A stretch of 64,000 bases of DNA, taken from a virus. Taxonomy: Duplodnaviria > Heunggongvirae > Uroviricota > Caudoviricetes. Both the position numbers and the translations under genes were made by a program. The notes beneath the pieces were generated by a model that had not been told where the DNA came from, made no database searches, and was given only the letters and a program-made list of their open reading frames with translations. The DNA lies in IMG/VR virus record IMGVR_UViG_3300030055_000004; one strand, given 5' to 3'. Of this stretch, positions 1 to 64,000 are shown piece after piece. The number at the start of each line of letters is the position of its first letter. Positions within the stretch are counted from its first letter, which is position 1.

Positions 1-995
1 ATTATTCTTTAATATGTAAATTACTTAATGTTAATATTCCCTCCATTTCAGTATATTCTTCTTTAATCATAAATTTAGAGTATATTCCTACAATATCATT
101 TTGTATATCACTATAAAGAACTACTCCTTCAAAATATTTACTAGAATCTATTTTAGTACACATTACTATAGTTCTACTTTTATTTATATATATTTTTCCT
201 TTTACCATTCTATCTGTGTATAAAATGGTTGTCTCTCTGAACCACCACAAATATTAATTTCATAATGATTTTCTAATAACTTAGTTTTTGTTATATTAGA
301 TATTATATAATTTAAATCAAGATATAATCTACCTTGATTTATCTGATTATCAATTAATTGTAAAATATAATTATATTCATTATTTAATGATTGTTTTCTT
401 GCTTCTTCTGCTACCATATTAGTATTTATTTCATAAAAAAAGGATACCATATGGCATCCTTTTTATTACATTTTTTCTTTAATCATTTTAATACATTCAT
501 CAATCTGTTTATGATTTTTTGGCATATATAAATCATAGTTCAGATTATTTTCAAATAGATATCGTTTAAATAATTTCCATCTCATAGGAAAAGCTTCATT
601 CTGCCTTCCTTTAGTTTCAATTATAAATTCTTCTCCTATGAAATCCGGGGTATATTTAACACTCTGCAAAGATTTAGATTTAGGATACATCCCATCTCCT
701 TTTCTTTTATCTGGTTCATAACTTTCTCCTATACATTTAAATGCTTCAGATATTGTAAATGTTTTTTGAGTATATTCAAACCACAATCCTGCAGCTTGTA
801 ATGCTTTATAGCAATATACTTCTAATTGAGAGTCAAATTTAATACCATCATATTCTGATTTAATTGAACTGACTTTCTTTTTTCCTCCTGATTTTTGAGG
901 AACATGTGTTTCTAATTGCTCAGGAGAAGACGCTCAGAATGGTAATTCCGCTACATCTTTCTTTTTTTTCTTTGGAAATGCCATACTATGATTAT

Positions 996-2039
996 TTATT
1001 TAAACACATAAAAGTGTTTAGTTTGTTTTATATATTCATCATCGAATATATGTTGTAATTCATCACTACACTCTAAAAAATGTGCTAGTCCTTTTTTCTT
1101 ACACATATCACTGATATCCTTTGAATATTTACGTTTAATAAATATACATTTCAATCCAGGAAATGCTTTTTTGTATTTATGTGCACCTCGTACTCCAGCT
1201 AAATCATTATCCATTAATATAAAAATATTAGGAAATTTCTTATGTAATCTATCATATTGTGCATATGACATTAATACATTTTCTGAAGTTGGTGCAATTG
1301 AGTTTATATTGAGTTCAAATAAAGACATTACATCTTTCATAGATTTAGTAATTAATAAATTATTACCTCTTACTGGTAATTGTTTAGCTCCTTGTAAAAA
1401 AGATCCTTTCCAATTACTTAAAAATCTATAAGTTCTCTTTGTTGGCATATATACTCTCCATAATTCCATTTCATCTTTTTTTCCTCCATAATACCCAAAC
1501 ATTGGAGAATTATCAGAAGAAGATGAAAAATAAAATCCATTTAAAAATGAATGTGCACAAGACACAACATGAAATTTTTTTAAAGTTTTTGGAGATATAC
1601 CAAAAGAATTCCACCAATCTAATTCTTTTTGGGTAAATTCTTTAATTGCAACTTGAATATTACTAGTTGACTGCTTTTCTGTAAATTTTATATCTGATAT
1701 TTTAATTTCAGCTATATGAGGTGTATAATTATTTGATTTAATTATCCCAAAATCATTAGCAATAATCTTTAAAGCTATATAAAAACTACAGTTAAAAAGA
1801 TACATTACTACTGAAATAAAATTACCATAAAATGATCCATCAAAATCATGAAATATTAAATCATTTTTTTGATTTCTAAAGAATGAGGCAGTTGGTAGTT
1901 TATCAGTTCTCATAGGATTTATCTGGAGTCCCTTTTTTACGGGGATTCCAAGATAAGTTTCCATATAAGTTTCTTCTGAATTATACTTTAATAAAAGTTC
2001 TTTTGTGATTCGCTCTTCGTTTTTAGGTATTTCAAACAT
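996..2039 (-). CDS. putative DNA primase (TOPRIM-like domain)
   Basis: 347 aa ORF. A C-terminal LMDNDLAGVRGA segment resembles the TOPRIM DxDxxG motif. It sits in a replication block next to the SSB-like, Sak4-like and DnaB-like genes. Confidence 0.4.
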   Translation of the reverse strand: MFEIPKNEERITKELLLKYNSEETYMETYLGIPVKKGLQINPMRTDKLPTASFFRNQKNDLIFHDFDGSFYGNFISVVMYLFNCSFYIALKIIANDFGIIKSNNYTPHIAEIKISDIKFTEKQSTSNIQVAIKEFTQKELDWWNSFGISPKTLKKFHVVSCAHSFLNGFYFSSSSDNSPMFGYYGGKKDEMELWRVYMPTKRTYRFLSNWKGSFLQGAKQLPVRGNNLLITKSMKDVMSLFELNINSIAPTSENVLMSYAQYDRLHKKFPNIFILMDNDLAGVRGAHKYKKAFPGLKCIFIKRKYSKDISDMCKKKGLAHFLECSDELQHIFDDEYIKQTKHFYVFK

Positions 2040-2056
2040 TAAATCACAATTTTATT

Positions 2057-2788
2057 TTACAATTTAAAATCCATATCAGCTTCTGATCCAGCACCTGTAC
2101 TAGGTTCACCTGCCATAGATAAATCAAATGATTCACCTATTTTAGTTGGTTTTGCACCAGCTACTTTTTTTAAAGCTGCAATTTCTTTAGCATTAAAAAA
2201 TACATTTTCTCCGATAAAATTGAATTTCATATATTTCTTACCTTCTTTATCAATTGCTGCAAAATAAGGAAAAACTGCTTCACCCTTCTTATTTACAATT
2301 AATTTCAATTTTACTTCTTTACCAATACCAGATTCAGTAGCTGCTTTCATTACATTACGTAAAGATAACCATGTAGAATGAGAATCATTACCAGTAATTT
2401 TCATTTGATTACCAGCTTCACCTTTATCAATTAATGCACCTAATTCAGGATTAACAGCATCAATTAAATGCTTAAAAATTAACATCATAGTTTCATTATT
2501 AGATAATTGAGGAACAACATTTTCTTCTCCTTTATCATTTGTAAAAGTAGTTTCTCTACGTTTACCATCTTCTTCTCTTGGTTCAAAAATTGTATGTGAA
2601 AACCAACCCTCTTTATTAGAGAATTTGATATTCAATACATTATACATTGCGGTTGGATCTTTTTTACCAGCCATATCTTTAATTTCTATTCCGTCAAATG
2701 TAACATCATAGATTGCATTTCCTTTTAGTTGTGGACGACTTGTGCTTTGAGCTGCACCGGCTGTTTCATTAAAATTAAAATCACTCAT
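2057..2788 (-). CDS. putative single-stranded DNA-binding protein
   Basis: 243 aa ORF ending in an acidic tail (...SEADMDFKL) like SSB and T7 gp2.5 C-termini. Located between the primase-like and recombinase-like genes. Confidence 0.35.
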   Translation of the reverse strand: MSDFNFNETAGAAQSTSRPQLKGNAIYDVTFDGIEIKDMAGKKDPTAMYNVLNIKFSNKEGWFSHTIFEPREEDGKRRETTFTNDKGEENVVPQLSNNETMMLIFKHLIDAVNPELGALIDKGEAGNQMKITGNDSHSTWLSLRNVMKAATESGIGKEVKLKLIVNKKGEAVFPYFAAIDKEGKKYMKFNFIGENVFFNAKEIAALKKVAGAKPTKIGESFDLSMAGEPSTGAGSEADMDFKL

Positions 2789-2804
2789 TATTTCTTATTA
2801 TTTT

Positions 2805-3350
2805 TTATAAATTAAAATCTGTAAATTCTGTCAACTCTGTTGTTTCATTTCCAGAAACTTCTATATCTCTCACTTTTGCTACGGCTTCTTTAACCGGTAT
2901 GTCTTTAGGTACATATACTTTATCACCCACTAACATATAAATTCCTGGTTTTGATTCTTCTAATGAGAATGTTTCACCAAATTCTGCTAAAATTTCATTA
3001 GCCTTGCCTCTATAGGCTACTGTACCAGCTTTAGCCAGTTTATTACCGCCTTTAATTCCGAATGCTAAGTCATTACCAAAGAATGGAGTAATTACACCAT
3101 CAACTTTATCATATCTTATAGATACTCTAATTTCATCTTCATCTCCTAAAAGTGTAATTAACTCTGGAGAAAGTACTAATTTTCCTTCTTCTCTTACTAT
3201 TGTTAAACCTGTTAATGCTTTACCAACTTGTTTAACTGTTGACTTTTTTGTAGTTGTTTTCTTTTCAACAACATCACCTACAGAACATACTACATCACAT
3301 ACGGATGTTGTTTCTGGATCGAAATTAAATGTTACTTTTACTGCTATCAT
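2805..3350 (-). CDS. hypothetical protein
   Basis: 181 aa ORF, tightly spaced inside the minus-strand operon. Confidence 0.3.
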   Translation of the reverse strand: MIAVKVTFNFDPETTSVCDVVCSVGDVVEKKTTTKKSTVKQVGKALTGLTIVREEGKLVLSPELITLLGDEDEIRVSIRYDKVDGVITPFFGNDLAFGIKGGNKLAKAGTVAYRGKANEILAEFGETFSLEESKPGIYMLVGDKVYVPKDIPVKEAVAKVRDIEVSGNETTELTEFTDFNL

Positions 3351-4099
3351 TATTCTTTATTTTGTGTTAATGAGGGATAAATATTTTCCCAGAATGTTTT
3401 AATACCTCCATCTTCTTGTCTTTGAGCAAGTAAGATAGTTTTTCCTGCAAGATGTGGCATTCTAGCACCGCATAATACAGAATTCATATCTCCAAAATTA
3501 GCCATTAAATCTGTAGTTTCTATGTCTCTATAAACATAACAAATTGCATCACTTCCAGCACTTAAAATACGACCAATTTTTCCTGTAAGATCTAAATCTT
3601 TTACATTTAATTCAGTACCATTTTCATTTAATGCTTTATCTTTAACATGCCCTACTAAAATAACATTTGGAGAGACTTTTTCAAACCAACCAATAACTCT
3701 TTGCATTGCTTGTCTTAAATACAAATAACCTGCACCATTAGCTAATGTTAATACACTTGTTTCTGCATCAAAATTAACACCCATAGAGGTTTCTCTATAT
3801 AATTTATTTGCATATGGAAGAACTATATCTTCTAATGCGGTAATAGTATCTAAAATTGTAAAATCAAATTGTCCTGGATTGTCTTTCAACTCCATTGCAA
3901 TTTTATACAAATCCATATACGTTTTAGCTTTATATGTAAAAGCTGAGATATAATCTGTCCCATCTTCAAGGTCAATATGAAGAGCTTTAGGAAGGAACGA
4001 TAATGCTGTTGTTTTTCCGACTTTTGGTAAACCAAAAAGTATTAAATTTTTTGGATTTGAAGTTTTAATTTGGCTTTTAGCCATTGGTAATAATCCCAT
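3350..4099 (-). CDS. RecA-like / Sak4-like ssDNA-annealing ATPase
   Basis: 249 aa. Walker A motif GLPKVGKTT near the N-terminus; the size matches phage Sak4-type RecA-fold proteins. Confidence 0.5.
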   Translation of the reverse strand: MGLLPMAKSQIKTSNPKNLILFGLPKVGKTTALSFLPKALHIDLEDGTDYISAFTYKAKTYMDLYKIAMELKDNPGQFDFTILDTITALEDIVLPYANKLYRETSMGVNFDAETSVLTLANGAGYLYLRQAMQRVIGWFEKVSPNVILVGHVKDKALNENGTELNVKDLDLTGKIGRILSAGSDAICYVYRDIETTDLMANFGDMNSVLCGARMPHLAGKTILLAQRQEDGGIKTFWENIYPSLTQNKE

Positions 4100-4101
4100 T
4101 T

Positions 4102-5190
4102 TTATAATTGAAATTGATGTTTTATTTCATCTATTTGTGTCTCCACATGTTCTGTATCATCTATTTTATGTTCTATTTTAGGAGCTTTTAACTCTAAATA
4201 AGGTTCATAATCGCCAATTTCTTTAGCTTTTGGCATTTCTCTAAACATTCCTATTTCTCCAAAAAACGAAGTTCCAAGGTTTAGGTCAGCTTGTCCATAC
4301 CGATTTTTCAGGATTTGCGTTAATCTAAAGCGTTTTTTCAATACATTCTGTATTGGGTAACCTTCACATGTAGCTATCTTTTCTCTATAAGGAAAATAGA
4401 GAGCTAATACGACTTCCGAACCATCTGTAGTTCCTGAAGTGTCTTTAAAATCATCTAATTGAATAAGCTCATATCCATTAGTTTTACGATCCATCCCTTT
4501 TGCATTACGATTTAATTGTTGTATAAATACACCAGTTAGACCGCACTTATTTCTAAGATAAATAAAAGTATCAACAACTGTATCAATTCTTATTTTTTTA
4601 GCATCACTTCCAGAAATTAATCCAACATGATCAATAAGAACTATTTTATATCTAGATGGATCATCACTAATATAATTTTCAGTATGTTCATCTACTTGTA
4701 CAAATGTGCCAAATTGACTTAACCAGTTTACACAAGTTTTATAAATTCCATTTGGTGTTAATGCTTTATCAAAAATAGTTAAATGCTCTGAAAGAGTTTC
4801 TACCCATCCTCTAGCTAAATTAACTAAATTTTCTTGAGAATCTGAAATTGGTTTAGTCAAAGATAAAATATCTTCATAAGTTACAATTTCATGATATTCA
4901 TCCCAGATATATCGTGAGATTAATTTAGCATATAGTACATCAGCAGCCATTTCAAATGAATAATATAAAATAGATATAGGTATATTTTCAGCATTCTTAA
5001 TTAAATTATATACAAATACATCTAATGCAAATGAAGTTTTACCCCCAGAAGTATCAGCACCAATTGTGTATAAATATGATTTTTGAATACCATAAATAAC
5101 GGAATCTAATTTAGGCATTCCTGTTGAAATTCCAACATTCTTACCCTCCTTACCACGTTTTACGTTTTTGTATAATTTATTAACTCCCAT
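4102..5190 (-). CDS. DnaB-like replicative DNA helicase (RecA-fold C-terminal domain)
   Basis: 362 aa. Contains MPKLDSV...GADTSGGKTSFAL (Walker A) and a downstream ...LIDHVGLI... motif typical of the DnaB family. Confidence 0.7.
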   Translation of the reverse strand: MGVNKLYKNVKRGKEGKNVGISTGMPKLDSVIYGIQKSYLYTIGADTSGGKTSFALDVFVYNLIKNAENIPISILYYSFEMAADVLYAKLISRYIWDEYHEIVTYEDILSLTKPISDSQENLVNLARGWVETLSEHLTIFDKALTPNGIYKTCVNWLSQFGTFVQVDEHTENYISDDPSRYKIVLIDHVGLISGSDAKKIRIDTVVDTFIYLRNKCGLTGVFIQQLNRNAKGMDRKTNGYELIQLDDFKDTSGTTDGSEVVLALYFPYREKIATCEGYPIQNVLKKRFRLTQILKNRYGQADLNLGTSFFGEIGMFREMPKAKEIGDYEPYLELKAPKIEHKIDDTEHVETQIDEIKHQFQL

Positions 5191-5191
5191 A

Positions 5192-5800
5192 TTATAACAA
5201 TTCAGAATTATTATAACCGTTAATATTATCAGACAATTTTAGTTCTTCAATTTCTAACCATTTCATACTAATTACAAACTCTGTAATACCATAATGGATA
5301 AGATCATTTTCTTTTCCAAAAGTTAATAATTCCATAATTTTAGCATGCATTTCTGGATTAAATTTAATAGCTTTGCCATAAGCAAAACAAAAATCATCCA
5401 TACTCTTAAATAGTTTACTAATGTTCTTTAATGAACACTGACGACCTTGAATATTTACAAAACTTGGATAAGTCATAAATAATTCCATTCCCATATCCCC
5501 AGAATGTTGATTGAAGGATTTTAGAAATACTTTATTAAAATCTACATCACGTGGATTAAATGTTGCTCCTTTTTCAGGAATTTTATAGGATTTATTAATA
5601 ATTCCTTTTTCCTGTAAGGCTAAGAGAGTATCTCGTGGAGCACCTTTTAGAGGCATTTGACTAAAATATTTGCTTAAATATTCACTATGATCTTCCTGTG
5701 CTAAAAATATTAATTGAATAATTAAAAATTCTTCAGGAAATAGTTGGTACTTAATCATAAAGTCAAGTTCTCTATCTATTGATAATTCTATTTGTTTCAA
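5192..5800 (-). CDS. hypothetical protein
   Basis: 202 aa ORF. Confidence 0.3.
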   Translation of the reverse strand: MKQIELSIDRELDFMIKYQLFPEEFLIIQLIFLAQEDHSEYLSKYFSQMPLKGAPRDTLLALQEKGIINKSYKIPEKGATFNPRDVDFNKVFLKSFNQHSGDMGMELFMTYPSFVNIQGRQCSLKNISKLFKSMDDFCFAYGKAIKFNPEMHAKIMELLTFGKENDLIHYGITEFVISMKWLEIEELKLSDNINGYNNSELL

Positions 5801-5849
5801 ATTGGTTAAGTTTTCTTAACCACTACTTATTGTACCAGTTACGGCTTTA

Positions 5850-6191
5850 TTACTGTCCCCAGTGATTTAATTGTTTTAATCTTGTTATTACATCATTAGG
5901 TGTATGCCCATCAAATTTATCAGCTAATTCATATTCTGGAATTTTAAATAAATCCCAATCTTTATCTTCATAATGATTACTAATTTGTCCAGAAGGTAAT
6001 GTAGCCATTACTATAAACCAACCACCTCCAAAACATAATTCTCCATCGCTATGTTTCCAAGATTTATGTACATTATATTTAGGAATATCATATTGAGCCC
6101 ATTCATTAAATAATGCTGCATTATACACTTTTCTAAAGTCATATAACTCTCCAAATGTATGATAACCATCTGATATTAAGTTTGTATCCAT
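5850..6191 (-). CDS. hypothetical protein
   Basis: 113 aa ORF. Confidence 0.25.
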   Translation of the reverse strand: MDTNLISDGYHTFGELYDFRKVYNAALFNEWAQYDIPKYNVHKSWKHSDGELCFGGGWFIVMATLPSGQISNHYEDKDWDLFKIPEYELADKFDGHTPNDVITRLKQLNHWGQ

Positions 6192-6196
6192 ATTAA

Positions 6197-6616
6197 TTAT
6201 TTTAATTGTTGCCTTATAGATTCTAATATTAATCCTAATTTATTTAAACCAGTACCTTTACATTTACCCCAATATCTATCATTCCAAGTATTACCTTCAA
6301 TTAATTGACATGTTCCCGTATTTAATAATTTAGTTTTTAAATCTGGATTTTGAGTAAATTTAGCAAGAACTATTCTGTACATTAATAAATCTTTTACTTT
6401 CTCCCAATCAGCTCTAAGATTTACTTTTCTACCTTTGGCTTTAGCAAGATTTGGAGATAAGAATATAAATTCTTTTTGAATAGTTTTATCTAATACTTTT
6501 TGAGCTTGAAAAGCTGCTTCATTATTAGCGTATTCTACTCCTTCAAATACCACAGGAGTTTCATAAAAGTTACTTAAAAAATAATATTCTCCTCGAAATT
6601 CATTTATACTATACAT
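6197..6616 (-). CDS. NADAR (YbiA-like, DUF1768) domain protein
   Basis: 139 aa. Contains FLSNFYETPVVFEGVEYANNEAAFQAQK, a close match to the NADAR/YbiA signature. Confidence 0.6.
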   Translation of the reverse strand: MYSINEFRGEYYFLSNFYETPVVFEGVEYANNEAAFQAQKVLDKTIQKEFIFLSPNLAKAKGRKVNLRADWEKVKDLLMYRIVLAKFTQNPDLKTKLLNTGTCQLIEGNTWNDRYWGKCKGTGLNKLGLILESIRQQLK

Positions 6617-6866
6617 ATTTTGCTAAATACTCGCCATCTTCAATGAAAAAACCTAAAGATGTTAAATCCATAATATCTTCATCTGTAATATCTGCATCAA
6701 TTAAATTATCAAGATCTTCACTCCAAATCATATCATGATTCGCACCTTGAACAACATAATTTGAATATTTAGCTATAATAGATAAACCGATAAATGTATT
6801 ATTCATTTCGGCTACATAATCAGTTTTTGCATTTTCAAATACTTCTATAATTTCTTTTTTTGTCAT
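6609..6866 (-). CDS. hypothetical protein
   Basis: 85 aa ORF. Confidence 0.2.
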   Translation of the reverse strand: MTKKEIIEVFENAKTDYVAEMNNTFIGLSIIAKYSNYVVQGANHDMIWSEDLDNLIDADITDEDIMDLTSLGFFIEDGEYLAKYV

Positions 6867-6867
6867 A

Positions 6868-7851
6868 TTAAAATGTAAATAAAAATTGTTGTTTTTCTTG
6901 TACTACTTCTTGTTTTACTAATTCTTGATTCGTTAAGATATTCATTAGTTCATTTTCATTTATTTCGAAATGACTTAAACCAACTGAACTCTTTTTAAAC
7001 CAATTTTCTTCCATTGTTCCTCTTAGAATTAATGAAAATACTTCAGCATTTTTATTAGCTTCTTTTCTAATAATCCTACCAATTCTCTGTATTCTTTCAG
7101 TTGAAGAGCTACTATTAGATAAAATAATACCTAAATTTAATTTTGGAATATCCGCACCTGCATTTAATACTTTACTAGTATGAACTACTCCAGTATCTTG
7201 CAAACAAAATTCTTCCATTGTAATTTTATTCTTCTTTTTAGTTTTACCTGAATGCACTACTAAACCTACTTTAAATTTTTCACATTGTGCAATAGTTGCA
7301 TTAAATGTAATAGCTTTAGAATCAGGTCTATGTGCTAGAATTAATTCTGCAATTTCAATTTTCTTAGGATGATTTTTTACAAACTCCTTACGTGCTTTCA
7401 ATGCCCTACCCCATGCAAATGCATGAGCAGCAGTTTCAGCTATAATTTGTTTTTCAAATTTTGGATCAGGCTGAATAAATTTAGCATATGCTTTTATACA
7501 TTGTCTACTAGTTAATATTAATTCAGTACCTTTTCTAATACCAGCCATACAACCCATTGCTGTGTTGAACTGATAATCAAAAAATGCAAAATGTTCCATA
7601 AATTCTAAATTAGCTGCATTATATTCAGTTAAATCAACATCAATCATTACTTTGTATTCCTTATAAGGAGATACCCAACCTTTTGCAGTTGCTTCTTTGA
7701 CTGTAATAGTATCAATAATAGGACAATATTTAGCTAATAATGTTTGCTTACCATCTAATCTTTCAAATGTTGCTGTTAATCCTAATATCATTTTAGGTTT
7801 ACATACATCAAATATAGTATAAAATGATTCAGCAGCATACGCATGAACTTC
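6868..7851 (-). CDS. SF2 DEVH-box DNA helicase, exon 2 (C-terminal part)
   Basis: Begins EVHAYAA... (completing the DEVH motif II), then contains GLTAT (motif III) and QRIGRIIR (motif VI). Joining it to exon 1 restores ...LLILD|EVHAY.... Confidence 0.6.
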   Translation of the reverse strand, partial: EVHAYAAESFYTIFDVCKPKMILGLTATFERLDGKQTLLAKYCPIIDTITVKEATAKGWVSPYKEYKVMIDVDLTEYNAANLEFMEHFAFFDYQFNTAMGCMAGIRKGTELILTSRQCIKAYAKFIQPDPKFEKQIIAETAAHAFAWGRALKARKEFVKNHPKKIEIAELILAHRPDSKAITFNATIAQCEKFKVGLVVHSGKTKKKNKITMEEFCLQDTGVVHTSKVLNAGADIPKLNLGIILSNSSSSTERIQRIGRIIRKEANKNAEVFSLILRGTMEENWFKKSSVGLSHFEINENELMNILTNQELVKQEVVQEKQQFLFTF

Positions 7852-9149
7852 CATGCTATCCTATAATTTTCACTATAAGTCCGACTATATCTTAATTTTT
7901 GTGTTTTTTATTAAATATGTATTATTTTTTGTTTTTGTGTTATTACGAATTTGATTACTAATAGTACAATCCTTTAAATTAAAATAAAGAGCTGCTTCAA
8001 CATTAGTTTTAAATTTATTTAAAATAGACCCAATTGAATCTATTTCAAAAATTTTAAAAGTATTATCAAAATAATCAGTAAAATCTAGTATAGGACTAAG
8101 ACTCCAAAAAGAATTTTTCCACATAGTTTTATTTTTAATAGCTGTATCTAAACTACCAGCATTGGAATCTCCACTATTTAAAAATTCAGATATAACATCC
8201 CTTTTACTTAAAAATACTTTTATTAATTTAAAAGTATCTTTATTATATTGATAATGTTTAAAACCCTTACTTTCTTTAGTAGTTTTTGTAGGTATAAGTT
8301 CATAATTTTTATTTAAAAAATCAGATTCATATAACCAAAAATACCCACCAGCTGTATTTGATCTTTTTTTTAAAACATTGTTAATTGCACCGGAACTTGA
8401 AAAATTATGTTCATTAGAGGCTTTTACAATTGAATCATATGTTTTAATATAATTACCTAGTAAATCTAATTGTACAATTTTTATTTCGTGCGCAGAAATA
8501 GATCTTTGAATTCCCGAAATAACTCTTTTTTCTTTTGTAATAGATCCTCTACCACCTTTATCAATATTTAAAAGTTTATATCCTAATTCTTTATATTTTT
8601 GAATAAGGTCTATTTCTAGATTTTCCCATTCTGTAACATCGCATTCATCAATTTGTGTAATAATGACATTTTCATTTTTTAACATTAAACTGTAAATCCA
8701 TTTTGCAACAGGAGTAACCCTTTTTAAAGGATTTTTTCCAGTATATTTATGTTGTGATAATCTGCTTTTTAAAGTGCAACTTGTTACTCCAACATATCTA
8801 ACATCTTGCAAATTTGATTCACTACTTAATGTATAAAATACATATTTTTTAATTTTTTCTTGCATATTTTTAATTTTTAATAATATGCAAAGATAGCAAA
8901 AATTTTCGCCATTTCCAAATGAATTCCAAAATATTTTGAAATTTAAATGTACTCCCTTACGGGATAGTCTGTGAACCTTTTTCCAAAATTTATTTGGAAA
9001 CTTGGATGCGGATTGACCAATTCTTTTTGATTTTACCATATCTTTCATCATTACTGAAAGCCATTATATGTATTACTACTATAATTTGGTTAAAAAGACT
9101 CTAAGGTTATTCCCGCAGTTAAACGAATTTAGACTCGACAAAGTTACTA
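7852..9149 (-). mobile_element. putative group I intron carrying a GIY-YIG homing endonuclease gene
   Basis: About 1298 nt inserted exactly between the D and E codons of the helicase DEVH motif. The 5' exon ends in T (U), the insert ends in G immediately before GAA GTT CAT, and the insert encodes a GIY-YIG ORF. Removing it restores the helicase reading frame perfectly. Confidence 0.55.
7885..9051 (-). CDS. GIY-YIG homing endonuclease (intron-encoded)
   Basis: Contains KYVFYTLSSESNLQDVRYVGVTSCTLKSRLSQHK, a GIY-YIG motif. The true start is probably the internal Met at about 8865 (MQEKIKKYVFYTL), because the motif is normally N-terminal. Confidence 0.6.
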   Translation of the reverse strand: MMKDMVKSKRIGQSASKFPNKFWKKVHRLSRKGVHLNFKIFWNSFGNGENFCYLCILLKIKNMQEKIKKYVFYTLSSESNLQDVRYVGVTSCTLKSRLSQHKYTGKNPLKRVTPVAKWIYSLMLKNENVIITQIDECDVTEWENLEIDLIQKYKELGYKLLNIDKGGRGSITKEKRVISGIQRSISAHEIKIVQLDLLGNYIKTYDSIVKASNEHNFSSSGAINNVLKKRSNTAGGYFWLYESDFLNKNYELIPTKTTKESKGFKHYQYNKDTFKLIKVFLSKRDVISEFLNSGDSNAGSLDTAIKNKTMWKNSFWSLSPILDFTDYFDNTFKIFEIDSIGSILNKFKTNVEAALYFNLKDCTISNQIRNNTKTKNNTYLIKNTKIKI

Positions 9150-9446
9150 ATCGAGTATTAAGAGATCACAAAAAAAAGGTTGTTTTATTGCAGAATTAAT
9201 AATTTTAACTTCTGCATTAAAACTTAATCCTTTTTTATCTAATATAGATATCCACTGACCTCTTAAATAATCAGTAGGTACAATTACTATAATTTTTTTT
9301 CTTGGATTTTTTACAATAAATCTGTTGATAGCAATAATTGCTGCTGTAGTTTTTCCAAATCCAGTGCAAAATTCCCAGGTTCCATTACATCTATTTTTAA
9401 TCCATTTTTCTACAGCTTCTAGCTGTCTATCATCTCTACTACTCAT
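9150..9446 (-). CDS. SF2 DEVH-box DNA helicase, exon 1 (N-terminal part)
   Basis: Contains CTGFGKTTAAI (motif I, Walker A) and ends ...CDLLILD (first half of motif II), followed by a TAG that lies in the insert. Confidence 0.6.
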
Positions 9447-10161
9447 TACTTATATAATTAATTATGTTTTTAGAAAACAAAATTAATTGTTCTTCTGTTG
9501 CTGAATTTTTCATTGAATTTGCTAACATTGAAATTACTTGAACATTTCCAACAATATAACCTTTAGAATTATTAATTCTATCTAAAGAATAAGTTTTAGA
9601 ATAATCATCTTTTGTTCCTTTAATTAATTCAATTCCTAAAATTGGACAATGTGTAGGAAGTATAATATCTTCTTTTACTAAATTAAAATCTAAATTATTT
9701 TTTTTAGCTCTTTTTTTAGCAGCAGATAACATATGAGTTATTATACCATTTTCTGTATTTAAATAATCATTACTTATTTTATTTAAATAATCATTATATT
9801 CAGAATCTTCTTTTCGTTTTATATTTTTATTATCATTACATGTTTCAATATATTTTTGTCTGTTAGGATGTTCTAATACTATTTGTCTTTCACATTCTTT
9901 ACATCTTGAATATATTTTATTTTTTCCATCTTTATTTTTAGCACTTAAAATATAAAAATTTTCTAATAATAATATTTTTTTACAATTGGTACATTGTTTA
10001 TGTCCTTCTGGAATATCTACTGTTTCTTTAGGTATATATTCTCTTCCAGCTTTTTCAGCTCTTTTTTTACTTTCCTCTTTATTTTTACATTTGGAACATT
10101 TATGATTACTATAAAACTTAGTTTCTGTATCATTTTTTCCACAAATTGTGCATACTTTCAT
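9439..10161 (-). CDS. HNH homing endonuclease (free-standing)
   Basis: 240 aa. N-terminal Cys-rich zinc-finger region (CTICG...CSKCK; CTNCK), and a C-terminal HCPILGIEL...YSLDRINNSKGYIVGNVQVIS HNH_3-type motif. Confidence 0.6.
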   Translation of the reverse strand: MKVCTICGKNDTETKFYSNHKCSKCKNKEESKKRAEKAGREYIPKETVDIPEGHKQCTNCKKILLLENFYILSAKNKDGKNKIYSRCKECERQIVLEHPNRQKYIETCNDNKNIKRKEDSEYNDYLNKISNDYLNTENGIITHMLSAAKKRAKKNNLDFNLVKEDIILPTHCPILGIELIKGTKDDYSKTYSLDRINNSKGYIVGNVQVISMLANSMKNSATEEQLILFSKNIINYISNE

Positions 10162-10235
10162 TTTGTATTATTTAATATTATAATACAAAGATACAAAATT
10201 TTTTCTATATAAAAACTATAATTCTGATAAAAATT

Positions 10236-12152
10236 TTAAAATAAACACAATTGTTTATCTTCAATTAAATTAATTAATTTATTACATTCTTTAATATAAA
10301 AATCATAATTAATATCATATTCAGACATAATTTTTGATTCATAATTATTAAATATAGTTGTTACAACTCCTACACTTACTCCAGCTATTTTTCCACTTCC
10401 ATCAGTTGATTTTTTATATAAAGCACCTCCATGATTTGATACAAAATATCTAGTAGTTTTACTTAATTTTTTAATTTTCATTATTTCATCAAGATAATGC
10501 CATTGGGCTTCAAATCTACTATCAACTTTTAATCGTAAACAAAAATCATAAATATTATCATGTTTTCTTAATGTTTCTATTATTGGAATTCCAAAGAAAA
10601 AATATTGTTCTAAAGCAATAGATACAATTCTCATTGATGGATCTTTATGAAGATCTTTATTAATTTCAAAAGCACCTTTAGGTTTTATATGATCATCCAT
10701 ATATTGAGCAGAATAATTATTAACATCTCTAATAATCATTTTTTTATACTCATTAAATTCATAAGTTAATCCCGTAATATTAGTCATTTCAGTAGTAACA
10801 TCAATAGCTTTTTGATAATCAGATCTTTTAAATCTTAAAGTAATACCATCAGTATTAACTTGAAGAATAACTAAATTTTTTATAGCTTTATGTAATTTTT
10901 CAATCCACATACTAATCATAACTTGACCAGAAACAGTAGTTTTAAGAGTATATAAAGGATCATATAAATATGAATCTTCTGAATTAGTTTTACCATAACT
11001 TCCATTAGCAGCAAGTTTAAATCCTTCAACAATAACAAAATCTCGTTCTTTTTTAGGTTTTTTCTTTTCTGCTAATCTTACACTAACAATTTCTCCATCA
11101 TAAATATCTAAAAATCCAGTTCCTAAATGTTCAGGAAATAAACCTTGTTGTATAGCAAGACATGGATATAGACCATCAGCATCAATATCTAAAATCATAT
11201 ATTCATCATTTGAATCATATACTCCAGATTTTATACAAGCATGACATCCTCCAACACCATAATCAAGTTTAGTTCCTTTATATATTACACTAAATGAAAA
11301 TACGTTTTTAAGTATACCATCATAAATAGTTGTTGAATTAAATTTATTTATTAATAAATCAAATTCTTTATCATTAAAATTAGTCCAAATTGGCATACAA
11401 TTTTTTAATTGTATTTCTTTTCGATAACTTCTTAATTTTTTAATTTCATTGATATTTAAACCAAATTTATCACAATATAATTTAAGAATTAATTCAGTTC
11501 CAAGTTTAATATCATTATAATTCATACAAGGTAAATCGTATTGTCGTTGAATTTTTTGTCTTAATTCAATTTTATTTTTACCTTTATATAATGGATTTTC
11601 AGTATTACCTAAAGTAATGTTCAAAAATTCATTAGTTGCTTCAACATCATGTTTATTATAAGCTAAAATACTATTAATATCTTCAATAGTAGATATCCAT
11701 TGAGTATGATGAAATGGCATATCTTCTACAATAGGAAGATTCATTGCAACTTCTAATGCTTTTAAACTTGTAAGTTTAGCTTTATTATCATAATGCCAAA
11801 TTCTAAATAAATCAATTTGTTCTATTTTTTTATTCCAATCTGCAACTTGTGAAAATTGATTTGCAATTATTTCTTGAGATTTTTGATAAATCCTAGCAGT
11901 AATTGTCATTGGATCTAAATATTTATATTCATGATAATGTCGAATAATATGATGTAATAATGGATAATCATAATTATCATTATTATAACCTATTTGAATT
12001 AATTTATCTCTAAAAAGATGATGTATTAATTCTTCATAATCATTTCTCAATTTATGAATTACAAATTGATGATACGTTTTTGTTTGACGACAATATCCAG
12101 TATATGTAAATAAATTAGATAAACATTCTAAATCATATACTTCACTTAACAT
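10236..12152 (-). CDS. family B DNA polymerase (compact)
   Basis: 638 aa. Exo I motif YDLEC at the N-terminus; motif A DIDADGLYPCLAI; motif B KLAANGSYGKT; motif C-like VNTDGI. Confidence 0.7.
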   Translation of the reverse strand: MLSEVYDLECLSNLFTYTGYCRQTKTYHQFVIHKLRNDYEELIHHLFRDKLIQIGYNNDNYDYPLLHHIIRHYHEYKYLDPMTITARIYQKSQEIIANQFSQVADWNKKIEQIDLFRIWHYDNKAKLTSLKALEVAMNLPIVEDMPFHHTQWISTIEDINSILAYNKHDVEATNEFLNITLGNTENPLYKGKNKIELRQKIQRQYDLPCMNYNDIKLGTELILKLYCDKFGLNINEIKKLRSYRKEIQLKNCMPIWTNFNDKEFDLLINKFNSTTIYDGILKNVFSFSVIYKGTKLDYGVGGCHACIKSGVYDSNDEYMILDIDADGLYPCLAIQQGLFPEHLGTGFLDIYDGEIVSVRLAEKKKPKKERDFVIVEGFKLAANGSYGKTNSEDSYLYDPLYTLKTTVSGQVMISMWIEKLHKAIKNLVILQVNTDGITLRFKRSDYQKAIDVTTEMTNITGLTYEFNEYKKMIIRDVNNYSAQYMDDHIKPKGAFEINKDLHKDPSMRIVSIALEQYFFFGIPIIETLRKHDNIYDFCLRLKVDSRFEAQWHYLDEIMKIKKLSKTTRYFVSNHGGALYKKSTDGSGKIAGVSVGVVTTIFNNYESKIMSEYDINYDFYIKECNKLINLIEDKQLCLF

Positions 12153-12976
12153 TATACCAATTTATAGTTTTTAAATTCTGCAACTTCTTCAATTTGCTCC
12201 ATTAAAGTAACCCACTTTTTAATATGAAATAATACTTCTTCTTCCAAAGCAAATAAAATTTTATATCTTAAAGTTTCTAATTGAAGTGTAGTTAATTCAG
12301 AATATTTTTTACTAACTCCTAATAAAATCATTGCACGAAATTGTACATAATTTAATCCTGCTGCATTTACTGGAATTTCTAAAGCAGTATTAATTCCAAG
12401 TCTTTCCTTAACAACAGTTAATTTTTCAGACATAGTTTTGGCTTGTGAAATTTCTGTAAATTCTTTAGTTTCTTGAGCTGTAAACCATAAACCTTGTTTA
12501 ATAATAAATGTTTTTGTTATATGTTTTCTATTAAACTTACCTAAAGTATCTTTACAACCTTTTAATACAGAAGCAATTGTTATACCATTTAATTGTGGTG
12601 GTAAACCACTATATAAATTTTGCATTCTTACTTCTTGATCAGCAAATGTATCCTGATTTTTAAATAATGAATTTCTAATTTCAGTAAGTAAAGTAAATCT
12701 TGTATATTTTGGATTACAATCAATAGCTTCAAACCACCTTATTAATAATTCAGCACCACAGTCATTAATTTGTTTACTTATTTCTTCAAGAACTACATAT
12801 CTACCAGGATGTTCTTTAGATGTATTTAAAAGCATTGTTTTACAATGAGTATATTTTTCATTTAAAATATCTTCTGATAAATCAATCATTTTTATACTAA
12901 CTTGTTCAGCACTATTTAAATCTTTTTTATTTTTCCAAATATAAGATTCTAGTTTTATTTTACTTGTTTCTTTCAT
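12152..12976 (-). CDS. hypothetical protein, translationally coupled to the DNA polymerase
   Basis: 274 aa. Its TAA stop overlaps the polymerase ATG (TAATG). Confidence 0.3.
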   Translation of the reverse strand: MKETSKIKLESYIWKNKKDLNSAEQVSIKMIDLSEDILNEKYTHCKTMLLNTSKEHPGRYVVLEEISKQINDCGAELLIRWFEAIDCNPKYTRFTLLTEIRNSLFKNQDTFADQEVRMQNLYSGLPPQLNGITIASVLKGCKDTLGKFNRKHITKTFIIKQGLWFTAQETKEFTEISQAKTMSEKLTVVKERLGINTALEIPVNAAGLNYVQFRAMILLGVSKKYSELTTLQLETLRYKILFALEEEVLFHIKKWVTLMEQIEEVAEFKNYKLV

Positions 12977-12979
12977 TAT

Positions 12980-13273
12980 CTATATTATTTTTATTTCTAT
13001 ATCTTTTTTTTCCATATCTTTAACAAAATCTCTAATATATGTATTAGTAAAATTATAAATATTAAATTGCCCTGTTTTTGGATCAAAATATTTATCTCCA
13101 GCAATTGCATCTTCATATGTAATATACCCTATATCACCAATAGTAATTTGTGATATATCCCAATTTGGAAGTTGTGTGCACATTATATATTTATCTATTC
13201 CTAATTCAAATACATATACTAAATAAATTCCTACTTTTTTAGCGACTAATTTTCCTTTTACTGTTTCAATCAT
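12980..13273 (-). CDS. hypothetical protein
   Basis: 97 aa ORF. Confidence 0.25.
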   Translation of the reverse strand: MIETVKGKLVAKKVGIYLVYVFELGIDKYIMCTQLPNWDISQITIGDIGYITYEDAIAGDKYFDPKTGQFNIYNFTNTYIRDFVKDMEKKDIEIKII

Positions 13274-13668
13274 TATACTCAGTATAATCGCAATCTACTG
13301 GTTCAATAAGAGACATTGGAAATTTCTTTTGATATAATGTTGCAGCTTGTTTGGTAAAAGTAACAATATCCTCTAGTTCTCCGTCAGCATTATAAATATA
13401 ATACTCTTGTAAAGAATCTTTTGTTTTTGCCATTAGTTTTTTATTTGATAAGTTCCTTGAAGAACTCCGCCAATTATCTCACCTATTTGACTAGTTAGGT
13501 TTTCTATTCTTTGCTTTAAAATATCTATTTCACATTTATAGTGAGCTTCAGTATATTCTGAACCAGATACAAATGCATCTCGAATTTCAGCAGCCATAGT
13601 AACAGCTTCTAAATACTGATTAACTAAATAAACATTAGCTGCATTTCGTTTATCAGAATAAGTTAACA

Positions 13669-13992
13669 TTATGAAATATAAAGATTACCTATTTCTTCCA
13701 TAAAACGTTCTGCTTCTTCTACTTCTGAATTTGCTTCAATACGACCATCAGTTAAATCTTTAGTCATTTGATATGTAGAATTTCTTGTTTTAAAAATAGA
13801 ATTAGAAATAATTTCAGTTACTGGTGAAGTTCTTAAACCTCCTAGATACACACAATCACCTACTATTACATTATTATGTAAAATTCCAATTTGAGTGTAT
13901 CCTTTATTAATTTTATTTGGATGTTCTCCATTAAAAACATCATCAGATAATTTTTCTATTTTTACTAAATCTCCTTTTTTAATCAACTCCAT
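13669..13992 (-). CDS. hypothetical protein
   Basis: 107 aa ORF. Confidence 0.25.
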   Translation of the reverse strand: MELIKKGDLVKIEKLSDDVFNGEHPNKINKGYTQIGILHNNVIVGDCVYLGGLRTSPVTEIISNSIFKTRNSTYQMTKDLTDGRIEANSEVEEAERFMEEIGNLYIS

Positions 13993-14332
13993 TGCTTTCT
14001 GTTTTTAAACTTGCATCATAAACTAATTCATAATCTTCCCACTCTTCATCAGTTCCTTCAAATAAAGAAATTGAACTTGAATAATAATCATATTCTTGAT
14101 TTTCTGCAATACTAATCATTTCATCAGTATAATCTTCACCTTCTTCAAGTTGTTCTGCAAATAAATCGGATAAAACCTGCTCAAAACCACTAAAATCTGC
14201 AAAATTATTATAAGATAATTCTTCAGCAAGATTAAGTAAATCAATTTCATCTTCAGCTATTGCCGCATAATCATTATATTCACCACACCAAGCAGTTTCA
14301 ACATGAATTATATATTTATTAAAATTTTTCAT
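13979..14332 (-). CDS. hypothetical acidic protein
   Basis: 117 aa, very rich in Asp, Glu and Tyr. Confidence 0.25.
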   Translation of the reverse strand: MKNFNKYIIHVETAWCGEYNDYAAIAEDEIDLLNLAEELSYNNFADFSGFEQVLSDLFAEQLEEGEDYTDEMISIAENQEYDYYSSSISLFEGTDEEWEDYELVYDASLKTESNGVD

Positions 14333-14741
14333 TGTATTTATTATAAAAATTTGTTATAATTTTGCCACCTACTGGATTTTCACGTAAAGAATCACGTAAA
14401 ATTGCTTCTTCTAATTTAATAGGAAATTGTTTATATTCAATGTTAATTTCATATATTGAAGCAAATTTAATCCATTTATTTAAATATGTTTGATTTAAAT
14501 TAGTAGCATCTAATACTACAGTATAACCTGCTGTTAGTCCTTCTATAACACAATTAGTTTCTATATAAGTAACTAAATTTTCTCGTTGTGGAACCCAATA
14601 TTTACCTAGCATATTTCGTATATCATCCCTATTAACTCTTACTCGAGTTAAAGGGGATTCTAGTACAAATTGTTTAGCCCACGTTGATTTTCCTGAAGCA
14701 GGAATACCTTGGGTTAATATTAATTTTTGAACTTCTTGCAT
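14319..14741 (-). CDS. polynucleotide 5'-kinase (T4 Pnk kinase-domain-like, no phosphatase domain)
   Basis: 140 aa. LTQGIPASGKSTWAKQF...VNRDDIR closely matches the T4 Pnk N-terminal P-loop kinase signature. Confidence 0.65.
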   Translation of the reverse strand: MQEVQKLILTQGIPASGKSTWAKQFVLESPLTRVRVNRDDIRNMLGKYWVPQRENLVTYIETNCVIEGLTAGYTVVLDATNLNQTYLNKWIKFASIYEINIEYKQFPIKLEEAILRDSLRENPVGGKIITNFYNKYNEKF

Positions 14742-14972
14742 ATTATAATTGTTCTACAACTGCAGTACAAATATCTTCTACTAAAGTAGTAAGAGTGTTA
14801 CAATTATTTCCATCATAATCACATATTTCTGACCCATTATTTTCAAATTTAATAAAATCATTTAATTCATCTAAAGAAGTTATTTTAATATTTATAGAAA
14901 TTTCAATTGGATTGAATTTTATTTTTGAAACATTTATAGTCTTTTCCATTATTTTATTTTTTTATTTAGTAA

Positions 14973-16277
14973 TTAATTCTCAGATTCTATATCAATAATA
15001 TTTTTATCTAGATTTTTACTCTCCATTTCATAAAAACCAAAAGATTTACATTTATATGCTTCGAATTCATTTTTTTCAATTCTTATTACAACTCCTTCTT
15101 CTACAACTTTATTCTTACAAATATAACAATCTTTTTCATTATACATTTCCTTTAAAACACTTAAGAAATCTTCCATGTTTTCTGGATTTTGTACTGATAG
15201 TTCAGCATATCTAAACATAAAATCAAATACACTTCCATAATACAATTCTGGTACAGCCAAAAGACCTTTTTCTTTACAGAAATCTTGTACTTGGTGAGCA
15301 CTGAATTCAAATACTTTTCCAGATGGATTAGTATAAGTTATACGATAGATTCTGATTTCAAATTTACCCTCTTCTTGACCATAATCAAATGGACCTTGGA
15401 TATATCCACCAGAAGGTAAAAATCCTACTATTTCATAATAGAAAGTCATCCCATCAGATAAGAACTCTTTAACCATTTCATGAGCTTTACCCCATATATC
15501 TGTATCATAGAAATGAACAGCATTAGGATTTAAATCTGGATTCTTAATAACTTTACGTGAACTATAAATATAGTCATAATGTGTATCAACTACTTTTATA
15601 AATTTACTAGCAAGTTTTTCAAACCAATTTAAAGGTTTCTTACATAGAATTTTAGCAGAAATACCAGAAGTACCATGCATTTTATATGTAATAGAAATTA
15701 AATCATGAGGATGAATCTTATGTAAATTTTTATATAATATAGAAGTATCATCATGAAATCTAAATTGATTTTCAATTAATTTTGATTCCCTTGCTAATTT
15801 TCCTTTACCTTTTTTACTATTAGGTGTACCTTGTATTTTATTAGTTTTAATAACATATTTAGAACAAATTGGAACTTTTTGATATTCATCAAATGATCCA
15901 CCAATTGTCGGAAGTTCTGCAGCATATCCTTTAGTAATAAACTCTAAAGAATTCAAAGGCATATATAATCCTTCAGATTTATGTCCTCTAAATTTTACAC
16001 ACTTAATACGTCCATTTTCTTCAAAATAACCTTTTTTAGTAGAATCTTTATTTAATTCTGCTTTTTTATATAAGTTATTAGCACTAAGATATTCTTTTGA
16101 TAAGGCTGTTTCAACTGGAAAATATAATCCCATTTCATTCATATGTACATCTAATCCAACAACTACTTGGTTTCCCATTATAATTGTGGCCTGTACTTTA
16201 TCACATCCATCAAGAGGGACGAGTGCAATAATTTTTACTACAACTGCTGCATAGTTTTCATTTATAGGTTTATTCAT
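14973..16277 (-). CDS. ATP-dependent RNA ligase (nucleotidyltransferase superfamily)
   Basis: 434 aa. Motif I KMHGTS (KxHG), motif IV EGVVIR, motif V KCKS. It has an N-terminal extra domain and lies immediately downstream of the kinase gene. Confidence 0.6.
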   Translation of the reverse strand: MNKPINENYAAVVVKIIALVPLDGCDKVQATIIMGNQVVVGLDVHMNEMGLYFPVETALSKEYLSANNLYKKAELNKDSTKKGYFEENGRIKCVKFRGHKSEGLYMPLNSLEFITKGYAAELPTIGGSFDEYQKVPICSKYVIKTNKIQGTPNSKKGKGKLARESKLIENQFRFHDDTSILYKNLHKIHPHDLISITYKMHGTSGISAKILCKKPLNWFEKLASKFIKVVDTHYDYIYSSRKVIKNPDLNPNAVHFYDTDIWGKAHEMVKEFLSDGMTFYYEIVGFLPSGGYIQGPFDYGQEEGKFEIRIYRITYTNPSGKVFEFSAHQVQDFCKEKGLLAVPELYYGSVFDFMFRYAELSVQNPENMEDFLSVLKEMYNEKDCYICKNKVVEEGVVIRIEKNEFEAYKCKSFGFYEMESKNLDKNIIDIESEN

Positions 16278-17525
16278 ATTTATACTTCATTAGTTATAAT
16301 TATTTCTAACCAAGTACAATCTTCTGTAGCAGCTAATTCATCTTCATCATATGGATCAGTTTCCCAAGCTAATGGAGAACAAAGTTTTTCTGTTATACCT
16401 CCACATACACATCCAGCTTTAAAGTAAACTGTATATATTGTATCAAATCCTTCTACTATATATTTATCTCCAATTTGGATTTCAATTCCATTTACATCAA
16501 ATAAATTTGTTTTCATTATAATATTGTTATTTTGTAATCAATGAAAGATACATAATCTACAATTTCTTCTTCAATATAATTAGTTGTATCTAACCAATCA
16601 AAGATTTGTTTTTGTGTAAAATTATCTAAATTAGTACTATAATCTTCTTCATCATCATGAACAAGATTATTAAGCCCTTCTAATAATTCATCATTGTCAA
16701 TGTCTATTTCTAATTCTACTTTAAGTCTCATTTAATTCCTTTTTTAATTCTTTTTCTTCTTTAATTCTTTTACGTTTTTCCTTCGCAGTTTCTACTTCTA
16801 TATAAATAGCATTTTCTTTTAACCAATTTGAAGGAGCTGCAAGAAGATTAGTATATTTAAATAGTTGATAGTCTGTATAGGTATAAATAACAAAATCCAC
16901 TAGATCTTTTATAATCGTAGTGGATTTGTACATACTTGATTCTTCTAAATTCCAAGAATCCTGGGTTCTTTTAAAAATTTCTACTTCATAAATAAAAGCA
17001 GGGTACTCTTTTAAAAGTAAATCGTTATATTTATGATAGTGTTCCATTATTTTAAATAAATTAATAAAAAATCTTTTAATTGCGATGATAAAGATATTCC
17101 TATACATTGTGGCATAACTGCACACCTATATAAAGATTTTGCATTTTCATTAAAATAACTACAATTAAAACATTCTTCTTTTAAATTAACACTTTCTAAT
17201 ATTAATTTAAATCTTCCATTTTCTAATGTCTTTAATAAATTTATATTATAATTTTCCATTCTATTCTTCTCTTGATATAGTTAAATTACCATAATACATA
17301 CTTCCACTAATGTATAAAATATCAGTAGGATTTTTAAAATAGATAAAAGTATTCCAATAATCTACTTGCCAACCATTAGTATCATAATCATCATTATCAT
17401 AATATCCAATTGTATTTAAAGCATCTTTTACTATTCCATATGATAAACAATCATAAGAAACTTTATCTTTTAAACCTCCCATAAGTTTTAAAATATCATT
17501 TGAAACTTCTTCAGTTAATTGTTCT

Positions 17526-18632
17526 TTAGTTTGCACTTTCTAATAGATAACGGTATTGAATATAACCTTTAAAATTATTACACCAACCATTAGCTGATTC
17601 TGGAAAATATTGAACTCCATAACTAACACCTTCATCATCAATATATTTACCTTGACCTTTAGTAAAAGTATAATATTCTTCTTCTGTCATAGTGCGAGCA
17701 CAATGTTCAAAAGGAGATAAATGCCTATTTGCTTTAAGCATATCATGCATATCAATATCTTTTTGATAATTGATTTCTTTATCGAATGTCATATAAGATA
17801 AACGTGCACAACGTGCAGTTGCAATTTTAATAATAGTATTCTCTGTTTGTTCATAAGGAGCAACATTAGACATTAATTCTATATTCATTTTATCACCAAA
17901 AGGAACATGCCATTCACCTGCTTTTAATAATTTAGGTGTAGATTCATTCATTACATCCCACATACTTTCAGCTAATGCTTGAATATGAATTTCAGCACCT
18001 GATGTATTAATATTTTGCCAATCATAATAAGAAAAATTTTCTAATTTTGTTAAATTTACTTTATTACTATGATTATTAATACAATCTTTTTTACTTTTAA
18101 AATAAAAACCTTCTCCACTTACTGGAGTATGAAATTTTGGACAACGAAGTTCAAAAAAATTATCATATTCAGTAGCTGTTAATAATACTGTATGCCACAT
18201 AAATGGTTCTAGTAATCTATTACAAAGTTGTTTAGTTATTCCTTCAGAAATAATTTCCCCTGGATCTTCAACTGATGTTTTCTTAATAATTGAGTCATGT
18301 AAATCATCTGCACATTGAATTGCTTTTCTACTAGCATTAAGCCATTGACCGTGTCTAAATCTTATCTGCTTTTCGTCAGTTACATATTCTGTACCCTGCA
18401 TACCAGAGTGATCTTTTTGCCATGCAATAGGAATAAATGGATCTGTTTCTACCATTGCTACCATCTTTTCAAATGGAATGGCTCGACTGCTTGCACTATT
18501 GCGCGTAAATAACCGATGTGTATTTAATTCAGGTAATATAAATCTTGGAAATGTTAACAAATAAGTTGTTATTCTATTACCAAATTCATTTATACTATCT
18601 GCTACTATTTCTGCATTAATTTTTCTACTCAT
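17526..18632 (-). CDS. ThyX-like (Thy1 family) protein, enlarged
   Basis: 368 aa. LTFPRFILPELNTHRLFTRNSASSRA matches the ThyX FxF...RHR-x7-S-x-R core. About 120 aa longer than canonical ThyX, with a second ...HLSPFEHC... segment near the C-terminus. Confidence 0.4.
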   Translation of the reverse strand: MSRKINAEIVADSINEFGNRITTYLLTFPRFILPELNTHRLFTRNSASSRAIPFEKMVAMVETDPFIPIAWQKDHSGMQGTEYVTDEKQIRFRHGQWLNASRKAIQCADDLHDSIIKKTSVEDPGEIISEGITKQLCNRLLEPFMWHTVLLTATEYDNFFELRCPKFHTPVSGEGFYFKSKKDCINNHSNKVNLTKLENFSYYDWQNINTSGAEIHIQALAESMWDVMNESTPKLLKAGEWHVPFGDKMNIELMSNVAPYEQTENTIIKIATARCARLSYMTFDKEINYQKDIDMHDMLKANRHLSPFEHCARTMTEEEYYTFTKGQGKYIDDEGVSYGVQYFPESANGWCNNFKGYIQYRYLLESAN

Positions 18633-18867
18633 ATTTAATATTTTTCATTTGTTCAAATAAATCTAACAAATCAGATGGTTCATTAATACTCCATCCTTTT
18701 GTTCTAAGAACATAAAATCCACCTTCAGTATCTAATCCACCACAAACTGATTCCATAGTAATTGATAATTTTTCATCTTCATCACTTTTTCCAGTTGTAC
18801 CGTTTGTATTAGTATCTTGTAAAAAAGTGAATACTGCTATATCTAATAACGGTTTTTTTATTTCCAT
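18625..18867 (-). CDS. hypothetical protein
   Basis: 80 aa ORF. Confidence 0.25.
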   Translation of the reverse strand: MEIKKPLLDIAVFTFLQDTNTNGTTGKSDEDEKLSITMESVCGGLDTEGGFYVLRTKGWSINEPSDLLDLFEQMKNIKYE

Positions 18868-19163
18868 TATAACATTCCTAAAAAAGGTAAAGCTGATTTA
18901 GCTTTTTGCATTAAACTTGGTTTTGCTTCTACTTTAGCCATAATTTCAATTAAAGTTTGAGCTCCAAATTCATTTACTATAATCTGAACAGCTCTTAGTA
19001 AAGCCATTCCTTGTTCATTACTATTAATTACCGCCCTAAAAGTCATTTCTTCTACTATTGGGTATATTATAGGTTTTGTATCCGTTTTTTCTTGTATTGT
19101 ACCTTGTATTGCTTCTGATGCCGGTACTTTTGCAACAGATAATTGTATTCCTTGATTTTCCAT
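18867..19163 (-). CDS. hypothetical protein (downstream of tail fibre)
   Basis: 98 aa. Its start codon lies one codon after the tail-fibre TAA stop. Confidence 0.3.
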   Translation of the reverse strand: MENQGIQLSVAKVPASEAIQGTIQEKTDTKPIIYPIVEEMTFRAVINSNEQGMALLRAVQIIVNEFGAQTLIEIMAKVEAKPSLMQKAKSALPFLGML

Positions 19164-19166
19164 ATT

Positions 19167-20957
19167 TTATATTTTATTTAAATTAACATTTGAATGTCTA
19201 ACTGTAACATTTCCAGTACTTGTTTGATTCATACAACCAAACCAAATATAATCTCCTACTGCAACATTTACTATCCCAGATGATGACATTCCAGAATAAT
19301 CTGTTGATGTTTGAAATCTTCTAGATGCTACAATATTATCTAATGACGTTGCATTTTGAAATAATTCAAACTTAAATGTATCTGTGGAATTTGATGGGAA
19401 TGCTGTAACACTAAATGCTAAAACATATGCTGCATTTGAACCTGGATTAACCTGTAGAGTACTTCCCCTACTAACTGATCCTGTTCTAGTTGACGTAAAT
19501 GCATGTGTAATATAATATGAATTTATAGTTACAAATGTTACAGTATAAACTCCATTATAATCTACTGTACCAACCTGAGTTACTGGTTCTCCTGTAAGTA
19601 AATTATGTGGTGTTGTAGTTGTTATTAATACTGTACCAGGAATTGTTCCACTATAATTGGCTACACTTGCTATTGAAGCACTTGCTCCAATTTTAAATGT
19701 AAATCCAAGTAATGAACCAGCACCAAAATTATTAATAGAATGATAAAGATTTATATTAGTTATATTAGTTGCAATAGCATTTTCATATTGATACATTTCT
19801 CCATACAATACTTGCGTACCATTAATTCATTCAGTTCCATTATATCTAAGTACCTGATCAAAGACAGGAGCTGTAATTGTTACATCACTTAATCCAGTCA
19901 ATTCATTATTTAATATAACTCTTACAAATAAAGTTCCTGCTGTAGCACTAATAACACCAACTCTACCAACTCTAATTACATATTGTAATGGATCAGTTGG
20001 TGGAGTCATAGTTAGTCCTCCAGCTACTGTAGGACTTAAATATACATTAGCTCCAGATACAAAACCTAAAGTATTTAAATTATGTACTACACCAATATTA
20101 GTAATTAAACCAGTATCTCCAGGTAAAATATCCTGAGTAGCAACCCCAAGAACTGTGGATGTAGCTTCTGATGTTGCAATAGCTAAAGATATAGTACTAG
20201 TATCACTTACAAGACCAGTAGAATAAACCACTTGACCATTAAGAATAGTTGAACCTGTATTATTAAAACATAATACTGTTGTTTCTTGACCTATTTGTAA
20301 TGTAACATTTCCTGCAATCATTATAGCTGCTGTTTTATTAGGAGCATCATAATATAATCTTCCTTGGTCAAATGGACCAACAAGTGGTGCATTTCCAAGT
20401 TTAATTCCTTCATTAAAAGTTGGATAACCATTAATAATTGTTTGTGGTACTGTTTGATCTAATGTTAAATATGATCCTATATTTGCTTTTAATTGTAATT
20501 GATCATATAATAATTTAGCACTTGGATATTGTACATCTGTTGATGCACCTGAAATAGAAACAACTTTATTAGATATATCTTCTTTTCCTGCAATAGCTGC
20601 ACTAGTTATATAACCAACATCATTTGTAAATGCTGATATTAAAGTTGGAATAGCAGCACTTGTTATAAAGCCACTATCATTTGTTAATTGTGATGTTAAA
20701 GTGGGTATAATAGGTTTACCAGTTAAACTGGCATAAGTTCCTAAAGTAGCTACAGGAGCTAATATAGGTTTATTAAGTATTTCTGCTACTCCAGAAATGG
20801 CATTTCAATCTGAATTTACTTGAACTCCTCCAGAGCCAAGATTTAAATCATTTACAAATTGACTAAGAAAAGTAGGTCTATTGATTACATTTAATCAATT
20901 AATTTTTTCTCCACCTAATCCTAGTAAAGTTATGTAGTTGGGGGTTTCTTGTGTCAT
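19167..20957 (-). CDS. tail fibre protein whose frame contains three in-frame TGA codons (read as Trp)
   Basis: ATG at 20957, TAA at 19167-19169, about 597 codons. Repeated tail-fibre motifs LSQFVNDLNLG, SQLTNDSGFIT and SAFTNDVGYIT; rich in Thr, Ser, Gly, Asn and Val. In-frame TGA at 20895-20897 (EKIN-W-LNV), 20805-20807 (VNSD-W-NAISG) and 19827-19829 (NGTE-W-INGT). Confidence 0.6.
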
Positions 20958-21183
20958 AATATATAGTATAAAAAAAGGAGGGATATAAATATCTCTCCTT
21001 TTTAAGGTTGTTACTTAGTTAAAAGTTTCATAATTTCTGATTCTGTACAAACGTATGAATCCATTATATCTGCTGTAGCTTTACCAAGTGTATCATAATA
21101 AAATTTACGTATTTTCATACGTTCTTCATTTAATACTAAGTCAATAACTTTAGTAAAACTAATTTTCATATATTCTTCTTCCA

Positions 21184-21483
21184 TTACGATACTTTATTAG
21201 TTTCGTAGATTGCTACTGCTCCACCTGCTGCTGAAGCTATTGCCATGAATGATGCTACTGAATTAGTAACAAATGCATCTCCGGCTGCTGCTGTTGCTGT
21301 TGCTGGTGTTAATAACATTTCATAATCAGTTGCACTAACTACAGTAAAAGAACCTGAAATAGGAATTTTTTTAATATAAATAGTTTGTGTTGCTGATGTA
21401 TTTTGGATTTGAAGACTAGCTCTACTAGTATTAATAGGAGCTACTACTACGGATGTTGTTCCAACTACTAAAGGACTTGCCAT
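21184..21483 (-). CDS. hypothetical structural-like protein (Ala/Thr/Ser-rich)
   Basis: 99 aa with low-complexity composition, inside the structural block. Confidence 0.3.
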   Translation of the reverse strand: MASPLVVGTTSVVVAPINTSRASLQIQNTSATQTIYIKKIPISGSFTVVSATDYEMLLTPATATAAAGDAFVTNSVASFMAIASAAGGAVAIYETNKVS

Positions 21484-21499
21484 AATTTTAAGTTTTTTT

Positions 21500-21529
21500 A
21501 AAAAATAGGGGAGATTTTACTTCCCCTAT
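21500..21529 (-). terminator. rho-independent terminator downstream of the Gly-rich structural gene
   Basis: Stem ATAGGGGAG / CTTCCCCTAT. On the minus strand it is followed by UUUUUAAAAAAA. Confidence 0.5.
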
Positions 21530-21536
21530 CTTAAAA

Positions 21537-22340
21537 TTAGACAATAGTAGTTCCTGTTACTGTTGGATGAATATGAGTTAAGATTGAACTTAACAGATAT
21601 TGATTTTGAGCATTGTTACTAACTTGATTGTTAGCAGCAGCTAATTGATCTCTTAAATTTTGTACATTTAAGTCATTAATTAATGAACGTGTTGCATTTC
21701 CGTCAGAATTAATTAATGATTTAATTTCACAGCAACATTGAGCCATTGCAGCAGCATTTGCAGTTCCTTGAGCTATAATTTGATTAGTAGCATTTTGTGT
21801 TTGCATTGCAGCTCCATTAAAACCTTGTAACGTTGTAGTTGTTAGGTTATTAAATGAATTCAATTGTTGTAATGCATTTTGATTACTTTGTGCAGTAATG
21901 TCACGACCTAAATCATTAATTCCTTGTAAAGTAGTAAAAGCTGATGTAGCTTGTGCTGTTGATAAATTAGCTACAGAATTTAGAATATTTGCAGCTCCAC
22001 CATCTATTGCTGAATTAACTCTACGAAATTCACTATTTAAGATACTATTTAAGTCACCAGAAGCAACTTGAGATCCTAAATTAGTAATTTGTGATTGTAA
22101 TGATTGAAATGCTGGATTAAGAACTACATCAGTTGCTACTGCTGTTGCTGCTGGAGCTACATATCCTGCTCCATATCCTCCACCTCAACCACCACGTCCA
22201 CCAAGTAATCCACCTGCTAACGCTCCACCTAATAATCCGGCGATTCCCCCGCCTAAAATTCCACCTCCTGTGCCTAAAGCGGCTCCTGAAGTTCCTGTTC
22301 CTCCCATTGCTGGGATCATGCCATCTAATGTAAGTGCCAT
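21537..22340 (-). CDS. glycine-rich structural-type protein with one in-frame TGA (read as Trp)
   Basis: ATG at 22340. The N-terminus is Gly-rich (GGTGTSGAALGTGGGILGGGIAG...). In-frame TGA at 22185-22187 (GGRGG-W-GGGYGAGY). It continues into the 21537..21863 ORF without a frame change, about 268 codons. Confidence 0.5.
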
Positions 22341-22433
22341 AATTTAAAGTTTTTAAAAGTTTGTAATAATAATTAAAGTTTGTAGTACAAAGGTACTACA
22401 TTTTTAAAAACTATACGAACAAATTTTAAAACT

Positions 22434-22718
22434 TTATAACTTATTGGCTTCTAGATACTTACGAAGGTCAGATGTGTAATATTCCTTTTCTTTAAATCCT
22501 TTTCTTTTTCTAGGTTCTGGTATTACTCCAGAAGATCTAAGTTCATGAAATTTATTAAGAGATAATCCTAAATATTTAGCTGCATCTTCTCTACCCATAG
22601 TTTCAGGTTTATGAACAATTTCAGTTAATATAATAAGTTCTTCCGGAGTAATATATTTACATTTACCTTTTTTACATAAATCTAAAGCTTCTGTTAAAAT
22701 GAATTCTAAACCATCCAT
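22434..22718 (-). CDS. small putative HTH DNA-binding protein
   Basis: 94 aa. The ...REDAAKYLGLSLNKFHELRSSGVIP... segment looks like a helix-turn-helix. Confidence 0.3.
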   Translation of the reverse strand: MDGLEFILTEALDLCKKGKCKYITPEELIILTEIVHKPETMGREDAAKYLGLSLNKFHELRSSGVIPEPRKRKGFKEKEYYTSDLRKYLEANKL

Positions 22719-23067
22719 ATTGTGAATAAATTATAAGTGAGGATAATGCAGAAATACTTGCTATTAATAAAATAATCCAAATAGTTTCCATATCTGTAGT
22801 AATTCTATGTAAAGAATTAATCCATGAAAAAATTGCAATTATTAATAAATTAATAATTAAAATTCTATGCCACATACAAAATTTAAATACTTTAGAAAAA
22901 AGCAATAATAAAATACAAGTAGAAATTGGACTAGATACTGGATAAGATAATATATTTATTATTACTGGTATATTAAACAATGCAAAAATAAAAGATACTA
23001 TTATAGCTATTGTAGAAATAATAGGAAACCATTTTATAAATTTAATGCATAATCCTACTGGTTTCAT
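22672..23067 (-). CDS. multi-pass membrane protein
   Basis: 131 aa, strongly hydrophobic, about 4 predicted transmembrane segments. Confidence 0.35.
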   Translation of the reverse strand: MKPVGLCIKFIKWFPIISTIAIIVSFIFALFNIPVIINILSYPVSSPISTCILLLLFSKVFKFCMWHRILIINLLIIAIFSWINSLHRITTDMETIWIILLIASISALSSLIIYSQYGWFRIHFNRSFRFM

Positions 23068-23219
23068 AATTTTTAAGAATTTTTTTTAGGAATAATAGGT
23101 CCGATTGGGGAGGGTGGATCTGTTTTTGTTTGTGAAATAGTATTAAGATTTTTTTGGGTTTCTTTTTCAATAATTTTTTTCATTCCAATGTAATTTTTAA
23201 TAATTTATAATTTATTTAT

Positions 23220-23777
23220 CTAAGAATTATGAATTTTAACATCCATATCTTTCATTAACTCTTTAACATCATTCCATGAATAAACTTTAAATTCATCATT
23301 ATCAATACCAACATCTTTACGTCTATAAAACATATTTAAATCAGTATAATCTAATCTATGATGATTATGTCCATGTAAATGATAACTTCTTTTTCTATCC
23401 ATCTCTAACCATTCTTCAAATGGGTGATGTGATAAAATTAATAATTTTTTATCTATTTCTAATTCAAGTATTAATTGTACTGAACTAAATAGATCTTGTA
23501 ATTTGATATGACTAAATCCTTCAAAACGTTTAGTATAATCTTCTAAGATATTTAATTTCTCAAGCAAATATCTTTCATCAGCAGGAATTTTAATTTCCTT
23601 GTTTTTCTTTATATGTTCATCGTGATTACCAAGGATTAAATGTATATTCTTACAGTTAATTCTCTTCCTAAAATTCCATATATTATCTATTCCATTGAAA
23701 CTCCAATCACCTAAGTGATAAAGAGTATCATCTTCCATAACTACTGAGTTTATTGCATGAACAATACCATCGTTCAT
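23220..23777 (-). CDS. calcineurin-like metallophosphoesterase
   Basis: LGDW, LILGNHDE and LHGHNHH motifs (GDxx, GNHD/E, GHxH). Confidence 0.5.
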   Translation of the reverse strand: MNDGIVHAINSVVMEDDTLYHLGDWSFNGIDNIWNFRKRINCKNIHLILGNHDEHIKKNKEIKIPADERYLLEKLNILEDYTKRFEGFSHIKLQDLFSSVQLILELEIDKKLLILSHHPFEEWLEMDRKRSYHLHGHNHHRLDYTDLNMFYRRKDVGIDNDEFKVYSWNDVKELMKDMDVKIHNS

Positions 23778-23942
23778 TGCTTCTATTGATGGAAAATCTC
23801 GACATGAGATATCTGCATCATCCCAAGTAGTTACAGCTTTACATATGTTTATGTGCCCATAATGTGTTTACTACGTGTCCGAGGTAAACCATACATTATG
23901 TATAGTACCCTCGGACACCTTTTCTTTATTTTTATTCATAAT

Positions 23943-24320
23943 TTAATCTAAATTTTGAGGTAATTGATCAAATAATAATTTAACTTCGTCAACATACTTT
24001 TTATAATGTGCTACAAATTGTTTAAAACTTGTAAAATGAGTTTGATCTGGGTCATTTACTGCTCTTACATTAGCAATACGAATTAAACAATTTTTTAATT
24101 GGATACCATATCCTACTAATTTAAATTCAGAACGTTCCGTAGGTTTTCCTTTATTAACAATGTGAATTAGATAAAGATCAAAAAATCTCATATCATTTGG
24201 ACGACTTGAGATCATTTTAAAATCACTTTCTTCAATGACAATTTTACCTTTTGTATCACCTTCTTTTTCTACAACTTCTTCGATGATTTCTTCATCAACT
24301 TCTTTTTCTTTCTTTGCCAT
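23943..24320 (-). CDS. hypothetical protein
   Basis: 125 aa with an acidic N-terminus. Confidence 0.25.
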   Translation of the reverse strand: MAKKEKEVDEEIIEEVVEKEGDTKGKIVIEESDFKMISSRPNDMRFFDLYLIHIVNKGKPTERSEFKLVGYGIQLKNCLIRIANVRAVNDPDQTHFTSFKQFVAHYKKYVDEVKLLFDQLPQNLD

Positions 24321-24321
24321 T

Positions 24322-24684
24322 TTATTTTACAATATTATACCATTCGATATTAATAACTAATTGTTTAAATATGTCTTCTATATCATATCTAGTTACTGCA
24401 TTATCTAATTCATCACATAAATATTCATATCCAGAATAATGACCAAATATTTTATTATCAAGTGAATAAAAATTATCCCATTTATAATAAGCTGGCATAA
24501 TATAATTCCAAGATGAATGATATTTAAGATTATTTTCAGAATTTTTAATTACTTCTTTATACCAGATAATTCCTTGCTCTGTTATAGGTGATGTAAAAAC
24601 CCAATTATTGTCTTCTTTACTCCAGTCACACATAAATTGTGCAATTAGTTTATTTCCTTTTAAAATTTCTTTTTCAGTCATCAT
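24322..24684 (-). CDS. hypothetical protein
   Basis: 120 aa ORF. Confidence 0.25.
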   Translation of the reverse strand: MMTEKEILKGNKLIAQFMCDWSKEDNNWVFTSPITEQGIIWYKEVIKNSENNLKYHSSWNYIMPAYYKWDNFYSLDNKIFGHYSGYEYLCDELDNAVTRYDIEDIFKQLVINIEWYNIVK

Positions 24685-24943
24685 TCATATCCTCCTGTTC
24701 TAAAAGTACTACCTAAAAATAAACCACATTCTGTACAATAAGTTTCTTTAATATACTTTGTTCGATCATAATAACTACCTTCTTCAGTAATTCTTCTTAT
24801 TTCTGTCTCAGTATGTGGACAAACTCTTTGTAATTCAGCATGTGCTAAATTTAAACGTTGACCTTTTTCATAATAAGCTTGTTTAGCTAAATCATATTCT
24901 ACTTGACAAGTTTTAAGTATTTCTTTTACGCTATCTATATATG

Positions 24944-25654
24944 TCATTTTGTAATTGTTATATAAAAAGGTTCATATATAGGTTGATAATTTTCATTTTT
25001 AATAGATACATTAACAACTTTGCCACCATTAAATTCAAATATATTATGATCCCCACTATGGATATGACCACAAACTAACAATTTAAATTTAGTTTTAGCT
25101 AATTGTTTTGCTAATGGTGGATTTCCTACAGATTCAGGAGTTCCTCTATTCCATCTTGTACTTTCAAGTATTTGATCAACTTTACCAATATTATAAGGAG
25201 GATCATGTGAAATAATTATATCACATTCTTCTGGAATAGCTAAAAATTTCTTTTCCATATATAAATCTTCTCTCATAAAAGGCCAACTACCAAATATATG
25301 ACAATAAGGAGTTCCAAATATTCTAAATTCTTCTCCATCATGTCTATGAATAATATAATTGTTTTCTAAATAAATTAGTTTAAAATCACATTGTTCTTTT
25401 AACGCTGCAATATTTAAAGAATTAATTCCTTCAAAATAAGCATCATGATTTCCAGCTATTAGATATACTTTATCTACAGGTAGAGATTTAATCCAATAAG
25501 CAAATTCAGTTTCTAACCATTTTTTAATTTCTGGTTTATTAAATTGAATATTTAAAGGACTTATATCTCCTGCAATCAGCATTATATCAGCAGATTCAAT
25601 AATTTCTGGTAAATAACCATGAAGATCACTAATTGCTACTATTTTCAATCCCAT
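24944..25654 (-). CDS. calcineurin-like metallophosphoesterase (possible 2',3'-phosphoesterase end-healing enzyme)
   Basis: 236 aa with SDLHG, AGDIS, AGNHD and CGHIHSGDH motifs. Confidence 0.6.
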   Translation of the reverse strand: MGLKIVAISDLHGYLPEIIESADIMLIAGDISPLNIQFNKPEIKKWLETEFAYWIKSLPVDKVYLIAGNHDAYFEGINSLNIAALKEQCDFKLIYLENNYIIHRHDGEEFRIFGTPYCHIFGSWPFMREDLYMEKKFLAIPEECDIIISHDPPYNIGKVDQILESTRWNRGTPESVGNPPLAKQLAKTKFKLLVCGHIHSGDHNIFEFNGGKVVNVSIKNENYQPIYEPFYITITK

Positions 25655-26436
25655 AATTAGATTGTTTTAACAGATCCGGGACGAGTAGTTGCTTTTTGAG
25701 TAGAAGAAGGTAAATTATCCCACCAACGTTTAAGACCTTCAAGTCTTGCTAATTTCTTTTTATATTTCATTTTATATAATTAATTTGTTTAACATTTTTA
25801 TTACTATGTGCTTTTCTACAACTATCTCCACAATAATGTCTTATATCTCCACTTACTGTAGTAACTTCAATATAAGGTGCTCTTATGACACAGCCACAAA
25901 AATTACATGTTTTATCCCACATTTTTTGCATATTCTTTAATTTGTTTTAAACTAGTAGATTCACTACGTGTTCCACAATAAATACTTTTATGGTTTATAC
26001 AATCCCATCCAGCATAATAACCAATAATATCTTTGTATAATAAATAATTACGATATTTATTAAAAGATGTTTCAAATTCAGATTTTATTTCTAAAGCTTT
26101 TTTTAAATTTACATTTTTTACAATAAATATTTCATCATTAACTGTTACATCATATTCCATTTTCTTGTTTCAATAATTCATCAGTAAATTCATATGCAGT
26201 TTTTACAGCTTCAATAGGTAATAATCCTCCTAAATTTTCAGATGGATCATTATTTGAAAGTGTTTGCCAATATCTACCATGATATGTTAACATTCCTTGT
26301 AATAATTGAGTAGCAATATATAATCTTTTTGAAACCCCATTAAATTTATGAGGAACTCCTTCAGGATGATAAAATGTAGAAAAACCTTTTTTTTCATAAT
26401 AAAATCCAAATGCAGGATCTTTACCTAGTTTTTCCA

Positions 26437-26811
26437 TTATTTTAAATATTTAAATACTAAATTAATAAATAATACTAAAAAAGTAGCAATAAATGCTTCA
26501 GGATACATTTGAAGTCCAACTAATGCTCCTAATGCTGCACCACACCAAACTGTTGCTGCTGTTGTTAAACCTATAATCTGATTTCCAGATTTAAAGATAA
26601 TACCAGCACCAAGAAAACCAATTCCAGTTACAATTTGACCTATAATCCTAGTAGGATCTGAATTAATAAAATGAATTGACATACAAGTAAAGAGTGTAGA
26701 ACCAAGGCAAATTAATGACATGGTTCTAACTCCTACTGCTTTATGATGTTGTTGTCTTTCCAACCCTATTAATAGACCTAGAAAAACAGATATTATCATT
26801 GGTACAATCAT
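26437..26811 (-). CDS. MgtC/SapB family membrane protein
   Basis: 124 aa. Contains GLLIGLERQQHHKAVGVRTMSLICLGSTLF, the MgtC signature. Confidence 0.6.
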   Translation of the reverse strand: MIVPMIISVFLGLLIGLERQQHHKAVGVRTMSLICLGSTLFTCMSIHFINSDPTRIIGQIVTGIGFLGAGIIFKSGNQIIGLTTAATVWCGAALGALVGLQMYPEAFIATFLVLFINLVFKYLK

Positions 26812-27350
26812 TACTTTTTATAGTTTACAATTGTAACATCGCAATTTTGTAATTCTTCTTGAATTATTTCTTTGATAATGTCCCAATTACCACCAGCCAA
26901 ACCACAACCAATTTTAGGGAGACCAATATGCTTACCTGCAAAAATATAATTCATTTTACGCATACATAAAGTTATTGCTTCATAATCAACAGGAGCTCCA
27001 CCAGAAGTCCCATATCGACATTGTGTATAAGCATTAACAACAGAAAAAGTTTTTAAATCAGTCCATTGTTTGAATTGATTTCTTACTTTACTATGCGAAA
27101 ATAATTTAGTTTCACCTAAATCATGTTTAGATAAAGTAAATGTATCATAATCAATTTGACCAAGTTTATTTACATCACCTTTGTACTCCATATCTTCTAA
27201 AGGAAATGTATTACACTCAAAAGTATTTTTCATTTCCACAGCAATACCAGCACCCATTATACAATAACAATTGCAGCCATGAGCGATTACATCAAACTCA
27301 CCTTGTAAGGCAAGTTTGATTAAATCACCATCTATTTCTTTATATGTCAT
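26811..27350 (-). CDS. macro domain protein (ADP-ribose binding/processing)
   Basis: 179 aa. GDLIKLALQGEFDVIAHGCNC...MGAGIAVEM and IGLPKIGCGLAGGNW match the macro-domain GDIT...DAIVNAAN...GGGV and IAFPaIstGvyG motifs. Confidence 0.5.
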   Translation of the reverse strand: MTYKEIDGDLIKLALQGEFDVIAHGCNCYCIMGAGIAVEMKNTFECNTFPLEDMEYKGDVNKLGQIDYDTFTLSKHDLGETKLFSHSKVRNQFKQWTDLKTFSVVNAYTQCRYGTSGGAPVDYEAITLCMRKMNYIFAGKHIGLPKIGCGLAGGNWDIIKEIIQEELQNCDVTIVNYKK

Positions 27351-28774
27351 TATTTTTTATTTAAAGCAATTTGTAAATATTCATCAGCAATTTTACGTAT
27401 TTCAGTAAATTTTTGATCATTAAATAATTCTCCATTTTTATAAACTACTTGTAATTCATCTATATAAGGATTATTTTCACCAAATTGTTCAGTAGAACTT
27501 TGAATTGTCATAAATCCATTACCAGCTTTATGTAATTTTAATAATCCTGCTTTACTTGCTTTAGTCATATCTGATTTTGGAGTTTTTTGTACATTAATAG
27601 ATTTACCTTCAATTTCAACATGTGAAACCTTTACAGCCCACCTATCAGTATCTCTACATAAACCATCTGTATGTAATCCACCACCAGAACCAGTATTAAA
27701 ATTTTCACAAGACCAACCTGTTTTAATATATTCTTCATAAATTTTAGGTATACTTTTTTCATTCATTCCATCACCTTGAAGTAAACCGACATTATGATTA
27801 ATCACTTTGTAGTCTTTATGATTTAAATGATACCCAAAAAGATTACCTAATTGTTCAGAATATTTAATTACATTAGTTAAAGGATCATTACTATCAGGAC
27901 GAGGTATAACTCTACCAGGTCTATCAATAATTTTCTGTTTAACTTCTGGGTCACCGAGTACATTTTTAATAAAACCATCAGCATCATAACTATCCATTAC
28001 AATACTAATTGGTAAATGTGGTTCAGCACGTTCTAACTGTGCTAACACATAATCAATTTCACCACGACCTTGACCCCATACAGTTGCTACTGAATGTTCA
28101 GTTGCCCACACAGATTGACCAATATTATTATCAGTATAGTATTCTTCAATACCTTCCATTGCTGGAAGATTATCACTACCATTAGAGAATATTAACATAG
28201 CCATTCCACCTAATACTGCTCCCTCACGATAAACAGCACCACGTAATCCAAAATCATTCACTGCAAATGCTAAATCTGGCTTATCACAAGTCATATTAAA
28301 ATAAGGAAGAATCCCTTTTTTAATATTGAATAAACGAGTTGCTACACCAGACGATTGCCAATTCCACATTAAATAATCTTCAAAATGACTAACCATACAA
28401 GCAAACCAAGGTTCAGTTGATACAATAGTGAAACAAACATTACCTGTTGGAAGAACTGTGCCTTCTTTAACACATTTAATTTCCAATGGGAAATAACCTA
28501 ATTTTTTAACTTTTTCCCAAATTTCTTTAGGAAAGTATTTATCAGTACCAAAGACACGTTTGCATCTTGCAGCACCTCTTTCAATATTTTCCTGTGTTAC
28601 TTTCTGCATGAAATATTCTTTAAGAATATATTGCATCCCAAAGAAACAAATTTCTGCATGTTGTCCACCCTTACGAGCTTCACCATATGAATAAAAATGA
28701 TTAATTCCAGCTGGACGTTGTAACCAATGAGTTATTTTATAAGCATCAGTATCTATTACACTATTTTTCCACAT
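27350..28774 (-). CDS. nadV: nicotinamide phosphoribosyltransferase
   Basis: 474 aa. N-terminal TDAYKITHW, then FGLRG; full-length similarity in pattern to NAMPT/NadV. Confidence 0.8.
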   Translation of the reverse strand: MWKNSVIDTDAYKITHWLQRPAGINHFYSYGEARKGGQHAEICFFGMQYILKEYFMQKVTQENIERGAARCKRVFGTDKYFPKEIWEKVKKLGYFPLEIKCVKEGTVLPTGNVCFTIVSTEPWFACMVSHFEDYLMWNWQSSGVATRLFNIKKGILPYFNMTCDKPDLAFAVNDFGLRGAVYREGAVLGGMAMLIFSNGSDNLPAMEGIEEYYTDNNIGQSVWATEHSVATVWGQGRGEIDYVLAQLERAEPHLPISIVMDSYDADGFIKNVLGDPEVKQKIIDRPGRVIPRPDSNDPLTNVIKYSEQLGNLFGYHLNHKDYKVINHNVGLLQGDGMNEKSIPKIYEEYIKTGWSCENFNTGSGGGLHTDGLCRDTDRWAVKVSHVEIEGKSINVQKTPKSDMTKASKAGLLKLHKAGNGFMTIQSSTEQFGENNPYIDELQVVYKNGELFNDQKFTEIRKIADEYLQIALNKK

Positions 28775-28951
28775 ATCTCTTATTTATTTTTTTAAATATT
28801 TATTTATTTTCTTCTACAAATTCTCCAATAATATATTCTGTACGAATTTTACCTACTACTTCGGCTTCACATGAACCACGAGGACAGCATTTAAATTCTT
28901 GGCATCTAGGACACCAAATTAAATCCGTTTCTTTTGTTGGTATATCAGGTA

Positions 28952-29374
28952 TTACCATTGTTTATTAATTAAATATTCATAAATTTCTCTCCAATCAGTT
29001 TCTGGATCGAATCCAGCTTTATCATCCAAAAGGACACTAAAGTAAAACTTTCTATTAAAATTACCAGTATTAGTATTATGAATATCAGTATTTTTATTAA
29101 AGAAATCAACAGTTATATTATTTTCTTTAAACATTTGTCTAATACGCATTAATTCAGATGGGTAGCACGAACTCCATAAAATAATTTTAGATTCAGGTAA
29201 TGAACTAATTAATTGTAAGCATTCTAAAGCATCATTATTAATCCATTCATTTTGATTAGTAGTATAATTACTTTTTAAACATACACCATGAAGATCAATA
29301 CACCAATAAATAGTCTCCCAATTGCGCTCATCCATTACTGAATAAGCACGTTCGATTGATTTGATTATTGACAT
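28952..29374 (-). CDS. hypothetical protein (weak HAD-like features)
   Basis: 140 aa. CIDLHGV and LLDDKAG segments look only loosely like HAD motifs I and IV. Confidence 0.2.
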   Translation of the reverse strand: MSIIKSIERAYSVMDERNWETIYWCIDLHGVCLKSNYTTNQNEWINNDALECLQLISSLPESKIILWSSCYPSELMRIRQMFKENNITVDFFNKNTDIHNTNTGNFNRKFYFSVLLDDKAGFDPETDWREIYEYLINKQW

Positions 29375-29588
29375 ACTATTAAATTTTAGTACAAGAACAA
29401 GTTGCTTTGTTCAAAGCATAAGAACTAGTTCTAAATCTATCTTCTGGATCTGGGATTGCTTTTAAAGAAAAATCAGTTGTATTTACATGGTATCCTTTAG
29501 ATTTCAAATGATATGCAATTATTTCTTTAATATCTGCAACACTTAAATTAATAGTTACTATTTCGCTAATTTCCATATTAGATATTTT

Positions 29589-30482
29589 TCATTTTAATAA
29601 AAATTTAAAAAGTTTTTTATGTTCTCCGACCAAAATATTTTCTACCTCTGGAGTCATTTTAACCCATTTTAAGGCAGCTATATCATCTTGAGGTTGTGGA
29701 GATCCAAACAAAGATTTACACTTGTAAAAATGAGTCATAATAGAACGATCTGTCATACCTCTATATCTCCAATCTTGTATCTTCATTGAAGTTACAAATT
29801 CAAAGTTGGATAATTCAAGTCCTGTTTCTTCTCTTCCTTCACGTTTTGCTGCAGCTTCGTCTGATTCATCTTTAATGTCAACGAATCCACCTACAAACCT
29901 CCACTCTTTTTCATTAGGTTTTTGACCTAATAATAATTCACCTGCTTCATTAAAAATCGCTACATCTACAGTTGAGTAAACTGTTGGATATTGATTATAA
30001 ACTGAATAAATTATACCTGCTCTAAATTCAGAGGAAGATTTAACCTTTTTAGATATATCAACACGAATATCAGTTGCAGAGATAAAAGTATCAGGAGTTA
30101 ATTCCTGAGTCTTAAATTTACCTTCATAAAAAGGAATAAATGAATCTTTACTTCCGTAAAGAGTTACTGATTCCATATTAAAGATATCTCTAATTTTTTC
30201 ATCAAGTTTATTACTCCAAACTGCATTAGACTTTTGGTCTCTCAAAGGGAATATACCAGCAATACGTAAATCATTCCCAAATGCCTCTTTTAACATCAAA
30301 CTACGAGTTAAAAAATCCATTGGATGTTTCATATTACCTATTGTAGGACTAACGCCTAGAAAGATAATAACTTTATCATGTTTGCTAAGTACGAAGTTAA
30401 TCAATTTAATATGTTCACTATGTAGCTCATTAGTTTGAAATCTTCCAATTATAACTCCTACATCTGTTGTTTTAATATCCAT
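29589..30482 (-). CDS. natV: bifunctional NMN adenylyltransferase / Nudix hydrolase (NatV-like)
   Basis: 297 aa. N-terminal GRFQTNELHSEH (nucleotidyltransferase GRFQPxHxGH-type); C-terminal Nudix box GGFVDIKDESDEAAAKREGREETG. Confidence 0.75.
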   Translation of the reverse strand: MDIKTTDVGVIIGRFQTNELHSEHIKLINFVLSKHDKVIIFLGVSPTIGNMKHPMDFLTRSLMLKEAFGNDLRIAGIFPLRDQKSNAVWSNKLDEKIRDIFNMESVTLYGSKDSFIPFYEGKFKTQELTPDTFISATDIRVDISKKVKSSSEFRAGIIYSVYNQYPTVYSTVDVAIFNEAGELLLGQKPNEKEWRFVGGFVDIKDESDEAAAKREGREETGLELSNFEFVTSMKIQDWRYRGMTDRSIMTHFYKCKSLFGSPQPQDDIAALKWVKMTPEVENILVGEHKKLFKFLLK

Positions 30483-30700
30483 ATTTAACTATTTTATTAT
30501 TAATTATTGCATCCCAATATGTTTCATAATACCAATAATGATCACAAAATTGTGTATCCCCATAATATTTATATATATGATATATATAAAAATAAGTATT
30601 TTTAGGATAATCTTTTTGAAACCAAACTATAAAATTAAACATAAAATATAATATATTATATATATGTTTAAATATAAAAAATATACTCCAAATAATAAAT

Positions 30701-31030
30701 CTAATTATGTATCCCATATCTTATTATTAATTTTAATGTACTTATTAATGCATATTCCAATGCTAATTCATAATCATCATACATTGGTGATGTTCCAGTA
30801 GAAATTTTTACTTGACCTATGAAATGTATTTTATATGCATATAATTCATCAACTGAATTACCATGAACTTCAACACTTAAACCATAAGTATCTCTTAACC
30901 ATTGTTGTAATTCTGTCATCCAGAATAACCACCTTAATGGTTCTTTAGAATGATGTACCCATTCTTTATAAAAATATCCTATAAATTCAAAAGGTTTATT
31001 TTTAGCTAAAGATATTAGTTCTTGATTCAT
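30701..31030 (-). CDS. hypothetical protein
   Basis: 109 aa ORF. Confidence 0.25.
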   Translation of the reverse strand: MNQELISLAKNKPFEFIGYFYKEWVHHSKEPLRWLFWMTELQQWLRDTYGLSVEVHGNSVDELYAYKIHFIGQVKISTGTSPMYDDYELALEYALISTLKLIIRYGIHN

Positions 31031-31607
31031 AATTATTCTGTAATAAGTACATATTCTTGAACTATCTTTATAATATTATTCATAAATCCAATTTCACGAT
31101 ATAATTCATAAGTTAATTCATAATTATATTTATCAATTGAATTTACATCAGATAACATATTATCTCTAAGTTTATTTAGATATTCTAATTCTTCTTCCAT
31201 TTTAAATAATTTATAATGTTTAAAATACTAAAGGAAATATACATTATAAGCATAGGAAATGAGAAAGTTAATAATGAAAACATTAATAAACCTGCAATAC
31301 ATCCTATTATACCTAATATAAATCCAAATTTTTTCTTACAACCTATTAAGTAATAAGAATATAAATTGAGTAGCATAACTATCCAATCTAATCCATAAAA
31401 TGTAGTCATAACTATTTATCAAAACGAGTATACATAAACCAGAAAGATAAAAATATAATAATTATTTTCCAAATGGAAAGAGTATTCATAAATATTACAA
31501 ATTCTGGTACTAACAATTGTAAGATTACACATCCAATTATTATCCTAAGGAATCCTATTAAACTTTTCAGCATATTATTTAAAATCAAAAGTAAAACCTG
31601 TTTTAAT

Positions 31608-32039
31608 TTATTCTGGAACTTGACTAACAGGTTGTATATCAATTTCACATCCTTCTAAATGACTACTAAATACTGCCCATGTATCACAAAGACTATTTCC
31701 TACATTTCCTTCATGACCTTTAACATGAACAAAACGAATATTGGGTGTTACTAATTTAAACATAATTGGCCAAAGATCAATATTTTTTTTCATTTTCCAA
31801 TTTTTAGTCATAGTACCTATAACATACATTGAATCTGTGAAAATAGTTATATTTTCAGTTATATTATTATCACGAATATATTCCATAGCTTTAATACAGC
31901 CATAAATTTCCATACGATTATTAGTAGTACTTACTAATCCATCATATTTAAGAACACGAGGTTCTATATCAATATAAAATGCCCATCCACCTTGATCTCT
32001 CGAAGATGAATAAGCACCATCTGAATATATATTAATCAT
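31608..32039 (-). CDS. rnh: ribonuclease H (type 1)
   Basis: 143 aa. IYSDGA...GGWAF, TTNNRMEIYG, TIFTDSMYV and HVKGHEGNVGNSLCD match the RNase HI catalytic motifs. Confidence 0.7.
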   Translation of the reverse strand: MINIYSDGAYSSSRDQGGWAFYIDIEPRVLKYDGLVSTTNNRMEIYGCIKAMEYIRDNNITENITIFTDSMYVIGTMTKNWKMKKNIDLWPIMFKLVTPNIRFVHVKGHEGNVGNSLCDTWAVFSSHLEGCEIDIQPVSQVPE

Positions 32040-32577
32040 GTCTCAAACTATTCCAAATTTCTGAACAATACATAATTTGATTTTTACAATCATCAATAGG
32101 ATTGTGAGGAACTCCAATAAAAACATGATTCTCTTTTACTTCTGGTTTAAAACTAACTAAAGTTCTAACATCACGTTCAAGAGTATATTTCCAAGGAATT
32201 TCTTTATAACCTGCAACATAATAAGCTTGGGCTAGAATACCTAAATCAAATCTATTACTATTACCCCATACTTTAAGATTAGCAGGATTTAAATTTGCAA
32301 TAAAATCTCTAAAGTTATGTAAAACTTCTGTAAGATTTTTAGGATCTTTAAAAAGTTCTTGTTGAGCTTCTTTCGATTGTCCAAACCACCATTCTAATGT
32401 TCCTCCTTGTATAAATAATCCCCTATCTAGACAAGATTGAATATCTATTTTTTCATAGAATTCATCTCCGGTTTCTCCGGTTTTAAGATCAAATAATACA
32501 GCTGCAACACTAGTTACAACACATCCAGCTTTATTACCTAATGTTTCAAGGTCTATCATTAAATTTGTTTTAGCCAT
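32032..32577 (-). CDS. DEDDh-family 3'-5' exonuclease
   Basis: 181 aa. Exo I motif MIDLETLG, and an H-x4-D motif in VPHNPIDDC. Confidence 0.55.
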   Translation of the reverse strand: MAKTNLMIDLETLGNKAGCVVTSVAAVLFDLKTGETGDEFYEKIDIQSCLDRGLFIQGGTLEWWFGQSKEAQQELFKDPKNLTEVLHNFRDFIANLNPANLKVWGNSNRFDLGILAQAYYVAGYKEIPWKYTLERDVRTLVSFKPEVKENHVFIGVPHNPIDDCKNQIMYCSEIWNSLRHD

Positions 32578-32938
32578 TTACTTTTTTATAAAGTTGTGAT
32601 ACTTCTTTACCATTGTAAAGTTCTGGATATTTTACTTTAAAGTAGTTCATGCAATCTTTCATTTCATTAAATTTATGAAGTATTAAGATAGCTTCAATTT
32701 CAATAGAAGTTAATTGTTTAGGGATAAACATCTCAAGAATTTCATTTTCACCTTCTACATGACATTCAATATTACTTTGAATTAATTTCTTAATTATCGC
32801 AATACATTCATCATCTGTAATAGAGGTTATTCGTTTAGGAGCTTTTTCAACTCTCTCAAATTCTCCCAGGACAACTCCCAGGAGAACTCGTGCTTCTTTA
32901 TAAGTATTACGATACTCAATAACTTGATCTTTTACCAT
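32570..32938 (-). CDS. hypothetical protein
   Basis: 122 aa ORF. Confidence 0.25.
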   Translation of the reverse strand: MVKDQVIEYRNTYKEARVLLGVVLGEFERVEKAPKRITSITDDECIAIIKKLIQSNIECHVEGENEILEMFIPKQLTSIEIEAILILHKFNEMKDCMNYFKVKYPELYNGKEVSQLYKKVNG

Positions 32939-33215
32939 AATGATATAGTATAGTTAGGATTAGATTGCATAATTACAAATAATCTACCTTGAGATCGTTT
33001 TGATAAACATCCAGTTAATAATTTGAAGAATTTATCTTTTTGATCCAATTTATAAACTTTTACATAAGAATTTTTCTCTTTAACTACTTCTCCTAAACAT
33101 TCTTTCAATTGTCTACCAAAATTGCCTACACCATATCCACAATAGTTGATATAGATTGCACTTTCTGAAGTTAAGTTAATTTCTCCTGTTTCATTGTATA
33201 TTTGTATCTGCATAA

Positions 33216-33575
33216 TTATTCAGCAAAGAAATCAGGTTGAAAATATTTCAATGAACGTTCATTCATTTTCAGTAAAAGATCACCTAAACTGAATGGAACT
33301 GCTTTGAGATAGAAATCTTCTAGTGTATCTTCATCAACACAAGCAACTAAATCAGCACGTAATAAAGCTAATTCTAATGCTTTTTCTTTGTTGAATTTAT
33401 CTTTCTTGTCACACAATGCCCAACCCATTACACTTGGACCAGTAGCAACTACTACACCTATTGCAGTTTTAACTTCATTAATTTTAGCAACTGGACCTAA
33501 TTTAGTATAATCAATAAAAGGAACGAGTTTTGTTTTATACAAATACTCAATAAGAATTTTTTTGTTTTCACACAT
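33216..33575 (-). CDS. hypothetical protein
   Basis: 119 aa ORF. Confidence 0.25.
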   Translation of the reverse strand: MCENKKILIEYLYKTKLVPFIDYTKLGPVAKINEVKTAIGVVVATGPSVMGWALCDKKDKFNKEKALELALLRADLVACVDEDTLEDFYLKAVPFSLGDLLLKMNERSLKYFQPDFFAE

Positions 33576-33587
33576 AATTTTTATTTT

Positions 33588-33932
33588 TTAATTGTTGTTA
33601 TAATTATTTAATGTATTTACAACCCATTCTCCAAATGTATCTTGAATTAATCCAGGATCATCTGTTTTAATGTATTGTAATCTACCCCATCCTTTTACAA
33701 GGATAATTTTTCTGTCACCATAAAATATTTCACCATCTTTAATAGAAAATAAAAGATTTTTAAAATTAAATTCTAAACCTTTTTCTCCATTTAAGATTTG
33801 TATAAGTACTGTTTTAGATTTTTCATCTACACGGCCAATCCACATCAAACACATATTACTTTCACTATCATAGATATATGGATCCCAATCTTTAAATGGT
33901 AGTTTATAATATTTACTTAAAAATTCATTCAT
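33588..33932 (-). CDS. hypothetical protein
   Basis: 114 aa ORF. Confidence 0.25.
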   Translation of the reverse strand: MNEFLSKYYKLPFKDWDPYIYDSESNMCLMWIGRVDEKSKTVLIQILNGEKGLEFNFKNLLFSIKDGEIFYGDRKIILVKGWGRLQYIKTDDPGLIQDTFGEWVVNTLNNYNNN

Positions 33933-34324
33933 TAGTCAATTTTTTGATAATAGTTTAATAATTCTATACGTTTAGTATCAAATTCTTCTTTAGTGATAAG
34001 TTTGAAATTATCATTTTTACTAGTTAGAATATCTAATCCTTTATTTCTTAAACCTTTATAATCTAAAAAATAATCATCTTTACAATCACTTGTTGGATGA
34101 AAATCAGTATAATCTTGTTTATTTTGCCTAACCTGAATTAAATCATAAGTATGTCCACCAGGATATCTAGGAATAAATGCAAATAGAATTAATCCTTCTG
34201 CAAAAAAACATCCATCATCTGTATATGCATAATATGCAGCTTCATCTGGAAGATCAACTTCTTTTTCAATTGTATTTACTGTTGTTGTTATTTTATTAAC
34301 AGCTATTTTTATGATTTCTTTCAT
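33932..34324 (-). CDS. hypothetical protein
   Basis: 130 aa ORF. Confidence 0.25.
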   Translation of the reverse strand: MKEIIKIAVNKITTTVNTIEKEVDLPDEAAYYAYTDDGCFFAEGLILFAFIPRYPGGHTYDLIQVRQNKQDYTDFHPTSDCKDDYFLDYKGLRNKGLDILTSKNDNFKLITKEEFDTKRIELLNYYQKID

Positions 34325-35071
34325 AACTATTCAACGTTTTCTCTTAATGATAATAAGTCTTTAATTAAAGTTACATAAGCACTTCTTTTTGAAAGCTCTT
34401 CTTTATTTTTGGAATAATCAATAGATTTAATATCCCACATATATTCACCACAACATTCACAAATACAATTATAATTAAATAATTTGAATTTTCTTCTTTC
34501 AACTTTATATAAAGCTAATAAACGTGGTGTAGGTAATTTTTCTAATTCTTCTTTTGATTTAGGTTCTAATATTTTCATATAACTTGATTAATTGTATCTA
34601 AAATAGATTGTTTATCAATTACTGAAAAGTCTGTAACATCTCCACTATACATTTTAGACTTAGCATTTTCAGCAGCTAATTTAAGAAGTTGTTTTCCAAA
34701 ATCTATATAAGATTCTCTTAAATGTGATTTAAATAAATTAATCATATTATCACCATCATCATCTATATAATCATGGACAGCTATATCTTTAATTATTTCT
34801 TCTATATTTATTGTTTTCTCCATTTATTCAAATTGAAATCCAATTTCTTTTAATTTATTATATACTTTACTACCACCATAATAATAAACATAAGCATTAA
34901 ATACAATTTGATTATCTATTTCAGTTTCAATTGGTTCACCATAGTGTTCTAAATCTGATGTTATTATAACATCTTCATTATGTAATAATCGTTTACATAA
35001 ACGTATTTCTTTTTTCTTTTCAATTTTAGTAAATATTTCAAATACTAAATCACCTTCCAATGTTAAATGTT

Positions 35072-35356
35072 TCATATTATTTCTCCTTTATCAATTTCTA
35101 TTTGTCTGTCATATCTAATTAAACTCTTTAAAATAAGATTTTTTACATCTTTCTTTCCAAGATTAGAGTTTTCTATATTACCGAGAACTTCAAATACAAA
35201 ATTTGATTTTACAGATGTAACTAATTTTCCAAATAATAAAAATTGTTTCTTTATTCGTTCAATTGTATCATCATAAAACTTAGTTGTAGTAAAACAATAT
35301 TCATCAGTACATATTTCATATTGGAATTTTCTTCCATCAATAACAATATCTTTCAT
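35072..35356 (-). CDS. hypothetical protein
   Basis: 94 aa, first gene downstream of the tRNA operon terminator. Confidence 0.25.
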   Translation of the reverse strand: MKDIVIDGRKFQYEICTDEYCFTTTKFYDDTIERIKKQFLLFGKLVTSVKSNFVFEVLGNIENSNLGKKDVKNLILKSLIRYDRQIEIDKGEII

Positions 35357-35378
35357 ATTTTATATTTTAAATTAGACG

Positions 35379-35409
35379 AAAAAAAGCCACCTCAATTAAG
35401 AAGTGGCTC
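35379..35409 (-). terminator. rho-independent terminator
   Basis: Stem AGCCACCTC / GAGGTGGCT with loop AATTAA. On the minus strand it is followed by a T run (the A run at 35379-35385 on plus). Lies just downstream of tRNA-Arg. Confidence 0.6.
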
Positions 35410-35462
35410 TTTATATTTTTATTGTACCCGGGCCGAGAATCAAACTCGGATTTGAACGTTAG

Positions 35463-35535
35463 TATGCAAGCTGCGAATCGAACGCAGGACACTCGGTTTA
35501 GAAAACCGATGCTCTATCCCCTGAGCTACAAGCAC
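35463..35535 (-). tRNA. tRNA-Arg(TCT)
   Basis: Cloverleaf with D-arm GCTC/GAGC, anticodon stem TCGGT/ACCGA, loop TTTCTAA, T-arm CTGCG-TTCGATT-CGCAG. The acceptor stem has U•U at 5-68 and 6-67. Confidence 0.6.
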
Positions 35536-35538
35536 ATA

Positions 35539-36126
35539 TTACTTATCTTTAGGATAGCGAAATTCATTTCTTGCACTATTCTTATTCTTTGATTTAAATG
35601 TATCTAATTGAGAATCACAGTTAGGACAAATACACCTATAATTTTCTCTAATGTTATTTGCTGCATCTCCATCAATATGATCTAATATTAAAACTAAATG
35701 TTTATTATTCCATACAGAATCCATCCCACAAATTGCACATTTATTACCTTGTTCTTTAAGAATAAAAGGTTTTACAGTAGTAATACTATAATTACCTCTT
35801 TGATATTCTTTTGGAGAAGTAAGAAAATAATCATATAATTCTTTAGATTGAAATTCTTTTTGACATGTAATTCCACAATATTTTCTTTGAGTAGTTGTAT
35901 CTAAAGGTTTTCCACAATTTACACAAACTAAATCAGCATATTTATTTACACCTTTTCTAAATGTTTCAGATTCATTTATCTTTCTACGTTGTGGTAATTC
36001 AATTCCAAATTTTTTAGCAACTTTTCTTATATTTGAACCAGTGCAACCATAAGTTAAACCAATTGTATTATAAGGGATATTTTGTACTAAAATTAACTCC
36101 TCTAATTCTTCTTTTATATATTCCAT
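35539..36126 (-). CDS. HNH homing endonuclease
   Basis: 195 aa. C-terminal CAICG...HLVLILDHIDGDAANNIRENYRCICPNCD HNH motif with zinc-finger cysteines. Confidence 0.6.
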   Translation of the reverse strand: MEYIKEELEELILVQNIPYNTIGLTYGCTGSNIRKVAKKFGIELPQRRKINESETFRKGVNKYADLVCVNCGKPLDTTTQRKYCGITCQKEFQSKELYDYFLTSPKEYQRGNYSITTVKPFILKEQGNKCAICGMDSVWNNKHLVLILDHIDGDAANNIRENYRCICPNCDSQLDTFKSKNKNSARNEFRYPKDK

Positions 36127-36244
36127 TTTTATTAATTATTTATACTACAAAGGTACAAATAATTTTTGATATAAAATAGTTTGAATTAGTTAATTTATGT
36201 TAAAAGTGTACTGTTCTATTCAGTTGAACTATCCAGGCATTTAG

Positions 36245-36315
36245 CAAGTACACTAGGATTCGAGCCTAGATCAGGAGTTTTGGAGACTCTTATGCTACCA
36301 TTGAATCATATACCT
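36245..36315 (-). tRNA. tRNA-Trp(CCA)-like (atypical)
   Basis: Anticodon loop CTCCAAA (as in E. coli tRNA-Trp), T-arm CTAGG-CTCGAAT-CCTAG. The D-arm is weak, the anticodon stem has 4 bp plus an A:C mismatch, and the acceptor stem has two G•U pairs. Confidence 0.4.
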
Positions 36316-36318
36316 ATT

Positions 36319-36738
36319 TTAATTAATATCACATATTAAAGCTTTTCTTTTTTCACAAACTCCATAATAAAATTTAAGATTTTTTAATCCTCTCAAATAA
36401 ACATTTTGTCTTTGTGTATCATCCCAATGAATTACAATTTTTGATTTTATAGTTTTATCTGTAATCCAATAATTTGGTTTATTTTTAATATATTCAATAA
36501 AATGTTTAATACAATTTTTTGCCCATATTAAACTCTTTAATCCATCTTTTCCAGTTACTTTTAAAAATTGATAACCTTCTTTTCTTTTACCAATTTGTAA
36601 TTTAACATAATACCAATCACATTTATTAGTACTATCACATTCTAATTCTAAAAAAAGAATTTGACCTGCTTCATTTTTAGTAATATAATAATAAATATCT
36701 TTATATTTATTATTAGGTTTTAATACAATTTCATACAT
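36319..36738 (-). CDS. hypothetical protein
   Basis: 139 aa ORF between two tRNAs. Confidence 0.25.
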   Translation of the reverse strand: MYEIVLKPNNKYKDIYYYITKNEAGQILFLELECDSTNKCDWYYVKLQIGKRKEGYQFLKVTGKDGLKSLIWAKNCIKHFIEYIKNKPNYWITDKTIKSKIVIHWDDTQRQNVYLRGLKNLKFYYGVCEKRKALICDIN

Positions 36739-36752
36739 ATTATTAATTTTTG

Positions 36753-36835
36753 TACATATAGCAGGACTCGAACCTGCACGCCCCTACGAGCATCGGAGTC
36801 TAAACCCGATATGTCTACCATTCCATCATATACGC
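36753..36835 (-). tRNA. tRNA-Leu(TAG)
   Basis: Type II tRNA. Anticodon stem TCGGG/TCCGA, loop TTTAGAC, long variable arm, T-arm GCAGG-TTCGAGT-CCTGC. Confidence 0.55.
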
Positions 36836-36840
36836 ATTTG

Positions 36841-36913
36841 AGCCAAAGGTGGGGCACGATCCCACAACCCTCTCATTACAAGTGAGATACTCTACCAATT
36901 GAGCTACTTCGGC
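36841..36913 (-). tRNA. tRNA-Thr(TGT)
   Basis: Acceptor GCCGAAG/CTTTGGC, D-arm GCTC-AATTGGTA-GAGT, anticodon stem TCTCA/TGAGA, loop CTTGTAA. Confidence 0.65.
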
Positions 36914-37049
36914 AATTTTAGAGGGTCACTATTAACCTCTTTGATGTTGTTTCTTCTTATTCGTACACGTGTTTGAAATTCAGACTGGACTACATTTCTT
37001 TACCAGATAGTTTTAAATATATAAGACTAATGAAAACCTATATATCTTG

Positions 37050-37136
37050 CGGAGAGTACCGGATTCGAACCGATGTGCCCTGTTACAGGCCACTAGTTTA
37101 GCAAACTAGCACGATAAACCACTCTGCCAACTCTCC
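37050..37136 (-). tRNA. tRNA-Ser(GCT)
   Basis: Perfect acceptor GGAGAGT/ACTCTCC, anticodon stem CTAGT/ACTAG, loop TTGCTAA, long variable arm, T-arm ATCGG-TTCGAAT-CCGGT. Confidence 0.7.
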
Positions 37137-37438
37137 AATACATTACTTATGTTGCATATGATAGTGTTTAACTCTCAAATCAACTTTACTTTGTTTTAAT
37201 TTACTATTAGCAAATAAGTTATAAACAGGTTCTTCTAATATGTGATGAATAACATATATAGGAAAATTTAATATATCTATACCAATACAATATTTAACTA
37301 TCATATTTTTCTTGCAAATTTATGAATCAACCATCCAAAAACTAAAACAGCCCCTATTATAATTCCAATAATAATTCCAATTCCTATTTTAAACATTATT
37401 TTTTAATTTACGTTTTTGACCATGATATTTAATTTCAA

Positions 37439-37714
37439 TCATAAATATTCATAAGTGACCTTCTTTTTTTTTCCAATCATCTCCATATGATAAACCGCAT
37501 TAATAGGTCTATCTTCAATTATACAAACTCCATTCCCAATATAATTATACGATCTTGCATACATTTTATCATTGGTGGAATCTCTAATACATATTTCTTT
37601 ACCTTTTAAATACTGCCAATTAATTATAACATCATTACATAATTGATGAAAACTTCCTTGAACTATTTGCATATTATTTAATTTTTGGGTGAAAGGTGGG
37701 ATTCGAACCCACAT
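37439..37714 (-). CDS. hypothetical protein
   Basis: 91 aa. Its 5' end overlaps the tRNA-His 3' region. Confidence 0.2.
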   Translation of the reverse strand: MWVRIPPFTQKLNNMQIVQGSFHQLCNDVIINWQYLKGKEICIRDSTNDKMYARSYNYIGNGVCIIEDRPINAVYHMEMIGKKKKVTYEYL

Positions 37715-37775
37715 TAGTCATTACAACATTCCTGATTCACAATCAGGTCGGCATCCCTTACCGGCTACAATCACC
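37688..37775 (-). tRNA. tRNA-His(GTG) with extra G-1 and a long variable insertion
   Basis: Anticodon stem CCTGA/TCAGG, loop TTGTGAA, T-arm GTGGG-TTCGAAT-CCCAC, G-1:C73. The acceptor stem has U•U at 5-68 and 6-67. An about 19 nt insert sits in the variable region and the D-arm is weak. Confidence 0.5.
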
Positions 37776-37785
37776 ATATAAAAAG

Positions 37786-37868
37786 TGGGACATGATGGAG
37801 TCGAACCACCCGAGTCCGAAGACAACTGCTTTACAGGCAGTCCCGCTACCCCTACGGTATAACATCCC
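37786..37868 (-). tRNA. tRNA-Tyr(GTA)
   Basis: Type II tRNA. Anticodon stem CTGC/GCAG, loop CTGTAAA, variable-arm hairpin GTCTTCGGAC, T-loop TTCGACT. Confidence 0.55.
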
Positions 37869-38168
37869 ATATAATAGTCTTTCCTATCAGTCATACTTCC
37901 TTTAAATTCTGTTTAGATAATTCATCCTAACGGCAAAGCAGTATTGTATAAACCAGTATTCTTTAAAATTATGCTTGTACCGGAGTATTAGCTTCTTTAA
38001 TTTTTTCAGCAATTTTAGTATTAACTGCTTTTAAATTTGCTTGTGCTTGTTCAACTGTAACTATTTGATCATAAGCTAATGCTTTTAAATCATTTAATGA
38101 CATTGTATCAAGATTTACTTGTTGTTCATTCATTGTTTTAATTTTGACTATTATTTATCTCTTTTTAT

Positions 38169-38645
38169 TTATCTTACATTTATAATATTACTAAGTGTAC
38201 CTTTACTACTAATATTATATTTTAACATTAAATCTTTATAAGAATATCCAGAGTCACGATCAGCTTTAATTTCTATAACTAATTCATCTGAATATTTTTT
38301 ATGTGCATTAGAAGCTTTATTAATTCTTATTTCTTTAGATTGATCCATCATATTATCACTATGTGTACCTATTTTAAGATTATCCCAAGAATTATTTAAA
38401 GAATTACTATCCATATGTCGAATCATTATATTTTCTTTATAAATTTCTTCTCCAAATTTTTGATATGCTTGTAATCTATGTACTCTAACTTTAATAGTTT
38501 TACCTAGTAATTTTGTACTAATAGTTTTATAACCATTATTAATTGTGCCTAATAAAATTTTTCCAGATTTACTAATGCATGTACCATCTTTTTCAACTTT
38601 GTACCCTAAATCAAAAAGTACTTTTTCATAATATGTATATTCCAT
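38169..38645 (-). CDS. HNH (HNH_3 / AP2-type) homing endonuclease
   Basis: 158 aa. ...KVRVHRLQAYQKFG... and ...IRHMDSNSLNNSWDNLKIGTHSDN... are typical of phage HNH_3 endonucleases. Confidence 0.5.
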   Translation of the reverse strand: MEYTYYEKVLFDLGYKVEKDGTCISKSGKILLGTINNGYKTISTKLLGKTIKVRVHRLQAYQKFGEEIYKENIMIRHMDSNSLNNSWDNLKIGTHSDNMMDQSKEIRINKASNAHKKYSDELVIEIKADRDSGYSYKDLMLKYNISSKGTLSNIINVR

Positions 38646-38658
38646 ATAATAATTTAAG

Positions 38659-38741
38659 CGGAAGAAGTAGGTCCCGACCCCAAGATGTTTCCGTCCGTAC
38701 AGATTTCAAGTCTGTCTTGCTACCTAAGCAATTCATCTTCC
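38659..38741 (-). tRNA. tRNA-Ser(TGA)-like with aberrant T-arm
   Basis: Acceptor GGAAGAT, D-arm TTGC/GCAA, anticodon stem ACAGA/TCTGT, loop CTTGAAA, long variable arm. The T-arm region (GGGGTCGGGACCTAC) does not form a canonical TΨC stem-loop. Confidence 0.4.
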
Positions 38742-38820
38742 ATTAACGAGATTGCTTTGAACCTCTAAAGTCAACCTATATTGATACATATAGGATTTTA
38801 GTCTTTCTGGAGAAAGAATA

Positions 38821-39276
38821 TTATTTTTTAACTATATTTAAAATATCATAAAATTTACACCATTTTCTTATAGCATTATCTGTAACACCATAAAATTTAC
38901 CAACAGCAACAAATGAAATTAATTCTTTAAATTTAGATATAAGTTCTTCAGAAGTAGGTCTTTTACTACCATTAATTTTGTGTGAACATTCTTGAGAACA
39001 ACATTTATTTTTTCTAGATTTACCAATTAATTCTTTATTACAGTATAAGCAATATTTAGGAATAATTTCTTTAATTTCTTTAACTTTAATTTCTTTAATT
39101 ATTTCAATTGGAATAATATTTTCATTCACAATAAGACTTTCTTCTTTTTTACCTTTACCTCTATAATTATCAGTAAAAGCGTGACAATTAGGGCATAACA
39201 TTTGTAAATTTTCAATACAATGATTAGTATTTACTCCATCAATATGATGTAATTCTAAAGGAATAGGTTCTTCCAT
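38821..39276 (-). CDS. HNH endonuclease, C-terminal portion (split gene)
   Basis: Contains ELHHIDGVNTNHCIENLQMLCPNCHAF. It directly abuts the upstream ORF 39277..39606, which encodes the N-terminal part. Confidence 0.55.
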   Translation of the reverse strand: MEEPIPLELHHIDGVNTNHCIENLQMLCPNCHAFTDNYRGKGKKEESLIVNENIIPIEIIKEIKVKEIKEIIPKYCLYCNKELIGKSRKNKCCSQECSHKINGSKRPTSEELISKFKELISFVAVGKFYGVTDNAIRKWCKFYDILNIVKK

Positions 39277-39606
39277 TCATTCAGTATTATTACATTTTTC
39301 ACATCTATATTCCTTAATACCTTCTTTTAATAATCTTTTATTTAATTTTGATGTAGAAAAAGTAGAATAAGATACTAAAATTTCTTCAATTGGTTGGGCA
39401 AATTTAATTTGTGTATATCTTAATCCAACATTCCATACTTGCCCAGTAAAATGATCTGTATTTAAATCATATTCTTTAATTTTAGCATGAATTGTTTTGT
39501 AATTTCCTCCAACTGCTTTTAATCCTATTTGTCGGCATACTCCAGCAATAGATAAATTTTCTTTTACTGCAATTCTAATTTGTTCTTCTGTGTACTTAGT
39601 TCTCAT
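39277..39606 (-). CDS. HNH endonuclease N-terminal fragment (HTH-like)
   Basis: 109 aa, contiguous with 38821..39276. This is probably one endonuclease gene disrupted by a stop or frameshift. Confidence 0.35.
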   Translation of the reverse strand: MRTKYTEEQIRIAVKENLSIAGVCRQIGLKAVGGNYKTIHAKIKEYDLNTDHFTGQVWNVGLRYTQIKFAQPIEEILVSYSTFSTSKLNKRLLKEGIKEYRCEKCNNTE

Positions 39607-39688
39607 TTTTATAATTATTTAATACACAAAGGTACTAAATAATTTTGAGTCTACCAAATCGAATTATGTTAAAATATATTAAAAATAG

Positions 39689-39770
39689 TACCCGTAGCAG
39701 GAGTCCAACCTGCACGCTTTTAGGCGCTCCCGCTTAAAAGGAGTGTGTCTAGCATTTCACCATACGGGTA
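39689..39770 (-). tRNA. tRNA-Leu(TAA)
   Basis: Type II tRNA. Perfect acceptor ACCCGTA/TACGGGT, anticodon stem CTCCT/GGGAG, loop TTTAAGC, T-arm GCAGG-TTGGACT-CCTGC. Confidence 0.6.
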
Positions 39771-39823
39771 TTAATTGATTATTTTATATATAATCATAGT
39801 TTTAAGAACCATTCGTTCTTTGT

Positions 39824-39894
39824 TGTCCCATCTAGATTCGAACTAGAGCTATTTGAGTCAAAGTCAAATGTGTTAGACCACTACACTATGGAAC
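39824..39894 (-). tRNA. tRNA-Gln(TTG)
   Basis: Acceptor GTTCCAT/ATGGGAC, anticodon stem TTTGA/TCAAA, loop CTTTGAC, T-arm TCTAG-TTCGAAT-CTAGA. Confidence 0.65.
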
Positions 39895-40162
39895 AATATT
39901 ATTTTTCTATGCAGTAAGTGCTTAGACTTGCCTATCATACCTATCAGAATCATTTAATCTGGCACTAATCTTGGTTAGAAAAATTTAATTTAAAGGTACT
40001 GAATATCTTAACCCACCAGTACAGTCTCAATTCAATTGTATCGCTGTATACGAATACCTTCATGAGGATGGAAGAATTGCTCACACGTTACCTTTATATT
40101 GTAAGAATATCATCATTAGAAATACAATAAATTGTATTTCATCACACTACTATATTCTTGAG

Positions 40163-40233
40163 CGGGAAGTGTAGGAATCGAACCTACGCCTATTGATTAA
40201 CAGTCAACTGCTCGACCTTCGAGCTAACAACCC
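40163..40233 (-). tRNA. tRNA-Asn(GTT)
   Basis: D-arm GCTC/GAGC, anticodon loop CTGTTAA, T-arm GTAGG-TTCGATT-CCTAC. The acceptor stem has U•U at 4-69 and 5-68. Confidence 0.55.
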
Positions 40234-40356
40234 AGTTTATAATTTTTGCTTACCATCGCTTCACTGTTAAAATTACAAAAATACATCAGTTACCATTATC
40301 GTTGTTTCTGCATCAACGCTTCATCCGAAGAGGTCTATAGTCGGTTACTATAACTG

Positions 40357-40430
40357 AGCGATAAGTGGGTCTCCAACCCACAACCTCCGACTTGGAAGGA
40401 CGGCACTCTAAGCAATTGAGCTATTATCGC
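40357..40430 (-). tRNA. tRNA-Gly(TCC)
   Basis: Perfect acceptor GCGATAA/TTATCGC. Anticodon loop CTTCCAA with one U•U in the anticodon stem. The T-loop TTGGAGA lacks the conserved C56. Confidence 0.5.
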
Positions 40431-40543
40431 ATTTTAATTTAATACTATATCAGGGGTTTTCTATTGTACATTTAGCGAGCTCCCTTATACACATCATGAC
40501 TAAATTCATGTTATTTCCATTTTACAGAAACTATAATATTAAA

Positions 40544-40867
40544 TTATTTTATTAGTTGTAATCTATCAAAGATTAAACCATTATTTTCTATTGCTATGGC
40601 TGTAATTGTGCCACATAAATCTGGTTCATGAAATTCAGAAAATGTATATCCATTGTTTGCTAACTTTGGAATCCATTCATCTAAATTTGCTGATAAAAAG
40701 AATAAATAGTTGTTATTCCATTCTTGTGTTTCTTTATTATCAAGGAGGAATTGTGCTACTGCATGTGCTCCTTGGACACATCCATATACGCTATTTAATC
40801 TATTATTAATTAATACGTATAGTTTTCTTTCTTCTACTTGTTCCATTATTATTATTATTTTGTGCAC
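40544..40867 (-). CDS. peptidyl-tRNA hydrolase, PTH2 family
   Basis: 107 aa. KLYVLINNRLNSVYGCVQGAHAVAQF aligns with the PTH2 core K.[24 protein letters not shown]. A downstream ...GTITAIAIENNGL segment is also conserved. Confidence 0.5.
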   Translation of the reverse strand: MHKIIIIMEQVEERKLYVLINNRLNSVYGCVQGAHAVAQFLLDNKETQEWNNNYLFFLSANLDEWIPKLANNGYTFSEFHEPDLCGTITAIAIENNGLIFDRLQLIK

Positions 40868-40935
40868 CGCCCCAGACTTGAACTGGGAACCTATCGGTTA
40901 AAAGCCGAGAGCTCTACATTGGAGCTAGCGGTGCG
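40863..40935 (-). tRNA. tRNA-Lys(TTT)
   Basis: Perfect acceptor GCACCGC/GCGGTGC, D-arm GCTC/GAGC, anticodon loop CTTTTAA, T-arm CCCAG-TTCAAGT-CTGGG. Confidence 0.7.
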
Positions 40936-41095
40936 AGTTTGTTGGAATAGGCAAATCACCAACTATGATACATGCATTGAAAAGAATCACTTTTACTAAT
41001 TGTATCTTTCACATAAAAGTAGATAATGTGATTAGCATTAAACGTACTTTTTCTATACTAAGTGATGTAGCAGAGCAGTTTATTAAACTGTTGTG

Positions 41096-41167
41096 TGAGC
41101 CTAATAGGAGTCGAACCTATATCCCAGGATTCGTAATCCTGTGTTCTATCCATTGAACTATAAGCTC
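41096..41167 (-). tRNA. tRNA-Arg(ACG)
   Basis: D-arm GTTC/GAAC, anticodon stem CAGGA/TCCTG, loop TTACGAA, T-arm ATAGG-TTCGACT-CCTAT. Confidence 0.65.
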
Positions 41168-41177
41168 TCATTAATTG

Positions 41178-41250
41178 TGACCTCTGCTGGATTTGAACCA
41201 GCGACACCTAGATCTTCAATCTAGTGCTCTACCAACTGAGCTAAGAGGTC
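41178..41250 (-). tRNA. tRNA-Phe(GAA)
   Basis: Perfect acceptor GACCTCT/AGAGGTC, anticodon stem CTAGA/TCTAG, loop TTGAAGA, T-arm GCTGG-TTCAAAT-CCAGC. Confidence 0.75.
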
Positions 41251-41296
41251 AAGCAAGATTTTTACTTCTAGGAAGAAATACCTTGAAAAAGAACCG

Positions 41297-41367
41297 TTGC
41301 GATATCAAGAATTGAACTTGAATCAAATGGATATGAGCCAAACATTCTACCATTGAACTATATCACA
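41297..41367 (-). tRNA. tRNA-Met/Ile2(CAT)
   Basis: Anticodon loop CTCATAT on a weak stem, D-arm GTTC/GAAC, T-arm TCAAG-TTCAATT-CTTGA, acceptor TGTGATA/TATCGCA. Confidence 0.5.
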
Positions 41368-41368
41368 G

Positions 41369-41442
41369 TGGGGAAAATAGGACTTGAACCTATGACCTCC
41401 CGGGTATCAGCCGGACGCTCTAACCAACTGAGCTATATCCCC
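41369..41442 (-). tRNA. tRNA-Ile(GAT)
   Basis: D-arm GCTC-AGTTGGTTA-GAGC, anticodon stem TCCGG/CCGGG, loop CTGATAC, T-arm ATAGG-TTCAAGT-CCTAT. Confidence 0.65.
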
Positions 41443-41732
41443 ATTATTTTTCTAAATATTGGAATATAAAAATCTATGGATTGTATATCTTTTCTATGAA
41501 TAGATACTTTATAATTATCATATCTTTTAGATGTATTAGGTTGTCCAATTGGATCTTTCCATATTCTAAAATCTTTCATTACAAAATTTATGTATTCTCC
41601 TTCAAATACAACATCTATTGGATAATGATAATACTCATTCATACCACTAGGTTTTAATTTATGTAGTATAATCCAACAAATTCTTTTATTACTTAATAAT
41701 CTTGGTAAACTTTTAAAAACTTTTCTTGTCAT
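41433..41732 (-). CDS. hypothetical protein
   Basis: 99 aa ORF inside the tRNA island. Confidence 0.2.
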   Translation of the reverse strand: MTRKVFKSLPRLLSNKRICWIILHKLKPSGMNEYYHYPIDVVFEGEYINFVMKDFRIWKDPIGQPNTSKRYDNYKVSIHRKDIQSIDFYIPIFRKIMGI

Positions 41733-41779
41733 TTGGATGTATTTTATTAATTAATACTGTCCGCCATTTTAATAATTTG

Positions 41780-41854
41780 AGCTCATACTCCGATTTGAAC
41801 GGAGGAAATATTGGTTTTGCAGACCAACGCGTTAGACCACTTCGCCATATGAGC
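41780..41854 (-). tRNA. tRNA-Cys(GCA)
   Basis: Perfect acceptor GCTCATA/TATGAGC, anticodon stem TTGGT/ACCAA, loop CTGCAAA, T-arm CTCCG-TTCAAAT-CGGAG. Confidence 0.7.
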
Positions 41855-42017
41855 ATTTAAAAATTCAGTTCTTGCATAAGAAATAATAAACGTTAATTAG
41901 TTTTTTGTACGGGAGTTACACCTATTTATTATATTTACACAAACTAACTTATGCCTAAGTAAATAGCCCACTATATACGCTTCCACTATTTGTTTGCTTC
42001 AATCTGAATTTTATTGT

Positions 42018-42149
42018 TGCGAGCGCCGGATTCGAACCGTGTCTCGGGGTTATAGCTTTATTCTATTCTAAAATAAATTTTAGTTTGAACATTTCACAGA
42101 CTTTTAAACCTGTATGAGCCCAGTGAGCTACCATTGCTCCACCCTCGCA
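42018..42149 (-). tRNA. tRNA-like gene interrupted by an about 60-nt AT-rich insertion (CAT anticodon loop; possible intron or pseudogene)
   Basis: The 5' half (GCGAGGG-TG-GAGC-AATGGTA-GCTC-A-CTGGG-CTCATAC) stops after the anticodon loop. An insert of about 62 nt follows. The 3' half has a T-loop GGTTCGAATCC and acceptor CGCTCGC, which pairs with the 5' end at 6 of 7 positions. Confidence 0.4.
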
Positions 42150-42163
42150 TCTGTTATATTTTG

Positions 42164-42236
42164 TATAAGCGGTGAGACTCGAACTCACGACCACATGCTC
42201 CCAAAGCATGCATTCTACCAACTGAAATACGCCTAT
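42164..42236 (-). tRNA. tRNA-Pro(TGG)
   Basis: Acceptor ATAGGCG/CGCTTAT, anticodon stem CATGC/GCATG, loop TTTGGGA, T-arm GTGAG-TTCGAGT-CTCAC. Confidence 0.65.
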
Positions 42237-42343
42237 ATTTAATTAGAAATCCAATTTTTCAGGATCTTTGAAAGATAAAAACTCATTTGCGAATAATAAT
42301 CCGTTCTTTAAATAAATATCTTGTTTCATATCTAAATCATTTG

Positions 42344-42416
42344 CAGTACTGATGGGAATCAAACCCACTAAATCTCGATAGACAGTCGAGTGCACCAATC
42401 GTTATGCGCCAGTACT
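42344..42416 (-). tRNA. tRNA-Asp(GTC)
   Basis: Perfect acceptor AGTACTG/CAGTACT, anticodon stem CTCGA/TCGAG, loop CTGTCTA (position 37 is U, which is unusual), T-arm GTGGG-TTTGATT-CCCAT. Confidence 0.55.
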
Positions 42417-42423
42417 ATTTTTG

Positions 42424-42496
42424 TAATCGGTATCGGATTCAAACCGATGTTACTTCATAGAAGGTGAAGTGTGCTAGGTCACTGCACTAACCGATC
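42424..42496 (-). tRNA. tRNA-Glu(TTC)
   Basis: D-arm GTGC/GCAC, anticodon stem CTTCA/TGAAG, loop CCTTCTA (C33 and U37 are atypical), T-arm ATCGG-TTTGAAT-CCGAT. Confidence 0.55.
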
Positions 42497-42625
42497 ATTT
42501 TATTTTAATAACTTAATATCCTTTTGTTTAGATGGTAATTCATAAAATTTACACCATTTTCTTATTGTATTGTCACTTACTCCAAAATCCTTTCCTAATT
42601 TTAAAAAAGAATTCATCTTAATTAA

Positions 42626-43420
42626 TTATAATAAATCTTCTTTAGAGGGTCTTTCAACTTTTCTTTGATTTAAAGCTCTTAGTTTTTCTTTTTCAGAATA
42701 ACCATTTTCGTCACGAAATACTTTTTCTTTAATCTTAGGCATTGTAACAATACCTATCGTTTGATAAATAATTTCTTTTGTTTCAAGAGAATGTAAAACT
42801 ATTTGAATAACTTCATCAATATTAGTTTTAATCTGATTTTCAGCAATTCTAATAATATTCCAACCATTGTTTTTTAATAACAAATCCTTTTCGCCATCTT
42901 TAATTTTTCTTTCCTCTAACAAATGTTGAGAACCATCTATCTCAATAGCTAACTTTTCATTAATGAACGCAAAATCAATAAAATATGGAAATACACTATA
43001 TTCTCTTGCAATTAAGTATTTTTTATCTAATTCAAATCTTTCTAAGGCTTCTTTAAATAAATTTTCAGGATAAGATATAGTGGAAGTTCTCCAAGCTGTA
43101 TTCTCTGGATGTTCTTTCATATATTTTAGTCTAGCAATTCTTATTTTTTCTTTAGACTCATCAGAATGATGTAATGTATACTTTTTAGAAGCAATTTTTC
43201 GTGCTTCAGAAAAAGAACGAGTAAGTCCTTTTAAAATTCTTTGAACTATACAAGTAGATAAATCATATTCTTTTTTAATATCATTTATAGAATAATTTAA
43301 TTCTATATATTTATTTTTAATATCTAACAAATTTAATGCTGTTAATTTACATGCATTTTGATGGGCAATTTGTCCGCCTTTATTAGAAAATTCTAGTCCA
43401 CATTTTTCACAAATATTCAT
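42626..43420 (-). CDS. zinc-finger + DUF559/Vsr-like (PD-(D/E)xK) endonuclease, homing-endonuclease-like
   Basis: 264 aa. N-terminal CEKCG...HQNAC zinc finger. The C-terminal ...FPYFIDFAFINEKLAIEIDGSQHLLEERKIKDGEKDLLLKNNGWNIIRI segment matches the DUF559 endonuclease core. Confidence 0.45.
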   Translation of the reverse strand: MNICEKCGLEFSNKGGQIAHQNACKLTALNLLDIKNKYIELNYSINDIKKEYDLSTCIVQRILKGLTRSFSEARKIASKKYTLHHSDESKEKIRIARLKYMKEHPENTAWRTSTISYPENLFKEALERFELDKKYLIAREYSVFPYFIDFAFINEKLAIEIDGSQHLLEERKIKDGEKDLLLKNNGWNIIRIAENQIKTNIDEVIQIVLHSLETKEIIYQTIGIVTMPKIKEKVFRDENGYSEKEKLRALNQRKVERPSKEDLL

Positions 43421-43595
43421 TTTATACTATTTTATATAGTACAAAGATAATAAAAATATTTGGTTAGGACAATAGAATTTCAAAATTAATTAAAAATAAG
43501 TTTAATGGATAAGTTAATCAAAAATATAAATATCTAACACGAGTTAAATATTTATATTTCTAACCAATTATTCGATAGGGATGTGAAAATTATAC

Positions 43596-43988
43596 CTATT
43601 GTAGTAGGTATAATTTATATAAAGTACCATCAATTGCTTCTAGTAAATCATCCAGAATAGCATGCATATGTGTGTATTTTGCATCTATAACATCATATCT
43701 ATTTTCATAGATCATTTCTTTTATACCCTCAAGATACTCTGTTGCAGTTAATTTATATCCATAAATTAAACTACTAAGATCATACTCTACTACTTTTTGT
43801 TCACAGCCCTGATAAACCTCTATTAATCTATCTGCAATTTCAGGAACTTCTTGATAAAAATCATTTAATGCTAAATGTTTAATACCAGAACTTGCTCCTT
43901 GGATTTGTAAATGTTTGATATGTGACATCGTCCCTATGGAAACTATTGTTCCAAAAAAACTTTCAGGTTTTGTTTTAATTTTACCCAT
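43596..43988 (-). CDS. hypothetical protein
   Basis: 130 aa ORF. Confidence 0.2.
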   Translation of the reverse strand: MGKIKTKPESFFGTIVSIGTMSHIKHLQIQGASSGIKHLALNDFYQEVPEIADRLIEVYQGCEQKVVEYDLSSLIYGYKLTATEYLEGIKEMIYENRYDVIDAKYTHMHAILDDLLEAIDGTLYKLYLLQ

Positions 43989-44055
43989 ATTTTAATATTT
44001 TTTATTATTTAATTATCTTAATCTGTACAAAACTTTAATTCTTTTTCTATTTTTA

Positions 44056-44595
44056 TTAGAATACATTATTTTTTAAATACTGATTATAAACATAAGCAGC
44101 ATGTAATTCACAGATAAAATATCCTAAAAATATTTTTCTTTTTAATACTGAATCCCATATATTAGATAGCCATTTCTTCCTAGTTTCTACCCAACATACA
44201 CCTGTATATTGAGATGAAGTATTAGTTCTAACATACCCATCACTTACATTATATCTATTAGAAACAATTTCCAAATTATCTAAATAATTATTTAATTTAT
44301 TCCCATCAATATGATTAATAACAGTAGTTCTTTTATTTACTATATAATCAAGAAAAGACATAGCAACTAAAATATGAATACAATAACTTTTTCTAATTTT
44401 ATTTTTTGTAAGATTTACAGATAAATAATTAGTTCCACATGGTTTTAATATTTTATCTTTTTTAGCTTTATTATTACCTAATGATAATATATTACCAAAA
44501 TTACTACATTTATATAATCCTTCAAATGTAGGTATATCTTTCCAAATTTCTTGCATATTTTCCTTTGTTTTATTTAATATGCAAAGATACAACAT
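44056..44595 (-). CDS. HNH homing endonuclease with NUMOD4 and AP2 domains
   Basis: 179 aa. WKDIPTFEGLYKCSNFGNILS (NUMOD4), INHIDGNKLNNYLDNLEIVSNRYN (HNH_3), YTGVCWVETRKKWLSNI (AP2). Confidence 0.6.
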   Translation of the reverse strand: MLYLCILNKTKENMQEIWKDIPTFEGLYKCSNFGNILSLGNNKAKKDKILKPCGTNYLSVNLTKNKIRKSYCIHILVAMSFLDYIVNKRTTVINHIDGNKLNNYLDNLEIVSNRYNVSDGYVRTNTSSQYTGVCWVETRKKWLSNIWDSVLKRKIFLGYFICELHAAYVYNQYLKNNVF

Positions 44596-44644
44596 TTTTT
44601 CGACATAAAAAAATTAAAATCAAGTTTTATTTAAAATTTCTTAA

Positions 44645-45376
44645 TTACTGTTCATTTGTTGGTTTAAGCCAAAGTTTGGTATGTTTAAAAATATACAACT
44701 TTAAATCCCTATATTTACACAACATTTCTAAAGTTTTAAATGTATCAAACTTAAAACATTTGTATAACTCTTCACGAATACGTTCTTCAGACACAACTCC
44801 CATTTTGTATTCATAATCATAGTTCTCAATAACTTCTTGCATATTTGCTGGAATAGCTAAATTTTTAGTTAATGCAAAACGAATAGCTCTTAAAATTCTA
44901 AGGGGATCATCATTAAATGTTACATTACATGGAAGAGGTGTTCTAAGAATTCTAGCTCTTAAATCAGCTTCTCCATTAAATGGATCAATAATATTTCCAT
45001 CTTCATCTTTAGCCATAGCATTAACTGTAAAATCCCTACGTTCAAGATCATCATATAATGAACCAGGTACAATAATAGGTGTACGAGTTCCAGGTATATA
45101 ACCAATTTCCTTACGTGCCATTACAAAATCAGCAACACCTTTATATTTATGTCCTACTGGAAATTTAGCACGAATTGTATAACAATCTTTAGTTACTAAA
45201 AATATTTCAAACATATCTCTTCTTAAGATTTGTTCCAATAAAATAAACATATCACTAGCTTTACTATGTGAAGCAAGTAATATATCATTTGGAACAGCAA
45301 CATAATCGACATCTTTATTTACTAATCCAAGAAATTCATCTCGAATCTTACCACCTACTTCATAGAATTTAAACAT
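44645..45376 (-). CDS. cca: tRNA nucleotidyltransferase (CCA-adding enzyme, head domain)
   Basis: 243 aa. FYEVGGKIRDEFLGLVNKDVDYV and RRDFTVNAMA match the GGxVRD...D.D and RDFTxNA motifs of class II CCA-adding enzymes. Confidence 0.65.
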   Translation of the reverse strand: MFKFYEVGGKIRDEFLGLVNKDVDYVAVPNDILLASHSKASDMFILLEQILRRDMFEIFLVTKDCYTIRAKFPVGHKYKGVADFVMARKEIGYIPGTRTPIIVPGSLYDDLERRDFTVNAMAKDEDGNIIDPFNGEADLRARILRTPLPCNVTFNDDPLRILRAIRFALTKNLAIPANMQEVIENYDYEYKMGVVSEERIREELYKCFKFDTFKTLEMLCKYRDLKLYIFKHTKLWLKPTNEQ

Positions 45377-45979
45377 AATTTATAAATAATTTTTTACAAT
45401 TTGATTTTTTAGGGAATACAATACTACCATCTAAAATATAGCACCAATAACTAAATTTATATGAATTATACATATAATTAGATATTTCATTAATATTAAT
45501 TATTTTAAAATAAATATAATTTTGCATTTTTAAATCATATCCTATAATAGATTTAATAGGAAATTGCAAAGATTCTTTTTGTATAATATTTAATTCTTTT
45601 TTAAAAAAATTAAACATAATTATTTACTTTGTTGTTGAGAAAGTCCATTAATAAGTTCTTCAACCATTTTAGTAACTTTTTCATTTAATTCAGGATCAGT
45701 AATACCATTTTTATCAGTTATAATAACTTGAATAGTATATTGTTCATCATTTTTTATAAAATTTTCTATCATTTTTTCTTTTTTTTAAAATATTTTAATA
45801 AAGGGTGAAATATTTTTGCATTAATCCATAAATAATTAATATATAAACAAATAACTACACATACACTAATCCAACTTAAAAAATAAATCCTGCAGGTATA
45901 GAATCATTATTATTATCATTAACCCAAGCAAATAAAAACCAACTAATAACAATACCAATTATATAAATTATTAAATATA

Positions 45980-46684
45980 TCATTCTTCTTTATGATTAAA
46001 GTAACAAACAGTTGGATTATTTTTTTGAATATCAATATCAGGGTATTCAGCATGAAATTGTTGTAAATTAAATGGAGTAGTAATCAAATGCCATCCGCTT
46101 TTAGTTGGGATTGATGCAATTATTTTACTTTTAATATAATTAACAGCACTCCCATTCTCAGTAGTTACTACTTGAGGTAAACAATGATAATCAATAAATG
46201 CACACATTATGGGTGAAATTTCTGGTTCATCTACATCAATAATCCAACGTTTCTGTCCGATATTAATTTTTGATCCAAGTTCTAATTCAGTTGCAGGTCC
46301 TTTACCATCTTCTTCATCTTCTAAATATCCTCCACCTATTATAGTATCAAATAATCTATAAGTATAATCAAATTGTTTAAACCTTAACCTATCTGCTAAT
46401 TGACAATTAAGTTCATAAGCAGCCCTCTCCATACTTTTCTCATTAAGATTTATATATGCACGAGCAGTAAATATTTCACATAGTTGAATAATTTCTTGTT
46501 CATGTTTCTGAAAATCTTCTATACTTTTTATATAATAAGTCTTAATACATCGAGCATTATTATTACGTCCTCTATCGAATTCAGCACAATCTTTTTTACG
46601 TTTAAGAATTTGTAAATGATAAAAAGAATCTTTTGTTGTAAATGATAATAAAGATGCTATTTGTTTAAAATTATTTACTATCAT
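45980..46684 (-). CDS. hypothetical protein
   Basis: 234 aa ORF. Confidence 0.25.
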   Translation of the reverse strand: MIVNNFKQIASLLSFTTKDSFYHLQILKRKKDCAEFDRGRNNNARCIKTYYIKSIEDFQKHEQEIIQLCEIFTARAYINLNEKSMERAAYELNCQLADRLRFKQFDYTYRLFDTIIGGGYLEDEEDGKGPATELELGSKINIGQKRWIIDVDEPEISPIMCAFIDYHCLPQVVTTENGSAVNYIKSKIIASIPTKSGWHLITTPFNLQQFHAEYPDIDIQKNNPTVCYFNHKEE

Positions 46685-47319
46685 TTTCCAGTTAATTTGT
46701 TAATATCAATAACAATAGCATTTGAATTATATTTTACAGAACATAATAATTGACAATCTAATACATCTTGTAAAGAATATTGAGGTTTATTAAGATCAAT
46801 ATATAATTGAGCTAATTGTTCTGTCGAAAATTCTTTAATATGACTACTATAAAAAGTAGTATCAAAATGTGTAGCTGGCATTAATTTAAAATCATATAAT
46901 CTTACACCAAAAAAAGTACCACCTTTACGAATTTCTTTACCATCTTCTGTTATAAATAAAACAGGATTTTTATTTTTATTAATAAATCTCCAAGCAGCTT
47001 CTTTTGTAGAGAAACGTTTAACTTCAGAATTACTAGCCACAGTATAATTACTAGTTTGTTTAGGAGGATTTAATGTAGCTAATACTACATACCACCAACT
47101 ATCTCCTGAAAAAATAGTTACATTATCTTCCGTTAAAAATAATGCACTAACTCTTTGCCAATATTCTGGATATTCTTCAAAATATGCATCATTCCATTTA
47201 GAACTATAATAAGTTTTAAAACTATATAATTCATTAATATTTTCTTGAGTTACAATATCTCCAATATTTAATATAGAAAATATTCCAGGGTATTTTTTTA
47301 TTAATTTAAATTTTTTCAT
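46681..47319 (-). CDS. hypothetical protein
   Basis: 212 aa ORF. Confidence 0.25.
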   Translation of the reverse strand: MKKFKLIKKYPGIFSILNIGDIVTQENINELYSFKTYYSSKWNDAYFEEYPEYWQRVSALFLTEDNVTIFSGDSWWYVVLATLNPPKQTSNYTVASNSEVKRFSTKEAAWRFINKNKNPVLFITEDGKEIRKGGTFFGVRLYDFKLMPATHFDTTFYSSHIKEFSTEQLAQLYIDLNKPQYSLQDVLDCQLLCSVKYNSNAIVIDINKLTGK

Positions 47320-47593
47320 TTTTATTTATACGTTGTTGAAGTCTATTCATTTTAAAATCAATTTGTTCTTGAACATAGTTCATATCAGTTAATTTTTCGA
47401 ACTGTTGTGACATAATCATTACATCAGCAAATTCTTTATTAATTTCTATCCAATTTTCTTTAGAATCATCTCTAGTTCTAAATTTATGAATTGCCATAGC
47501 AAGTTCCATACATTCTTCTTGTAACATTGCTAATTGTGAATTAAATCCCCATTTAGCAATTGCTTGATCTAATATTGTTTGATCTATATTCAT
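47306..47593 (-). CDS. MazG-like nucleotide pyrophosphohydrolase
   Basis: 95 aa. LQEECMELAMAIHKF...EFADVMIM resembles the MazG EExxE...E/D motif pair. Confidence 0.45.
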   Translation of the reverse strand: MNIDQTILDQAIAKWGFNSQLAMLQEECMELAMAIHKFRTRDDSKENWIEINKEFADVMIMSQQFEKLTDMNYVQEQIDFKMNRLQQRINKNEKI

Positions 47594-48024
47594 TATATTG
47601 TTGATAACATTTGATCAATTTCATTACTTACATTTTTCTTTTTTGCTTGTGCATAAGATATAAACATAAGATTACAAAATTGATGTCCTATATGTGATAG
47701 ACCACTTTCTGGGTCTAATTCTTCTCCATCTAAAATTGCAGCAGTATGGCGTAAAAAACTGTCCCATAATTCTGTCTCTGGAAATCCTTTTTTCCAATTA
47801 TCTCTTCCACTAGATATTAATTTAAGTTGTTTAGAATCTACAACAGATACTTCATTTCCTTTAATTTTATTCCCTTTATCATCTTCAAATATACTATATT
47901 TATGTGCTCCATACATAAGTACTTGAATCATTGGTTCTAGTGATTTCCAATGCATTAATGACCATTGAAGTTTTCCCTCATTATATCGTAATCCTTGTTC
48001 TTCCATTAACATCCTCCTCCACAA
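47593..48024 (-). CDS. hypothetical protein (possible dATP/dGTP pyrophosphohydrolase N-domain-like)
   Basis: 143 aa, adjacent to the MazG-like gene. Only a weak resemblance to DUF550-type proteins. Confidence 0.25.
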   Translation of the reverse strand: MWRRMLMEEQGLRYNEGKLQWSLMHWKSLEPMIQVLMYGAHKYSIFEDDKGNKIKGNEVSVVDSKQLKLISSGRDNWKKGFPETELWDSFLRHTAAILDGEELDPESGLSHIGHQFCNLMFISYAQAKKKNVSNEIDQMLSTI

Positions 48025-48215
48025 TCATCACAATGCCACATTCCACATTCCCATGTAACATTAAATTCATAATCATAACCACTTTCTTCGGCCATTGCAC
48101 TGCAATGTTCACACCATTCTGGTTCATAAGTTAGTTCATCTAAATCCTCATCTAAAAGAAAATGTTTATTTTCTTTATATTCTTTAAATTCTAATTCCAT
48201 AATATATAAGACCAC
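48006..48215 (-). CDS. small Cys-rich (zinc-binding) protein
   Basis: 69 aa with a CEHC...C...HCDDCGGGC cysteine cluster. Confidence 0.3.
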   Translation of the reverse strand: MVLYIMELEFKEYKENKHFLLDEDLDELTYEPEWCEHCSAMAEESGYDYEFNVTWECGMWHCDDCGGGC

Positions 48216-48659
48216 CTACGATATGTAGATGGCCTGTAAAAAATCAATTTATCTTTTATTCAATTATTTCAAAAGTAAACTTATTACTTCCAGCAAATTG
48301 AGTTAAATGGTAAAGAATACGAGCTTCTTCATTTAATTCAAGCCATACATTTTTTTTAATTCCGGATGGACATTCATCTGAAATAAAATTCATTACAGCA
48401 CTTCCACTAATATTTAAATTTTGTGTACAGTCTTGAACAGTACGTGGTTTAAAATCATTTGGTGCGGAATAATGTCCTTTTGGAGTTAAATACATTCCAG
48501 TAGGTAATCCTTTAGAATCAGTCATTTGAAGTTCCATTGGAGATGTATTAATTTTTGAGACTACTTCTTTAGTAGATTTATAGGATACCGGAGTACCTAA
48601 CTCACCTCCGATATGCACGGTCAGTAAGATTTTTGAAGTTTTATTTAATAACATAATAT

Positions 48660-49043
48660 TTATTTCCACGTAAAAATATAACCTATTCCAGTTATATATT
48701 GAAATTGAATAGTAACAATTCTAAAATTATTATTCATTATCCAACTAATTCTAGATTTTATAATATAATTTTTATTATAAATATCTATAATATTTTTAGC
48801 CAAAGTAAGATTTTTAGTAACAATAGAAGTTTGATAACAAAATCCTGCATTATTTAAATAATAAAATACATCTACATTAGAATATATAACAATTAAACAA
48901 GGAATTTTCTCTATAATAGAGTATCTCATATCATTATTGGTAAATTCATTTTTAATTTCATCCAATGAAGAACCAATTCTAGCTTGTGAATATATATTTA
49001 CATATATACATAAACTAACTAAAAAAACTATAAAACGTTTCAT
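48660..49043 (-). CDS. secreted/periplasmic hypothetical protein
   Basis: 127 aa with an N-terminal hydrophobic signal-like segment (MKRFIVFLVSLCIYVNIYSQA). Confidence 0.3.
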   Translation of the reverse strand: MKRFIVFLVSLCIYVNIYSQARIGSSLDEIKNEFTNNDMRYSIIEKIPCLIVIYSNVDVFYYLNNAGFCYQTSIVTKNLTLAKNIIDIYNKNYIIKSRISWIMNNNFRIVTIQFQYITGIGYIFTWK

Positions 49044-49657
49044 TTCTTTTTATTATTTTCAGTTTGAGCTTTAATAAAATTTTTAATTTGAAGTTGTTGC
49101 CCTGAAGTAAACATAGTCATATCAAAATTATTTTTAGATGATTTTACTATTGAAAAAGTCTCATTTTCTTTTCTTAATTTTATAACTTCTTTTTCTAATT
49201 CCTGCATTCTAGTATTATTTCCAATTTCTGAAATATCAGCTGCACTTTGCATAATAATACACCAATTAATAAGAAATGGTTTTAACTCTGTAAAAGTATT
49301 ATAAATAAAAACTTTATTATTTATAGCTAATATATATTGAGTATTTGAATTATTTGGTACTAAAATATTCAATGCAAATTGAGAACTATTAGCGGATAAA
49401 TGATTAGCAATACGAATTTTTTTATTACCGATACGATAATAAATAGAACCAGAAGCAGAATTTATTAGTAATTCTGTTCTGGTTTCTAAAAATTTAGTTA
49501 ATTTTGACACTTTTCAATTGGTTTAAGACTAATAGTGTGATTTTCTAATACATTATTAATAATTATTTCTCTACATTCTTCAATGAATTGTTCATCAGAA
49601 CACGTAAGTATTGCTTTGTATTTTTTCAATAAAATTTTTAATTCTTCTTCCATATTT

Positions 49658-51235
49658 TTAATCAAAGTTTAATTCTATTACTTCTGGAAAATATTGCTCT
49701 GTTAATGATTTTTTTACTGATAAAGGTTTTGTTCCTAAAAAATCATAAAAATTTATATGAGCTTGTATTCCTTGAATATAAGCATTTGTTACTCTTTCTT
49801 TTCTTGGTTTACAAATATTATACTTTTCACACCATTCATCAAAAGATATAATTGGATAATCATATTTTTTACATTCTTCAACAGTATATGATGCATAAGA
49901 ATATATACAATATGAAATACCTTTACCATATTGCGAACTTAAAAACCAATTTTCCTCAGGTTGATATCCTTTATATTTACAAACAAAATCCCATTCTTCT
50001 TGACTTTTACATTCTATTGCAAATTCTAAATTTTCTTTAGTTTTTACTTTTTTATTTGCATTTATAGACAAAGAATTTAATTTTTGCATTTCATAAGCTT
50101 CTTTTGTAATTTCAAGTATTTCAGCCCATTTGCCTTTTTTATATAAACATCCTTTACCACTTTCTCCATAAATTAAATCTAAACTAATAAATTCTTGAAC
50201 TGGAATTACAACAGTGTATACTTCATTTCCTTCTCCAGCTGTTACATACTTAGTGCCTATAGGATAATCTTTAGCAGCTTTAGCTAATAATTTTTCTTTA
50301 GAAATATTTATAGATTTTTCAAAATTCATAAATTGTTCAAAAGTAATTGGTGTATAACAATTTTCTATTTGACTACTAGTACATTGATTCATTCCATATT
50401 CAGGATAATGCCAATAACTATCTGATGAACCACTGACTTCTCTTTTAACTAATTTATTAAATTTTTCATTAATTTGATCTTTATTATTAAAAGTAGATTG
50501 TATACACCATTTTTCAGGGTATATAAAAGGAACAATAATTTCGGAAGAATCTGATTCTTTTAATACATACTTTTTAAATTCATCAAATGTAATTACAGTA
50601 GAAGTTGTTTTACCAGTACCAAAACCATTATTATCAACATATGAATAAGTAGATACTGATTTAAGATTGTTACGTCCTAATTTAATTTTAAAATCACTAA
50701 GTATTTTATAATTTTCTTCAGTAACTTTAACACACCACCTAAAGGGTAAAACAAATTCTGGAACTTTAATTGCTTCAAAAACTATTTCAGTTCTTTTTAA
50801 TACATATTTTTTAAATTGATCAAAAGTAATTTCAATACAACTATTATTAAATTCTTTAGTATGCCATCCATCACAATCTAAATAACCAGGATTAATCCAT
50901 TCTGAACTTGTTTTAGTTTTTCTCCAAACAGCTATTTCTTCAGGTTTATTATTTGCTTCAACTTTTACACACCATTTTGTAGGAAGTATAAATTTAAAAG
51001 GATCATATCCTAAAAATTCTTGAATTATAATTTCTTGTCCTAAAGGAAGTGATCTAGTAAGTATATTTGCATCAGAAGTTACTAAATAAGGCCAATTTTC
51101 TTTTAAATTATTATAAATAGTTTTAGAAGTTATTGAAATATCATATCCATTTTTTTCGAGTTTATCCCAAATTAAAAGAAAAATATCATAAGTTAATTCT
51201 GGTATATATTTTATACATTTATTTGTTAAAATCAT
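49658..51235 (-). CDS. modular repeat protein (paralogue A), conserved termini, internal WC[VI]K / ITFD[EQ]FKKYVLK repeats
   Basis: 525 aa. At least three tandem copies of a roughly 80-aa module (PTKWCVKVEANNKP..., PFRWCVKVTEENYK..., PEKWCIQSTFNNKD...). The C-terminus ...QYFPEVIELNFD and the N-terminus M-LTN..KY.P are shared with ORF 57304..58485. Confidence 0.4.
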   Translation of the reverse strand: MILTNKCIKYIPELTYDIFLLIWDKLEKNGYDISITSKTIYNNLKENWPYLVTSDANILTRSLPLGQEIIIQEFLGYDPFKFILPTKWCVKVEANNKPEEIAVWRKTKTSSEWINPGYLDCDGWHTKEFNNSCIEITFDQFKKYVLKRTEIVFEAIKVPEFVLPFRWCVKVTEENYKILSDFKIKLGRNNLKSVSTYSYVDNNGFGTGKTTSTVITFDEFKKYVLKESDSSEIIVPFIYPEKWCIQSTFNNKDQINEKFNKLVKREVSGSSDSYWHYPEYGMNQCTSSQIENCYTPITFEQFMNFEKSINISKEKLLAKAAKDYPIGTKYVTAGEGNEVYTVVIPVQEFISLDLIYGESGKGCLYKKGKWAEILEITKEAYEMQKLNSLSINANKKVKTKENLEFAIECKSQEEWDFVCKYKGYQPEENWFLSSQYGKGISYCIYSYASYTVEECKKYDYPIISFDEWCEKYNICKPRKERVTNAYIQGIQAHINFYDFLGTKPLSVKKSLTEQYFPEVIELNFD

Positions 51236-51261
51236 AATAATTTATTTTATGTTATTAATTG

Positions 51262-51339
51262 TGGTATTAGAAAGATTCGAACCTTCAACCTCGTACCTTG
51301 CGGGTTTAACGTGCTCTAACCAATTGAGCTATAATACCA
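51262..51339 (-). ncRNA. tRNA-like RNA lacking an anticodon arm
   Basis: Perfect acceptor GGTATTA/TAATACC, D-arm GCTC-AATTGGTTA-GAGC, T-arm GAAGG-TTCGAAT-CTTTC. The anticodon arm is replaced by CGT-TAAAC-CC-GCAA-GG-T-ACG, a GNRA-capped mini-hairpin. Total length 78 nt. Confidence 0.5.
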
Positions 51340-51650
51340 AAAAAAAGTTGTTTAATAATAAGAAATATAGTTAATGCTAGAAATAAAGTTAAAGTCAAAG
51401 ACCTCTTTTACAACAAAGGCAAAGACAAAACACAAAGTTATCATAGGTATACCTATGACGTTTTTTTTGAATTTTATAAAGTTCGTAAAAGAGCGGTTTA
51501 GTTTTGATTATTTTATCATTATTGTTACCTTAACAAGGTAATGCTTATGCAGCATTGAGTAGATATCCCACGAGGGGATGAATTTGGTTCTTATTATTAA
51601 ACATAAAAGATAAGTGCATCGGCTTATGCTTATCACTTATCTACCTTTAA

Positions 51651-52184
51651 TTAAAATTTAAAAAGTTTTTTTGGTGCTGAATCAACTACAATCTCAATCT
51701 TAATTGGTTCTTGTACAGGTTCTGCATCTTTAATTTTAAGTACTAAATCAAGAGCAATTGCAAGTTCTCTATCATTATCACCACTATCATCAGAAATATT
51801 AAGAGTTGCATATTTAGTTTTCCAATCTTCGGAAATAACTTCATAAGTATCTGATTCAGTTACTATAGGTATTTCTCCTTGAAAATCTACAACAATTAAT
51901 GGAATATAAGAAGCTGAATAAATATGTTCATGGTTAGTATCTAAATAATGATCATATTCTGTCCATTGACCTTTACCTACTAATACTTTATCATCTCCGG
52001 CATCAAAATCATGATTTGGAGGAATAACTAAAATATAATCAGCTTTATCAAGAGTATCAAAAGAATATTTACCTCCTTCAAATTCAAGAACTTCACAATC
52101 AAATCCAGCAAGATAATCCTGAACCATACGAATATGGTCTGGATCACCTGCTTTAGACTTACATAAATAAATTTTAAGTATCAT
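51651..52184 (-). CDS. hypothetical protein
   Basis: 177 aa ORF. Confidence 0.25.
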   Translation of the reverse strand: MILKIYLCKSKAGDPDHIRMVQDYLAGFDCEVLEFEGGKYSFDTLDKADYILVIPPNHDFDAGDDKVLVGKGQWTEYDHYLDTNHEHIYSASYIPLIVVDFQGEIPIVTESDTYEVISEDWKTKYATLNISDDSGDNDRELAIALDLVLKIKDAEPVQEPIKIEIVVDSAPKKLFKF

Positions 52185-53104
52185 TATACAGTAACTTTAA
52201 CTAAAAATTTATCAATGATTGGTTGAAACAATGGATCAACAGTAATACGTAAAGCAGCTAATTTCTTAATTGTTTCTTGGCGTTCAATTTCAAATTCTGA
52301 TTCAATTTTAGAACATGCATCATTATAATCACGCATTTCATCATTGTAGTCAGTATTTAAAACTTTATTAATGTCATTAACTCTAAAAGTTTCATCGGCA
52401 TTTAATTTAGCTATTCGAGCATTTTCAGTTGTAACTATAGTTTTTACTTTAGCTTTAAAATAATTTGTTCTTTGTTCATATTTGCGATGAATAATAGATA
52501 ATTTTTCATGTAAAGATTGTAACTCTTCAGCTGTATGATTAGCAGTAATAATTACTGGACTCTTAGTTCCGGCAACAACATCAATCCATTCAATTGAAGG
52601 AAGTTTATTTAATTCATCTCTTAATTTCTCAAGAATAGAACCTTTATGAATAAATTGACCAATATGAGCAGCAAGTGCTTCAACTTGATAAAATTCATTC
52701 ATTTCTTTCACTGAAAGTTGTTCCCAACCCCACTCTTCATTTACATTATTAAGTAAATGAGACATTGAATATAAAGGACGAGGTACTATTTCAACAATAG
52801 TTAAATCAGGTTGTTCATTTTTAGCAGCCATCAATAAGCGTTCTTTTGTTTTAAGATTTTCTATCAAAAAAGCTTGACAACCAGTTAGTAATCCTTTTTC
52901 TTCCAACATTTCAATCACATTAACCGGCATTACATTTCCTTTTTGCAAAGTATGTGTAATAGTACCAATTACTATAGTTTTAGATGCTGTGTTTACATTT
53001 TTTAAACAATTTGTAATATCTAATGCTCTTTGATTACAAAGATTAGATATTGATTGAGCTTCTGACATACTCAATCCTTTTTCTGATAATGAATGCTTTC
53101 TCAT
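52184..53104 (-). CDS. hypothetical protein
   Basis: 306 aa ORF. Confidence 0.25.
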   Translation of the reverse strand: MRKHSLSEKGLSMSEAQSISNLCNQRALDITNCLKNVNTASKTIVIGTITHTLQKGNVMPVNVIEMLEEKGLLTGCQAFLIENLKTKERLLMAAKNEQPDLTIVEIVPRPLYSMSHLLNNVNEEWGWEQLSVKEMNEFYQVEALAAHIGQFIHKGSILEKLRDELNKLPSIEWIDVVAGTKSPVIITANHTAEELQSLHEKLSIIHRKYEQRTNYFKAKVKTIVTTENARIAKLNADETFRVNDINKVLNTDYNDEMRDYNDACSKIESEFEIERQETIKKLAALRITVDPLFQPIIDKFLVKVTV

Positions 53105-53110
53105 TTTATT

Positions 53111-53542
53111 TTAAGTATTTAATTTTTTTTCAATAAGTTGTTTTATAGTATCTTCAGGTGAAGATAATCCAGTTAATCCAGATATAGCACATCCAATCTT
53201 TCGTGCTGTATCAGCACATTCTCTTTTAACATAAGCTATTTCTTTTAATGCACTTCCAGCTTTCTTACGGCTTTCGTATTCTGCTTGATTAGTATTATAA
53301 AAAGCCAATGCAATATCCATAGCACGTTGTCGTTCTTCAACTAACAATTGAAGTACTTCTTCTTTGTTGTATAATTGCTTCTCTGGGCCTACAAATATAT
53401 CCCACATGTTTTCAATTTCACTACCTACCAATGAATCTTGTCTTCTATAAGAAGGCATAATCAATCTAGTATTCAGTTCACGCTCTTTCAAAGATAATTC
53501 CATATTCCACCATTTAATGGCAGTCATTCTATTTCCTGACAT
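53111..53542 (-). CDS. hypothetical protein
   Basis: 143 aa ORF. Confidence 0.25.
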   Translation of the reverse strand: MSGNRMTAIKWWNMELSLKERELNTRLIMPSYRRQDSLVGSEIENMWDIFVGPEKQLYNKEEVLQLLVEERQRAMDIALAFYNTNQAEYESRKKAGSALKEIAYVKRECADTARKIGCAISGLTGLSSPEDTIKQLIEKKLNT

Positions 53543-55592
53543 TATTTCTTTAGTTTTAAAATTGAATCTTTATCAATAACAGTTTTAGTATAAAATGAGC
53601 CAGCTCTAACACCTTCATAATCTACTTGAACATATTTCATTGCCACATTTTCAACGCAATCATCAATACCTTGATTATATGCATCATCTTGAATCTCCTG
53701 AATCATTAAAACATAATCATCATAGCCAAAGTCGCCTTTCATGATTTGTTTCATTGCGTATTTTGCGGGATTTATCATTTTATTAATTTTTAAATTAGTT
53801 AGATTCTCAGGTTCGAACTGAGCTTTACCAACACTATGTCGGTCTGTGCACTAATACACTAAATCAATAGGAATGTCAATCCCTCCAACAGTTTCTATCT
53901 GTAATAGTGATTTTCTCGGATAGAAAATTTACAAAAGAATTCTATTTTATACGTATAGATACATATTCTTATTCATAACCAACCTTTAAGAATGGAACCA
54001 ACATGAATATACATGCTCAACCTATTTTGACATAACAGGATTTTTATTTTTTAATAGAAAATGATTTTAATTCACCAGTTTCTATACATTTTTGTACAAA
54101 TGTAATTTTATAAACTTTACCACGTTTATTACTAAATTCTACTCGTTCTTGAATAGAAAAAGTAGGCTCAATTGGTGGAAGTCCTATCCAATAAGCTTTA
54201 CCACAATGTTTACAACGTTGGTAGCCTTTTGCATCAAGATAATCATATTCATGAATATGAAAAATACTATTAAGTAAGATCATTTTTTATTTAGTTTTAT
54301 TTATATAAAAATTTATAATTTGTTTAAGTTCTTCTTCATCTGTTGCTATAACTAATTTATCATATCCAAATAATCCAAACATTCTATAACCACGACATAA
54401 TATATATCCTTTATAATCAATACCATTATATTGATATTTATGTTCTAAAATAAAATATCCTATATTAGTATTAAATAACCATTTTAATATTTTCATAATT
54501 AATTTTTTATTAATTTAAAAATGGAATAAGTGGGCTTCACAGCAGACTTATTCACGAACTCAAAAACACTATATCATTAATAAAATGATTGTATAGTGGA
54601 AATGGTGGGAGTCGAACCCACGTCTTCCTCAGGAATCCATAATAAAATTTTACAGCTTAGCTTTTACAGTTGCTTATCTGCTATTTCTTGAAAAGAAACA
54701 TTGAAATAACATGGGACTGTTTGGTTACAAACAGAACACCACCAGTACGTGTAACGTACACTTTAACAACCCTCAGTAAGGAGGCGATGTATTACAATTG
54801 TTCTTAGTAGGAACATGACTATTACTCAATTATTGAATAATAAGGTCAATTGACAACCCCATTGGATATTATGCTGCTACAGCGTAAGCTGTGCGACTAC
54901 CAAAAATAAGCGATTTAACGTTTTCTTTTATTGTTTTGATCTCTGATTAACGAGGGTGGTCTACCTCAGCTGTTTTACTATTTATCTACTGCGAATCAAT
55001 ACCAAGCATTCCCATATTTAATAGAATTATATAATCTGACTCCTATTCTTGTTATAGTCTACCAGATAGTATCTTTTATAATTTAGAGTATATAGTATAT
55101 AATTTTAATTTTTAATAACCGAAACAATTTACATAAGGATCATCATCAAAATCTTGAGTATTAAGATCATCTAATACATCACTTTCTTTTTTTAATTTCA
55201 TACTTTTTATTCTTTAAAAGCTATAATTGTTCCATAAACTATCATTTTAACATTATCATATATAAAAGTAAAATGATTATTCTGAGAATGTACATCTATA
55301 CATCCTTTCCATTCTCTAATAAGAAAATTACCATTATATAAACGAATACAATAAGTTGTATTATTTTTAGATGGTATATCATAAATTCCTCTATAAGAAT
55401 TTGTAATTTCTGGAGAACAAGAAATCATAGAGATTAAAAATAATAAAATAATTAGTTTTTTCATATTGTTTTAAAGTTTAATTTAAAAAATTCAACGTTG
55501 CCAATGATCACATCTAAACAGACATCACATAGTCCATCAAAATAATAATCATGACTTCCACATACAGGACATCTCATAATGTTTTTAATTTA

Positions 55593-56072
55593 TTATATTT
55601 TAGTTTTATTTTTTCCTTCAATACAACATTCTACATTTAATACTTCTTTTATACAATTTCCATTATGGAAATGAGAAGGAATATCATTTGTTTTTATATA
55701 ATATTTACATTTAGTACATTCTTTAGAACCAACTTTACAATTATAATACTTACATTTAATTTTTAATATATATTGATGATTAAAAAAGAATACATTGGTT
55801 CCTGGCCTTGTATCTATCTCCATTTTAAAATCTATTTTATCTATTCTTCTATTCCTATATTTTTTAATAAGTAATATTTCTATAATATAATATATTAATA
55901 AAATAAATCCAATAAAAGAAAGTACTGAAAATATAGCTCCATATTCATCTTGATATAGTCTTTTATTATTTACTTTAAGATATATTTTATTTAAAATATA
56001 AAATAACATCGGATTTAGTATTAATGTAAATAATATATATATTAAAAATATTATAAATGCTATTTCTTCCAT
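55593..56072 (-). CDS. membrane protein with C-terminal Cys-rich domain
   Basis: 159 aa. Two N-terminal transmembrane segments, then a CKYYNCKVGSKECTKCKYY cysteine cluster. Confidence 0.3.
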   Translation of the reverse strand: MEEIAFIIFLIYILFTLILNPMLFYILNKIYLKVNNKRLYQDEYGAIFSVLSFIGFILLIYYIIEILLIKKYRNRRIDKIDFKMEIDTRPGTNVFFFNHQYILKIKCKYYNCKVGSKECTKCKYYIKTNDIPSHFHNGNCIKEVLNVECCIEGKNKTKI

Positions 56073-56539
56073 ATTTATAGATTAATTTATTTTTTTTAGC
56101 ACCCTTTTATCAATAGGATTACCTTTCAATGGCATATGATAAATTAGGGTCATGCTGAGAACTCATTAGTATTGTTAGGATTTAATTTTAGACTGTGAAG
56201 TTTAACTATTTTCCTCGCTACTTTCTCTACAACTTTCTCAAGGTTGCAATACTTCTAGGATTACTCCATTACTTGATATATTGCAGATTTTACAGCAGCA
56301 ATAAGTCATTCATTTAAGCAGTTATATCCTGCATAATATCCTGTCTTCAGGATTAGTATCTTTATGTATTTGTAGGTCTAACCTACTATAGCAATTTCTA
56401 TCAAAGCGTTAGCTCAAGTCTTCTACATACAAAGGTATTCAATGTTTAACCTTTAAATTATTAACCTGTTCTTCCAAGGTTAGCATTAACGACCACAGAC
56501 CATAGTACACTTTGGATTCGTCAGTTAATAATTTATTTA

Positions 56540-56971
56540 TTATGCAATTTGTGCTAAATATTTTTCATAAGTAGCAATACTTTTTTCTTCAGCTTCAGTT
56601 CTACGTTTAGCTTCTTCTTTTAAAGAAGTAATAGTTGATTCAACTTTTTCAACTTTGTACAATGCATTAGCAATAGCACCTTGCCATTCGCTTTTTACAT
56701 AAGCAACACGTTCGTCACGACTAAGTTTTTCAACACTAATATTCAAAAATGCTTCTTCATAAGCCACTTGTGCATCACTAGCATATTCTGCTTGTGCTTC
56801 CAATTCTTCACTAAGATTAGTAGCTATTTTTGCAATATTTGCTTTAGCAACTGAAATAGCCTTAGTCCAAAGTTGTTTTGCTGTGTTTTGTACAGCAATT
56901 ACATTAGCATCATCACCACCTTTAACAAATGCAATAACACGTTCTACGAAAGATTTTTTTTCTTCACTCAT
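56540..56971 (-). CDS. coiled-coil protein (scaffold/phasin-like)
   Basis: 143 aa, Ala/Glu/Lys-rich, predicted alpha-helical. Its codon composition is richer in GC than neighbouring genes. Confidence 0.3.
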   Translation of the reverse strand: MSEEKKSFVERVIAFVKGGDDANVIAVQNTAKQLWTKAISVAKANIAKIATNLSEELEAQAEYASDAQVAYEEAFLNISVEKLSRDERVAYVKSEWQGAIANALYKVEKVESTITSLKEEAKRRTEAEEKSIATYEKYLAQIA

Positions 56972-57303
56972 TTTTTTTGTTTTTAAAAATTTAATTTATA
57001 ATTCAATAATTGTTGGAAAATATTTTTCTATATCTACAATTTCAGATATAATAGGTTTTGGTAATAAAGTATTAGAAATAAAAGGGAGATATTTTAATAA
57101 AATATGTCTATTATTTCTATTTAATGGGCATTCAGAACAACGTACACTTCCACATGTAATTAGAATATCTTCTACTAATATTTCATAATAACTACAAATA
57201 GATTTATCTGGGTTTTCTAAAGCTTTTTTAAGAGATTCTGAATTTTTAAAAAAATCTATAAAATTATTATTTTTTTATAGCTGTATTAACATCTAAAAGC
57301 ATT

Positions 57304-58485
57304 TTAATCAAAATTAAGTTCTGTAACTTCAGGAAAATAATCTATAGTTTTTACTGGTGGATCCAATTGTAAAATATGATGTCCTAGTTTATACCCATCT
57401 GTTACAAATTTATCAGGTTGAAATAAACCCATATTTTGAGCAGTTTTTACAATTATATCTTTCATTGATAATTCACTACTAACTATTTCAGAACATGGAT
57501 TTTTGGTTACTGAAGTATATAATTCAAATTCATGTGGACTTACAATAGTATATCTTCCATCTTTTTCAATATAATGATTAATAGAATAATTAAGTTTATA
57601 AATTGTCCAAATTTCATTTATATAATATTCTACATCTTTATAACTTCCATTAGAAATAATTTTAACTTTATCTCCTACTTTATATTTTGTACAAATATTA
57701 TTAATTTTTATTAAATTTAATTCAGATTCAACAAATTCTTTAAAACCTTCACATTTAAGATAAATATTATCACAAGTACCACTAATAGCAAAACAAGATA
57801 TACCTTCTTTGATATCAAATTTAGTAATTACACGATTACTTGAAAATGAACTAGTAATAGATTTCCATTTATTACTATAAAAACAATTTGATTTATGAGC
57901 CCATTTAGTTAAAATTTTATCCGAATATCCTATTCCTATTTTTAAATCATATACATTAGGTATATATAAAATAGTTACATCAAATGGTTTATTCACTTGA
58001 TTATAATAATTTATTTCTGCATCAGTTGCATATCGCCAATTACGTAAATTAGAACTTTTATCAGCTTTTAAACTTTTATTACCATTTTGTGTATTTCCTT
58101 CAAGATCAGTATAAGGATAAATACCTTCAGCTGTCATACGTATTTTAAAACAATAATTATTTTTAGCGCAATCACTATAATCCTCAATACTATCTAAAGT
58201 AACTATATAATCATCCTTATAGAATAAATTTTCTGAAATTGGATTTAAAATTTCTTGTACAGTTATTTCTGTAAAAGAAGTACCATTTTTAGTTAAATAA
58301 AAATTAAATTCTTTATCTTTTGTATCAACTAAATAAGAATATTCTTGTGTAAATTCAGTATAACTATATTCGAAAGATTTATTGTTTTCTCTTTTCCATC
58401 CTTTTTCATATAATTTATTCCAAATTTTTGTAAATACTTCAAGAGTAATAGAAGGATTATATTTTAAATATCTATTTGTCAGCAT
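57304..58485 (-). CDS. modular protein (paralogue B of 49658..51235)
   Basis: 393 aa. N-terminus MLTNRYLKYNPSITLEVFTKIWNKLYEKGW and C-terminus ...IDYFPEVTELNFD are shared with paralogue A; the middle region differs. Confidence 0.4.
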   Translation of the reverse strand: MLTNRYLKYNPSITLEVFTKIWNKLYEKGWKRENNKSFEYSYTEFTQEYSYLVDTKDKEFNFYLTKNGTSFTEITVQEILNPISENLFYKDDYIVTLDSIEDYSDCAKNNYCFKIRMTAEGIYPYTDLEGNTQNGNKSLKADKSSNLRNWRYATDAEINYYNQVNKPFDVTILYIPNVYDLKIGIGYSDKILTKWAHKSNCFYSNKWKSITSSFSSNRVITKFDIKEGISCFAISGTCDNIYLKCEGFKEFVESELNLIKINNICTKYKVGDKVKIISNGSYKDVEYYINEIWTIYKLNYSINHYIEKDGRYTIVSPHEFELYTSVTKNPCSEIVSSELSMKDIIVKTAQNMGLFQPDKFVTDGYKLGHHILQLDPPVKTIDYFPEVTELNFD

Positions 58486-58972
58486 CTGTATCTTTTAGTT
58501 TATTATAATATTTAACAAAATAATCAGAAATCTCTGAAATCTTCAATTTTTGATAGTATGATACTCTCCCATAATATTCAATAGTATGATCTCGATATAC
58601 TAAAGCAATAAATCTATTTTGAAAATCAAAAATTTGAATACTACCATAAGAATCAAGAGTTATTGTAATTTGATGTTTTGGATTTGTTTTAAAATCATCA
58701 TATATGTAAAATATTACAAAAGCAAAAACTAACAAATAAAATATAAGATTATTACTAAAAAATAAAAAAAGTAAAGCTAGGAATATTAAATATACATATT
58801 TTTTCATATTTTTTTTTGAATTTAATTGATTGTCTTTTACAGCTTAAACTTTAATCGACAGAGAGTACTTAACCTCATTCTTGCATTTTTAAATGCTACT
58901 GTCATTTTTCTAGATTTAAATAACTAGCTGTTCTCAAGAACTTGAAAAGTTATTTGAGTTTTTTATTTTTTA

Positions 58973-59791
58973 CTATCGCATATTTACCATAGTACCGGCA
59001 TTACCTAAAACAGTGGCAGAATTTACTCCATTCCATTTTTCAATTTTACGAAGTTCAACCAATTGAAGAGTTAATGAAGCAGAAACAGTACGATTATAAT
59101 ATGCTTCTCCATCTGCTTTAGCTCTTTTTATATTGGCTTTAGCGATTTCATCTGCTACCTGATTTTGTGTTTCTAATGCTTTCTGAGTCATTTTTACTTT
59201 ATCATTCAATGATTTTTCAATCGAAGGTGGTATTCTAATAGCTCCAATTAAATTTAAATCATCAATAATTATACCAGTTGGTGCTAATTTATTTTTAATT
59301 ATCATTTTAACAGAATCAATTAATTTACCTTTACCAGCCCCATATACAGATTCAATAACCATAGATCCGGCAACACGATTCAAAGCATCTCTTATTTCTT
59401 TTCGGACAATTACACCACGGATTTCTTCTTCACCTTTATGATATTTTTGAAACATTTCAGATATTTTATCAACTTCAAAATGCATAGATAATCCAAGATC
59501 AGCATAACAAATCATACCTTCATTAGTTTGAAAACTAAATTCTTCATTATCTTTACTACCTTCATTATTTTCTTTTGTATATATATAATTTACCTGGTAG
59601 GTAGGATATAAATACAAATTTTCATTAGGGCCAATGAAATAACGACCAACACCTAAAACTTGAGATTGAACTCCTTTAGAACTACCTAAAAGATCAACTT
59701 TGACACCAACATAGCCAGCATCAACACGGGAACAAGAAGAAAGAGCTACTACTATAAATAGAAGCAAAGAAAAGATAAAACTTTTTTTCAT
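58973..59791 (-). CDS. SPFH/band-7 (prohibitin/HflC-like) lipoprotein
   Basis: 272 aa. Signal peptide with lipobox LSSCS; band-7-like core ...RKEIRDALNRVAGSMVIESVYG...RAKADGEAYYNRTVSASL. Confidence 0.5.
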   Translation of the reverse strand: MKKSFIFSLLLFIVVALSSCSRVDAGYVGVKVDLLGSSKGVQSQVLGVGRYFIGPNENLYLYPTYQVNYIYTKENNEGSKDNEEFSFQTNEGMICYADLGLSMHFEVDKISEMFQKYHKGEEEIRGVIVRKEIRDALNRVAGSMVIESVYGAGKGKLIDSVKMIIKNKLAPTGIIIDDLNLIGAIRIPPSIEKSLNDKVKMTQKALETQNQVADEIAKANIKRAKADGEAYYNRTVSASLTLQLVELRKIEKWNGVNSATVLGNAGTMVNMR

Positions 59792-60529
59792 TTTTTTGTT
59801 TTTGTTTTGTTTATAAATAAGAAAGGTATTTTAAAAAGAGCTGCACCTAAAACAATGATAACACAAAGTCCTAAAAAGACAAGAAAATCACTATCAGAAC
59901 TAATTAAAACTGGGAGAAGTAAGAAAATTGTAGCTAAATAAATTAGCAATAAAATAATAATTTTTAAATAAATTTTCATTTAAATGTTAAATAATTTTGT
60001 TGTTGTAATAACAATGCATTGACTTTTTTATTAGCTAATTGTTGATGAAATAAAGCTAAATCAACCATAGTTGAATATTTTAATTTCATATAAGCATAAT
60101 TAAGACGACAAGACATATGATTTCCATAAGGAATTAACATAGTTTTTTTATACCACCATTTCTTATTTGAAAAAAATGTTTTATTGGGAAAATCTTTAGG
60201 ACAAGCAAGTACATAATACATTCTTATTCCAGAAACTTCCTCAATAAGAGAAACATTTTTTTCAAGGTTTTGAACATTAAATAATTTAGCCATTTTAACA
60301 AAATTGAATTTGACGATTTTGTTTAAATTCTGCAATTTGAGAAGCTACATTGTTACTAAATGTATTTAATATTTTTGTACCACCACAAGTAATAAAATCA
60401 TTATGACGTTTTTCATATGCTTTTGCTTTTGTTACAATATTTATATTATGTTTAACAATTTCTTGTGATTCGTGAGAAACAATTTTTCCATTTGTTGATG
60501 AAAGAATTGGGATTTTTATTCTCTCAATT

Positions 60530-61021
60530 CTATTTCTCTGCATTTTTTTCTGATATTTTAAGATCTTCAATCATAGTTTTAATAATTATTATTCTAGTAT
60601 TAAAATCATTTCTGTCCCACCAATAAGCTCTTTCAAAATCTGGTGTAAGAAGCATTTTTCTTTCACAAATTTCTTCAATATAATCTTTATTAAATAAAGG
60701 AAAAATTTTATTAACAGTATAATAAAGAGTTACTGAATTATGTCGTATTTCTTGTACTAAATTTTTAAAAAAACATATACATAAACCATTATATTCTTTT
60801 TTTATTAAAAATTTTAAAACACTTTTAAGTACTTTCATTTCATAAGAACTAGATTTTGGATAAAATATTAATATTAAACAAATAATTATACAAAATCCAA
60901 TAAATTCTATTAAACAAAAAGGATTTGGATTTACATCAAAGCCTATTGCTATTGAACACATCATAATATGCAATATTATTAAAGCATAAATTATATTATT
61001 CCGAGAAAAGAGATTCTTCAT
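60530..61021 (-). CDS. membrane protein
   Basis: 163 aa with two N-terminal transmembrane segments. Confidence 0.25.
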   Translation of the reverse strand: MKNLFSRNNIIYALIILHIMMCSIAIGFDVNPNPFCLIEFIGFCIIICLILIFYPKSSSYEMKVLKSVLKFLIKKEYNGLCICFFKNLVQEIRHNSVTLYYTVNKIFPLFNKDYIEEICERKMLLTPDFERAYWWDRNDFNTRIIIIKTMIEDLKISEKNAEK

Positions 61022-61427
61022 TTTCTTTAAGTATTAAATAACGATCACCATACTGAGTTTCATTAACTTCTGCACCTATTAATAACTCTTGAGCCTTTTC
61101 AGAATCTTGAGTTATTAATAGATCAGCAGTTTTTTCCATACAAACAATCATATATATTATTTTAAAAATGCGTTAACAATTTCATGATTAGCATTAGGAC
61201 TAATATTGAGATTGAAACAGGTTTGATTCCGAGATTGTGTTTTCACACCACCAACTGTTTTATTAGTTGTATTAGTTGAAGATACAATAATTCCTTTTTT
61301 TTCAAATGATACTGATTTAGAGTTACTTATAACTGTTAAATCTAAATTTTGAGCGGGAGTTTTTTTAATTAATTCCATAATGTTTTGAGTTTTTTTAAAT
61401 GTTTTTATTTGTAGTTTATATATTAAA

Positions 61428-61988
61428 TCAATTAGTATCATTTGGATAATGTATTTCTTTATGGCAATTTGAACACACAAGAATACATTTATTCATTTCT
61501 AATAATAATCTATCTAAATTCGTAGTTTTAGCATTACCTAATGAAAATTCTTTTTCTTTAGGATCTATATGATGAAATTCTAAAGCGGCTATACATTTAT
61601 TGTAACCACAAATAGAACATTTATTTCCAAATTTACTTAATATTTCTATTTTACGACGTTTTAGTAAAGAATGTTGTTCTTTATAATTGCATTTTTTACA
61701 ATAAGATGTTAATGCCTCATTCTTTCTGATATAAAAATCCTCTACTGGTAATATATTATGACATTTACCACACTCTTTTGTTCCGGCAATAATTGGAGTT
61801 TTAGGTTTATTTTGTATACTTTTATGATCAGAATGTAAATCATATTTATTCATATGATATCTAATACCTGCACCAGTATATCCTAATTGTTTACCAACTT
61901 CATTTGTACTAAATCCTTGATTTAATAATTCTTCTAATAATTCTTTTGTTATTTTTTTCTTTTCCATATAATTTTTTTTACTACACAA
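61428..61988 (-). CDS. HNH homing endonuclease
   Basis: 186 aa. N-terminal HTH-like segment, then a CGKCHN...CKKC...CSICG...EFHHIDPKEKEF...LVCSNCHKEIH HNH/zinc-finger motif. Confidence 0.55.
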   Translation of the reverse strand: MCSKKNYMEKKKITKELLEELLNQGFSTNEVGKQLGYTGAGIRYHMNKYDLHSDHKSIQNKPKTPIIAGTKECGKCHNILPVEDFYIRKNEALTSYCKKCNYKEQHSLLKRRKIEILSKFGNKCSICGYNKCIAALEFHHIDPKEKEFSLGNAKTTNLDRLLLEMNKCILVCSNCHKEIHYPNDTN

Positions 61989-62188
61989 AGGTAATAAAAA
62001 ATTCTTATTGAAAAGTATGAAAAGTAAAACTTCTCAAAAATAAATAATAACGTGAAAAGAATACAAAAATATATACTTTAAGAATCAATTTATAAAAAAT
62101 ATCATCTTAAAATATATATAGAATCTCGCTAACTTGGAAAGTTATTTGAGTTATTTTTTAAATTAATATTTATAATTACAATGATATA

Positions 62189-62698
62189 TCATATTGTAAA
62201 AGTTTGATTTTTTGTAATTTTAGATTCTACATTACCTTTATATAGTTGAAGAGAATCACTTATAATAATTGAAGGTATTCTTATTAAAGTATATAATGGC
62301 ACATTTTCAGTTACTAATAAACAATCAAAATTTAATTCTTTTTCTTTTATTACTTTTGAAATTATATTAATAGTTTTACCTGAACAAATAAAATCATCTA
62401 CTATAATATTTATTCCATCAGAAATATAATAAATATAAGAACCATGATGATTTTCTTCACCATCTTTTTTAACATGGCAAATTGTAGTGTTATATTGTTT
62501 TTTAATTAATTTACTAGCAATAATAGCAGCAATAATAGCACCAGAAGAACCACGACACCAAAGATTAATTCTTATTTTTTTTGAATAAAGTTTTGATAAT
62601 TTAATAGCCATATTATTAATAGTAACTAAATTATCTGAAATATGCTCAGCAACTGGATAATCTATACCCCCTTCAAATGAATAAAATTTAATTTCCAT
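62189..62698 (-). CDS. phosphoribosyltransferase-fold (type I PRTase) protein
   Basis: 169 aa. INIIVDDFICSGKTI matches the PRPP-binding motif (VLIVDDVLTTGGT type). Confidence 0.45.
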   Translation of the reverse strand: MEIKFYSFEGGIDYPVAEHISDNLVTINNMAIKLSKLYSKKIRINLWCRGSSGAIIAAIIASKLIKKQYNTTICHVKKDGEENHHGSYIYYISDGINIIVDDFICSGKTINIISKVIKEKELNFDCLLVTENVPLYTLIRIPSIIISDSLQLYKGNVESKITKNQTFTI

Positions 62699-63572
62699 AT
62701 ATTTTTTTAATTTAATAATGCTTTATATTCTTCTATCATATTAATTTAAAAAATAATGAGTAAAACTTATTTCTAAGAAACCTCATTGCTCAATTACTTG
62801 TGAAGTTATTAAGTTTTTTATTTTGTATAATTTATTTTATCTAACGACAACGTTTATACACGTGACGACTGCCTTTTTTATATACCGTATGAGTTAACGG
62901 TTTATTAAATCTACTAAAGACTGATTTTTACTCAATGCATCTTATAGGCAATACACAATCCTGTTTGCTCAAGAGGAGAATTGCAGTAGATTTATATTTT
63001 AATAGGTAAGAATTCAGTAAATCAATTTACCAACATCTAATTTTGTATCCTATTAAATCCGGGTTTTCAGAATATCAAGTTCACGTTGAATGCGCACACG
63101 ATCTGAATCAGTTAACGAAATTGGTTTTGTAGTATTAACACCCATCTTTTTAGATGGATTTTTTACTTCGGATTTTAATTGGGCATTTAATCTTTCGATA
63201 ACACCCTTACGACGAGATTTTGTTGCTATAAGCAACGAGTGATTAACTCCATTCTTTTTAGTCATGAGAACTTCTTTGTTAATGATTTATATTAAAAAGC
63301 TTTAATGCTCCTAAGCACCTTTACAGATTTCTGAGTCTGTGCCTTTATTGTTTAAAAATTGTTAACACTTTCCAAAGGTGTTAAAGTTATTATATGGGCA
63401 TGACTCCTTAACCACCCGAAGGCTTATAAGGTCACCAGCCAGCATTTAGAAATTGGCATACATAACTCTAAGATTTGATTTATGGAATTAATATATTAAT
63501 ACCAACCTCACCAACAAGGTCTTTGGTTCTTTACAGTATTACTACAGAATCAAATTTTAAACTTAGCAATTC

Positions 63573-63989
63573 TTATTTATTAAATAACAATTTCGTGTCA
63601 GCAGACACAAATCCTTCCTTATATTCCAATAGTGGAAGATGCAGGAAATGATTATAGATAACGCCAGGAAATGTAGTCAAGAGCAAATTATGATTTTTTG
63701 CTATATCTTGTTTTTTATTTTCTATGGCACTATTTTCGGCAAACCGGGCAGTTATGAATGTACTAAGCTCTTTATAAAATACAGTAAATTCCTCATATGG
63801 AATATTCTGATTTTCATGAGACCATTTCCAGGCAACATTAGGACCATCAGTTCTTGCTGACATTATAATACTGGTAACAGTAAGAAATGTTTCTTTATTT
63901 AAGTTTGTGATTGTGGTTTTTTCCTTAAATGCAAGATAATAATTGTCGTAAGTTGTAACCTGATTCTGTTCCAAAGCTTTATACTCCAA
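63573..63989 (-). CDS. hypothetical protein
   Basis: 138 aa ORF that extends to the window edge. Confidence 0.2.
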   Translation of the reverse strand: MEYKALEQNQVTTYDNYYLAFKEKTTITNLNKETFLTVTSIIMSARTDGPNVAWKWSHENQNIPYEEFTVFYKELSTFITARFAENSAIENKKQDIAKNHNLLLTTFPGVIYNHFLHLPLLEYKEGFVSADTKLLFNK

Positions 63990-64000
63990 TTTGTAACCGG

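Follow-up and report, generated by a model that had tools for sequence, protein, structure and literature searches.

A subgroup IA intron carrying a GIY-YIG endonuclease gene interrupts the DEVH motif of a phage helicase gene

The td intron of bacteriophage T4 is a group IA2 intron that carries a GIY-YIG endonuclease, I-TevI; its ORF lies in P6, and its host gene codes for thymidylate synthase. Group I introns are also known in phage helicase genes, as in the Twort-like phages of Staphylococcus (Romulus, Remus, and others), and in other replication genes (PMC5526547); introns are dense, too, in crAss-like phages and in the core genes of uncultivated Bacteroidota phages (PMC7886860). An insertion between the D and the E of a DExH motif is absent from both descriptions. 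We describe such an insertion in a 64,000-nucleotide stretch of DNA from an uncultivated phage (IMG/VR record IMGVR_UViG_3300030055_000004; hereafter, the window), which is very probably a mobile group I intron that restores one helicase by splicing and holds a homing endonuclease gene in its P8 loop. Unlike td, it interrupts an SF2 helicase gene, has its ORF in the P8 loop, lacks P2, and has a large P5 extension, and its endonuclease differs from I-TevI in having a NUMOD-type DNA-binding region, with sequence similarity between the two undetectable. In contrast to the helicase introns of the Twort-like phages, it lies in an unrelated helicase family and in a phage that is uncultivated.

The nearest DNA matches to the intron core (67-75% identity over 120-230 nt) are the gaps of split DNA polymerase genes in Vibrio phage Va1 and the crAss-like phages cr127_1 and cr271_1, where the introns occupy an insertion site other than that of the window intron. 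A P5a/b/c extension is common to all four introns, and P7.1 and P7.2 are common to those of the window, cr127_1, and cr271_1. Unlike the window intron, the cr127_1 and cr271_1 gaps are without an annotated ORF, and the Va1 intron has a MobE-type endonuclease 5′ of its core rather than an ORF in the P8 loop.

The interrupted gene is a phage SF2 replication-block helicase, the break in motif II (DEVH) falling after the codon for D and before that for E, and all of its parts, like those of the insert, are on the minus strand. Exon 1 (9150..9446; 99 codons) contains motif I (TGFGKT) and ends in LLILD, with U as its final base; its 3′ end reads ...CTC GAT and is followed directly by TAG TAA. Exon 2 (6868..7851; 327 codons plus stop) opens at 7851 with GAA GTT CAT, the EVH of motif II, and codes for GLTAT (motif III) and QRIGRIIR (motif VI); the ATG start of the 'MEVHAY' reading given by the ORF finder is the final three bases of the insert. 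A first-pass annotation, made from the sequence alone, had listed these ORF coordinates and motifs and had proposed that removing the 1,298 nt between them, which follow a U and end in G, yields DEVH; the coordinates and motifs are correct, and the sequence together with a gap-free homologue alignment bears out the proposal. Public gene calls list the helicase as three unrelated ORFs.

Pfam matches in exon 1 are the N-terminal part of ResIII (positions 6-74) and DEAD, and exon 2 matches the last 32 positions of ResIII, Helicase_C, and ERCC3_RAD25_C. When joined, the exons code for a 426-aa SF2 helicase that reads ...LILDEVHAYAAESF... across the alignment of uninterrupted homologues, with no gap at the junction and identity of up to 89%. 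The homologue at that upper value (P0001) is gap-free over the junction (FLILDEVHAYAAESF), and a second (P0002) is 77% identical over the full length. Motifs I, II, III, and VI are present in order on two RecA-like domains, as in DExH (ResIII/ERCC3-like) helicases, and the DEVH motif is complete only once the exons are joined. The joined protein matches the PHROG 16 DNA helicase (E 4.6e-34), and the nearest helicase from a GenBank phage, which lacks annotation, shares 44% identity. Intron-less helicase alleles have GAT|GAA at exactly the insertion point of the window, and the closest of these, L001, reads TTAATACTAGAT|GAAGTACATGCGTATGCTGCTGAA where the window has TTAATACTCGAT|GAAGTTCATGCGTATGCTGCTGAA.

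The intron spans 7852..9149 (1298 nt), as indicated by its sequence, Rfam matches, covariation, and the minimum free energy (MFE) fold; it starts with UAGUAA, two in-frame stops, and ends in ...AGCAUG, with the terminal G at 7852. Reassignment of a stop codon, which would allow read-through from exon 1, was rejected, as TAG is followed by TAA and the window holds no suppressor tRNA. Close to the 5′ end is a 12-nt internal guide, AACUUU-GUCGAG (9134..9145), that can pair with both exon ends. P1 is formed by GUCGAG (9139..9134) with the exon-1 end CUCGAU (9155..9150), the 5′ splice site following the U of a U.G wobble, and P10 by AACUUU (9145..9140) with the exon-2 start GAAGUU (7851..7846); the two helices are contiguous, and the intron ends ...CAUG. 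The guide thus spans the ligated junction as 12 bp, with wobble pairs at both junction positions, and its 12/12 pairing was equalled in 15 of 20,000 shuffles. A guide pairing with the end of exon 1 had been anticipated; it extends for 6 nt through the wobble, and the first 6 nt of exon 2 are also paired. The predicted ligated junction is ...CTCGAT|GAAGTTCAT..., or in its longer form ...TTAATACTCGAT|GAAGTTCATGCG....

Downstream of the guide, the sequence can be folded into every helix from P3 to P9, with P3 and P7 in their pseudoknot and P8 enclosing the ORF. The P3-P6 region (8976..9127; Rfam partial match 9117..8965, covariation, and MFE fold) consists of the P3 5′ strand (9127..9122), P4 (9117..9112 with 9012..9007), P5 with a three-way P5a/b/c extension (9107..9010), and P6/P6a (9005..8976); P5 proper has just 3 bp, and there is no P2. 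The next region (8905..8971), identified by the same three lines of evidence, runs from the P7 5′ strand, CAGACUA with a bulged A (8971..8965), through P7.1, UCCC-GUAA-GGGA (8964..8953), and the 9-bp P7.2 (8943..8922), to the P3 3′ strand, GGCGAA (8910..8905). The P8 5′ strand, AAUUUUUG (8897..8904), pairs with CAAAAAUU at 7901..7894, as covariation supports, and the 3′ region that begins there (7852..7901; Rfam partial match 7895..7863, covariation, and MFE fold) continues with J8/7, AAGAUA (7893..7888), the P7 3′ strand, UAGUCG (7887..7882), a P9 hairpin with a GAAA loop (7879..7860), and the tail AUAGCAUG. In an alignment to the RF00028 consensus, the J8/7-P7 element AAGAUAUAGUC and the G-binding G-C pair of P7 beside the bulged A are both in place, and the P4/P6 sequence UGCGGG...AAUCCGCA also fits that consensus. 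The loops on P7.1 and P9 are GNRA loops, and the core has a very high A+T content (28% G+C). When the intron was folded without constraints after deletion of the ORF, the fold recovered P1, P3, P4, P5, P5a-c, P6a, P7.1, P7.2, P8, and P9 (z = -2.96), so that P1 and most of the helices proposed for checking in the first-pass annotation appear without guidance.

Extra hairpins at the position of P7.1 and P7.2, after the P7 5′ strand and before the P3 3′ strand, are a criterion for subgroup IA (PMC3984707), and the insert is a group I intron of IA type, with P7.1/P7.2, no P2, and a large P5 extension; because P2 is absent, we leave it unassigned among IA1, IA2, and IA3. A regular-expression search of the window revealed no second place that combines the core motifs. 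A conserved segment downstream of the P8 5′ strand, UAUCUUUG, is a doubtful candidate for a Bacteroidota-type promoter (TTTG-N17-21-TAnnTTTG), the motif not being enriched in the window (seven found versus 4.7 expected).

Covariation was examined in a MAFFT alignment of 11 related introns, covering 74 pairs in 13 helices. A broad search with a P4-P5 motif returned mixed group I introns, and only the P7.1-type subset was used. Standard pairing accounts for 92.1% of base-pair cells, versus 36-45% with slid partners, a comparison in which the structure, derived from the window sequence, favours the unshifted register over the shifted controls. Compensatory changes on both sides occur in 51 of the 74 pairs, and the covariation score is 0.59, versus 0.08-0.13 in controls; none of 500 shuffles reached the observed values. 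All eight P8 pairs have compensatory changes across the 11 introns, and the P8 pairing is also visible by eye in L228 and L234. In P7.1, the one of the two IA hairpins that the test covered, 77.5% of cells are paired, with double changes in three of four pairs. The J8/7-P7 element is invariant in all 11 introns.

The Rfam evidence is partial. The model RF00028 (Intron_gpI) gives a 5′ match of 26.2 bits (E 3e-4; model positions 60-148, corresponding to P4-P6 and the P7 5′ strand) and a 3′ match of 21.1 bits (E 0.011; positions 219-251, J8/7, the P7 3′ strand, and P9), which are collinear and in the correct order on either side of the ORF. Both appear only in a region-restricted scan; a permissive scan of the whole window missed the intron, and a scan of the region at the gathering threshold (50 bits for RF00028) gave no match. 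It is the 1-kb ORF in the P8 loop that keeps the scores below 50 bits; cr127_1 and cr271_1, relatives without an ORF, have no Rfam match at E <= 0.05. Because each match is under the gathering score, the family assignment rests on the structure and covariation presented here. The suggestion in the first-pass annotation that an Intron_gpI search would recognize the insert therefore held for two flanking partial matches and failed at the gathering score, while its group I assignment is favoured by the guide, the P3-P9 core, covariation, and same-site relatives alike.

The homing endonuclease gene (7885..8865) has 326 codons plus a stop and starts at 8865, not at the ATG at 9051; it lies in the P8 loop, as the segments at 8897..8904 and 7901..7894 form the two strands of P8. 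Its product has a GIY-YIG catalytic domain and NUMOD-type DNA-binding modules, of which Pfam detects the NUMOD-type domains only; PF01541 does not match the window protein even at E <= 10, and no PHROGs family matches it. PF01541 does match six of 18 endonuclease homologues (best E 3.8e-10), two of which are 53-55% identical to the window protein. Across the 18 homologues Y11, Y24-x-G26, R35, H39, E84, and N100 are invariant, and a fold comparison identifies the GIY-YIG fold. Homologue alignment and fold comparison thus uphold the GIY-YIG label given earlier: the protein is a divergent GIY-YIG endonuclease that Pfam misses. At its 3′ end the ORF takes in the P8 3′ strand and J8/7 and finishes in P7, where its UAG stop (7887..7885) supplies the opening three bases of the 3′ strand; because of this overlap, endonuclease translation could compete with folding.

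Five further phage lineages (L228, L247, L248, L249, and L250/251) have this intron at the identical D|E position, with a homologous endonuclease, although their helicases are only 47-58% identical. P10 co-varies among these introns: the guide/exon-2 pairs are AACUUU/GAAGUU in the window, ACAUUU/GAAUGU in L228, GUACUUU/GAAGUAC in L248, and AAUUUU/GAAGUU in L250, the guide changing with the exon-2 codons in the last three. The L249 intron would end in A, not G, if the D|E junction is kept. The three-ORF arrangement of the window recurs across several samples, on 24 contigs or more, of which the longest is 168 kb, and this recurrence excludes an assembly artefact. Samples that contain the phage include ERZ27249832 and JGI 3300028864 and 3300030230.

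That the group I intron has decayed and lost splicing, leaving the helicase a pseudogene or rescued only by a protein cofactor, seems to us very unlikely. Such decay would be in keeping with the sub-threshold Rfam scores, the short P5, the absence of P2, and the AT-rich core; yet all elements of the core are intact and agree with the consensus of the family, with AAGAUAUAGUC unchanged in 11 introns, and the bulged A and G-C pair of P7, the GNRA loops of P7.1 and P9, the 5′ U.G, and the terminal G are all present. Sequence comparison also shows both exons to be under clear purifying selection, and the arrangement is preserved unchanged on many contigs from several samples.

Nor do we give much credit to a gene in pieces, in which a free-standing homing endonuclease has inserted and the halves are translated separately to form a two-subunit enzyme; we rate this as highly improbable. 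There is a parallel in phage Aeh1, where the halves of the mobE-split nrdA reportedly assemble into an active enzyme, and the three separate ORFs of public gene callers favour this reading. Here, however, the split falls inside the DEVH catalytic motif and would leave a 99-aa piece with motifs I and Ia alone. An AUG does directly precede exon 2 in the window, and AGGA lies a short way upstream, but that AUG is the last three bases of the intron and is missing in L228, L247, L248, and L250. A scan of metagenome contigs for the ligated junction, as spliced cDNA or an intron-less twin, gave only the intron-less relative L001 and no spliced transcript, as separate translation would have it; against this, the noncoding sequence on either side of the ORF folds into a group I core that is conserved and covarying, the foldable core that the first-pass annotation took as deciding between the two readings, and a gene in pieces does not account for the co-variation of the guide with exon 2. 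An intein or group II intron, both of which are likewise known at catalytic motifs of phage replication genes (PMC7886860, PMC12350094), is already refuted by the sequence, in that TAG TAA directly follows exon 1, the insert ORF has its own start and no Hint or reverse-transcriptase domain in Pfam, and Rfam gives no group II match.

For the mobile group I intron, sequence and RNA architecture suggest the following course. In the pre-mRNA, P1 would form between the guide GUCGAG and CUCGAU, placing the U.G pair at the splice site, and free guanosine bound in P7 would attack after the U ending exon 1. With AACUUU holding the exon-2 start GAAGUU in P10, the terminal G of the intron would enter the G site and the exons would be ligated to ...CUC GAU GAA GUU CAU..., coding for the 426-aa helicase; on unspliced RNA, ribosomes reading exon 1 would be halted by UAG UAA, the two codons with which the intron opens. 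By analogy with I-TevI, the endonuclease would act on intron-free helicase alleles in co-infecting relatives and cut them near the site that codes for DEVH, and repair from the intron-bearing copy would spread the intron; the L001 allele TTAATACTAGAT|GAAGTACATGCG is a candidate target of the predicted cleavage. More speculatively, and we regard this as doubtful, the element could work as a switch, and not just as a neutral parasite, by coupling synthesis of the replication helicase to expression of the endonuclease, possibly also as a weapon against intron-less co-infecting relatives; because the ORF stop forms the start of the P7 3′ strand, endonuclease translation and ribozyme folding would then be mutually exclusive on each transcript.

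The element is a well-formed but ordinary example of a known selfish element and leaves the understanding of group I introns unchanged. Once it is recognized, a single replication helicase of 426 aa is recovered for this uncultivated phage, which measures at least 168 kb, and the element illustrates that the Rfam gathering threshold misses endonuclease-bearing phage introns of this kind, along with ORF-less relatives in crAss-like phages. The helicase family is invaded at four separate sites in different phages (motifs I, II, and VI and the C-terminus), with up to three insertions in a single gene, and for that reason is a useful data set on intron site choice and movement. The intron described here is a homing element aimed at the most conserved codons of an enzyme, with a guide that tracks both synonymous and non-synonymous changes in the exon.

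The helicase gene on the minus strand is interrupted within its catalytic motif II. The 99 residues of exon 1 (9446..9150, minus strand) contain the Walker A motif TGFGKT and end in ...LLILD (CTC GAT), with TAG TAA directly following in the sequence; the downstream ORF (7854..6868, minus strand) reads M-EVHAYAA... and includes GLTAT and QRIGRIIR. From GAT to GAA lie 1298 nt (9149..7852), with a U preceding the first base and a G as the last. Of the 164-position ResIII profile, Pfam aligns positions 6-74 to exon 1 and 133-164 to the very beginning of exon 2, where Helicase_C and ERCC3_RAD25_C come next. The joined exons yield a 426-aa protein matching >1000 database proteins, mostly uninterrupted and about 410-435 aa long, and the junction is gap-free in the homologue alignment; the uninterrupted homologues P0001 (89% identical) and P0002 (77% identical) have FLILDEVHAYAAESF and FLILDEVHMYAAESF there, respectively. 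At the DNA level, intron-less alleles have GAT|GAA at this point, and the closest of them, at the related phage locus L001, has 2 mismatches to the ligated window exons in the 36 bases surrounding the site. At least 24 contigs, drawn from several samples and up to 168 kb long, show the interrupted arrangement. The coordinates and sequences of the split DEVH box in the first-pass annotation are confirmed.

Rfam at its gathering threshold reports nothing at the insert region, but when the region is scanned permissively Intron_gpI matches it twice, in the correct strand and order and flanking the large ORF: 9117..8965 (minus strand; 26.2 bits, E 3e-4; model 60-148, comprising P4, P5, P6 and the 5′ strand of P7) and 7895..7863 (minus strand; 21.1 bits, E 0.011; model 219-251, comprising J8/7, the 3′ strand of P7, and P9). 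In Rfam, the group I assignment finds two collinear partial matches, both below the gathering threshold. In P1, exon-1 CUCGAU pairs with the guide GUCGAG, the splice-site U facing a G, and directly 5′ of this guide AACUUU pairs with exon-2 GAAGUU as P10; in all, 12 consecutive guide bases pair with the ligated junction, which was equaled by only 15 of 20,000 sequences made by shuffling the first 60 intron bases. We read P3 (UUCGUU/GGCGAA), P4 (UGCGGG/UCCGCA), a 3-bp P5 leading to a three-way P5a/b/c extension, P6 and P6a, P7 (CAGACUA/UAGUCG, with the bulged A and G-C pair that characterize the guanosine site), P7.1 (UCCC-GUAA-GGGA), P7.2, a P8 (AAUUUUUG/CAAAAAUU) that encloses the ORF, a P9 capped by a GAAA loop, and a 3′ tail, AUAGCAUG, ending in the terminal G; P2 is absent from the helices read in the window intron sequence. 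Folded by energy without constraints, the ORF-deleted intron forms every listed helix except the pseudoknotted P7 (z = -2.96). The intron is placed in IA, the rank to which the class assignment extends.

In a sequence-based alignment of the window intron, without its L8 interior, and ten P7.1-type relatives, 92.1% of cells in the proposed structure are standard pairs, compared with 36-45% when partners are slid 1-3 columns, and the covariation score is 0.59 compared with 0.08-0.13, the unshifted register being favored because the tested structure was derived from the window sequence. None of 500 shuffles reached the observed pairing and covariation values. Both sides change in 51 of the 74 pairs across the 11 introns, and compensatory changes affect five of six P3 pairs, six of eight P6a pairs, and all pairs of P5a, P5b, P8, and P9; P4 does not vary, nor does most of P7. 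Despite the register bias, the effect size and the number of pair types make a chance origin of this pattern very unlikely. The ribozyme core's nearest DNA relatives occupy the gaps of DNA polymerase genes that are split in Vibrio phage Va1 and in the crAss-like phages cr127_1 and cr271_1, and the P4-P5 motif TGCGGGRANNNCCTTAGAG is present in >120 viral contigs.

Helicase and endonuclease searches identified five further lineages (L228, L247, L248, L249, and L250/L251), with helicases only 47-58% identical, in which a homologous intron with a homologous endonuclease separates precisely the D codon from the E codon. Among these introns, the P10 segment of the guide tracks the exon-2 start: AACUUU with GAAGUU (residues EV) in the window, ACAUUU with GAAUGU (EC) in L228, GUACUUU with GAAGUAC (EVH) in L248, AAUUUU with GAAGUU (EV) in L250, and UACUU with GAGUG (EC) in L249, the pairing being weaker in L247. 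Exon 1 ends in AUACUCGAU in five of the six intron-bearing alleles and in AUAAUCGAU in L250, and intron-less alleles use many different Leu/Ile codons at this position; such uniformity would be expected from a P1 constraint or from co-conversion during homing. A split gene whose halves are translated separately is unlikely: the AUG before the window's exon 2 consists of intron bases and is missing from the other same-site lineages, which counts against a separately translated C-terminal fragment, and the location of the break in motif II, the conservation of the ribozyme, and the covariation of guide and exon also argue against it.

At L249:1560-1610, keeping the D|E junction leaves an intron ending in A (...GGCAUUA|GAGUGCC), not G; moving both splice sites by one base provides a terminal G, but G.U replaces U.G at the 5′ splice site. 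The L249 endonuclease is truncated (278 aa), and the irregular 3′ boundary could reflect a decaying copy or an assembly error.

For the window endonuclease, Pfam returns no GIY-YIG match and only NUMOD1, below threshold. PF01541 is matched by 6 of 18 homologues, two of which are 53-55% identical to the window protein, and Y11, Y24-x-G26, R35, H39, E84, and N100 are invariant in the alignment; because of these matches and invariant catalytic-domain residues, the GIY-YIG label first given to the ORF is right, and the protein is a divergent member. Homologues begin at the Met encoded at 8865 rather than at the upstream ATG of the gene-caller's 388-aa ORF, and the last codons span the P8 3′ strand and J8/7, with the UAG stop starting the P7 3′ strand. 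UAUCUUUG (TAnnTTTG; 8888-8895, minus strand) lies ~20-30 nt upstream of the start codon, and likewise precedes the endonuclease start in the L228, L234, L002, and L198 introns, several of them independent. In the window, TTTG lies 20 nt upstream of UAUCUUUG, an arrangement that matches the -33/-7 promoter consensus of Bacteroidota; across the window the combined motif shows no enrichment (7 found, 4.7 expected).

The endonuclease genes of L228 (7380-8655) and L247-L251 have in-frame TGA aligned with Trp of the window protein, and their look-ups under the standard code return 'translates to query: no'; TGA appears to be decoded as Trp in these phages. TGG is used in the window, and ARAGORN finds no suppressor tRNA in the window's array of 20 tRNA genes for 18 amino acids (35462-42496 and 51261-51338, minus strand). 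A further tRNA at 42344-42416 (43 bits) comes from Rfam, which also gives a 131-nt tRNA-like match below threshold at 42018-42148, one that may carry an insertion, as well as a full-length tmRNA gene at 54594-55013 (minus strand; RF00023, 75.5 bits, E 1.6e-27) that has no ARAGORN call and lies in an evident phage genome.

In relatives, the same helicase is interrupted elsewhere, in motif I between G and K (GVG|KT) and, in L001, near the C-terminus after the W of ...EENW|F. These insertions (L002:3575-4787, L001:5159-6291, L163/L164, ending near 3505, and L247:1-122) carry a GIY-YIG gene, and a conserved, covarying RNA occupies their final ~250 nt, with 21 of 65 predicted pairs compensatory among four sequences. 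This RNA has no Rfam match even at E 10; its layout is group I-like, GCGUA/UACGC forming a variant P7. The 5′ exon in L002 and L001 ends in UUGGU and the insert in G, and the RNA may represent a divergent group I family, having moved between two sites that have UUGGU in common. Motif VI is a third site, split between residues 356 and 357 (QRIG|R), where the inserts (L228:5344-6586, L198:1655-2942, L199, L214, L154:3826-4342, L247, and L249) have clear group I hallmarks (AGAGACUAAAUGCAGG...GAUGAAGAUAUAGUCC). L228 and L249 have introns at motifs II and VI, and L247 has insertions at motifs I, II, and VI. In other genes, relatives of the window phage contain complete ORF-less group I introns that pass the Rfam threshold (L001:8294-8548, 74.9 bits; L002:9609-9831, 115.4 bits), and L001 has a DNA polymerase A gene split around a LAGLIDADG ORF (781-3887).

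The T4 td intron with I-TevI is the classic group I intron with a GIY-YIG endonuclease in a phage DNA-metabolism gene, the same general situation as here. Phage introns favor conserved protein-coding targets, with polymerases, ribonucleotide reductases, and terminases given as examples in reviews (PMC3984707), helicase-gene introns are mentioned for staphylococcal Twort-like phages (PMC5526547), and many group I introns are reported from core genes of uncultivated Bacteroidota crAss-like phages, whose replication block the window gene neighborhood (PolA, SF2 helicase, DnaB, AAA_24 ATPase, Toprim primase, and Thy1) resembles (PMC7886860). Among GenBank phage helicases, the nearest come from uncultured gut phages (41-44% identity) and Cellulophaga phage phi14:2 (26%). 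Between the DNA polymerase gene and exon 1 is a free-standing endonuclease gene (9439-10161, minus strand; 240 aa, Cys-rich), the end of which overlaps the helicase start codon; it matches PHROG 'endonuclease' and 'endonuclease VII' (E ~1e-27) and HNH-type families, with no Pfam match.

A decayed intron is unlikely, since all core elements are intact and both exons are conserved. An intein or a group II intron is excluded by the stop codons and the absence of corresponding domains or RNA matches. The Rfam partial matches, guide, helices, covariation, and same-site relatives bear out the group I identification made at first pass, and from anatomy and comparison we infer that this is very probably a functional, mobile intron. 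Guanosine-initiated self-splicing would remove it and restore DEVH, and endonuclease-driven homing would carry copies into intron-less alleles.

Follow-up and report, generated by a model that had tools for sequence, protein, structure and literature searches.

Phage T4 Pnkp, together with the ligases Rnl1 and Rnl2, heals and seals tRNAs cut by anticodon nucleases of the PrrC type. The locus analysed here raises the question whether a phage can assemble a comparable RNA repair pathway from separate genes, and which enzyme would then take care of the 3′ end. The window, i.e. the whole stretch of 64,000 nucleotides of Caudoviricetes DNA under study, contains a kinase, an RNA ligase and two phosphoesterase ORFs, all four on the minus strand and where a preliminary description had placed them. 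That description put the kinase upstream of the ligase, but in the order of transcription the ligase (14973..16277) comes first, followed by a 68-aa ORF (14743..14949, minus strand) and then the kinase (14319..14741). The small ORF gave no above-threshold family match in Pfam and PHROG scans and is specific to this phage, being present only in the near-identical contigs L003-L005 and absent from L006, the closest relative examined, where ligase and kinase are spaced by 15 nt. The pair is located in a replication and nucleotide-metabolism block, flanked by ThyX on one side and by the genes for DNA polymerase, helicase and primase on the other.

The kinase is predicted to be a stand-alone 5′-OH polynucleotide kinase of 140 aa, of the T4 Pnk kinase-domain type, and carries the motifs GIPASGKST and NRDDIR. 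It matches T4 Pnk (1ly1) at E = 1.7e-12 and Pnkp1 (4xrp) at 4.5e-9 in phmmer searches, and phrog_505 at 3.5e-34, yet only over positions 2-143 of the 295 positions of this bifunctional profile. The best match of its AF2 model (pLDDT 91) is the T4 Pnkp kinase domain with a TM of 0.85; Foldseek comparison with 2ia5 and 1ly1 gave TMq values of 0.85-0.86 and an rmsd of 2.1-2.5 Å at 28-30% identity. Across 44 homologs, G12, S16, G17 and K18 of the P-loop (G12-IPASGKS-19) are invariant and S19, the equivalent of T4 S16, is nearly so (at least 90%). The same alignment shows K18, D39, R42, E54, D78 and R120 to be invariant; they are the counterparts of T4 K15, D35, R38, E57, D85 and R126. The residues essential in T4 Pnk include the general base Asp35 and the acceptor-phosphate ligand Arg38, while Asp85 is structural, Arg126 an NTP ligand and Glu57 engaged in a salt bridge (PMC2831316). 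The window protein stops at residue 140 and has no C-terminal HAD (DxDxT) 3′-phosphatase domain. The phmmer and Foldseek matches and the partial coverage of phrog_505 hence bear out the original view of a T4 Pnk kinase domain minus its HAD phosphatase. The further suggestion that a kinase-only Pnk working from separate genes would be unusual did not survive; this architecture is common, and it has previously been remarked upon, in general terms, in comparative surveys.

The ligase (434 aa) matches phrog_968 'RNA ligase' at 3e-59. A sequence search of the PDB yielded nothing useful, so that structure prediction and a fold search were needed. The AF2 model (pLDDT 87.7) consists of an N-terminal OB domain (about residues 1-140, with a Pfam PF21189 match at residues 12-108), a disordered linker (147-162) and a nucleotidyltransferase domain, with no further C-terminal domain. 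Its top 13 Foldseek matches are all Naegleria Rnl5 (NgrRnl), over the full length, at E ~1e-15 (6e-16 to 6e-14) and with a TM normalised to the target of 0.61-0.70; the other types score 2.7e-7 (Rnl2), 5.5e-6 (Rnl3) and 1.4e-4 (Rnl1). Fold comparison, which the preliminary description had proposed as a check, thus led to T4 Pnkp for the kinase and to Rnl5 for the ligase. Together with the phrog_968 match it supports the claim that the enzyme is an RNA and not a DNA ligase; the idea of a T4 Rnl1 analogue has to be abandoned, as Foldseek favours Rnl5, a nick-sealing type defined by Mn-dependent joining of 3′-OH RNA/5′-PO4 nicks in duplexes. The nucleotidyltransferase motifs are in place (I, K199-M-H-G-T-S; III, E282; IV, E393-EGVVIR; V, K409-C-K411-S), and K199, E282, E393-E394-G395 and K409/K411 are invariant in 53 homologs. 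The KxDG form of motif I is absent from the window protein and its close relatives, which have K-M-H-G-T-S instead; KxHGT is the form found in T4 Rnl2. Other phrog_968 members, such as that of L154, have the canonical K-L-D-G. Against TIGR02306 (RNA_lig_DRB0094) the ligase scores 18.4 bits, far below the cut-off of 151, and the OB region alone matches. For this reason we class the protein, as modelled, as Rnl5-like and not as a strict member of the Rnl5 family.

The notion of a tRNA-centred context was confirmed. The window holds 20-21 tRNA genes (ARAGORN, Rfam, PHROGs), of which 19-20 form an array with interspersed HNH endonuclease genes (35462..42496, minus strand) and one lies outside it (51261..51338), as well as a tmRNA and a tRNA nucleotidyltransferase, or CCA-adding enzyme (44645..45376, minus strand; Pfam PolyA_pol; phrog_24229 at 4.7e-60). 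A homolog of the latter is found between ligase and Pnkp in L002, and in L013 a Thg1-like enzyme is encoded in the same block as the ligase. We take the CCA-adding enzyme as supporting context for a putative tRNA-directed role of the repair genes.

Which phosphatase could accompany a kinase of this kind? Neither tblastn and phmmer queries (crAss001 Gp60, and the HAD portion of the Pnkp of L002) nor HMMs derived from the C-domains of 22 fused Pnkps and from 15 proteins resembling Gp60 detected a HAD phosphatase in the window, in the ~9 kb before it or in the ~8.7 kb past it; one, or a phosphatase of another kind, could be encoded in the other ~90 kb of the 168-kb contig. When 30 additional ORFs of the window were scanned against PHROGs, no 2H, HD, HAD or other phosphoesterase emerged. 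A macro-domain protein (26811..27350) belongs to a PHROG labelled 'phosphatase' and was considered as a healer, but a role in NAD/ADP-ribose metabolism fits it better since it sits with NAMPT and NMNAT-Nudix genes.

This directs attention to the two phosphoesterases, which we call MPE1 and MPE2. The ORF 24944..25654 (minus strand) is intact and encodes MPE2, an MPPED2-like metallophosphoesterase of 236 aa. The second ORF, 23220..23777, turned out to be merely the 3′ part of a longer, interrupted gene and, as delimited, lacks the DxH metal ligands. The MPE1 gene starts with the ATG at 23939. A 5′ segment of 22 codons (23874..23939, minus strand), identical in three independent assemblies, reads MNKNKEKVSEGTIHNVWFTSDT and ends with the Thr codon ACG; it is followed by a coding gap of 9 nt, TAG TAA ACA (23865..23873), whose two stop codons (23873..23868) fall within metallophosphoesterase motif I, and by a 3′ segment of 214 codons plus stop (23220..23864). 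Exact removal of the 9 nt restores the motif S-D-T-H-Y-G-H, which is unbroken in 35/35 homologs aligned from kinase-bearing loci. The 3′ segment matches phrog_547 at 7.6e-27, and the family profile matches PDB 1xm7 at 2.9e-24. Metal-binding motifs are complete in both proteins: D21-T-H23 (only if the gap is skipped), G74-D75, G101-N-H-D104, H168 and G187-H-x-H190 in MPE1; D10-L-H12, G29-D30, G68-N-H-D71, H150 and G196-H-x-H199 in MPE2. The latter matches Pfam PF00149 at 5.5e-15 and, as a profile, MPPED2 (3rl4) at 5.5e-18 and Dbr1 at 0.018. Profile searches of PDB sequences (E<=10) linked MPE1 to Aquifex aq_1665 and GpdQ, and MPE2 to MPPED2 and Dbr1, making aq_1665 and MPPED2 their best solved relatives by sequence profile. 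MPPED2 is a weak cyclic-nucleotide phosphodiesterase. The same searches returned no match of either protein to CthPnkp, Pnkp1, lambda phosphatase, Mre11 or SbcD. The parallel drawn to the phosphatase module of bacterial Pnkp hence finds no counterpart in sequence, and neither does the kinship to Mre11/SbcD that had been named as an argument against RNA end healing. A search for COG4186 gave nothing relevant.

Gene neighbourhoods in related phages were more informative. A member of the ligase family lies within 10 kb in 47/86 kinase-homolog loci, so the pairing of the two genes is not due to chance; it persists in many diverged phage contigs, and ligase and kinase are direct neighbours in L006, L075, L088, L092 and L106. 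At loci with a HAD-bearing Pnk and the ligase (n=33), MPE1 is found in 27 and MPE2 in 24, at 5-9 kb from the kinase, and both are equally frequent at HAD-bearing and HAD-less loci. Being this common alongside HAD-bearing Pnk, they are neither confined to HAD-less phages nor simple substitutes for the HAD domain, and they may do something else. We first took this equal frequency as refuting the phosphoesterase idea, a verdict that an analysis of distances and sampling from the MPE1 side reversed for MPE1. A distance of at most 1.5 kb between MPE1 and kinase is seen in 4/15 kinase-only loci vs 0/28 loci with a fused HAD. Seen from 80 viral MPE1 loci, a Pnk-like kinase is encoded within 1.5 kb on the same strand in 38 (directly adjacent in 20), the phrog_968 ligase within 3 kb in 22, and both in 13; 38 of the 40 kinase matches in these loci are within 1.5 kb of MPE1. 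After clustering at 70% identity (n=30), 13 MPE1 clusters have the kinase, 11 the ligase and 9 both. None of the 38 kinases adjoining MPE1 has a fused HAD, and many of them belong to the related phrog_2071 family and not to the strict T4 type. Compact kinase-MPE1-ligase operons exist in L095, L106, L013, L118, L130, L160 and L162, with the genes contiguous in L095 (kinase-MPE1-ligase) and L106 (ligase-kinase-MPE1). MPE2 is often a neighbour of MPE1 in relatives, being within 1.5 kb of it in 6/80 loci, and four-gene runs of MPE2-MPE1-kinase-ligase occur in L131 and L144. These counts support the proposed calcineurin-type 3′ healer in the case of MPE1, and much more weakly in that of MPE2. As related phages carry the phosphoesterase in the same operon, kinase, MPE1 and ligase appear to make up a widespread, putative three-gene RNA repair kit. 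The link remains indirect in the window itself, where MPE1 is interrupted and 8.5 kb, or ~25 genes, away from the kinase.

On balance we think it probable that the window encodes a phage system for the repair of RNA breaks by healing and sealing, its parts coming from separate genes and MPE1 being the likely 3′ healer. The observations behind this are the folds and catalytic residues, the lack of a HAD domain, the kinase-ligase linkage and the kinase-MPE1-ligase operons; the enzymatic activities, the RNA substrate and 3′ healing by MPE1 are what we infer from them. A ribonuclease, most plausibly acting on a tRNA, would leave a 5′-OH and a 2′,3′-cyclic or 3′-phosphate. The 140-aa T4-type kinase would phosphorylate the 5′-OH, the 3′ end would most likely be cleaned by MPE1 (23220..23939), possibly with some help from the MPPED2-like MPE2, and the Rnl5-like ligase would seal the resulting 3′-OH/5′-PO4 nick in a base-paired context.

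One might instead suppose that ligase and kinase work in the replication or repair of DNA, sealing nicks that end in 3′ ribonucleotides (primers, ribo-patches) and phosphorylating 5′-OH DNA, in which case no RNA 3′-phosphatase would be needed. The location of the genes next to those for DNA polymerase, helicase and primase fits with this, as does the absence of a DNA ligase from the window and its flanks. In L002, L007 and L008 the ligase lies within ~1.5 kb of an ATP-dependent DNA ligase, which it directly adjoins in L008. Rnl5 enzymes require RNA in the 3′-OH strand only, and loss of the founding member DraRnl sensitises Deinococcus to radiation, a DNA-damage phenotype. However, in most relatives the ligase is paired with a full T4-type Pnkp, the classical healer of RNA ends, whose acceptor tunnel in T4 Pnk accepts single-stranded ends; the tRNA-processing enzymes in the ligase blocks of L002 and L013 and the heavy investment of this phage in tRNAs, plus a tmRNA, also point away from DNA, and we hold such a role to be improbable. 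It is easier to imagine, if still unlikely, that kinase and ligase do form an RNA repair pair and that MPE1 and MPE2 have nothing to do with it; they might, for instance, belong to the early gene block as phosphodiesterases that act on nucleotides or cyclic nucleotides. The 3′ healer would then be a host enzyme or a phosphatase encoded elsewhere in the phage genome, for which the ~90 kb outside our search leave room. The presence of both MPEs 5-9 kb away from a HAD-bearing Pnkp in most relatives, the kinship of MPE2 to MPPED2, the separation of both genes from the kinase in the window and the separate HAD gene beside the kinase in crAss001-type phages would all be in keeping with this. On the other hand, it would be difficult to account for the tight kinase-MPE1-(ligase) operons in 13/30 MPE1 clusters if the genes were not functionally linked, and the 38 kinases beside MPE1 are all devoid of a fused HAD.

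For the window phage, a repair pathway involving MPE1 presupposes that the protein is made. Because of the two stop codons in motif I, full-length MPE1 can only be obtained if the 9-nt gap is skipped. The simplest interpretation would be a dead gene, inactivated by a 9-nt insertion and leaving the downstream ORF as a decaying remnant; the in-frame stops within a metal-binding motif and the fact that the window protein is the most divergent in the alignment, with two extra insertions, could be read in this way. Yet MPE1 keeps 27/27 invariant alignment columns, and ten diverged alleles from independent data sets have a gap of 5, 6 or 9 nt at exactly the same codon; in the eight alleles with enough downstream sequence, the frame remains open over 184-214 codons. 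Between the window and L097, which are both gapped, the downstream frame has a dN/dS of 0.10 at a dS of 0.33. The MPE1 reading frame is thus under purifying selection despite the gap, and in view also of the conserved hairpin that accompanies the gap (see below) we consider a dead gene very improbable.

The gapped alleles have further features in common. TAG or TAA directly follows the Thr take-off codon in 10/10 alleles. The pairs of take-off and landing codons are ACG and ACA (two alleles), ACG and ACT (three), ACT and ACT (one) and, in one allele each, ACG and GCT, ACT and GCA, ACG and ATG, and ACG and ATT. The landing codon is not a Thr codon in four alleles, but all take-off and landing codons fit [A/G][C/T]N and could pair with tRNA-Thr(UGU) if G-U pairs are allowed. 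Upstream of the gap, the 5′ segment of the window gene holds a two-tier hairpin (23875..23918) with an MFE of −28.3 kcal/mol. The nine gap alleles that were folded range from −18 to −28 kcal/mol (z −4 to −8.6), whereas 39 intact homologs average −6.3 and go no lower than −11.7 kcal/mol; the tenth gap allele has the same stem arms by eye. The 5′ arm is conserved as nucleotides despite being translated in different frames, GC/AU covariation is seen at one pair of the outer stem, and the inner-stem sequences vary among alleles yet still pair. RNAalifold recovered the outer stem only, since loops and inner stems fail to align, and Rfam contains no match to the hairpin. In L118 a homing endonuclease and a displaced 5′ gene remnant are found near the gap element, and the mosaic pattern of identity suggests that the element has spread laterally.

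The recurrent gap site, the conserved hairpin and the low dN/dS lead us to propose, tentatively, that MPE1 is produced by a previously undescribed class of programmed translational bypass, in addition to that of gene 60; we rate this as a serious possibility, though somewhat short of an even chance. The ribosome would take off at the Thr codon preceding the stop, skip 5, 6 or 9 nt and resume at the His codon of the DxH motif, in the window most likely by a hop from ACG to ACA. The conserved two-tier hairpin, re-folding in the mRNA that leaves the ribosome, could drive this movement, and the gap element would spread as a cassette with its homing endonuclease. We rejected reassignment or suppression of the stop codons, and likewise a simple −1/+1 frameshift, because gaps of 5, 6 and 9 nt require different frames and the read-through product would break the D-x-H spacing. 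We also rejected a group I intron in L118. Such an intron requires a G preceding the 3′ junction, and none is present there in the frame that restores the motif.

Rnl5 ligases are widespread, but the literature consulted terms their physiological role uncharted. If the proposed pathway is correct, the operon of kinase, aq_1665-type MPE and Rnl5-like ligase represents a defined pathway of three proteins that lends itself to reconstitution in vitro, assigns a function to the structural-genomics orphan PDB 1xm7 and extends, beyond what is known from T4, the means by which phages counter host defences that cleave RNA. If bypassing occurs, the element would establish a second family of natural bypass elements in phages, sited in a gene of an RNA repair operon, and with its short gap and ten natural variants it would be a useful model of the way in which forward sliding is driven by mRNA that folds behind the ribosome. 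In the literature consulted, the T4 gene 60 family is the only one for which natural programmed bypassing is documented, further phage candidates having been proposed. The T4 gene 60/MobA element, which travels as a cassette, resembles the MPE1 gap in its position inside the gene of a conserved enzyme, its association with a homing endonuclease (for MPE1, in L118), the stop after the take-off codon and the conserved structure 5′ of that codon. It differs in the size of the gap (50 nt vs 5-9 nt) and in its host gene, a topoisomerase and not a phosphoesterase. The landing codon, in contrast to gene 60, is not always identical to the take-off codon in MPE1, and we found no homology between the two elements.

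The putative repair system can be compared with several known ones. With T4 Pnkp and Rnl1/Rnl2 it shares the kinase fold and catalytic residues, the phage origin and the presumed sequence of 5′ phosphorylation and ATP-dependent sealing; it differs in the missing HAD domain, for which a separate metallophosphoesterase is the candidate phosphatase, and in the ligase, which with its N-terminal OB domain has the Rnl5 and not the Rnl1 or Rnl2 build. DraRnl and NgrRnl have the same order of OB and nucleotidyltransferase domains, also without a C-terminal domain, but are ~95 residues shorter and have KxDG instead of KxHGT in motif I. In crAss001 a kinase-only homolog (Gp61, 144 aa, 47% identical) adjoins a stand-alone HAD phosphatase (Gp60), whereas the window has HAD in neither form; the 16 kb of crAss001 examined contain no Rnl5-like ligase or MPE1. 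The bacterial Pnkp (CthPnkp)/Hen1 and Pnkp1-Rnl-Hen1 (4xrp/4xru) systems likewise combine a kinase, a binuclear metallophosphoesterase and a ligase. Their partner methyltransferase Hen1 was not seen here, the window components are separate proteins, unlike those of CthPnkp, and MPE1 belongs to another, aq_1665-like clade of metallophosphoesterases. Nevertheless, the domains of CthPnkp are arranged as kinase-phosphatase-ligase, and it is this order that the genes kinase-MPE1-ligase mirror in L095.

The window carries a genuine gene set predicted to heal and seal RNA. Its general kind is known, its variant uncharacterised: a T4-type kinase standing alone is combined with a ligase of Rnl5-like build and, probably, with a metallophosphoesterase of the aq_1665 type (MPE1; 23220..23939, minus strand). 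The result that stands out is a conserved coding gap in the MPE1 gene, slightly beyond the ORF as it was first delimited. Both the kinase ORF (14319..14741, minus strand, 140 aa) and the ligase ORF (14973..16277, minus strand, 434 aa) of the preliminary description are real. In sequence searches the kinase matches the T4 Pnk kinase domain (1ly1, E=1.7e-12) and Pnkp1 (4xrp, 4.5e-9), and its AF2 model (pLDDT 91.3) overlays T4 Pnkp at a TM of 0.85 and an rmsd of about 2.2 A. The T4 kinase cannot work without Lys15, Ser16, Asp35, Arg38, Asp85 and Arg126, and Glu57 is important too (PMC2831316). The respective counterparts are K18, S19, D39, R42, D78, R120 and E54, which are invariant in 44 stand-alone kinase homologs except for S19, which is nearly so. 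The protein ends where the T4 kinase domain ends; of the bifunctional PHROG profile, 295 positions long, it matches no more than positions 2-143. A pathway assembled from separate genes had been considered unusual, yet this architecture is common, and so is kinase-only Pnk: 119 of the 120 best homologs are 134-168 aa long.

The ligase motifs K199-MHGTS, E393-EGVVIR and K409-CKS are invariant across 53 homologs. A sequence search against the PDB gave no match to the ligase; its N-terminus corresponds to the PHA02142 OB domain (Pfam), and the same region weakly matches the DraRnl model TIGR02306. The AF2 model (pLDDT 87.7) aligns over its full length with the Naegleria Rnl5 ligase, which accounts for the top 13 matches (E 6e-16 to 6e-14), with other ligases far behind (T4 Rnl2, 2.7e-7; archaeal Rnl3, 5.5e-6; T4 Rnl1, 1.4e-4). 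By this full-length best match the ligase has the Rnl5 build, i.e. an N-terminal OB and a nucleotidyltransferase domain without a C-terminal domain. It differs from Rnl5 members in having K-x-H-G-T instead of K-x-D-G as motif I and in being about 95 residues longer; we file it as Rnl5-like (phrog_968) and withhold strict Rnl5 membership. The family is large (2221 matches at E<=1e-5); mycobacteriophage records label it 'RNA ligase' by the hundreds, and Lak megaphage records contain it too. Those Rnl5 enzymes that have been characterised seal 3'-OH/5'-PO4 nicks with RNA as the 3'-OH strand; what they do physiologically has been described as uncharted.

The main alternative is that the kinase and ligase repair nicks in DNA or in ribo-patches. 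The two genes sit in a replication block, surrounded by genes of replication and nucleotide metabolism (DNA polymerase, helicase, primase, DnaB and ThyX), DNA ligase genes are neighbours in relatives, and the window itself has no DNA ligase, all of which speaks for this possibility. We favour RNA healing and sealing. The comparison took in 86 kinase-bearing loci, of which 80 come from IMG/VR and six from elsewhere. The T4-type kinase-HAD fusion is present in 36; in another 16 the kinase-only gene is accompanied by a separate HAD gene that resembles crAss001 Gp60, in most cases as its immediate neighbour, and 34, including the window, have a kinase-only gene without HAD inside 10 kb. Members of the same ligase family are encoded no more than 10 kb away in 33/36 fused, 14/34 HAD-less and 0/16 separate-HAD loci, and the kinase-ligase pairing is therefore conserved over deep divergence. 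In the window a 68-aa ORF separates the two genes; it is missing from L006, the closest relative examined, which leaves a spacing of 15 nt. In the relative locus L002, whose Pnkp is full-length, the gene of a CCA-adding enzyme lies between those of the ligase and Pnkp. A survey of jumbo phages has found RNA ligases accompanied by polynucleotide kinases and phosphoesterases, the phosphatase usually being a HAD, fused or stand-alone, with calcineurin-like and HD domains seeming to take this part in a small number of phages (PMC7824862).

Neither a fused nor a stand-alone HAD was found in the window or from ~9 kb before to ~8.7 kb past it, and PHROG scans of 30 further window ORFs revealed no other phosphoesterase. 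The two metallophosphoesterases belong to different families: that of MPE1 best matches the Aquifex orphan aq_1665 (PDB 1xm7, 2.9e-24; GpdQ next, 4e-4), while the profile of the intact MPE2 (24944..25654, minus strand) matches mammalian MPPED2 (5.5e-18), then Dbr1 (0.018). Neither matches CthPnkp, Pnkp1, lambda phosphatase, Mre11 or SbcD at E<=10. They thus do not group with Mre11/SbcD or Ser/Thr phosphatases and, as far as sequence comparison goes, a family-level tie to known RNA end healers is absent as well. Among ligase-bearing loci, MPE1 and MPE2 occur inside 10 kb of the kinase in 27/33 and 24/33 with a fused HAD and in 9/14 each without HAD; given these similar frequencies, a complementary distribution is lacking. 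The distances point the other way: MPE1 comes as close as 1.5 kb to the kinase in 4/15 kinase-only loci and in 0/28 loci with a fused Pnkp. Contiguous operons are formed in the relatives L095 (kinase-MPE1-ligase) and L106 (ligase-kinase-MPE1), kinase and MPE1 are adjacent in L013, and the order in L118 is MPE1-orf-kinase-orf-ligase.

The view from the MPE1 side is decisive, in 80 diverse viral loci whose MPE1 is 36-45% identical to the window protein. A Pnk-like P-loop kinase (128-190 aa; some of true T4-type, as in L162 and L130, others of the related phrog_2071 family) is found on the same strand within 1.5 kb of MPE1 in 38/80 loci, directly adjacent in 20, and none of these 38 kinases carries a fused HAD; 38 of 40 kinase matches fall within this 1.5 kb. 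A phrog_968 ligase lies within 3 kb in 22/80 loci, and kinase and ligase are both present in 13/80. When MPE1 is clustered at 70% identity into 30 clusters, the kinase is retained in 13, the ligase in 11 and both in 9. MPE2 is beside MPE1 in 6/80 loci, with four-gene MPE2-MPE1-kinase-ligase runs in L131 and L144. In our view these data link the MPE1 family functionally with the kinase and ligase. MPE1 is the best candidate enzyme for 3' end healing, MPE2 a weaker and perhaps auxiliary one. The earlier proposal that a calcineurin-like phosphoesterase acts as 3' healer is partly supported: it holds up for one of the two enzymes, MPE1, on comparative grounds provided by other phages rather than by the window.

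Some relatives show further features around these genes. About 3 kb upstream of the kinase-MPE1 pair of L013, an ORF (5980..6741) looks by its sequence like a Thg1-type tRNA 5'-end repair polymerase; if true, this identity would add a tRNA-repair context in a relative. L092 (6794..8607) has its MPE2 homolog in two pieces, of 75 aa and 157 aa, with an ORF for a LAGLIDADG endonuclease (7095..7934) between them; this is probably an intron or the insertion of a free-standing homing endonuclease. In L095 (819..1995) the Pnk kinase ORF (1657..1995) corresponds to the C-terminal two-thirds only; here too a mobile element may have broken the gene, since a 236-aa endonuclease-like ORF (819..1529) precedes it.

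An exact match to the ligase protein is found on the 168-kb metagenomic contig ERZ27249832 k141_1775190, of which the window represents ~67.7-131.7 kb, and in several dozen further assemblies. The window is low in GC (about 27%), with virtually every gene on the minus strand. It carries an array of 20-21 tRNA genes, with an extra tRNA from Rfam at 42344..42416, a CCA-adding enzyme gene (44645..45376) and a phage-encoded tmRNA (54594..55013, minus strand), matched by Rfam (RF00023, 75.5 bits, E=1.6e-27) without an ARAGORN report. A tRNA-His call (37687..37774) overlaps a 91-aa ORF (37439..37714), and several HNH endonuclease genes lie in and beside the array (35539..39276, 44056..44595 and 61428..61988, minus strand). 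The NAD-related block (26811..30482, minus strand) includes NAMPT (27350..28774, 474 aa), an NMNAT-Nudix fusion (29589..30482, 297 aa) and a macro-domain protein with a weak DarG-like match; together with a NADAR-domain protein encoded apart from it (6197..6616, minus strand), it looks like a set of counter-measures against NAD depletion or ADP-ribosylation, not parts of RNA repair. The helicase gene (6868..9446, minus strand) appears split: a 388-aa ORF without family match (7885..9051) separates a ResIII/DEAD fragment of 99 aa (9147..9446) from a Helicase_C part of 328 aa (6868..7854). L006 has a single 426-aa helicase, and the split may reflect an inserted mobile element. Between the ligase-kinase pair and the phosphoesterases runs a series of Gly/Ala/Thr/Ser-rich low-complexity ORFs (19167..22340, minus strand), none with a family assignment, where the GC skew is locally reversed.

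The MPE1 start initially assigned is an internal Met; the true start is the ATG at 23939. The interrupted 5' region (23865..23939, minus strand) reads MNKNKEKVSEGTIHNVWFTSDT, then TAG TAA ACA, and the gene continues in frame with HYGHINICK..., which places the gap within motif I (D-x-H). The same sequence is present in three independent assemblies, and 35/35 homologs aligned from kinase-bearing loci read ...SD[TCP]HF.H... uninterrupted. We found ten distinct interrupted alleles: that of the window and those of the relatives L092 (~9850..9920), L093 (~4390..4470), L095 (1957..2030), L097 (~5330..5410), L101 (~4080..4160), L106 (1049..1135), L111 (~70..150), L118 (7620..7700) and L197 (~5940..6030). 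Every allele has a Thr codon (ACG or ACT) directly before TAG or TAA, the gap totals 5, 6 or 9 nt and the His codon comes next; exact removal of the gap restores motif I, with the downstream frame varying among alleles. The frames beyond the gap are open for 184-214 codons and are under purifying selection (dN/dS of 0.10 at a dS of 0.33 between the window and L097, which has the same 9-nt gap), and the window MPE1 keeps 27/27 invariant family residues. All nine folded alleles have a strong two-tier hairpin (MFE -18 to -28 kcal/mol, z -4 to -8.6); its 3' arm is formed by the T-S-D-T codons, and 1-3 nt separate the hairpin from the stop. By eye, the tenth allele, L197, has the same stem arms. 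In 39 intact homologs the MFE of this region averages -6.3 and goes no lower than -11.7. Paired synonymous changes (window versus L097 and L092) produce GC/AU covariation in the outer stem, whose 5' arm TCCGAGG is kept as nucleotides, reading S-E-G in some alleles and P-R in others. Pairing is retained in the inner stems with allele-specific sequences. The hairpin matches no Rfam family.

A pseudogene does not agree with the open frames, low dN/dS, conserved residues and conserved hairpin, nor do stop-codon suppression or simple frameshifting agree with the different gap lengths and varying downstream frame. A ribosomal hop over 5-9 nt fits these facts, as would removal of the gap at the RNA level instead. 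We consider the MPE1 gap a candidate short-range programmed translational bypass, and put the chance of a genuine one at slightly below even. The landing triplets all fit [A/G][C/T]N, with which tRNA-Thr(UGU), encoded by the phage genome, could by our own reading of the sequences re-pair if G-U pairs are allowed.

The gap element seems to be mobile. The L093 allele is 91% identical to L092 just past the gap but 77% to an intact gene elsewhere, which suggests lateral spread with co-conversion. L118 (6540..7700) shares 87-96% identity with an intact relative. In it, the gene of a LAGLIDADG endonuclease (6739..7632) lies between a displaced remnant of the original MPE1 5' end (MMSNIWFTSDTL*, just upstream of the leader) and the new leader, hairpin and gap; this arrangement suggests that the element may move as a homing-endonuclease cassette. 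The element also fits the proposal that pairing of the mRNA exiting the ribosome drives forward bypassing. In the literature on bypassing that we covered, the T4 gene 60 family is the only phage bypass family described, and it is the T4 MobA/gene 60 cassette that the MPE1 gap element parallels.

Follow-up and report, generated by a model that had tools for sequence, protein, structure and literature searches.

The window analysed here is a stretch of 64,000 nucleotides from a phage of roughly 168 kb with a G+C content of 27%. The genes examined form a small island on the minus strand between early-type genes; a phosphoesterase gene lies upstream of it, and genes for thymidylate synthase and RNA ligase lie downstream. 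In the direction of reading, the features of the island are as follows.

22381..22400, minus strand: inverted repeat TGTAGTACCTTTGTACTACA upstream of the glycine-rich gene, holding the recurrent motif TAGTACCTTTGT
21537..22340, minus strand: gene for a glycine-rich, coiled-coil protein with a CCCEIK motif (267 codons, one TGA; phrog_8119, no function)
22185..22187, minus strand: in-frame TGA, codon 52 of the glycine-rich gene, context GGRGG-x-GGGYG
21510..21526, minus strand: terminator-like hairpin and T-run directly past the glycine-rich gene
21184..21483, minus strand: 99-aa ORF that follows the glycine-rich gene as its conserved partner
21011..21184, minus strand: 57-aa ORF between this pair and the tail-fibre gene
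20971..20998, minus strand: hairpin GGAGAGATAT..ATATCCCTCC with a T-run behind it, 14 nt before the ATG of the tail-fibre gene, recognised by eye
19167..20957, minus strand: tail-fibre gene with its ATG at 20957, 596 sense codons and TAA at 19167-19169
20895..20897, minus strand: in-frame TGA, codon 21 of the tail-fibre gene, context KIN-x-LNVINRPTF
20805..20807, minus strand: in-frame TGA, codon 51, context QVNSD-x-NAISGVAEILN
19827..19829, minus strand: in-frame TGA, codon 377, context LRYNGTE-x-ING, where the central domain meets the C-terminal one

The glycine-rich protein has 188 homologues, and 41 related loci are found in IMG/VR. In each of the five related loci inspected on this point (L061, L067, L074, L089 and L094), the gene is followed by an ORF of about 97-98 aa; in one relative that was inspected, the glycine-rich gene stands amid small unannotated ORFs without internal TGA. 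A structural role, as proposed in a previous sequence-only reading of this locus, is not borne out; the gene belongs to a conserved two-gene pair without known function. A family search with the 57-aa ORF gave no match, and a terminator scan made no call at the hairpin upstream of the tail-fibre gene.

The tail-fibre gene matches a tail-fibre PHROG, and annotated tail fibres in phage records are among its matches. Its product is a mosaic of N-terminal tail-fibre repeats (aa 1-130), a central domain (aa 162-380; 47% identity to P0015) and a C-terminal domain (aa 385-596; 49% identity to the C-terminus of P0013, whose gene stands in the structural module of a crAss-like phage). Among the related loci inspected, none has a tail-fibre homologue beside the glycine-rich gene; together with the mosaic architecture, this suggests that the tail fibre was probably acquired horizontally. 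An exact 41-mer spanning codon 51 has zero matches in IMG/VR. The main late module of the phage is located elsewhere, on the opposite strand; by its gene content the island would also be late, and it sits on the early strand.

In-frame TGA codons and their homologues

The tail-fibre frame contains three TGA codons and neither TAA nor TAG. The sequence-only reading had placed this frame and its TGAs correctly, with a count of about 597 codons where 596 are found, and the fourth in-frame TGA that it listed is likewise present in the 267-codon glycine-rich frame. It had taken tryptophan to be the natural residue at the three tail-fibre sites. Alignment of the 596-aa product to tail-fibre proteins agrees with this at codons 51 and 377. 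At codon 51, tryptophan is the most frequent aligned residue (109 alignments), and the matches with the same context all read QVNSDWNA.SG.AEILN. At codon 377, tryptophan is present in the same-context homologues P0015, P0032, P0057, P0079 and P0110 (LRYNGTEWVNG). Codon 52 of the glycine-rich gene falls in a column that is aromatic (W or F) in nine of ten aligned homologues; the closest orthologues (L060-L062, 87% identical) read NRGGWGGNGYG, with the tryptophan encoded by TGG. The correspondence is weak at codon 21, where P0060 (...VNWSDILNKPTF) aligns and most alignments of the repeats are ambiguous.

Codons 52-212 of the tail-fibre gene contain no ATG, GTG or TTG; this conserved stretch is therefore untranslatable unless the first two TGAs are read through. 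A chance frame and sequencing errors, both raised earlier as possible objections, can be set aside. On the same strand, 8.9% of off-frame codons are TAA or TAG (3.6% are TGA), and a run of 596 codons without TAA or TAG thus excludes a random frame. The gene, including its three TGAs, is 100% identical in ENA ERZ27249832, JGI 3300029998 and JGI 3300030002; since these assemblies are independent, the TGAs are not sequencing errors. Were the four TGAs random nonsense mutations, all of them would stem from TGG with a probability of 3e-8 to 1e-5, according to the transition bias assumed.

Elsewhere in the window, a homing-endonuclease gene holds the fifth in-frame TGA.

38821..39606, minus strand: HNH homing endonuclease gene inside the tRNA cluster, 261 codons when read through
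39277..39279, minus strand: its in-frame TGA, context CEKCNNTE-x-MEEPIPLELHHIDG, in a conserved-tryptophan column

Tryptophan occupies the column of this TGA in three phage homologues (SEWKGKSIPLELHHING, TDWMGEPIPLELHHIDG and AEWMGQPMTLHIDHING). Gene callers cut the gene into products of 109 aa and 151 aa; an ATG sits directly after the TGA, and the gene could alternatively yield two polypeptides. In relatives, TGA also occurs inside GIY-YIG and HNH-type endonuclease genes. Within the 64-kb window, all five in-frame TGAs lie inside otherwise intact conserved ORFs, and there are no interruptions by TAA or TAG.

TGA in early and late genes

Early and late genes of this phage differ sharply in their use of TGA. 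Early genes in the window contain 0 TGA and 225 TGG codons; a rebuilt late contig of 48,911 bp, from the same phage but outside the window, contains 44 internal TGA and 54 TGG codons (Fisher p = 3.5e-27). About 45% of late-gene tryptophan codons are TGA. The long genes that had been cited as free of internal TGA are indeed so: the polymerase (10236..12152) has 6 TGG codons, NadV (27350..28774) has 10 and the 525-aa protein (49658..51235) has 13. The accompanying claim that recoding is confined to late genes holds for this asymmetry but fails for the HNH endonuclease. Nor is the description of the replication and accessory genes as T4-style supported; the polymerase is only about 33% identical to those of unrelated siphophages and podophages.

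Outside the window, on the opposite strand, a long frame is interrupted by TGAs only. Late ORFs of 1415, 1322, 1519, 2882 and 2909 codons contain 15, 5, 5, 3 and 2 TGAs respectively, and frames of up to 2909 codons show no TAA, TAG or frameshift. Annotations among the TGA-bearing late genes include virion structural protein, endolysin and major head protein. The invariant tryptophan of the GLAQW motif (Phage_lysozyme2) is encoded by TGG in this phage and by TGA in relatives L019 and L020. A 122-aa fragment of the giant ORF had no match in a protein search.

The TGA-bearing genes might instead be decaying pseudogenes, or be made as separate short polypeptides, whether broken by nonsense mutation or derived from a fully recoded phage. 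This would fit with their fragmentation by gene callers, with the ATG behind the HNH TGA and with a mosaic, probably horizontally acquired tail fibre that is missing from related loci. It is nevertheless extremely improbable. The interruptions are exclusively TGA, homologues have tryptophan at every site but codon 21, where the case is weak, and the largest frames are otherwise undamaged. A stretch without any start codon could not be made as a separate product, and the sequence is fixed, being identical over many samples. In addition, the major-capsid-like protein and the endolysin contain TGAs; an abundant phage could not have lost all of these genes to decay.

In early genes TGA is a stop codon. 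It ends 16 of them, and 14 of these stops are in ATGA overlaps with the start of the next gene.

24944..24946, minus strand: TGA stop of an early gene in an ATGA overlap, one of the 16
24681, 34575, 35072, 46681 and 45980: other early TGA stops among the 16

A precedes 21 of 49 sense TGAs, compared with the 14 of 16 early stops in ATGA (p = 0.003). The next in-frame TAA or TAG is found a median of 3 codons past early TGA stops and 7 codons past TAA/TAG stops (p = 0.067); back-up stops behind the early TGA stops are thus suggestive only.

If the host itself used code 4 (UGA as tryptophan, as in Mollicutes and some endosymbionts), the phage would simply follow its host and no switch would be needed. 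The low G+C content suits such a host, and the nearby TAA and TAG codons would keep read-through tails of early genes short. The trend in back-up stops is not significant, however, and a code-4 host at 27% G+C predicts that TGA should dominate among tryptophan codons everywhere; this conflicts with its complete absence from the interior of early genes. The ATGA start/stop overlaps also argue against this explanation, as do the phage's own UGA decoder and the signs of a Bacteroidota host, both described below. A code-4 host is accordingly very unlikely.

Candidate UGA decoders and host

A tRNA gene with a UCA anticodon is present in this phage, on a contig (L054) that overlaps the phage of the window with 99.96% identity over 7.4 kb.

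L054 4445-4517, about 14.1 kb past coordinate 64000 and outside the window: suppressor tRNA(UCA)
35462..42496, minus strand: cluster of 20 tRNAs without a UCA anticodon
36244..36315, minus strand: phage tRNA-Trp(CCA) with an A27.C43 mismatch (4-bp anticodon stem), U11:A24, A59 and G73

The tRNA(UCA) is 73 nt long and scores 50.9 bits against Rfam; it has the anticodon loop CUUCAAA and the discriminator G73, and it stands away from the 20-tRNA cluster. In-frame TGA is absent from the block of ORFs around it, except for two near the 5' end of one ORF; the block should therefore be readable by a standard-code host. The discriminator, the anticodon-loop context and the protein alignments suggest that this tRNA is charged with tryptophan. 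Its likeness to the other tRNAs of the phage, including tRNA-Trp(CCA), does not discriminate for amino-acid identity.

Within the window, ARAGORN and Rfam give 20 ordinary tRNAs, a tmRNA and one odd tRNA-like gene, and none has a UCA anticodon. The odd gene (51262-51338) was rejected as a decoder, as a 3-bp stem and 14 unpaired nucleotides replace its anticodon arm; the label 'Cys GCA' that ARAGORN gives it is doubtful.

ARAGORN labels the tRNA(UCA) 'SeC', and the TGA of the glycine-rich protein lies within a run of glycines; TGA could on these grounds be read as selenocysteine, or as glycine (code 25). Selenocysteine tRNAs have a long extra arm and an extended acceptor/T stack. With a variable loop of 5 nt, a 7/5 acceptor/T arrangement and its ordinary length, the tRNA(UCA) does not have this architecture. 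Since the residue in homologues is W, or W/F, in the aligned columns, that of the glycine-rich gene among them, either assignment is scarcely credible.

UGA might also be read mainly by the near-cognate tRNA-Trp(CCA) with its 4-bp stem, the tRNA(UCA) being secondary or non-functional. This is very improbable in view of the fully cognate tRNA(UCA); moreover, A24 is widespread in bacterial tRNA-Trp, and the 27:43 mismatch is unspecific, being found in 3 of the 20 cluster tRNAs (Trp(CCA), Lys(UUU) and Met(CAU)). The case for it lies in A27.C43, U11:A24 and A59, the three positions of the C27A/G24A/G59A variant of E. coli tRNA-Trp, which reads UGA in vitro (PMC13092985); in vivo, the single change C27A gives an approximately 2.5-fold increase in UGA read-through (PMC13092985). 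The tRNA-Trp(CCA) of this phage may thus help to read UGA as a near-cognate auxiliary.

Comparison with 50,697 deposited phage genomes gave no close relative; the sole matching part is the thymidylate-synthase/HNH region, with 72% nucleotide identity to Flavobacterium phages. The motif TAGTACCTTTGT occurs in 5 copies, every one on the coding strand, against 0.43 expected, and the HNH gene has one of them upstream (39626-39637). It contains a TAnnTTTG element, which we take to be a Bacteroidota-type -7 box. The full -33/-7 Bacteroidota promoter pattern shows no enrichment, and a sigma-70 promoter scan of the island, with fewer sites than in shuffled sequence, is uninformative. Shine-Dalgarno enrichment is absent from the leaders; together with the TAnnTTTG-type motif and the crAss-like tail-fibre domain, this points to Bacteroidota, and the nucleotide matches to Flavobacterium phages are further indirect evidence. 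Bacteroidota have the standard genetic code, and the phage probably infects a standard-code member of this group.

The best explanation, with a probability of roughly 85%, is that TGA is read in two ways in one phage: as tryptophan in late genes by means of the tRNA(UCA), and as a stop in early genes. The genes for early functions, replication and nucleotide metabolism are in the standard code, with TGG as their only tryptophan codon and TGA as a real stop. Genes with TGA as tryptophan would comprise those for virion proteins, the major-capsid-like protein, giant structural proteins, the endolysin and the tail fibre of the island, as well as the glycine-rich gene of the island and some homing-endonuclease genes. 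Host ribosomes would at first translate only genes free of TGA; the suppressor tRNA would then accumulate, charged with tryptophan, and TGA-containing late genes would become completable. Since these genes could be completed only after the charged suppressor had accumulated, TGA would act as a post-transcriptional gate on late, potentially harmful genes.

A more elaborate variant is unlikely. It supposes a layered UGA system of tRNA(UCA), near-cognate tRNA-Trp(CCA) and tmRNA rescue, in which the gate times or restrains homing endonucleases as well as virion and lysis genes and the phage is an evolutionary intermediate. The phage tmRNA would here rescue ribosomes that run through genuine TGA stops; intermediate status would rest on partial recoding (45% of late tryptophan codons) with TGA stops retained.

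Significance and comparison with known systems

Recoding of this type is already described, and this phage adds a further case; Ivanova et al. 2014 and Yutin et al. 2021 are also said to deal with TGA-to-Trp recoded phages. A large, abundant phage without a close deposited relative thereby joins those that would time their genes by a stop codon. Standard-code gene calling shatters its late genes, so that the tail fibre, giant virion proteins, capsid-like protein and endolysin become dozens of meaningless fragments in public protein sets; annotation and host-range inference consequently fail unless code 4 is set region by region. One genome offers TGA as stop, TGA as tryptophan and TGG as tryptophan as internal controls, and close relatives show TGG/TGA swaps. 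It is thus useful for following how recoding spreads from gene to gene, also into homing endonucleases, which are mobile, and into a tail-fibre cassette that can be exchanged.

Code 25 (UGA as glycine), the code of certain phages of Absconditabacteria and Gracilibacteria, would predict glycine in homologues at the TGA positions; the residues aligned here are W or W/F. An unpinned 27:43 pair in tRNA-Trp(CCA) alongside UGA as tryptophan is shared with Blastocrithidia, Condylostoma and Ca. Zinderia. In the described 4-bp-stem cases that tRNA is the sole UGA decoder, whereas a cognate tRNA(UCA) is present here; phages are not mentioned in the paper on 4-bp-stem tRNA-Trp (PMC13092985).

In crAss-like and Lak phages with TAG read as glutamine (code 15), recoding was validated by metaproteomics (PMC9523058). 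Like these, the present phage has a reassigned stop codon in late genes, a phage suppressor tRNA and, presumably, a standard-code host. The codon and the amino acid are different, however, and the replication genes here are not crAss-like. One tail-fibre domain is common to this phage and a crAss-like phage; the crAss-like relative L011 has a homologous gene without recoding.

TGA-to-Trp (code 4) phages with suppressor tRNAs and a bias towards late genes were described by Borges et al. (bioRxiv 10.1101/2021.08.26.457843), who include the 'Agate', 'Jade' and 'Topaz' clades and some crAss-like phages. The resemblance to stop-codon-recoded gut phages that was proposed at the outset is strengthened by the late-module TGAs and the tRNA(UCA). 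As in the phages of Borges et al., TGA is aligned with tryptophan, a phage tRNA(UCA) is present and the code-change block is readable in the standard code. Some code-change clades also have RF1 or TrpRS, which are optional; Pfam annotation covering about 150 kb of this genome shows no such accessory genes. Unlike those phages, this phage comes from metagenome assemblies, whose sample accessions drew no match in the literature, and shows no sign of gut origin, and its recoding is partial (45% of late tryptophan codons are TGA). It further differs in having a small recoded island among early-type genes on the early strand, recoded homing endonucleases and a suppressor tRNA that is separate from the 20-tRNA cluster.

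In-frame TGA codons in the tail-fibre island

The tail-fibre frame on the minus strand extends from the ATG at 20957 to the TAA at 19167-19169. The sequence-only reading had proposed a single frame through three TGA codons, with a fourth in the upstream Gly-rich gene; its coordinates are borne out, with a tail-fibre length of 596 sense codons.

In-frame TGA codons of the island, from frame translation
20895-20897, minus strand, tail-fibre codon 21
20805-20807, minus strand, tail-fibre codon 51
19827-19829, minus strand, tail-fibre codon 377
22340..21537, minus strand, Gly-rich gene of 267 codons, in-frame TGA at 22185-22187

Standard-code ORF calling recovers only fragments of the island (19827..20321, 19167..19808 and 22185..22340). 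Tail-fibre codons 52-212 contain no ATG, GTG or TTG; this stretch is therefore untranslatable unless the first two TGAs are read through. Chance and sequencing error, two of the objections anticipated for this frame, are both excluded. Off-frame codons on the same strand are TAA or TAG in 8.9% of cases and TGA in 3.6%, rates that rule out chance as the origin of a 596-codon frame in which TGA occurs three times and TAA and TAG never. The same phage is found in dozens of assemblies (JGI, ENA, Logan; 99.95-99.98% identity; longest contig 168,189 bp), and the tail-fibre gene, including its three TGAs, is identical base for base in three other assemblies; sequencing error is thus excluded. Were the four codons random nonsense mutations, all of them would be TGG-to-TGA changes with a probability of 3e-8 to 1e-5.

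The island is flanked by early-type genes: a phosphoesterase upstream, and thymidylate synthase and RNA ligase downstream. The tail fibre is a mosaic of N-terminal repeats, a central domain (47% identity to the homologue P0015) and a C-terminal domain (49% identity to the C-terminus of a protein from a crAss-like phage structural module). An ORF of ~98 aa directly follows the Gly-rich gene in all five related loci inspected. No tail-fibre homologue was found at loci related to this pair; consequently, the tail fibre looks like a lineage-specific insertion beside it. In the closest relative the pair lies amid small unannotated ORFs without internal TGA, and the label of structural gene is not justified for the Gly-rich gene.

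The PHROG profile of the thymidylate synthase (17526-18632, minus strand, 368 aa, Thy1/ThyX-type) aligns to the protein in two separate parts. At the DNA level, the gene shares 72% identity with a region of a Flavobacterium phage whose annotation names both thymidylate synthase and HNH endonuclease. An insertion or fusion may lie behind this.

Tryptophan in homologues at the TGA sites

In the homologue searches, X stood in for each TGA codon of the query proteins. Homologues have tryptophan at tail-fibre codons 51 (QVNSDWNA.SG.AEILN) and 377 (LRYNGTEWVNG), and W or F occupies the Gly-rich column in nine of ten aligned homologues; support is weak at codon 21, where one homologue has VNWSDILNKPTF. 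These alignments uphold the proposal that TGA encodes tryptophan. The closest IMG/VR orthologues of the Gly-rich protein (87% identity) contain NRGGWGGNGYG, with TGG as the W codon. The invariant GLAQW motif of lysozyme is likewise encoded with TGG in this phage and with TGA in two relatives; related phages with the same TGA habit share 70-78% amino-acid identity.

Early genes, late genes and homing endonucleases

Early genes use the standard code, as had been claimed. The window's 122 standard-code ORFs (at least 50 aa, coding strand) contain 225 TGG and no in-frame TGA, and 16 early genes end in TGA (gene ends include 24944, 34575, 35072, 45980, 46681, 59976 and 61428). In 14 of these 16, the TGA overlaps the next gene's start codon as ATGA, which marks it as a genuine stop; in contrast, an A stands before just 21 of the 49 sense TGAs (p = 0.003). 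A host using code 4, with the phage merely following it, is contradicted both by these overlaps and by TGG as the exclusive tryptophan codon of early genes. The next in-frame TAA or TAG lies a median of 3 codons past TGA stops versus 7 past TAA/TAG stops (p = 0.067), and such codons may act as back-up stops limiting read-through once the suppressor is active.

The genome was followed beyond the window by exact-protein look-ups and IMG/VR scans. Downstream, genes for replication and nucleotide metabolism continue, none with an internal TGA, up to a Phage_lysozyme2 gene and a coding-strand switch, past which a long frame on the opposite strand is interrupted by TGAs only. IMGVR_UViG_3300029983_000035 (48,911 bp), reassembled from overlapping loci, has 99% amino-acid identity to this frame; across its 23 ORFs, the rebuilt late contig has 44 internal TGA and 54 TGG.

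Recoded genes of the late module (L030 and L035 are IMG/VR loci of this module)
Late contig, virion structural protein, 1415 codons, 15 TGA and 2 TGG
Late contig, ORF of 1322 codons, 5 TGA
L030 1504-10152, giant ORF of 2882 codons, 3 TGA
L035 7940-16669, giant ORF of 2909 codons adjoining the 2882-codon ORF, 2 TGA
Late contig, ORF of 1519 codons after the two giant ORFs, 5 TGA
Late contig, endolysin, 3 TGA and 0 TGG
Late contig, major-head-like protein, 1 TGA

TGA/TGG is 44/54 in late genes versus 0/225 in early genes (Fisher p = 3.5e-27). Recoding is partial: TGA makes up about 45% of late tryptophan codons. That the interrupted genes are pseudogenes is contradicted by the lack of any other type of disruption and by the recoding of capsid-like and endolysin genes.

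The late/early contrast stands, but recoding is not limited to late genes as first proposed. An HNH homing endonuclease gene (38821..39606) inside the tRNA cluster has a fifth in-frame TGA, overlooked earlier, at 39277-39279, where W is the residue in three phage homologues. GIY-YIG and HNH-type endonuclease genes of relatives also carry TGA at Trp-like positions, which suggests that recoding repeatedly targets, or is carried by, mobile endonuclease genes. Sites in relatives include RKYG*NVF, in a GIY-YIG-like gene, and LKD*AKEF.

Homing-endonuclease-type genes with in-frame TGA at IMG/VR loci of related phages
L019 10848-11738
L023 3287-4237
L017 663-1244

UGA decoding, host and known systems

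None of the window's 20 tRNAs has a UCA anticodon. A tRNA(UCA) is encoded ~14.1 kb past coordinate 64000, on the upstream contig IMGVR_UViG_3300030339_000923 (99.96% identity to the phage across a 7.4-kb overlap). It is 73 nt long and scores 50.9 bits in Rfam, with G73 as discriminator, CUUCAAA as anticodon loop and a short variable loop; this architecture and the alignments contradict TGA as glycine or selenocysteine. Around it are small ORFs, one of which encodes an HTH protein, that form a block transcribed divergently from the early genes; the only in-frame TGAs in this block are two, at codons 2 and 11, close to the 5' end of an ORF. On the same contig, three ORFs further upstream have 3, 1 and 3 TGAs. 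Neither RF1 nor TrpRS turned up in Pfam annotations covering about 150 kb of the genome.

Near-cognate UGA decoding by the phage tRNA-Trp(CCA) is a possible auxiliary route. In this tRNA (36244-36315, minus strand) the top pair of the anticodon stem is unpinned (A27.C43), accompanied by U11:A24, a U12.C23 mismatch, C54 and A59; an E. coli tRNA-Trp variant reported to read UGA is changed at positions 24, 27 and 59 (PMC13092985, where phages are not considered). The A27.C43 mismatch, A24 and A59 favour this route, but it is not needed beside the tRNA(UCA), and a 27:43 mismatch is unspecific, occurring in 3 of the 20 tRNAs.

Other RNA and metabolic genes
27350-30482, minus strand, NAD-salvage pair (NAMPT/NadV and NUDIX-domain protein)
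42344-42416, minus strand, tRNA-Asp(GUC), Rfam 43.1 bits, missed by ARAGORN
44645-45376, minus strand, PolyA_pol-family protein downstream of the tRNA cluster, possibly a CCA-adding tRNA nucleotidyltransferase
51262-51338, minus strand, tRNA-like gene, Rfam 52.8 bits
54594-55013, minus strand, phage-encoded tmRNA, Rfam RF00023, 75.5 bits, E about 1e-27, missed by ARAGORN

The tmRNA tag frame apparently ends ...TAYAVAA then UAA; speculatively, the tmRNA could rescue ribosomes past genuine TGA stops in a UGA-suppressing phage. The tRNA-like gene has sound acceptor, D and T arms, with a 3-bp stem around 14 nt where the anticodon arm is expected; the ARAGORN call 'Cys GCA' requires a bulged stem and C33. 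A weak tRNA-like sequence at 15836-15906 of L054, the locus bearing the tRNA(UCA), is probably degenerate (Rfam 30.3 bits; ARAGORN 'Phe(AAA)'; several acceptor-stem mismatches); it lies ~2.7 kb past the high end of the window, where a stretch of 1.2 kb has no called genes.

The host is probably a member of the Bacteroidota, judging from leaders, a promoter-like motif and phage matches. Leaders are A-rich and show no Shine-Dalgarno enrichment (9.0% versus 8.2% at random positions). The motif TAGTACCTTTGT (at most 1 mismatch) has five copies in the window versus 0.43 expected, all on the coding strand and upstream of gene starts, two of them before HNH endonuclease genes; the TAnnTTTG element inside it resembles the Bacteroidota -7 promoter element. 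The sole nucleotide matches are to Flavobacterium phages, and one tail-fibre domain is common to this phage and a crAss-like phage.

Copies of TAGTACCTTTGT
9138-9149, minus strand
22387-22398, minus strand
36147-36158, minus strand
39626-39637, minus strand
61985-61996, minus strand

The sequence-only interpretation is essentially right as a whole, and the finding is real. The tRNA(UCA) would be charged with tryptophan in a host that would itself use the standard code, with a putative timing of expression and a putative regulatory purpose for TGA recoding. The mechanism is not new: in the published model for such alternatively coded phages the suppressor tRNA is phage-encoded, the code-change machinery is in standard code, and recoded stop codons are proposed to delay late-gene translation (bioRxiv 10.1101/2021.08.26.457843). 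This phage matches that model in anatomy, with in-frame TGA codons corresponding to tryptophan, early/late asymmetry, TGA serving both as a stop and for tryptophan, and a tRNA(UCA) gene. Distinctive here are the partial recoding, the recoded island amid early-type genes, the recoded homing endonucleases and the orthologous TGG/TGA swaps among related phages.

Follow-up and report, generated by a model that had tools for sequence, protein, structure and literature searches.

The window analyzed here, a stretch of 64,000 nucleotides, is part of an uncultured phage of ~168 kb that very probably uses two genetic codes and decodes UGA as tryptophan with its own canonical tRNA(UCA), encoded outside its tRNA island. 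Phages that recode TGA to Trp are already known as a class, and this one joins them. The original prediction considered the UGA decoder unexplained, and offered as one alternative a dedicated suppressor beyond the window. It is this alternative that turns out to be true, and the canonical tRNA(UCA) on the same contig is the very observation that the prediction had named as overturning it. The apparent puzzle was an artefact of looking at a single window, when the suppressor is elsewhere in the genome.

The suppressor was found by walking the ENA contig k141_1775190 (168,189 bp) outward from the window and applying ARAGORN beyond it, a check proposed with the prediction. Where pieces of the contig and the window overlap, their identity is 99.84-100%; contig and window, while at least 99.8% identical, possibly come from different samples. 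The tRNA(UCA) is 73 nt long, and it is identified both by ARAGORN, as 'SeC(tca)', and by the Rfam tRNA model (50.9 bits, E=9e-9). It is located at L016:4445-4517 on the minus strand of that locus, which belongs to the contig; this corresponds to ~145.78-145.85 kb of k141_1775190 and to extrapolated window coordinates 78076-78147 on the plus strand, that is, ~14 kb past the high end of the window and ~36 kb from the island, on the opposite strand to it. It was recovered a second time on L018. In the alignment it shows Trp-type features, with A1-U72 and G73, both shared with the tRNA-Trp(CCA) of the phage. In its acceptor stem, G7xG66 is mismatched and two of the pairs are G-U. The gene is near the end of an operon that has zero in-frame TGAs, and it adjoins a gene for an HNH endonuclease.

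Regarding the ARAGORN label, 'SeC' is simply the name that the program gives to a UCA anticodon. A tRNA-Sec would have a long variable arm, an 8/5 or 9/4 arrangement of acceptor and T stems, and about 90 nt or more. We rejected that identity for a molecule of 73 nt with a 7-bp acceptor stem, a 5-bp T stem and a 5-nt variable loop.

The use of TGA along the genome separates two sets of genes. In the window, there are five in-frame TGAs in three genes (tail-fibre-like, Gly-rich and HNH endonuclease); the rest of its genes use only TGG for tryptophan, with 228 TGG and 0 internal TGA. When the window is translated with table 11, 16 ORFs terminate in TGA, and for 9 of them the stop overlaps the next start as ATGA. 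The contig outside the window has 33 further in-frame TGAs in 14 genes, including the terminase, the portal and the giant virion genes. In total, the recoded modules of the genome map have 38 in-frame TGAs versus 52 TGGs over 17 genes and 13,299 codons. The intervening early and middle genes have no TGA except at the very ends of ORFs called with code 4, where those TGAs are consistent with true stops or with upstream reading. The premise that TGA is Trp is correct, as the fibre homologues with W indicate, and in the window it is confined to the three genes and five codons just mentioned.

Could the host itself use code 4 (or code 25) and supply the UGA decoder, with the phage tRNA(UCA) as a redundant copy? 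The 27% GC of the phage is typical of code-4 and code-25 lineages. However, for a code-4 host one expects TGA to be the dominant Trp codon everywhere in an AT-rich phage, and the early and middle genes, with all their TGGs, never use TGA for Trp; moreover, the ATGA overlaps indicate that TGA acts as a stop there. As for code 25, homologues seldom have Gly at the TGA positions, and the G73 and A1-U72 of the tRNA(UCA) are Trp-type and not Gly-type. A host that supplies the decoder, which was another of the alternatives first put forward, is therefore very unlikely. Judging solely by the codon usage of the phage early genes, we infer a host on the standard code.

The recoded genes themselves look like intact genes. 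Translated with code 4, a gene of 784 aa with 4 TGAs and another of 738 aa with 3 TGAs give full-length matches to PHROG profiles, for the terminase and the portal respectively, that span the TGAs. Frames as long as 2909, 2882 and 1519 codons proceed without TAA or TAG stops or frameshifts, and some public gene calls already include full-length code-4 products, for example cluster members of 391, 784, 1519 and 2882 aa. This evidence bears on whether the in-frame TGAs could just be TGG-to-TGA mutations that inactivate genes in decay or of recent import, with no recoding at all. One G-to-A transition is enough to make TGA from TGG, decay is frequent among homing-endonuclease genes, of which the HNH gene in the island is one, and the fibre cassette has unusual GC content and GC skew. 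On the other hand, the 38 TGAs occur in 17 genes that have neither TAA, TAG nor frameshifts and that include the essential terminase and portal, two of the three fibre TGA positions have W in homologues, a matching tRNA(UCA) is present, and the sequences are essentially identical across dozens of samples. We give the mutational reading almost no credence.

The comparison with Trp in homologues covered the TGAs of the tail-fibre-like gene and of the HNH gene. The tail-fibre-like gene (19167..20957, minus strand, 596 codons) has three in-frame TGAs, with first bases at 20897, 20807 and 19829, and one TGG, and it is surrounded by an otherwise standard-code early/middle region. Homologues have W in 163 of 298 alignment segments (HSPs) at position 51 and in 25 of 43 at position 377, with Gly rare in both cases, and L, W or Y at position 21. 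The HNH endonuclease gene (38821..39606, minus strand, 261 codons) is inside the tRNA island, and its one TGA (39279) separates the CxxC part of the HNH zinc motif from the HH/N/CPNCH part. The HNH paralogue beside the tRNA(UCA) has a W, encoded by TGG, ten residues ahead of its (D/H)HIDG motif, and by alignment and manual register the TGA is aligned with that W at equal spacing. The third gene (21537..22340, minus strand, 267 codons) encodes a Gly-rich protein with no Pfam match; it has one in-frame TGA (22187) and no TGG, and the residue at its TGA is putative.

Under the two-code reading that we favor, the early and middle genes (replication, nucleotide metabolism, NAD salvage and the tRNA island, which make up nearly all of the window) would be expressed in the standard code, with TGA as a stop, often in ATGA overlaps. 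TGA would stand for tryptophan in the late genes, that is, in the terminase, the portal, the giant virion proteins and the tail fibres, and also in the small fibre cassette and the one HNH gene of the window. The phage nucleotidyltransferase would add the CCA tail to the tRNA(UCA), and the host TrpRS would charge it; the tRNA(UCA) would then compete with the host RF2, and its build-up may be what licenses the translation of the late genes.

Is the tRNA-Trp(CCA) of the island also involved? This tRNA (36245..36315, minus strand, 71 nt; ARAGORN drawing, Rfam 46.3 bits) is the sole tRNA-Trp in the window, and it reads UGG. The oddities attributed to it from the start, a weak D-arm and an A:C mismatch in the anticodon stem, are real. 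Its D-stem has three pairs and a U12xC23 mismatch, with U11-A24 paired. At the top of the anticodon stem A27xC43 is unpaired, and the pairs from 28-42 to 31-39 leave a 4-bp stem with a 7-nt loop. It has A1-U72 and G73, and C54 and A59 in the T-loop. At the sites of the Hirsh-type changes G24A and A9C, A24 is present, paired with U11, and position 9 is a G. A U11-A24 pair and A59 are widespread in tRNAs generally, and the pair is not diagnostic.

The unpaired 27:43 is more relevant to UGA reading than A24 in this phage tRNA, because a 4-bp anticodon stem in tRNA-Trp(CCA) has been linked to UGA readthrough (PMC13092985). In the same work, which does not mention phages, a C27A/G24A/G59A triple mutant tRNA read UGA in vitro, and the effect on readthrough in E. 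coli was modest and required overexpression. Those authors counted 3438 genes for 4-bp-stem tRNA-Trp(CCA), mostly in standard-code bacteria, which is why the feature alone predicts little; in code-4 bacterial genomes it was present in 70 of 201, and 65 of those 70 also had a tRNA(UCA). The phage likewise pairs the two tRNAs. Compared with the 'Blastocrithidia-like' or Hirsh-type tRNA-Trp(CCA) (Kachale et al. 2023; Fakih et al. 2026, PMC13092985), the phage tRNA shares the unpaired 27:43, the 7-nt loop and A24, although A24 excludes it from the strict 'Blastocrithidia-like' definition. As a putative UGA reader it also differs from them in being phage-encoded and accompanied by a cognate suppressor, so that it is not a required decoder.

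A near-cognate C34:A3 reading of UGA by the island tRNA-Trp(CCA), with this tRNA acting as main decoder or as a leaky co-decoder early on alongside the tRNA(UCA), would be favored by the unpaired A27/C43, A24 and A59, all of them confirmed, and by the co-occurrence with a tRNA(UCA) that is seen in bacteria. Nevertheless, the cognate tRNA(UCA) makes this route unnecessary, the features that would favor it are common or weakly predictive as described above, and near-cognate reading alone would give a very low yield from a late gene with 3-5 TGAs. We regard this explanation as unlikely. The Hirsh-type decoder that had been favored at first keeps its A24 and loses its necessity, and an auxiliary near-cognate role for this tRNA could still accompany the tRNA(UCA). 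A more elaborate version, which we find quite unlikely, is a decoding of UGA in two tiers, low-level readthrough by the tRNA-Trp(CCA) of the early island and full decoding by the separately transcribed tRNA(UCA), which together would grade or time the expression of the TGA-containing genes. If true, candidate targets of this control would be the fibre cassette and the HNH gene that are embedded in the early region, and the phage would be the first phage case of the 4-bp-stem mechanism, as well as a natural test of whether a 4-bp-stem tRNA matters beside a cognate suppressor, a question left open by PMC13092985. In any case, having both tRNAs together makes this phage a convenient system for testing how much the 4-bp stem contributes to UGA reading.

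The dual-code architecture is known from TGA-to-Trp phages in standard-code hosts, namely Jade, Agate and some crAss-like clades (Borges et al., bioRxiv 10.1101/2021.08.26.457843). As in those code-4 phages, we observe low GC, a phage-encoded tRNA(UCA) and TGA-to-Trp recoding, with in-frame TGAs concentrated in structural and packaging (possibly lysis) genes, and the standard code in the replication genes and in the code-change gene. In contrast to them, the phage here comes from non-gut metagenome assemblies (JGI and ENA records), has no close relatives in the INPHARED or IMG/VR collections, embeds a small recoded fibre cassette in its early region, and carries its suppressor alone in an oppositely oriented operon by an HNH gene, and not in a large array. 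Jade phages can have RF1 and TrpRS as optional accessories. Here, over the 84% of the 168-kb contig examined, the precomputed hits of the called genes include neither Pfam family, and neither is present in the nine scanned ORFs of the suppressor operon, so that the proposed search for a tryptophanyl-tRNA synthetase came out empty over that extent; record positions 1-26,621 (~26.6 kb, ~16%), which are outside that scope, could carry an RF1, a TrpRS or another suppressor.

Suppressors encoded at a distance from the main tRNA array, or on the missing part of an incomplete contig, can be overlooked. In surveys, only ~35% of TGA-recoded phage genomes yield a suppressor tRNA, and overlooked remote suppressors may be one reason for that rate; non-canonical tRNA structures are the reason suggested by Borges et al. 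themselves (bioRxiv 10.1101/2021.08.26.457843). The phage provides a clean environmental example of a dual code: its early genes follow the standard code, its late genes use TGA for Trp, and it also carries 23 tRNA genes, a tmRNA and a CCA-adding enzyme.

The tRNA island itself (35462..42496, minus strand) was described using ARAGORN at default and relaxed thresholds, Rfam, and an inspection of the 3' tails. HNH-type and other small ORFs are interspersed among its 22 tRNA-like genes, and all 22 anticodons originally listed are reproduced. Default ARAGORN reports 19 of them (TCT, CCA, TAG, TGT, GCT, GTG, GTA, TAA, TTG, GTT, TCC, TTT, ACG, GAA, CAT, GAT, GCA, TGG and TTC), and three require relaxed thresholds. 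These are Asp(GTC) at 42343-42416 (ARAGORN -ps80; Rfam 43.1 bits); an interrupted CAT (Met) tRNA at 42016-42149, with an insert of ~64 nt after the anticodon loop and an Rfam score of 28.6 bits, slightly below the 29-bit gathering score; and a weak Ser(TGA) at 38658-38738, seen by ARAGORN -ps80 only, with no Rfam match at E<=1. The Ser(TGA) and the interrupted Met are atypical members, as are the His (88 nt) and the Tyr (28.9 bits). By ARAGORN and Rfam there is no tRNA-Ala or tRNA-Val in the island. The original observation that the island lacks a TCA anticodon extends to the entire 64-kb window, using ARAGORN (default, -ps90 with introns, and -ps80) and Rfam (at the gathering score over the whole window, and at E<=1 over 34000-56000).

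None of the island tRNA genes encodes the 3' CCA, and the tRNA nucleotidyltransferase just upstream (44645..45376, minus strand; CCA-adding enzyme family, PF01743, a precomputed Pfam hit) is probably needed for that reason. The T4-like, T5-like and crAss-like islands similarly pack tens of tRNAs with HNH-type and small ORFs in the early region, with a CCA-adding enzyme encoded nearby, and single tRNAs and HNH genes of this island have DNA-level matches in many phages with large tRNA islands. Unlike those islands, this one has aberrant members (the interrupted CAT, the 88-nt His and the weak Ser(UGA)), and the suppressor is outside of it. Two more RNA genes of the window are beyond the range of the island and were missed in the first reading of the sequence: an odd tRNA-like gene (51261-51338) and a tmRNA (54594-55013).

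Under the standard bacterial code (table 11), about 109 ORFs of at least 60 aa cover the minus strand of the window, and the total coding length rises little when TGA is made a sense codon. Three genes are clearly interrupted, and by TGA alone. They are a tail-fibre-like gene of 596 codons (19167-20957, minus strand; TGAs at 20897, 20807 and 19829), the gene of a Gly-rich protein (21537-22340, minus strand; TGA at 22187), and an HNH endonuclease gene (38821-39606, minus strand), in which the TGA at 39279 falls between the CxxC and HH...CPNCH motifs.

We read the residues opposite the fibre TGAs from the 120 best homologues, counting alignment segments (HSPs). The second TGA faces W in 163 of 298 HSPs and the third in 25 of 43, with Gly rare at both; at the first, homologues show L, W or Y. 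The HNH gene of the island has a paralogue elsewhere in the genome, and there a W (TGG) stands as far from the (D/H)HIDG motif as the TGA does in the island gene. By the fibre homologues and this paralogue, the premise of the original prediction, that TGA is read as Trp, is correct, but within the window it is limited to five codons; in the rest of the window Trp is encoded as TGG 228 times. The Gly-rich context at 22187 raises the question of whether TGA is read as Gly instead (code 25). We reject this reading on the homologue residues, and on the G73 and A1-U72 of the suppressor tRNA introduced below. TGA is also still a stop in the early genes, because 9 of the 16 TGA-terminated ORFs in the window (table 11) overlap the next start codon as ATGA. 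Strain variants, compared for selection on the TGAs, are essentially identical in sequence.

The fibre and Gly-rich genes, with a 99-aa ORF, form a recoded cassette (19167-22340, minus strand) amid standard-code early and middle genes. Its local GC of 31% is higher than that of the surroundings, and its GC skew is near zero versus about -0.2 elsewhere. The fibre protein matches a protein of a crAss-like phage (fetched locus L013, which has Crass_capsid genes) at 49% identity across 35% of the fibre's length.

Which tRNA, then, reads these codons? In the tRNA island (35462-42496, minus strand), ARAGORN finds 19 tRNA genes by default; another three appear at relaxed thresholds, and all 22 anticodons of the original prediction are thereby recovered. 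The additional three, all on the minus strand, are Asp(GTC) at 42343-42416 (ARAGORN -ps80; Rfam 43.1 bits), a weak Ser(TGA) candidate at 38658-38738 (ARAGORN only), and an interrupted tRNA(CAT) at 42016-42149 (Rfam 28.6 bits, just below the 29-bit gathering score). Across all 64 kb of the window, a TCA anticodon is reported neither by ARAGORN, default or relaxed, nor by Rfam, so that the predicted absence of such a tRNA here stands.

Several tRNA genes of the window are irregular. In the interrupted tRNA(CAT), whose anticodon stem is GGG/CCC, about 64 nt are inserted directly 3′ of the anticodon loop, where canonical tRNA introns lie (37/38). A group I intron would need more room than this, and the gene could be a pseudogene or carry an unusual small intervening sequence; as a hidden suppressor it is rejected, its anticodon being CAT. 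Outside the island, a tRNA-like gene at 51261-51338 (minus strand; Rfam 52.8 bits; labelled "Cys GCA" by ARAGORN) has canonical acceptor, D and T arms and an anticodon arm of 20 nt versus the usual 17 (CGTTAAACCCGCAAGGTACG), with a loop of either 5 nt or 7 nt with C at position 33. A 525-aa ORF starts 25 nt downstream of it. The tRNA-like gene is not a normal decoder, and not a hidden suppressor either, as its loop (CCGCAAG or CGCAA) lacks UCA. The 88-nt tRNA-His(GTG) at 37687-37774 (minus strand; Rfam 35.1 bits) has two U-U mismatches in its acceptor stem and a variable region that is unpaired and about 20 nt long, and overlaps the 3′ end of an ORF at 37439-37714.

The answer lies beyond the window. 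By exact protein matches, the window is contained in many near-identical metagenome contigs that reach about 168.2 kb in length. One of them is contig k141_1775190 of ENA ERZ27249832 (168,189 bp), pieces of which match the window at 99.84-100% identity. Adding about 67,702 to a window position gives the position in this record, and we extrapolate window numbering beyond the window ends as window-equivalent positions. Flanking DNA gave a 141.6-kb composite (record 26,622-168,189, 84% of the contig). In this composite, ARAGORN and Rfam report a single high-scoring tRNA beyond the window, and its anticodon is UCA! It lies at 4445-4517 of L016, a fetched locus of the same contig (window-equivalent 78076-78147, plus strand in window orientation), about 14 kb past the high end of the window and some 36 kb away from the island. 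The UGA decoder, unexplained in the original prediction, is thus accounted for by a canonical tRNA(UCA), and the prediction was partly correct, because the second of its alternatives, a dedicated suppressor outside the window, holds. The only other extra-window call by default ARAGORN and Rfam is a marginal tRNA(AAA), labelled "Phe" (30.3 bits; L016 15836-15906, window-equivalent about 66687-66757), which sits amid early genes and is possibly spurious.

The tRNA(UCA) is 73 nt long (Rfam 50.9 bits). Its anticodon stem is regular, with 5 bp (C27-G43), its anticodon loop is CUUCAAA (7 nt), and its variable loop has 5 nt. The tRNA shares A1-U72 and G73 with the phage's own tRNA-Trp(CCA), and the tRNA-Trp of E. 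coli and B. subtilis likewise have A1-U72 and G73. The ARAGORN label "SeC" merely names the anticodon; the architecture of tRNA-Sec is absent, and we reject that identity. In its plus-strand operon (window-equivalent 73069-78738), which has no in-frame TGA, the gene is the last but two. On its 3′ side follow an HNH endonuclease gene, a 59-aa ORF and a strong terminator-like hairpin (L016 3296-3332) that divides the operon from convergent genes. A sigma-70 promoter scan around the operon gave 48 sites versus 59 expected.

The same composite contains three more TGA-bearing blocks, at window-equivalent -39836 to -17038 (with ORFs of 2909, 2882 and 1519 codons), 79343-82799 and 88880-100487, none of them interrupted by TAA, TAG or frameshifts. 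Together with the three window genes they contain 38 TGA versus 52 TGG in 13,299 codons. Translated with TGA as Trp (code 4), a 784-aa ORF with 4 TGAs matches a terminase large-subunit PHROG (positions 43-737 of 758), and a 738-aa ORF with 3 TGAs matches a portal PHROG (positions 54-754 of 827). The early and middle genes between the recoded blocks have no internal TGA; in-frame TGA is restricted to late genes, the genes of the fibre cassette and a single HNH gene. Standard-code early genes with TGA-bearing late blocks are the layout of recoded phages of standard-code hosts, and only about 35% of TGA-recoded genomes have a detectable suppressor (Borges et al., bioRxiv 10.1101/2021.08.26.457843). 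Public gene calls at these loci come in two forms, table-11 fragments (e.g., 100, 181 and 392 aa) versus full-length code-4 products (391, 784, 1519 and 2882 aa); some annotation pipelines have evidently switched these contigs to code 4 already.

The giant ORFs of about 2900 and 2882 codons adjoin (2809-16564 of locus L019 and 22-8670 of locus L017), with the 1519-codon ORF slightly downstream. The three have no Pfam match, and are reminiscent of the very large virion proteins that crAss-like phages encode. A Cpn60/GroEL-like chaperonin is encoded at 3683-5137 of locus L020.

The phage belongs to a known class, that of TGA-to-Trp recoded phages which encode their own suppressor tRNA: its tRNA(UCA) gene is cognate and has acceptor features of the Trp type, and its early genes use the standard code. 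No 3′ CCA is encoded in the 22 island tRNA genes, in the tRNA-like gene or in the suppressor gene, and most phage tRNA genes run on with C, then A or T, in the 3′ tail. Because no phage tRNA gene encodes CCA, maturation of the tRNA(UCA) would draw on the phage CCA-adding enzyme, a PF01743 nucleotidyltransferase encoded just upstream of the island (44645-45376, minus strand). The host TrpRS would then charge the tRNA(UCA), and this tRNA would compete with RF2, in which case late-gene translation would depend on its accumulation. We see neither RF1 nor TrpRS in the examined 84% of the genome. In practical terms, this genome mainly teaches that suppressors may lie far from the main tRNA array.

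Could the tRNA-Trp(CCA) also read UGA? The only tRNA-Trp of the window (36245-36315, CCA) is indeed as atypical as predicted, with a U12xC23 mismatch in the D-stem and A27xC43 unpaired atop the anticodon stem. Hirsh-type suppression by this tRNA had been proposed as one of the possible UGA decoders, and the Hirsh nucleotide A24 is present; with a cognate suppressor in the genome, however, it is at most an auxiliary route. The U11-A24 pair is common among tRNAs generally, and A24 alone therefore says little. More relevant is the unpaired 27:43, which leaves a 4-bp anticodon stem. Unpinning 27:43 in E. coli tRNA-Trp(CCA) raises UGA readthrough about 2.5-fold in vivo, and a C27A/G24A/G59A triple mutant reads UGA in vitro (Fakih et al. 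2026, PMC13092985); A24, A27 and A59 all occur in the phage tRNA. In the same study, which does not mention phages, 70 of 201 code-4 bacterial genomes have a 4-bp-stem tRNA-Trp(CCA), and 65 of these 70 also have a tRNA(UCA), a pairing that the phage likewise shows. But thousands of 4-bp-stem genes were counted in standard-code bacteria (PMC13092985), so the short stem alone predicts little, and we consider it unlikely that tRNA-Trp(CCA) reads UGA beside tRNA(UCA).

Searches for relatives of this phage found no close one among GenBank phages by blastn and tblastn (scattered tRNA and HNH matches; NAMPT homologues at ≤38% identity), and none in IMG/VR by exact tRNA-Trp gene matching or protein-based search, or among the JGI metagenome contigs scanned.

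The window also encodes a tmRNA (54594-55013, minus strand), which default ARAGORN does not detect. Rfam RF00023 matches it over the full model (75.5 bits, positions 1-374), and ARAGORN -ps90 reports a permuted tmRNA with predicted tag ENVKSLIFGSRTAYAVAA*. A phage that changes stop-codon reading and carries a trans-translation RNA is a combination that may merit attention. Among the other genes of the window is an NAD-salvage pair (27350-30482, minus strand), made of a NAMPT (474 aa; PF18127, PF04095) and a NUDIX-domain protein of 297 aa, apparently an NMN adenylyltransferase fusion; comparable genes are ThyX-like, RNase H and MgtC-like.
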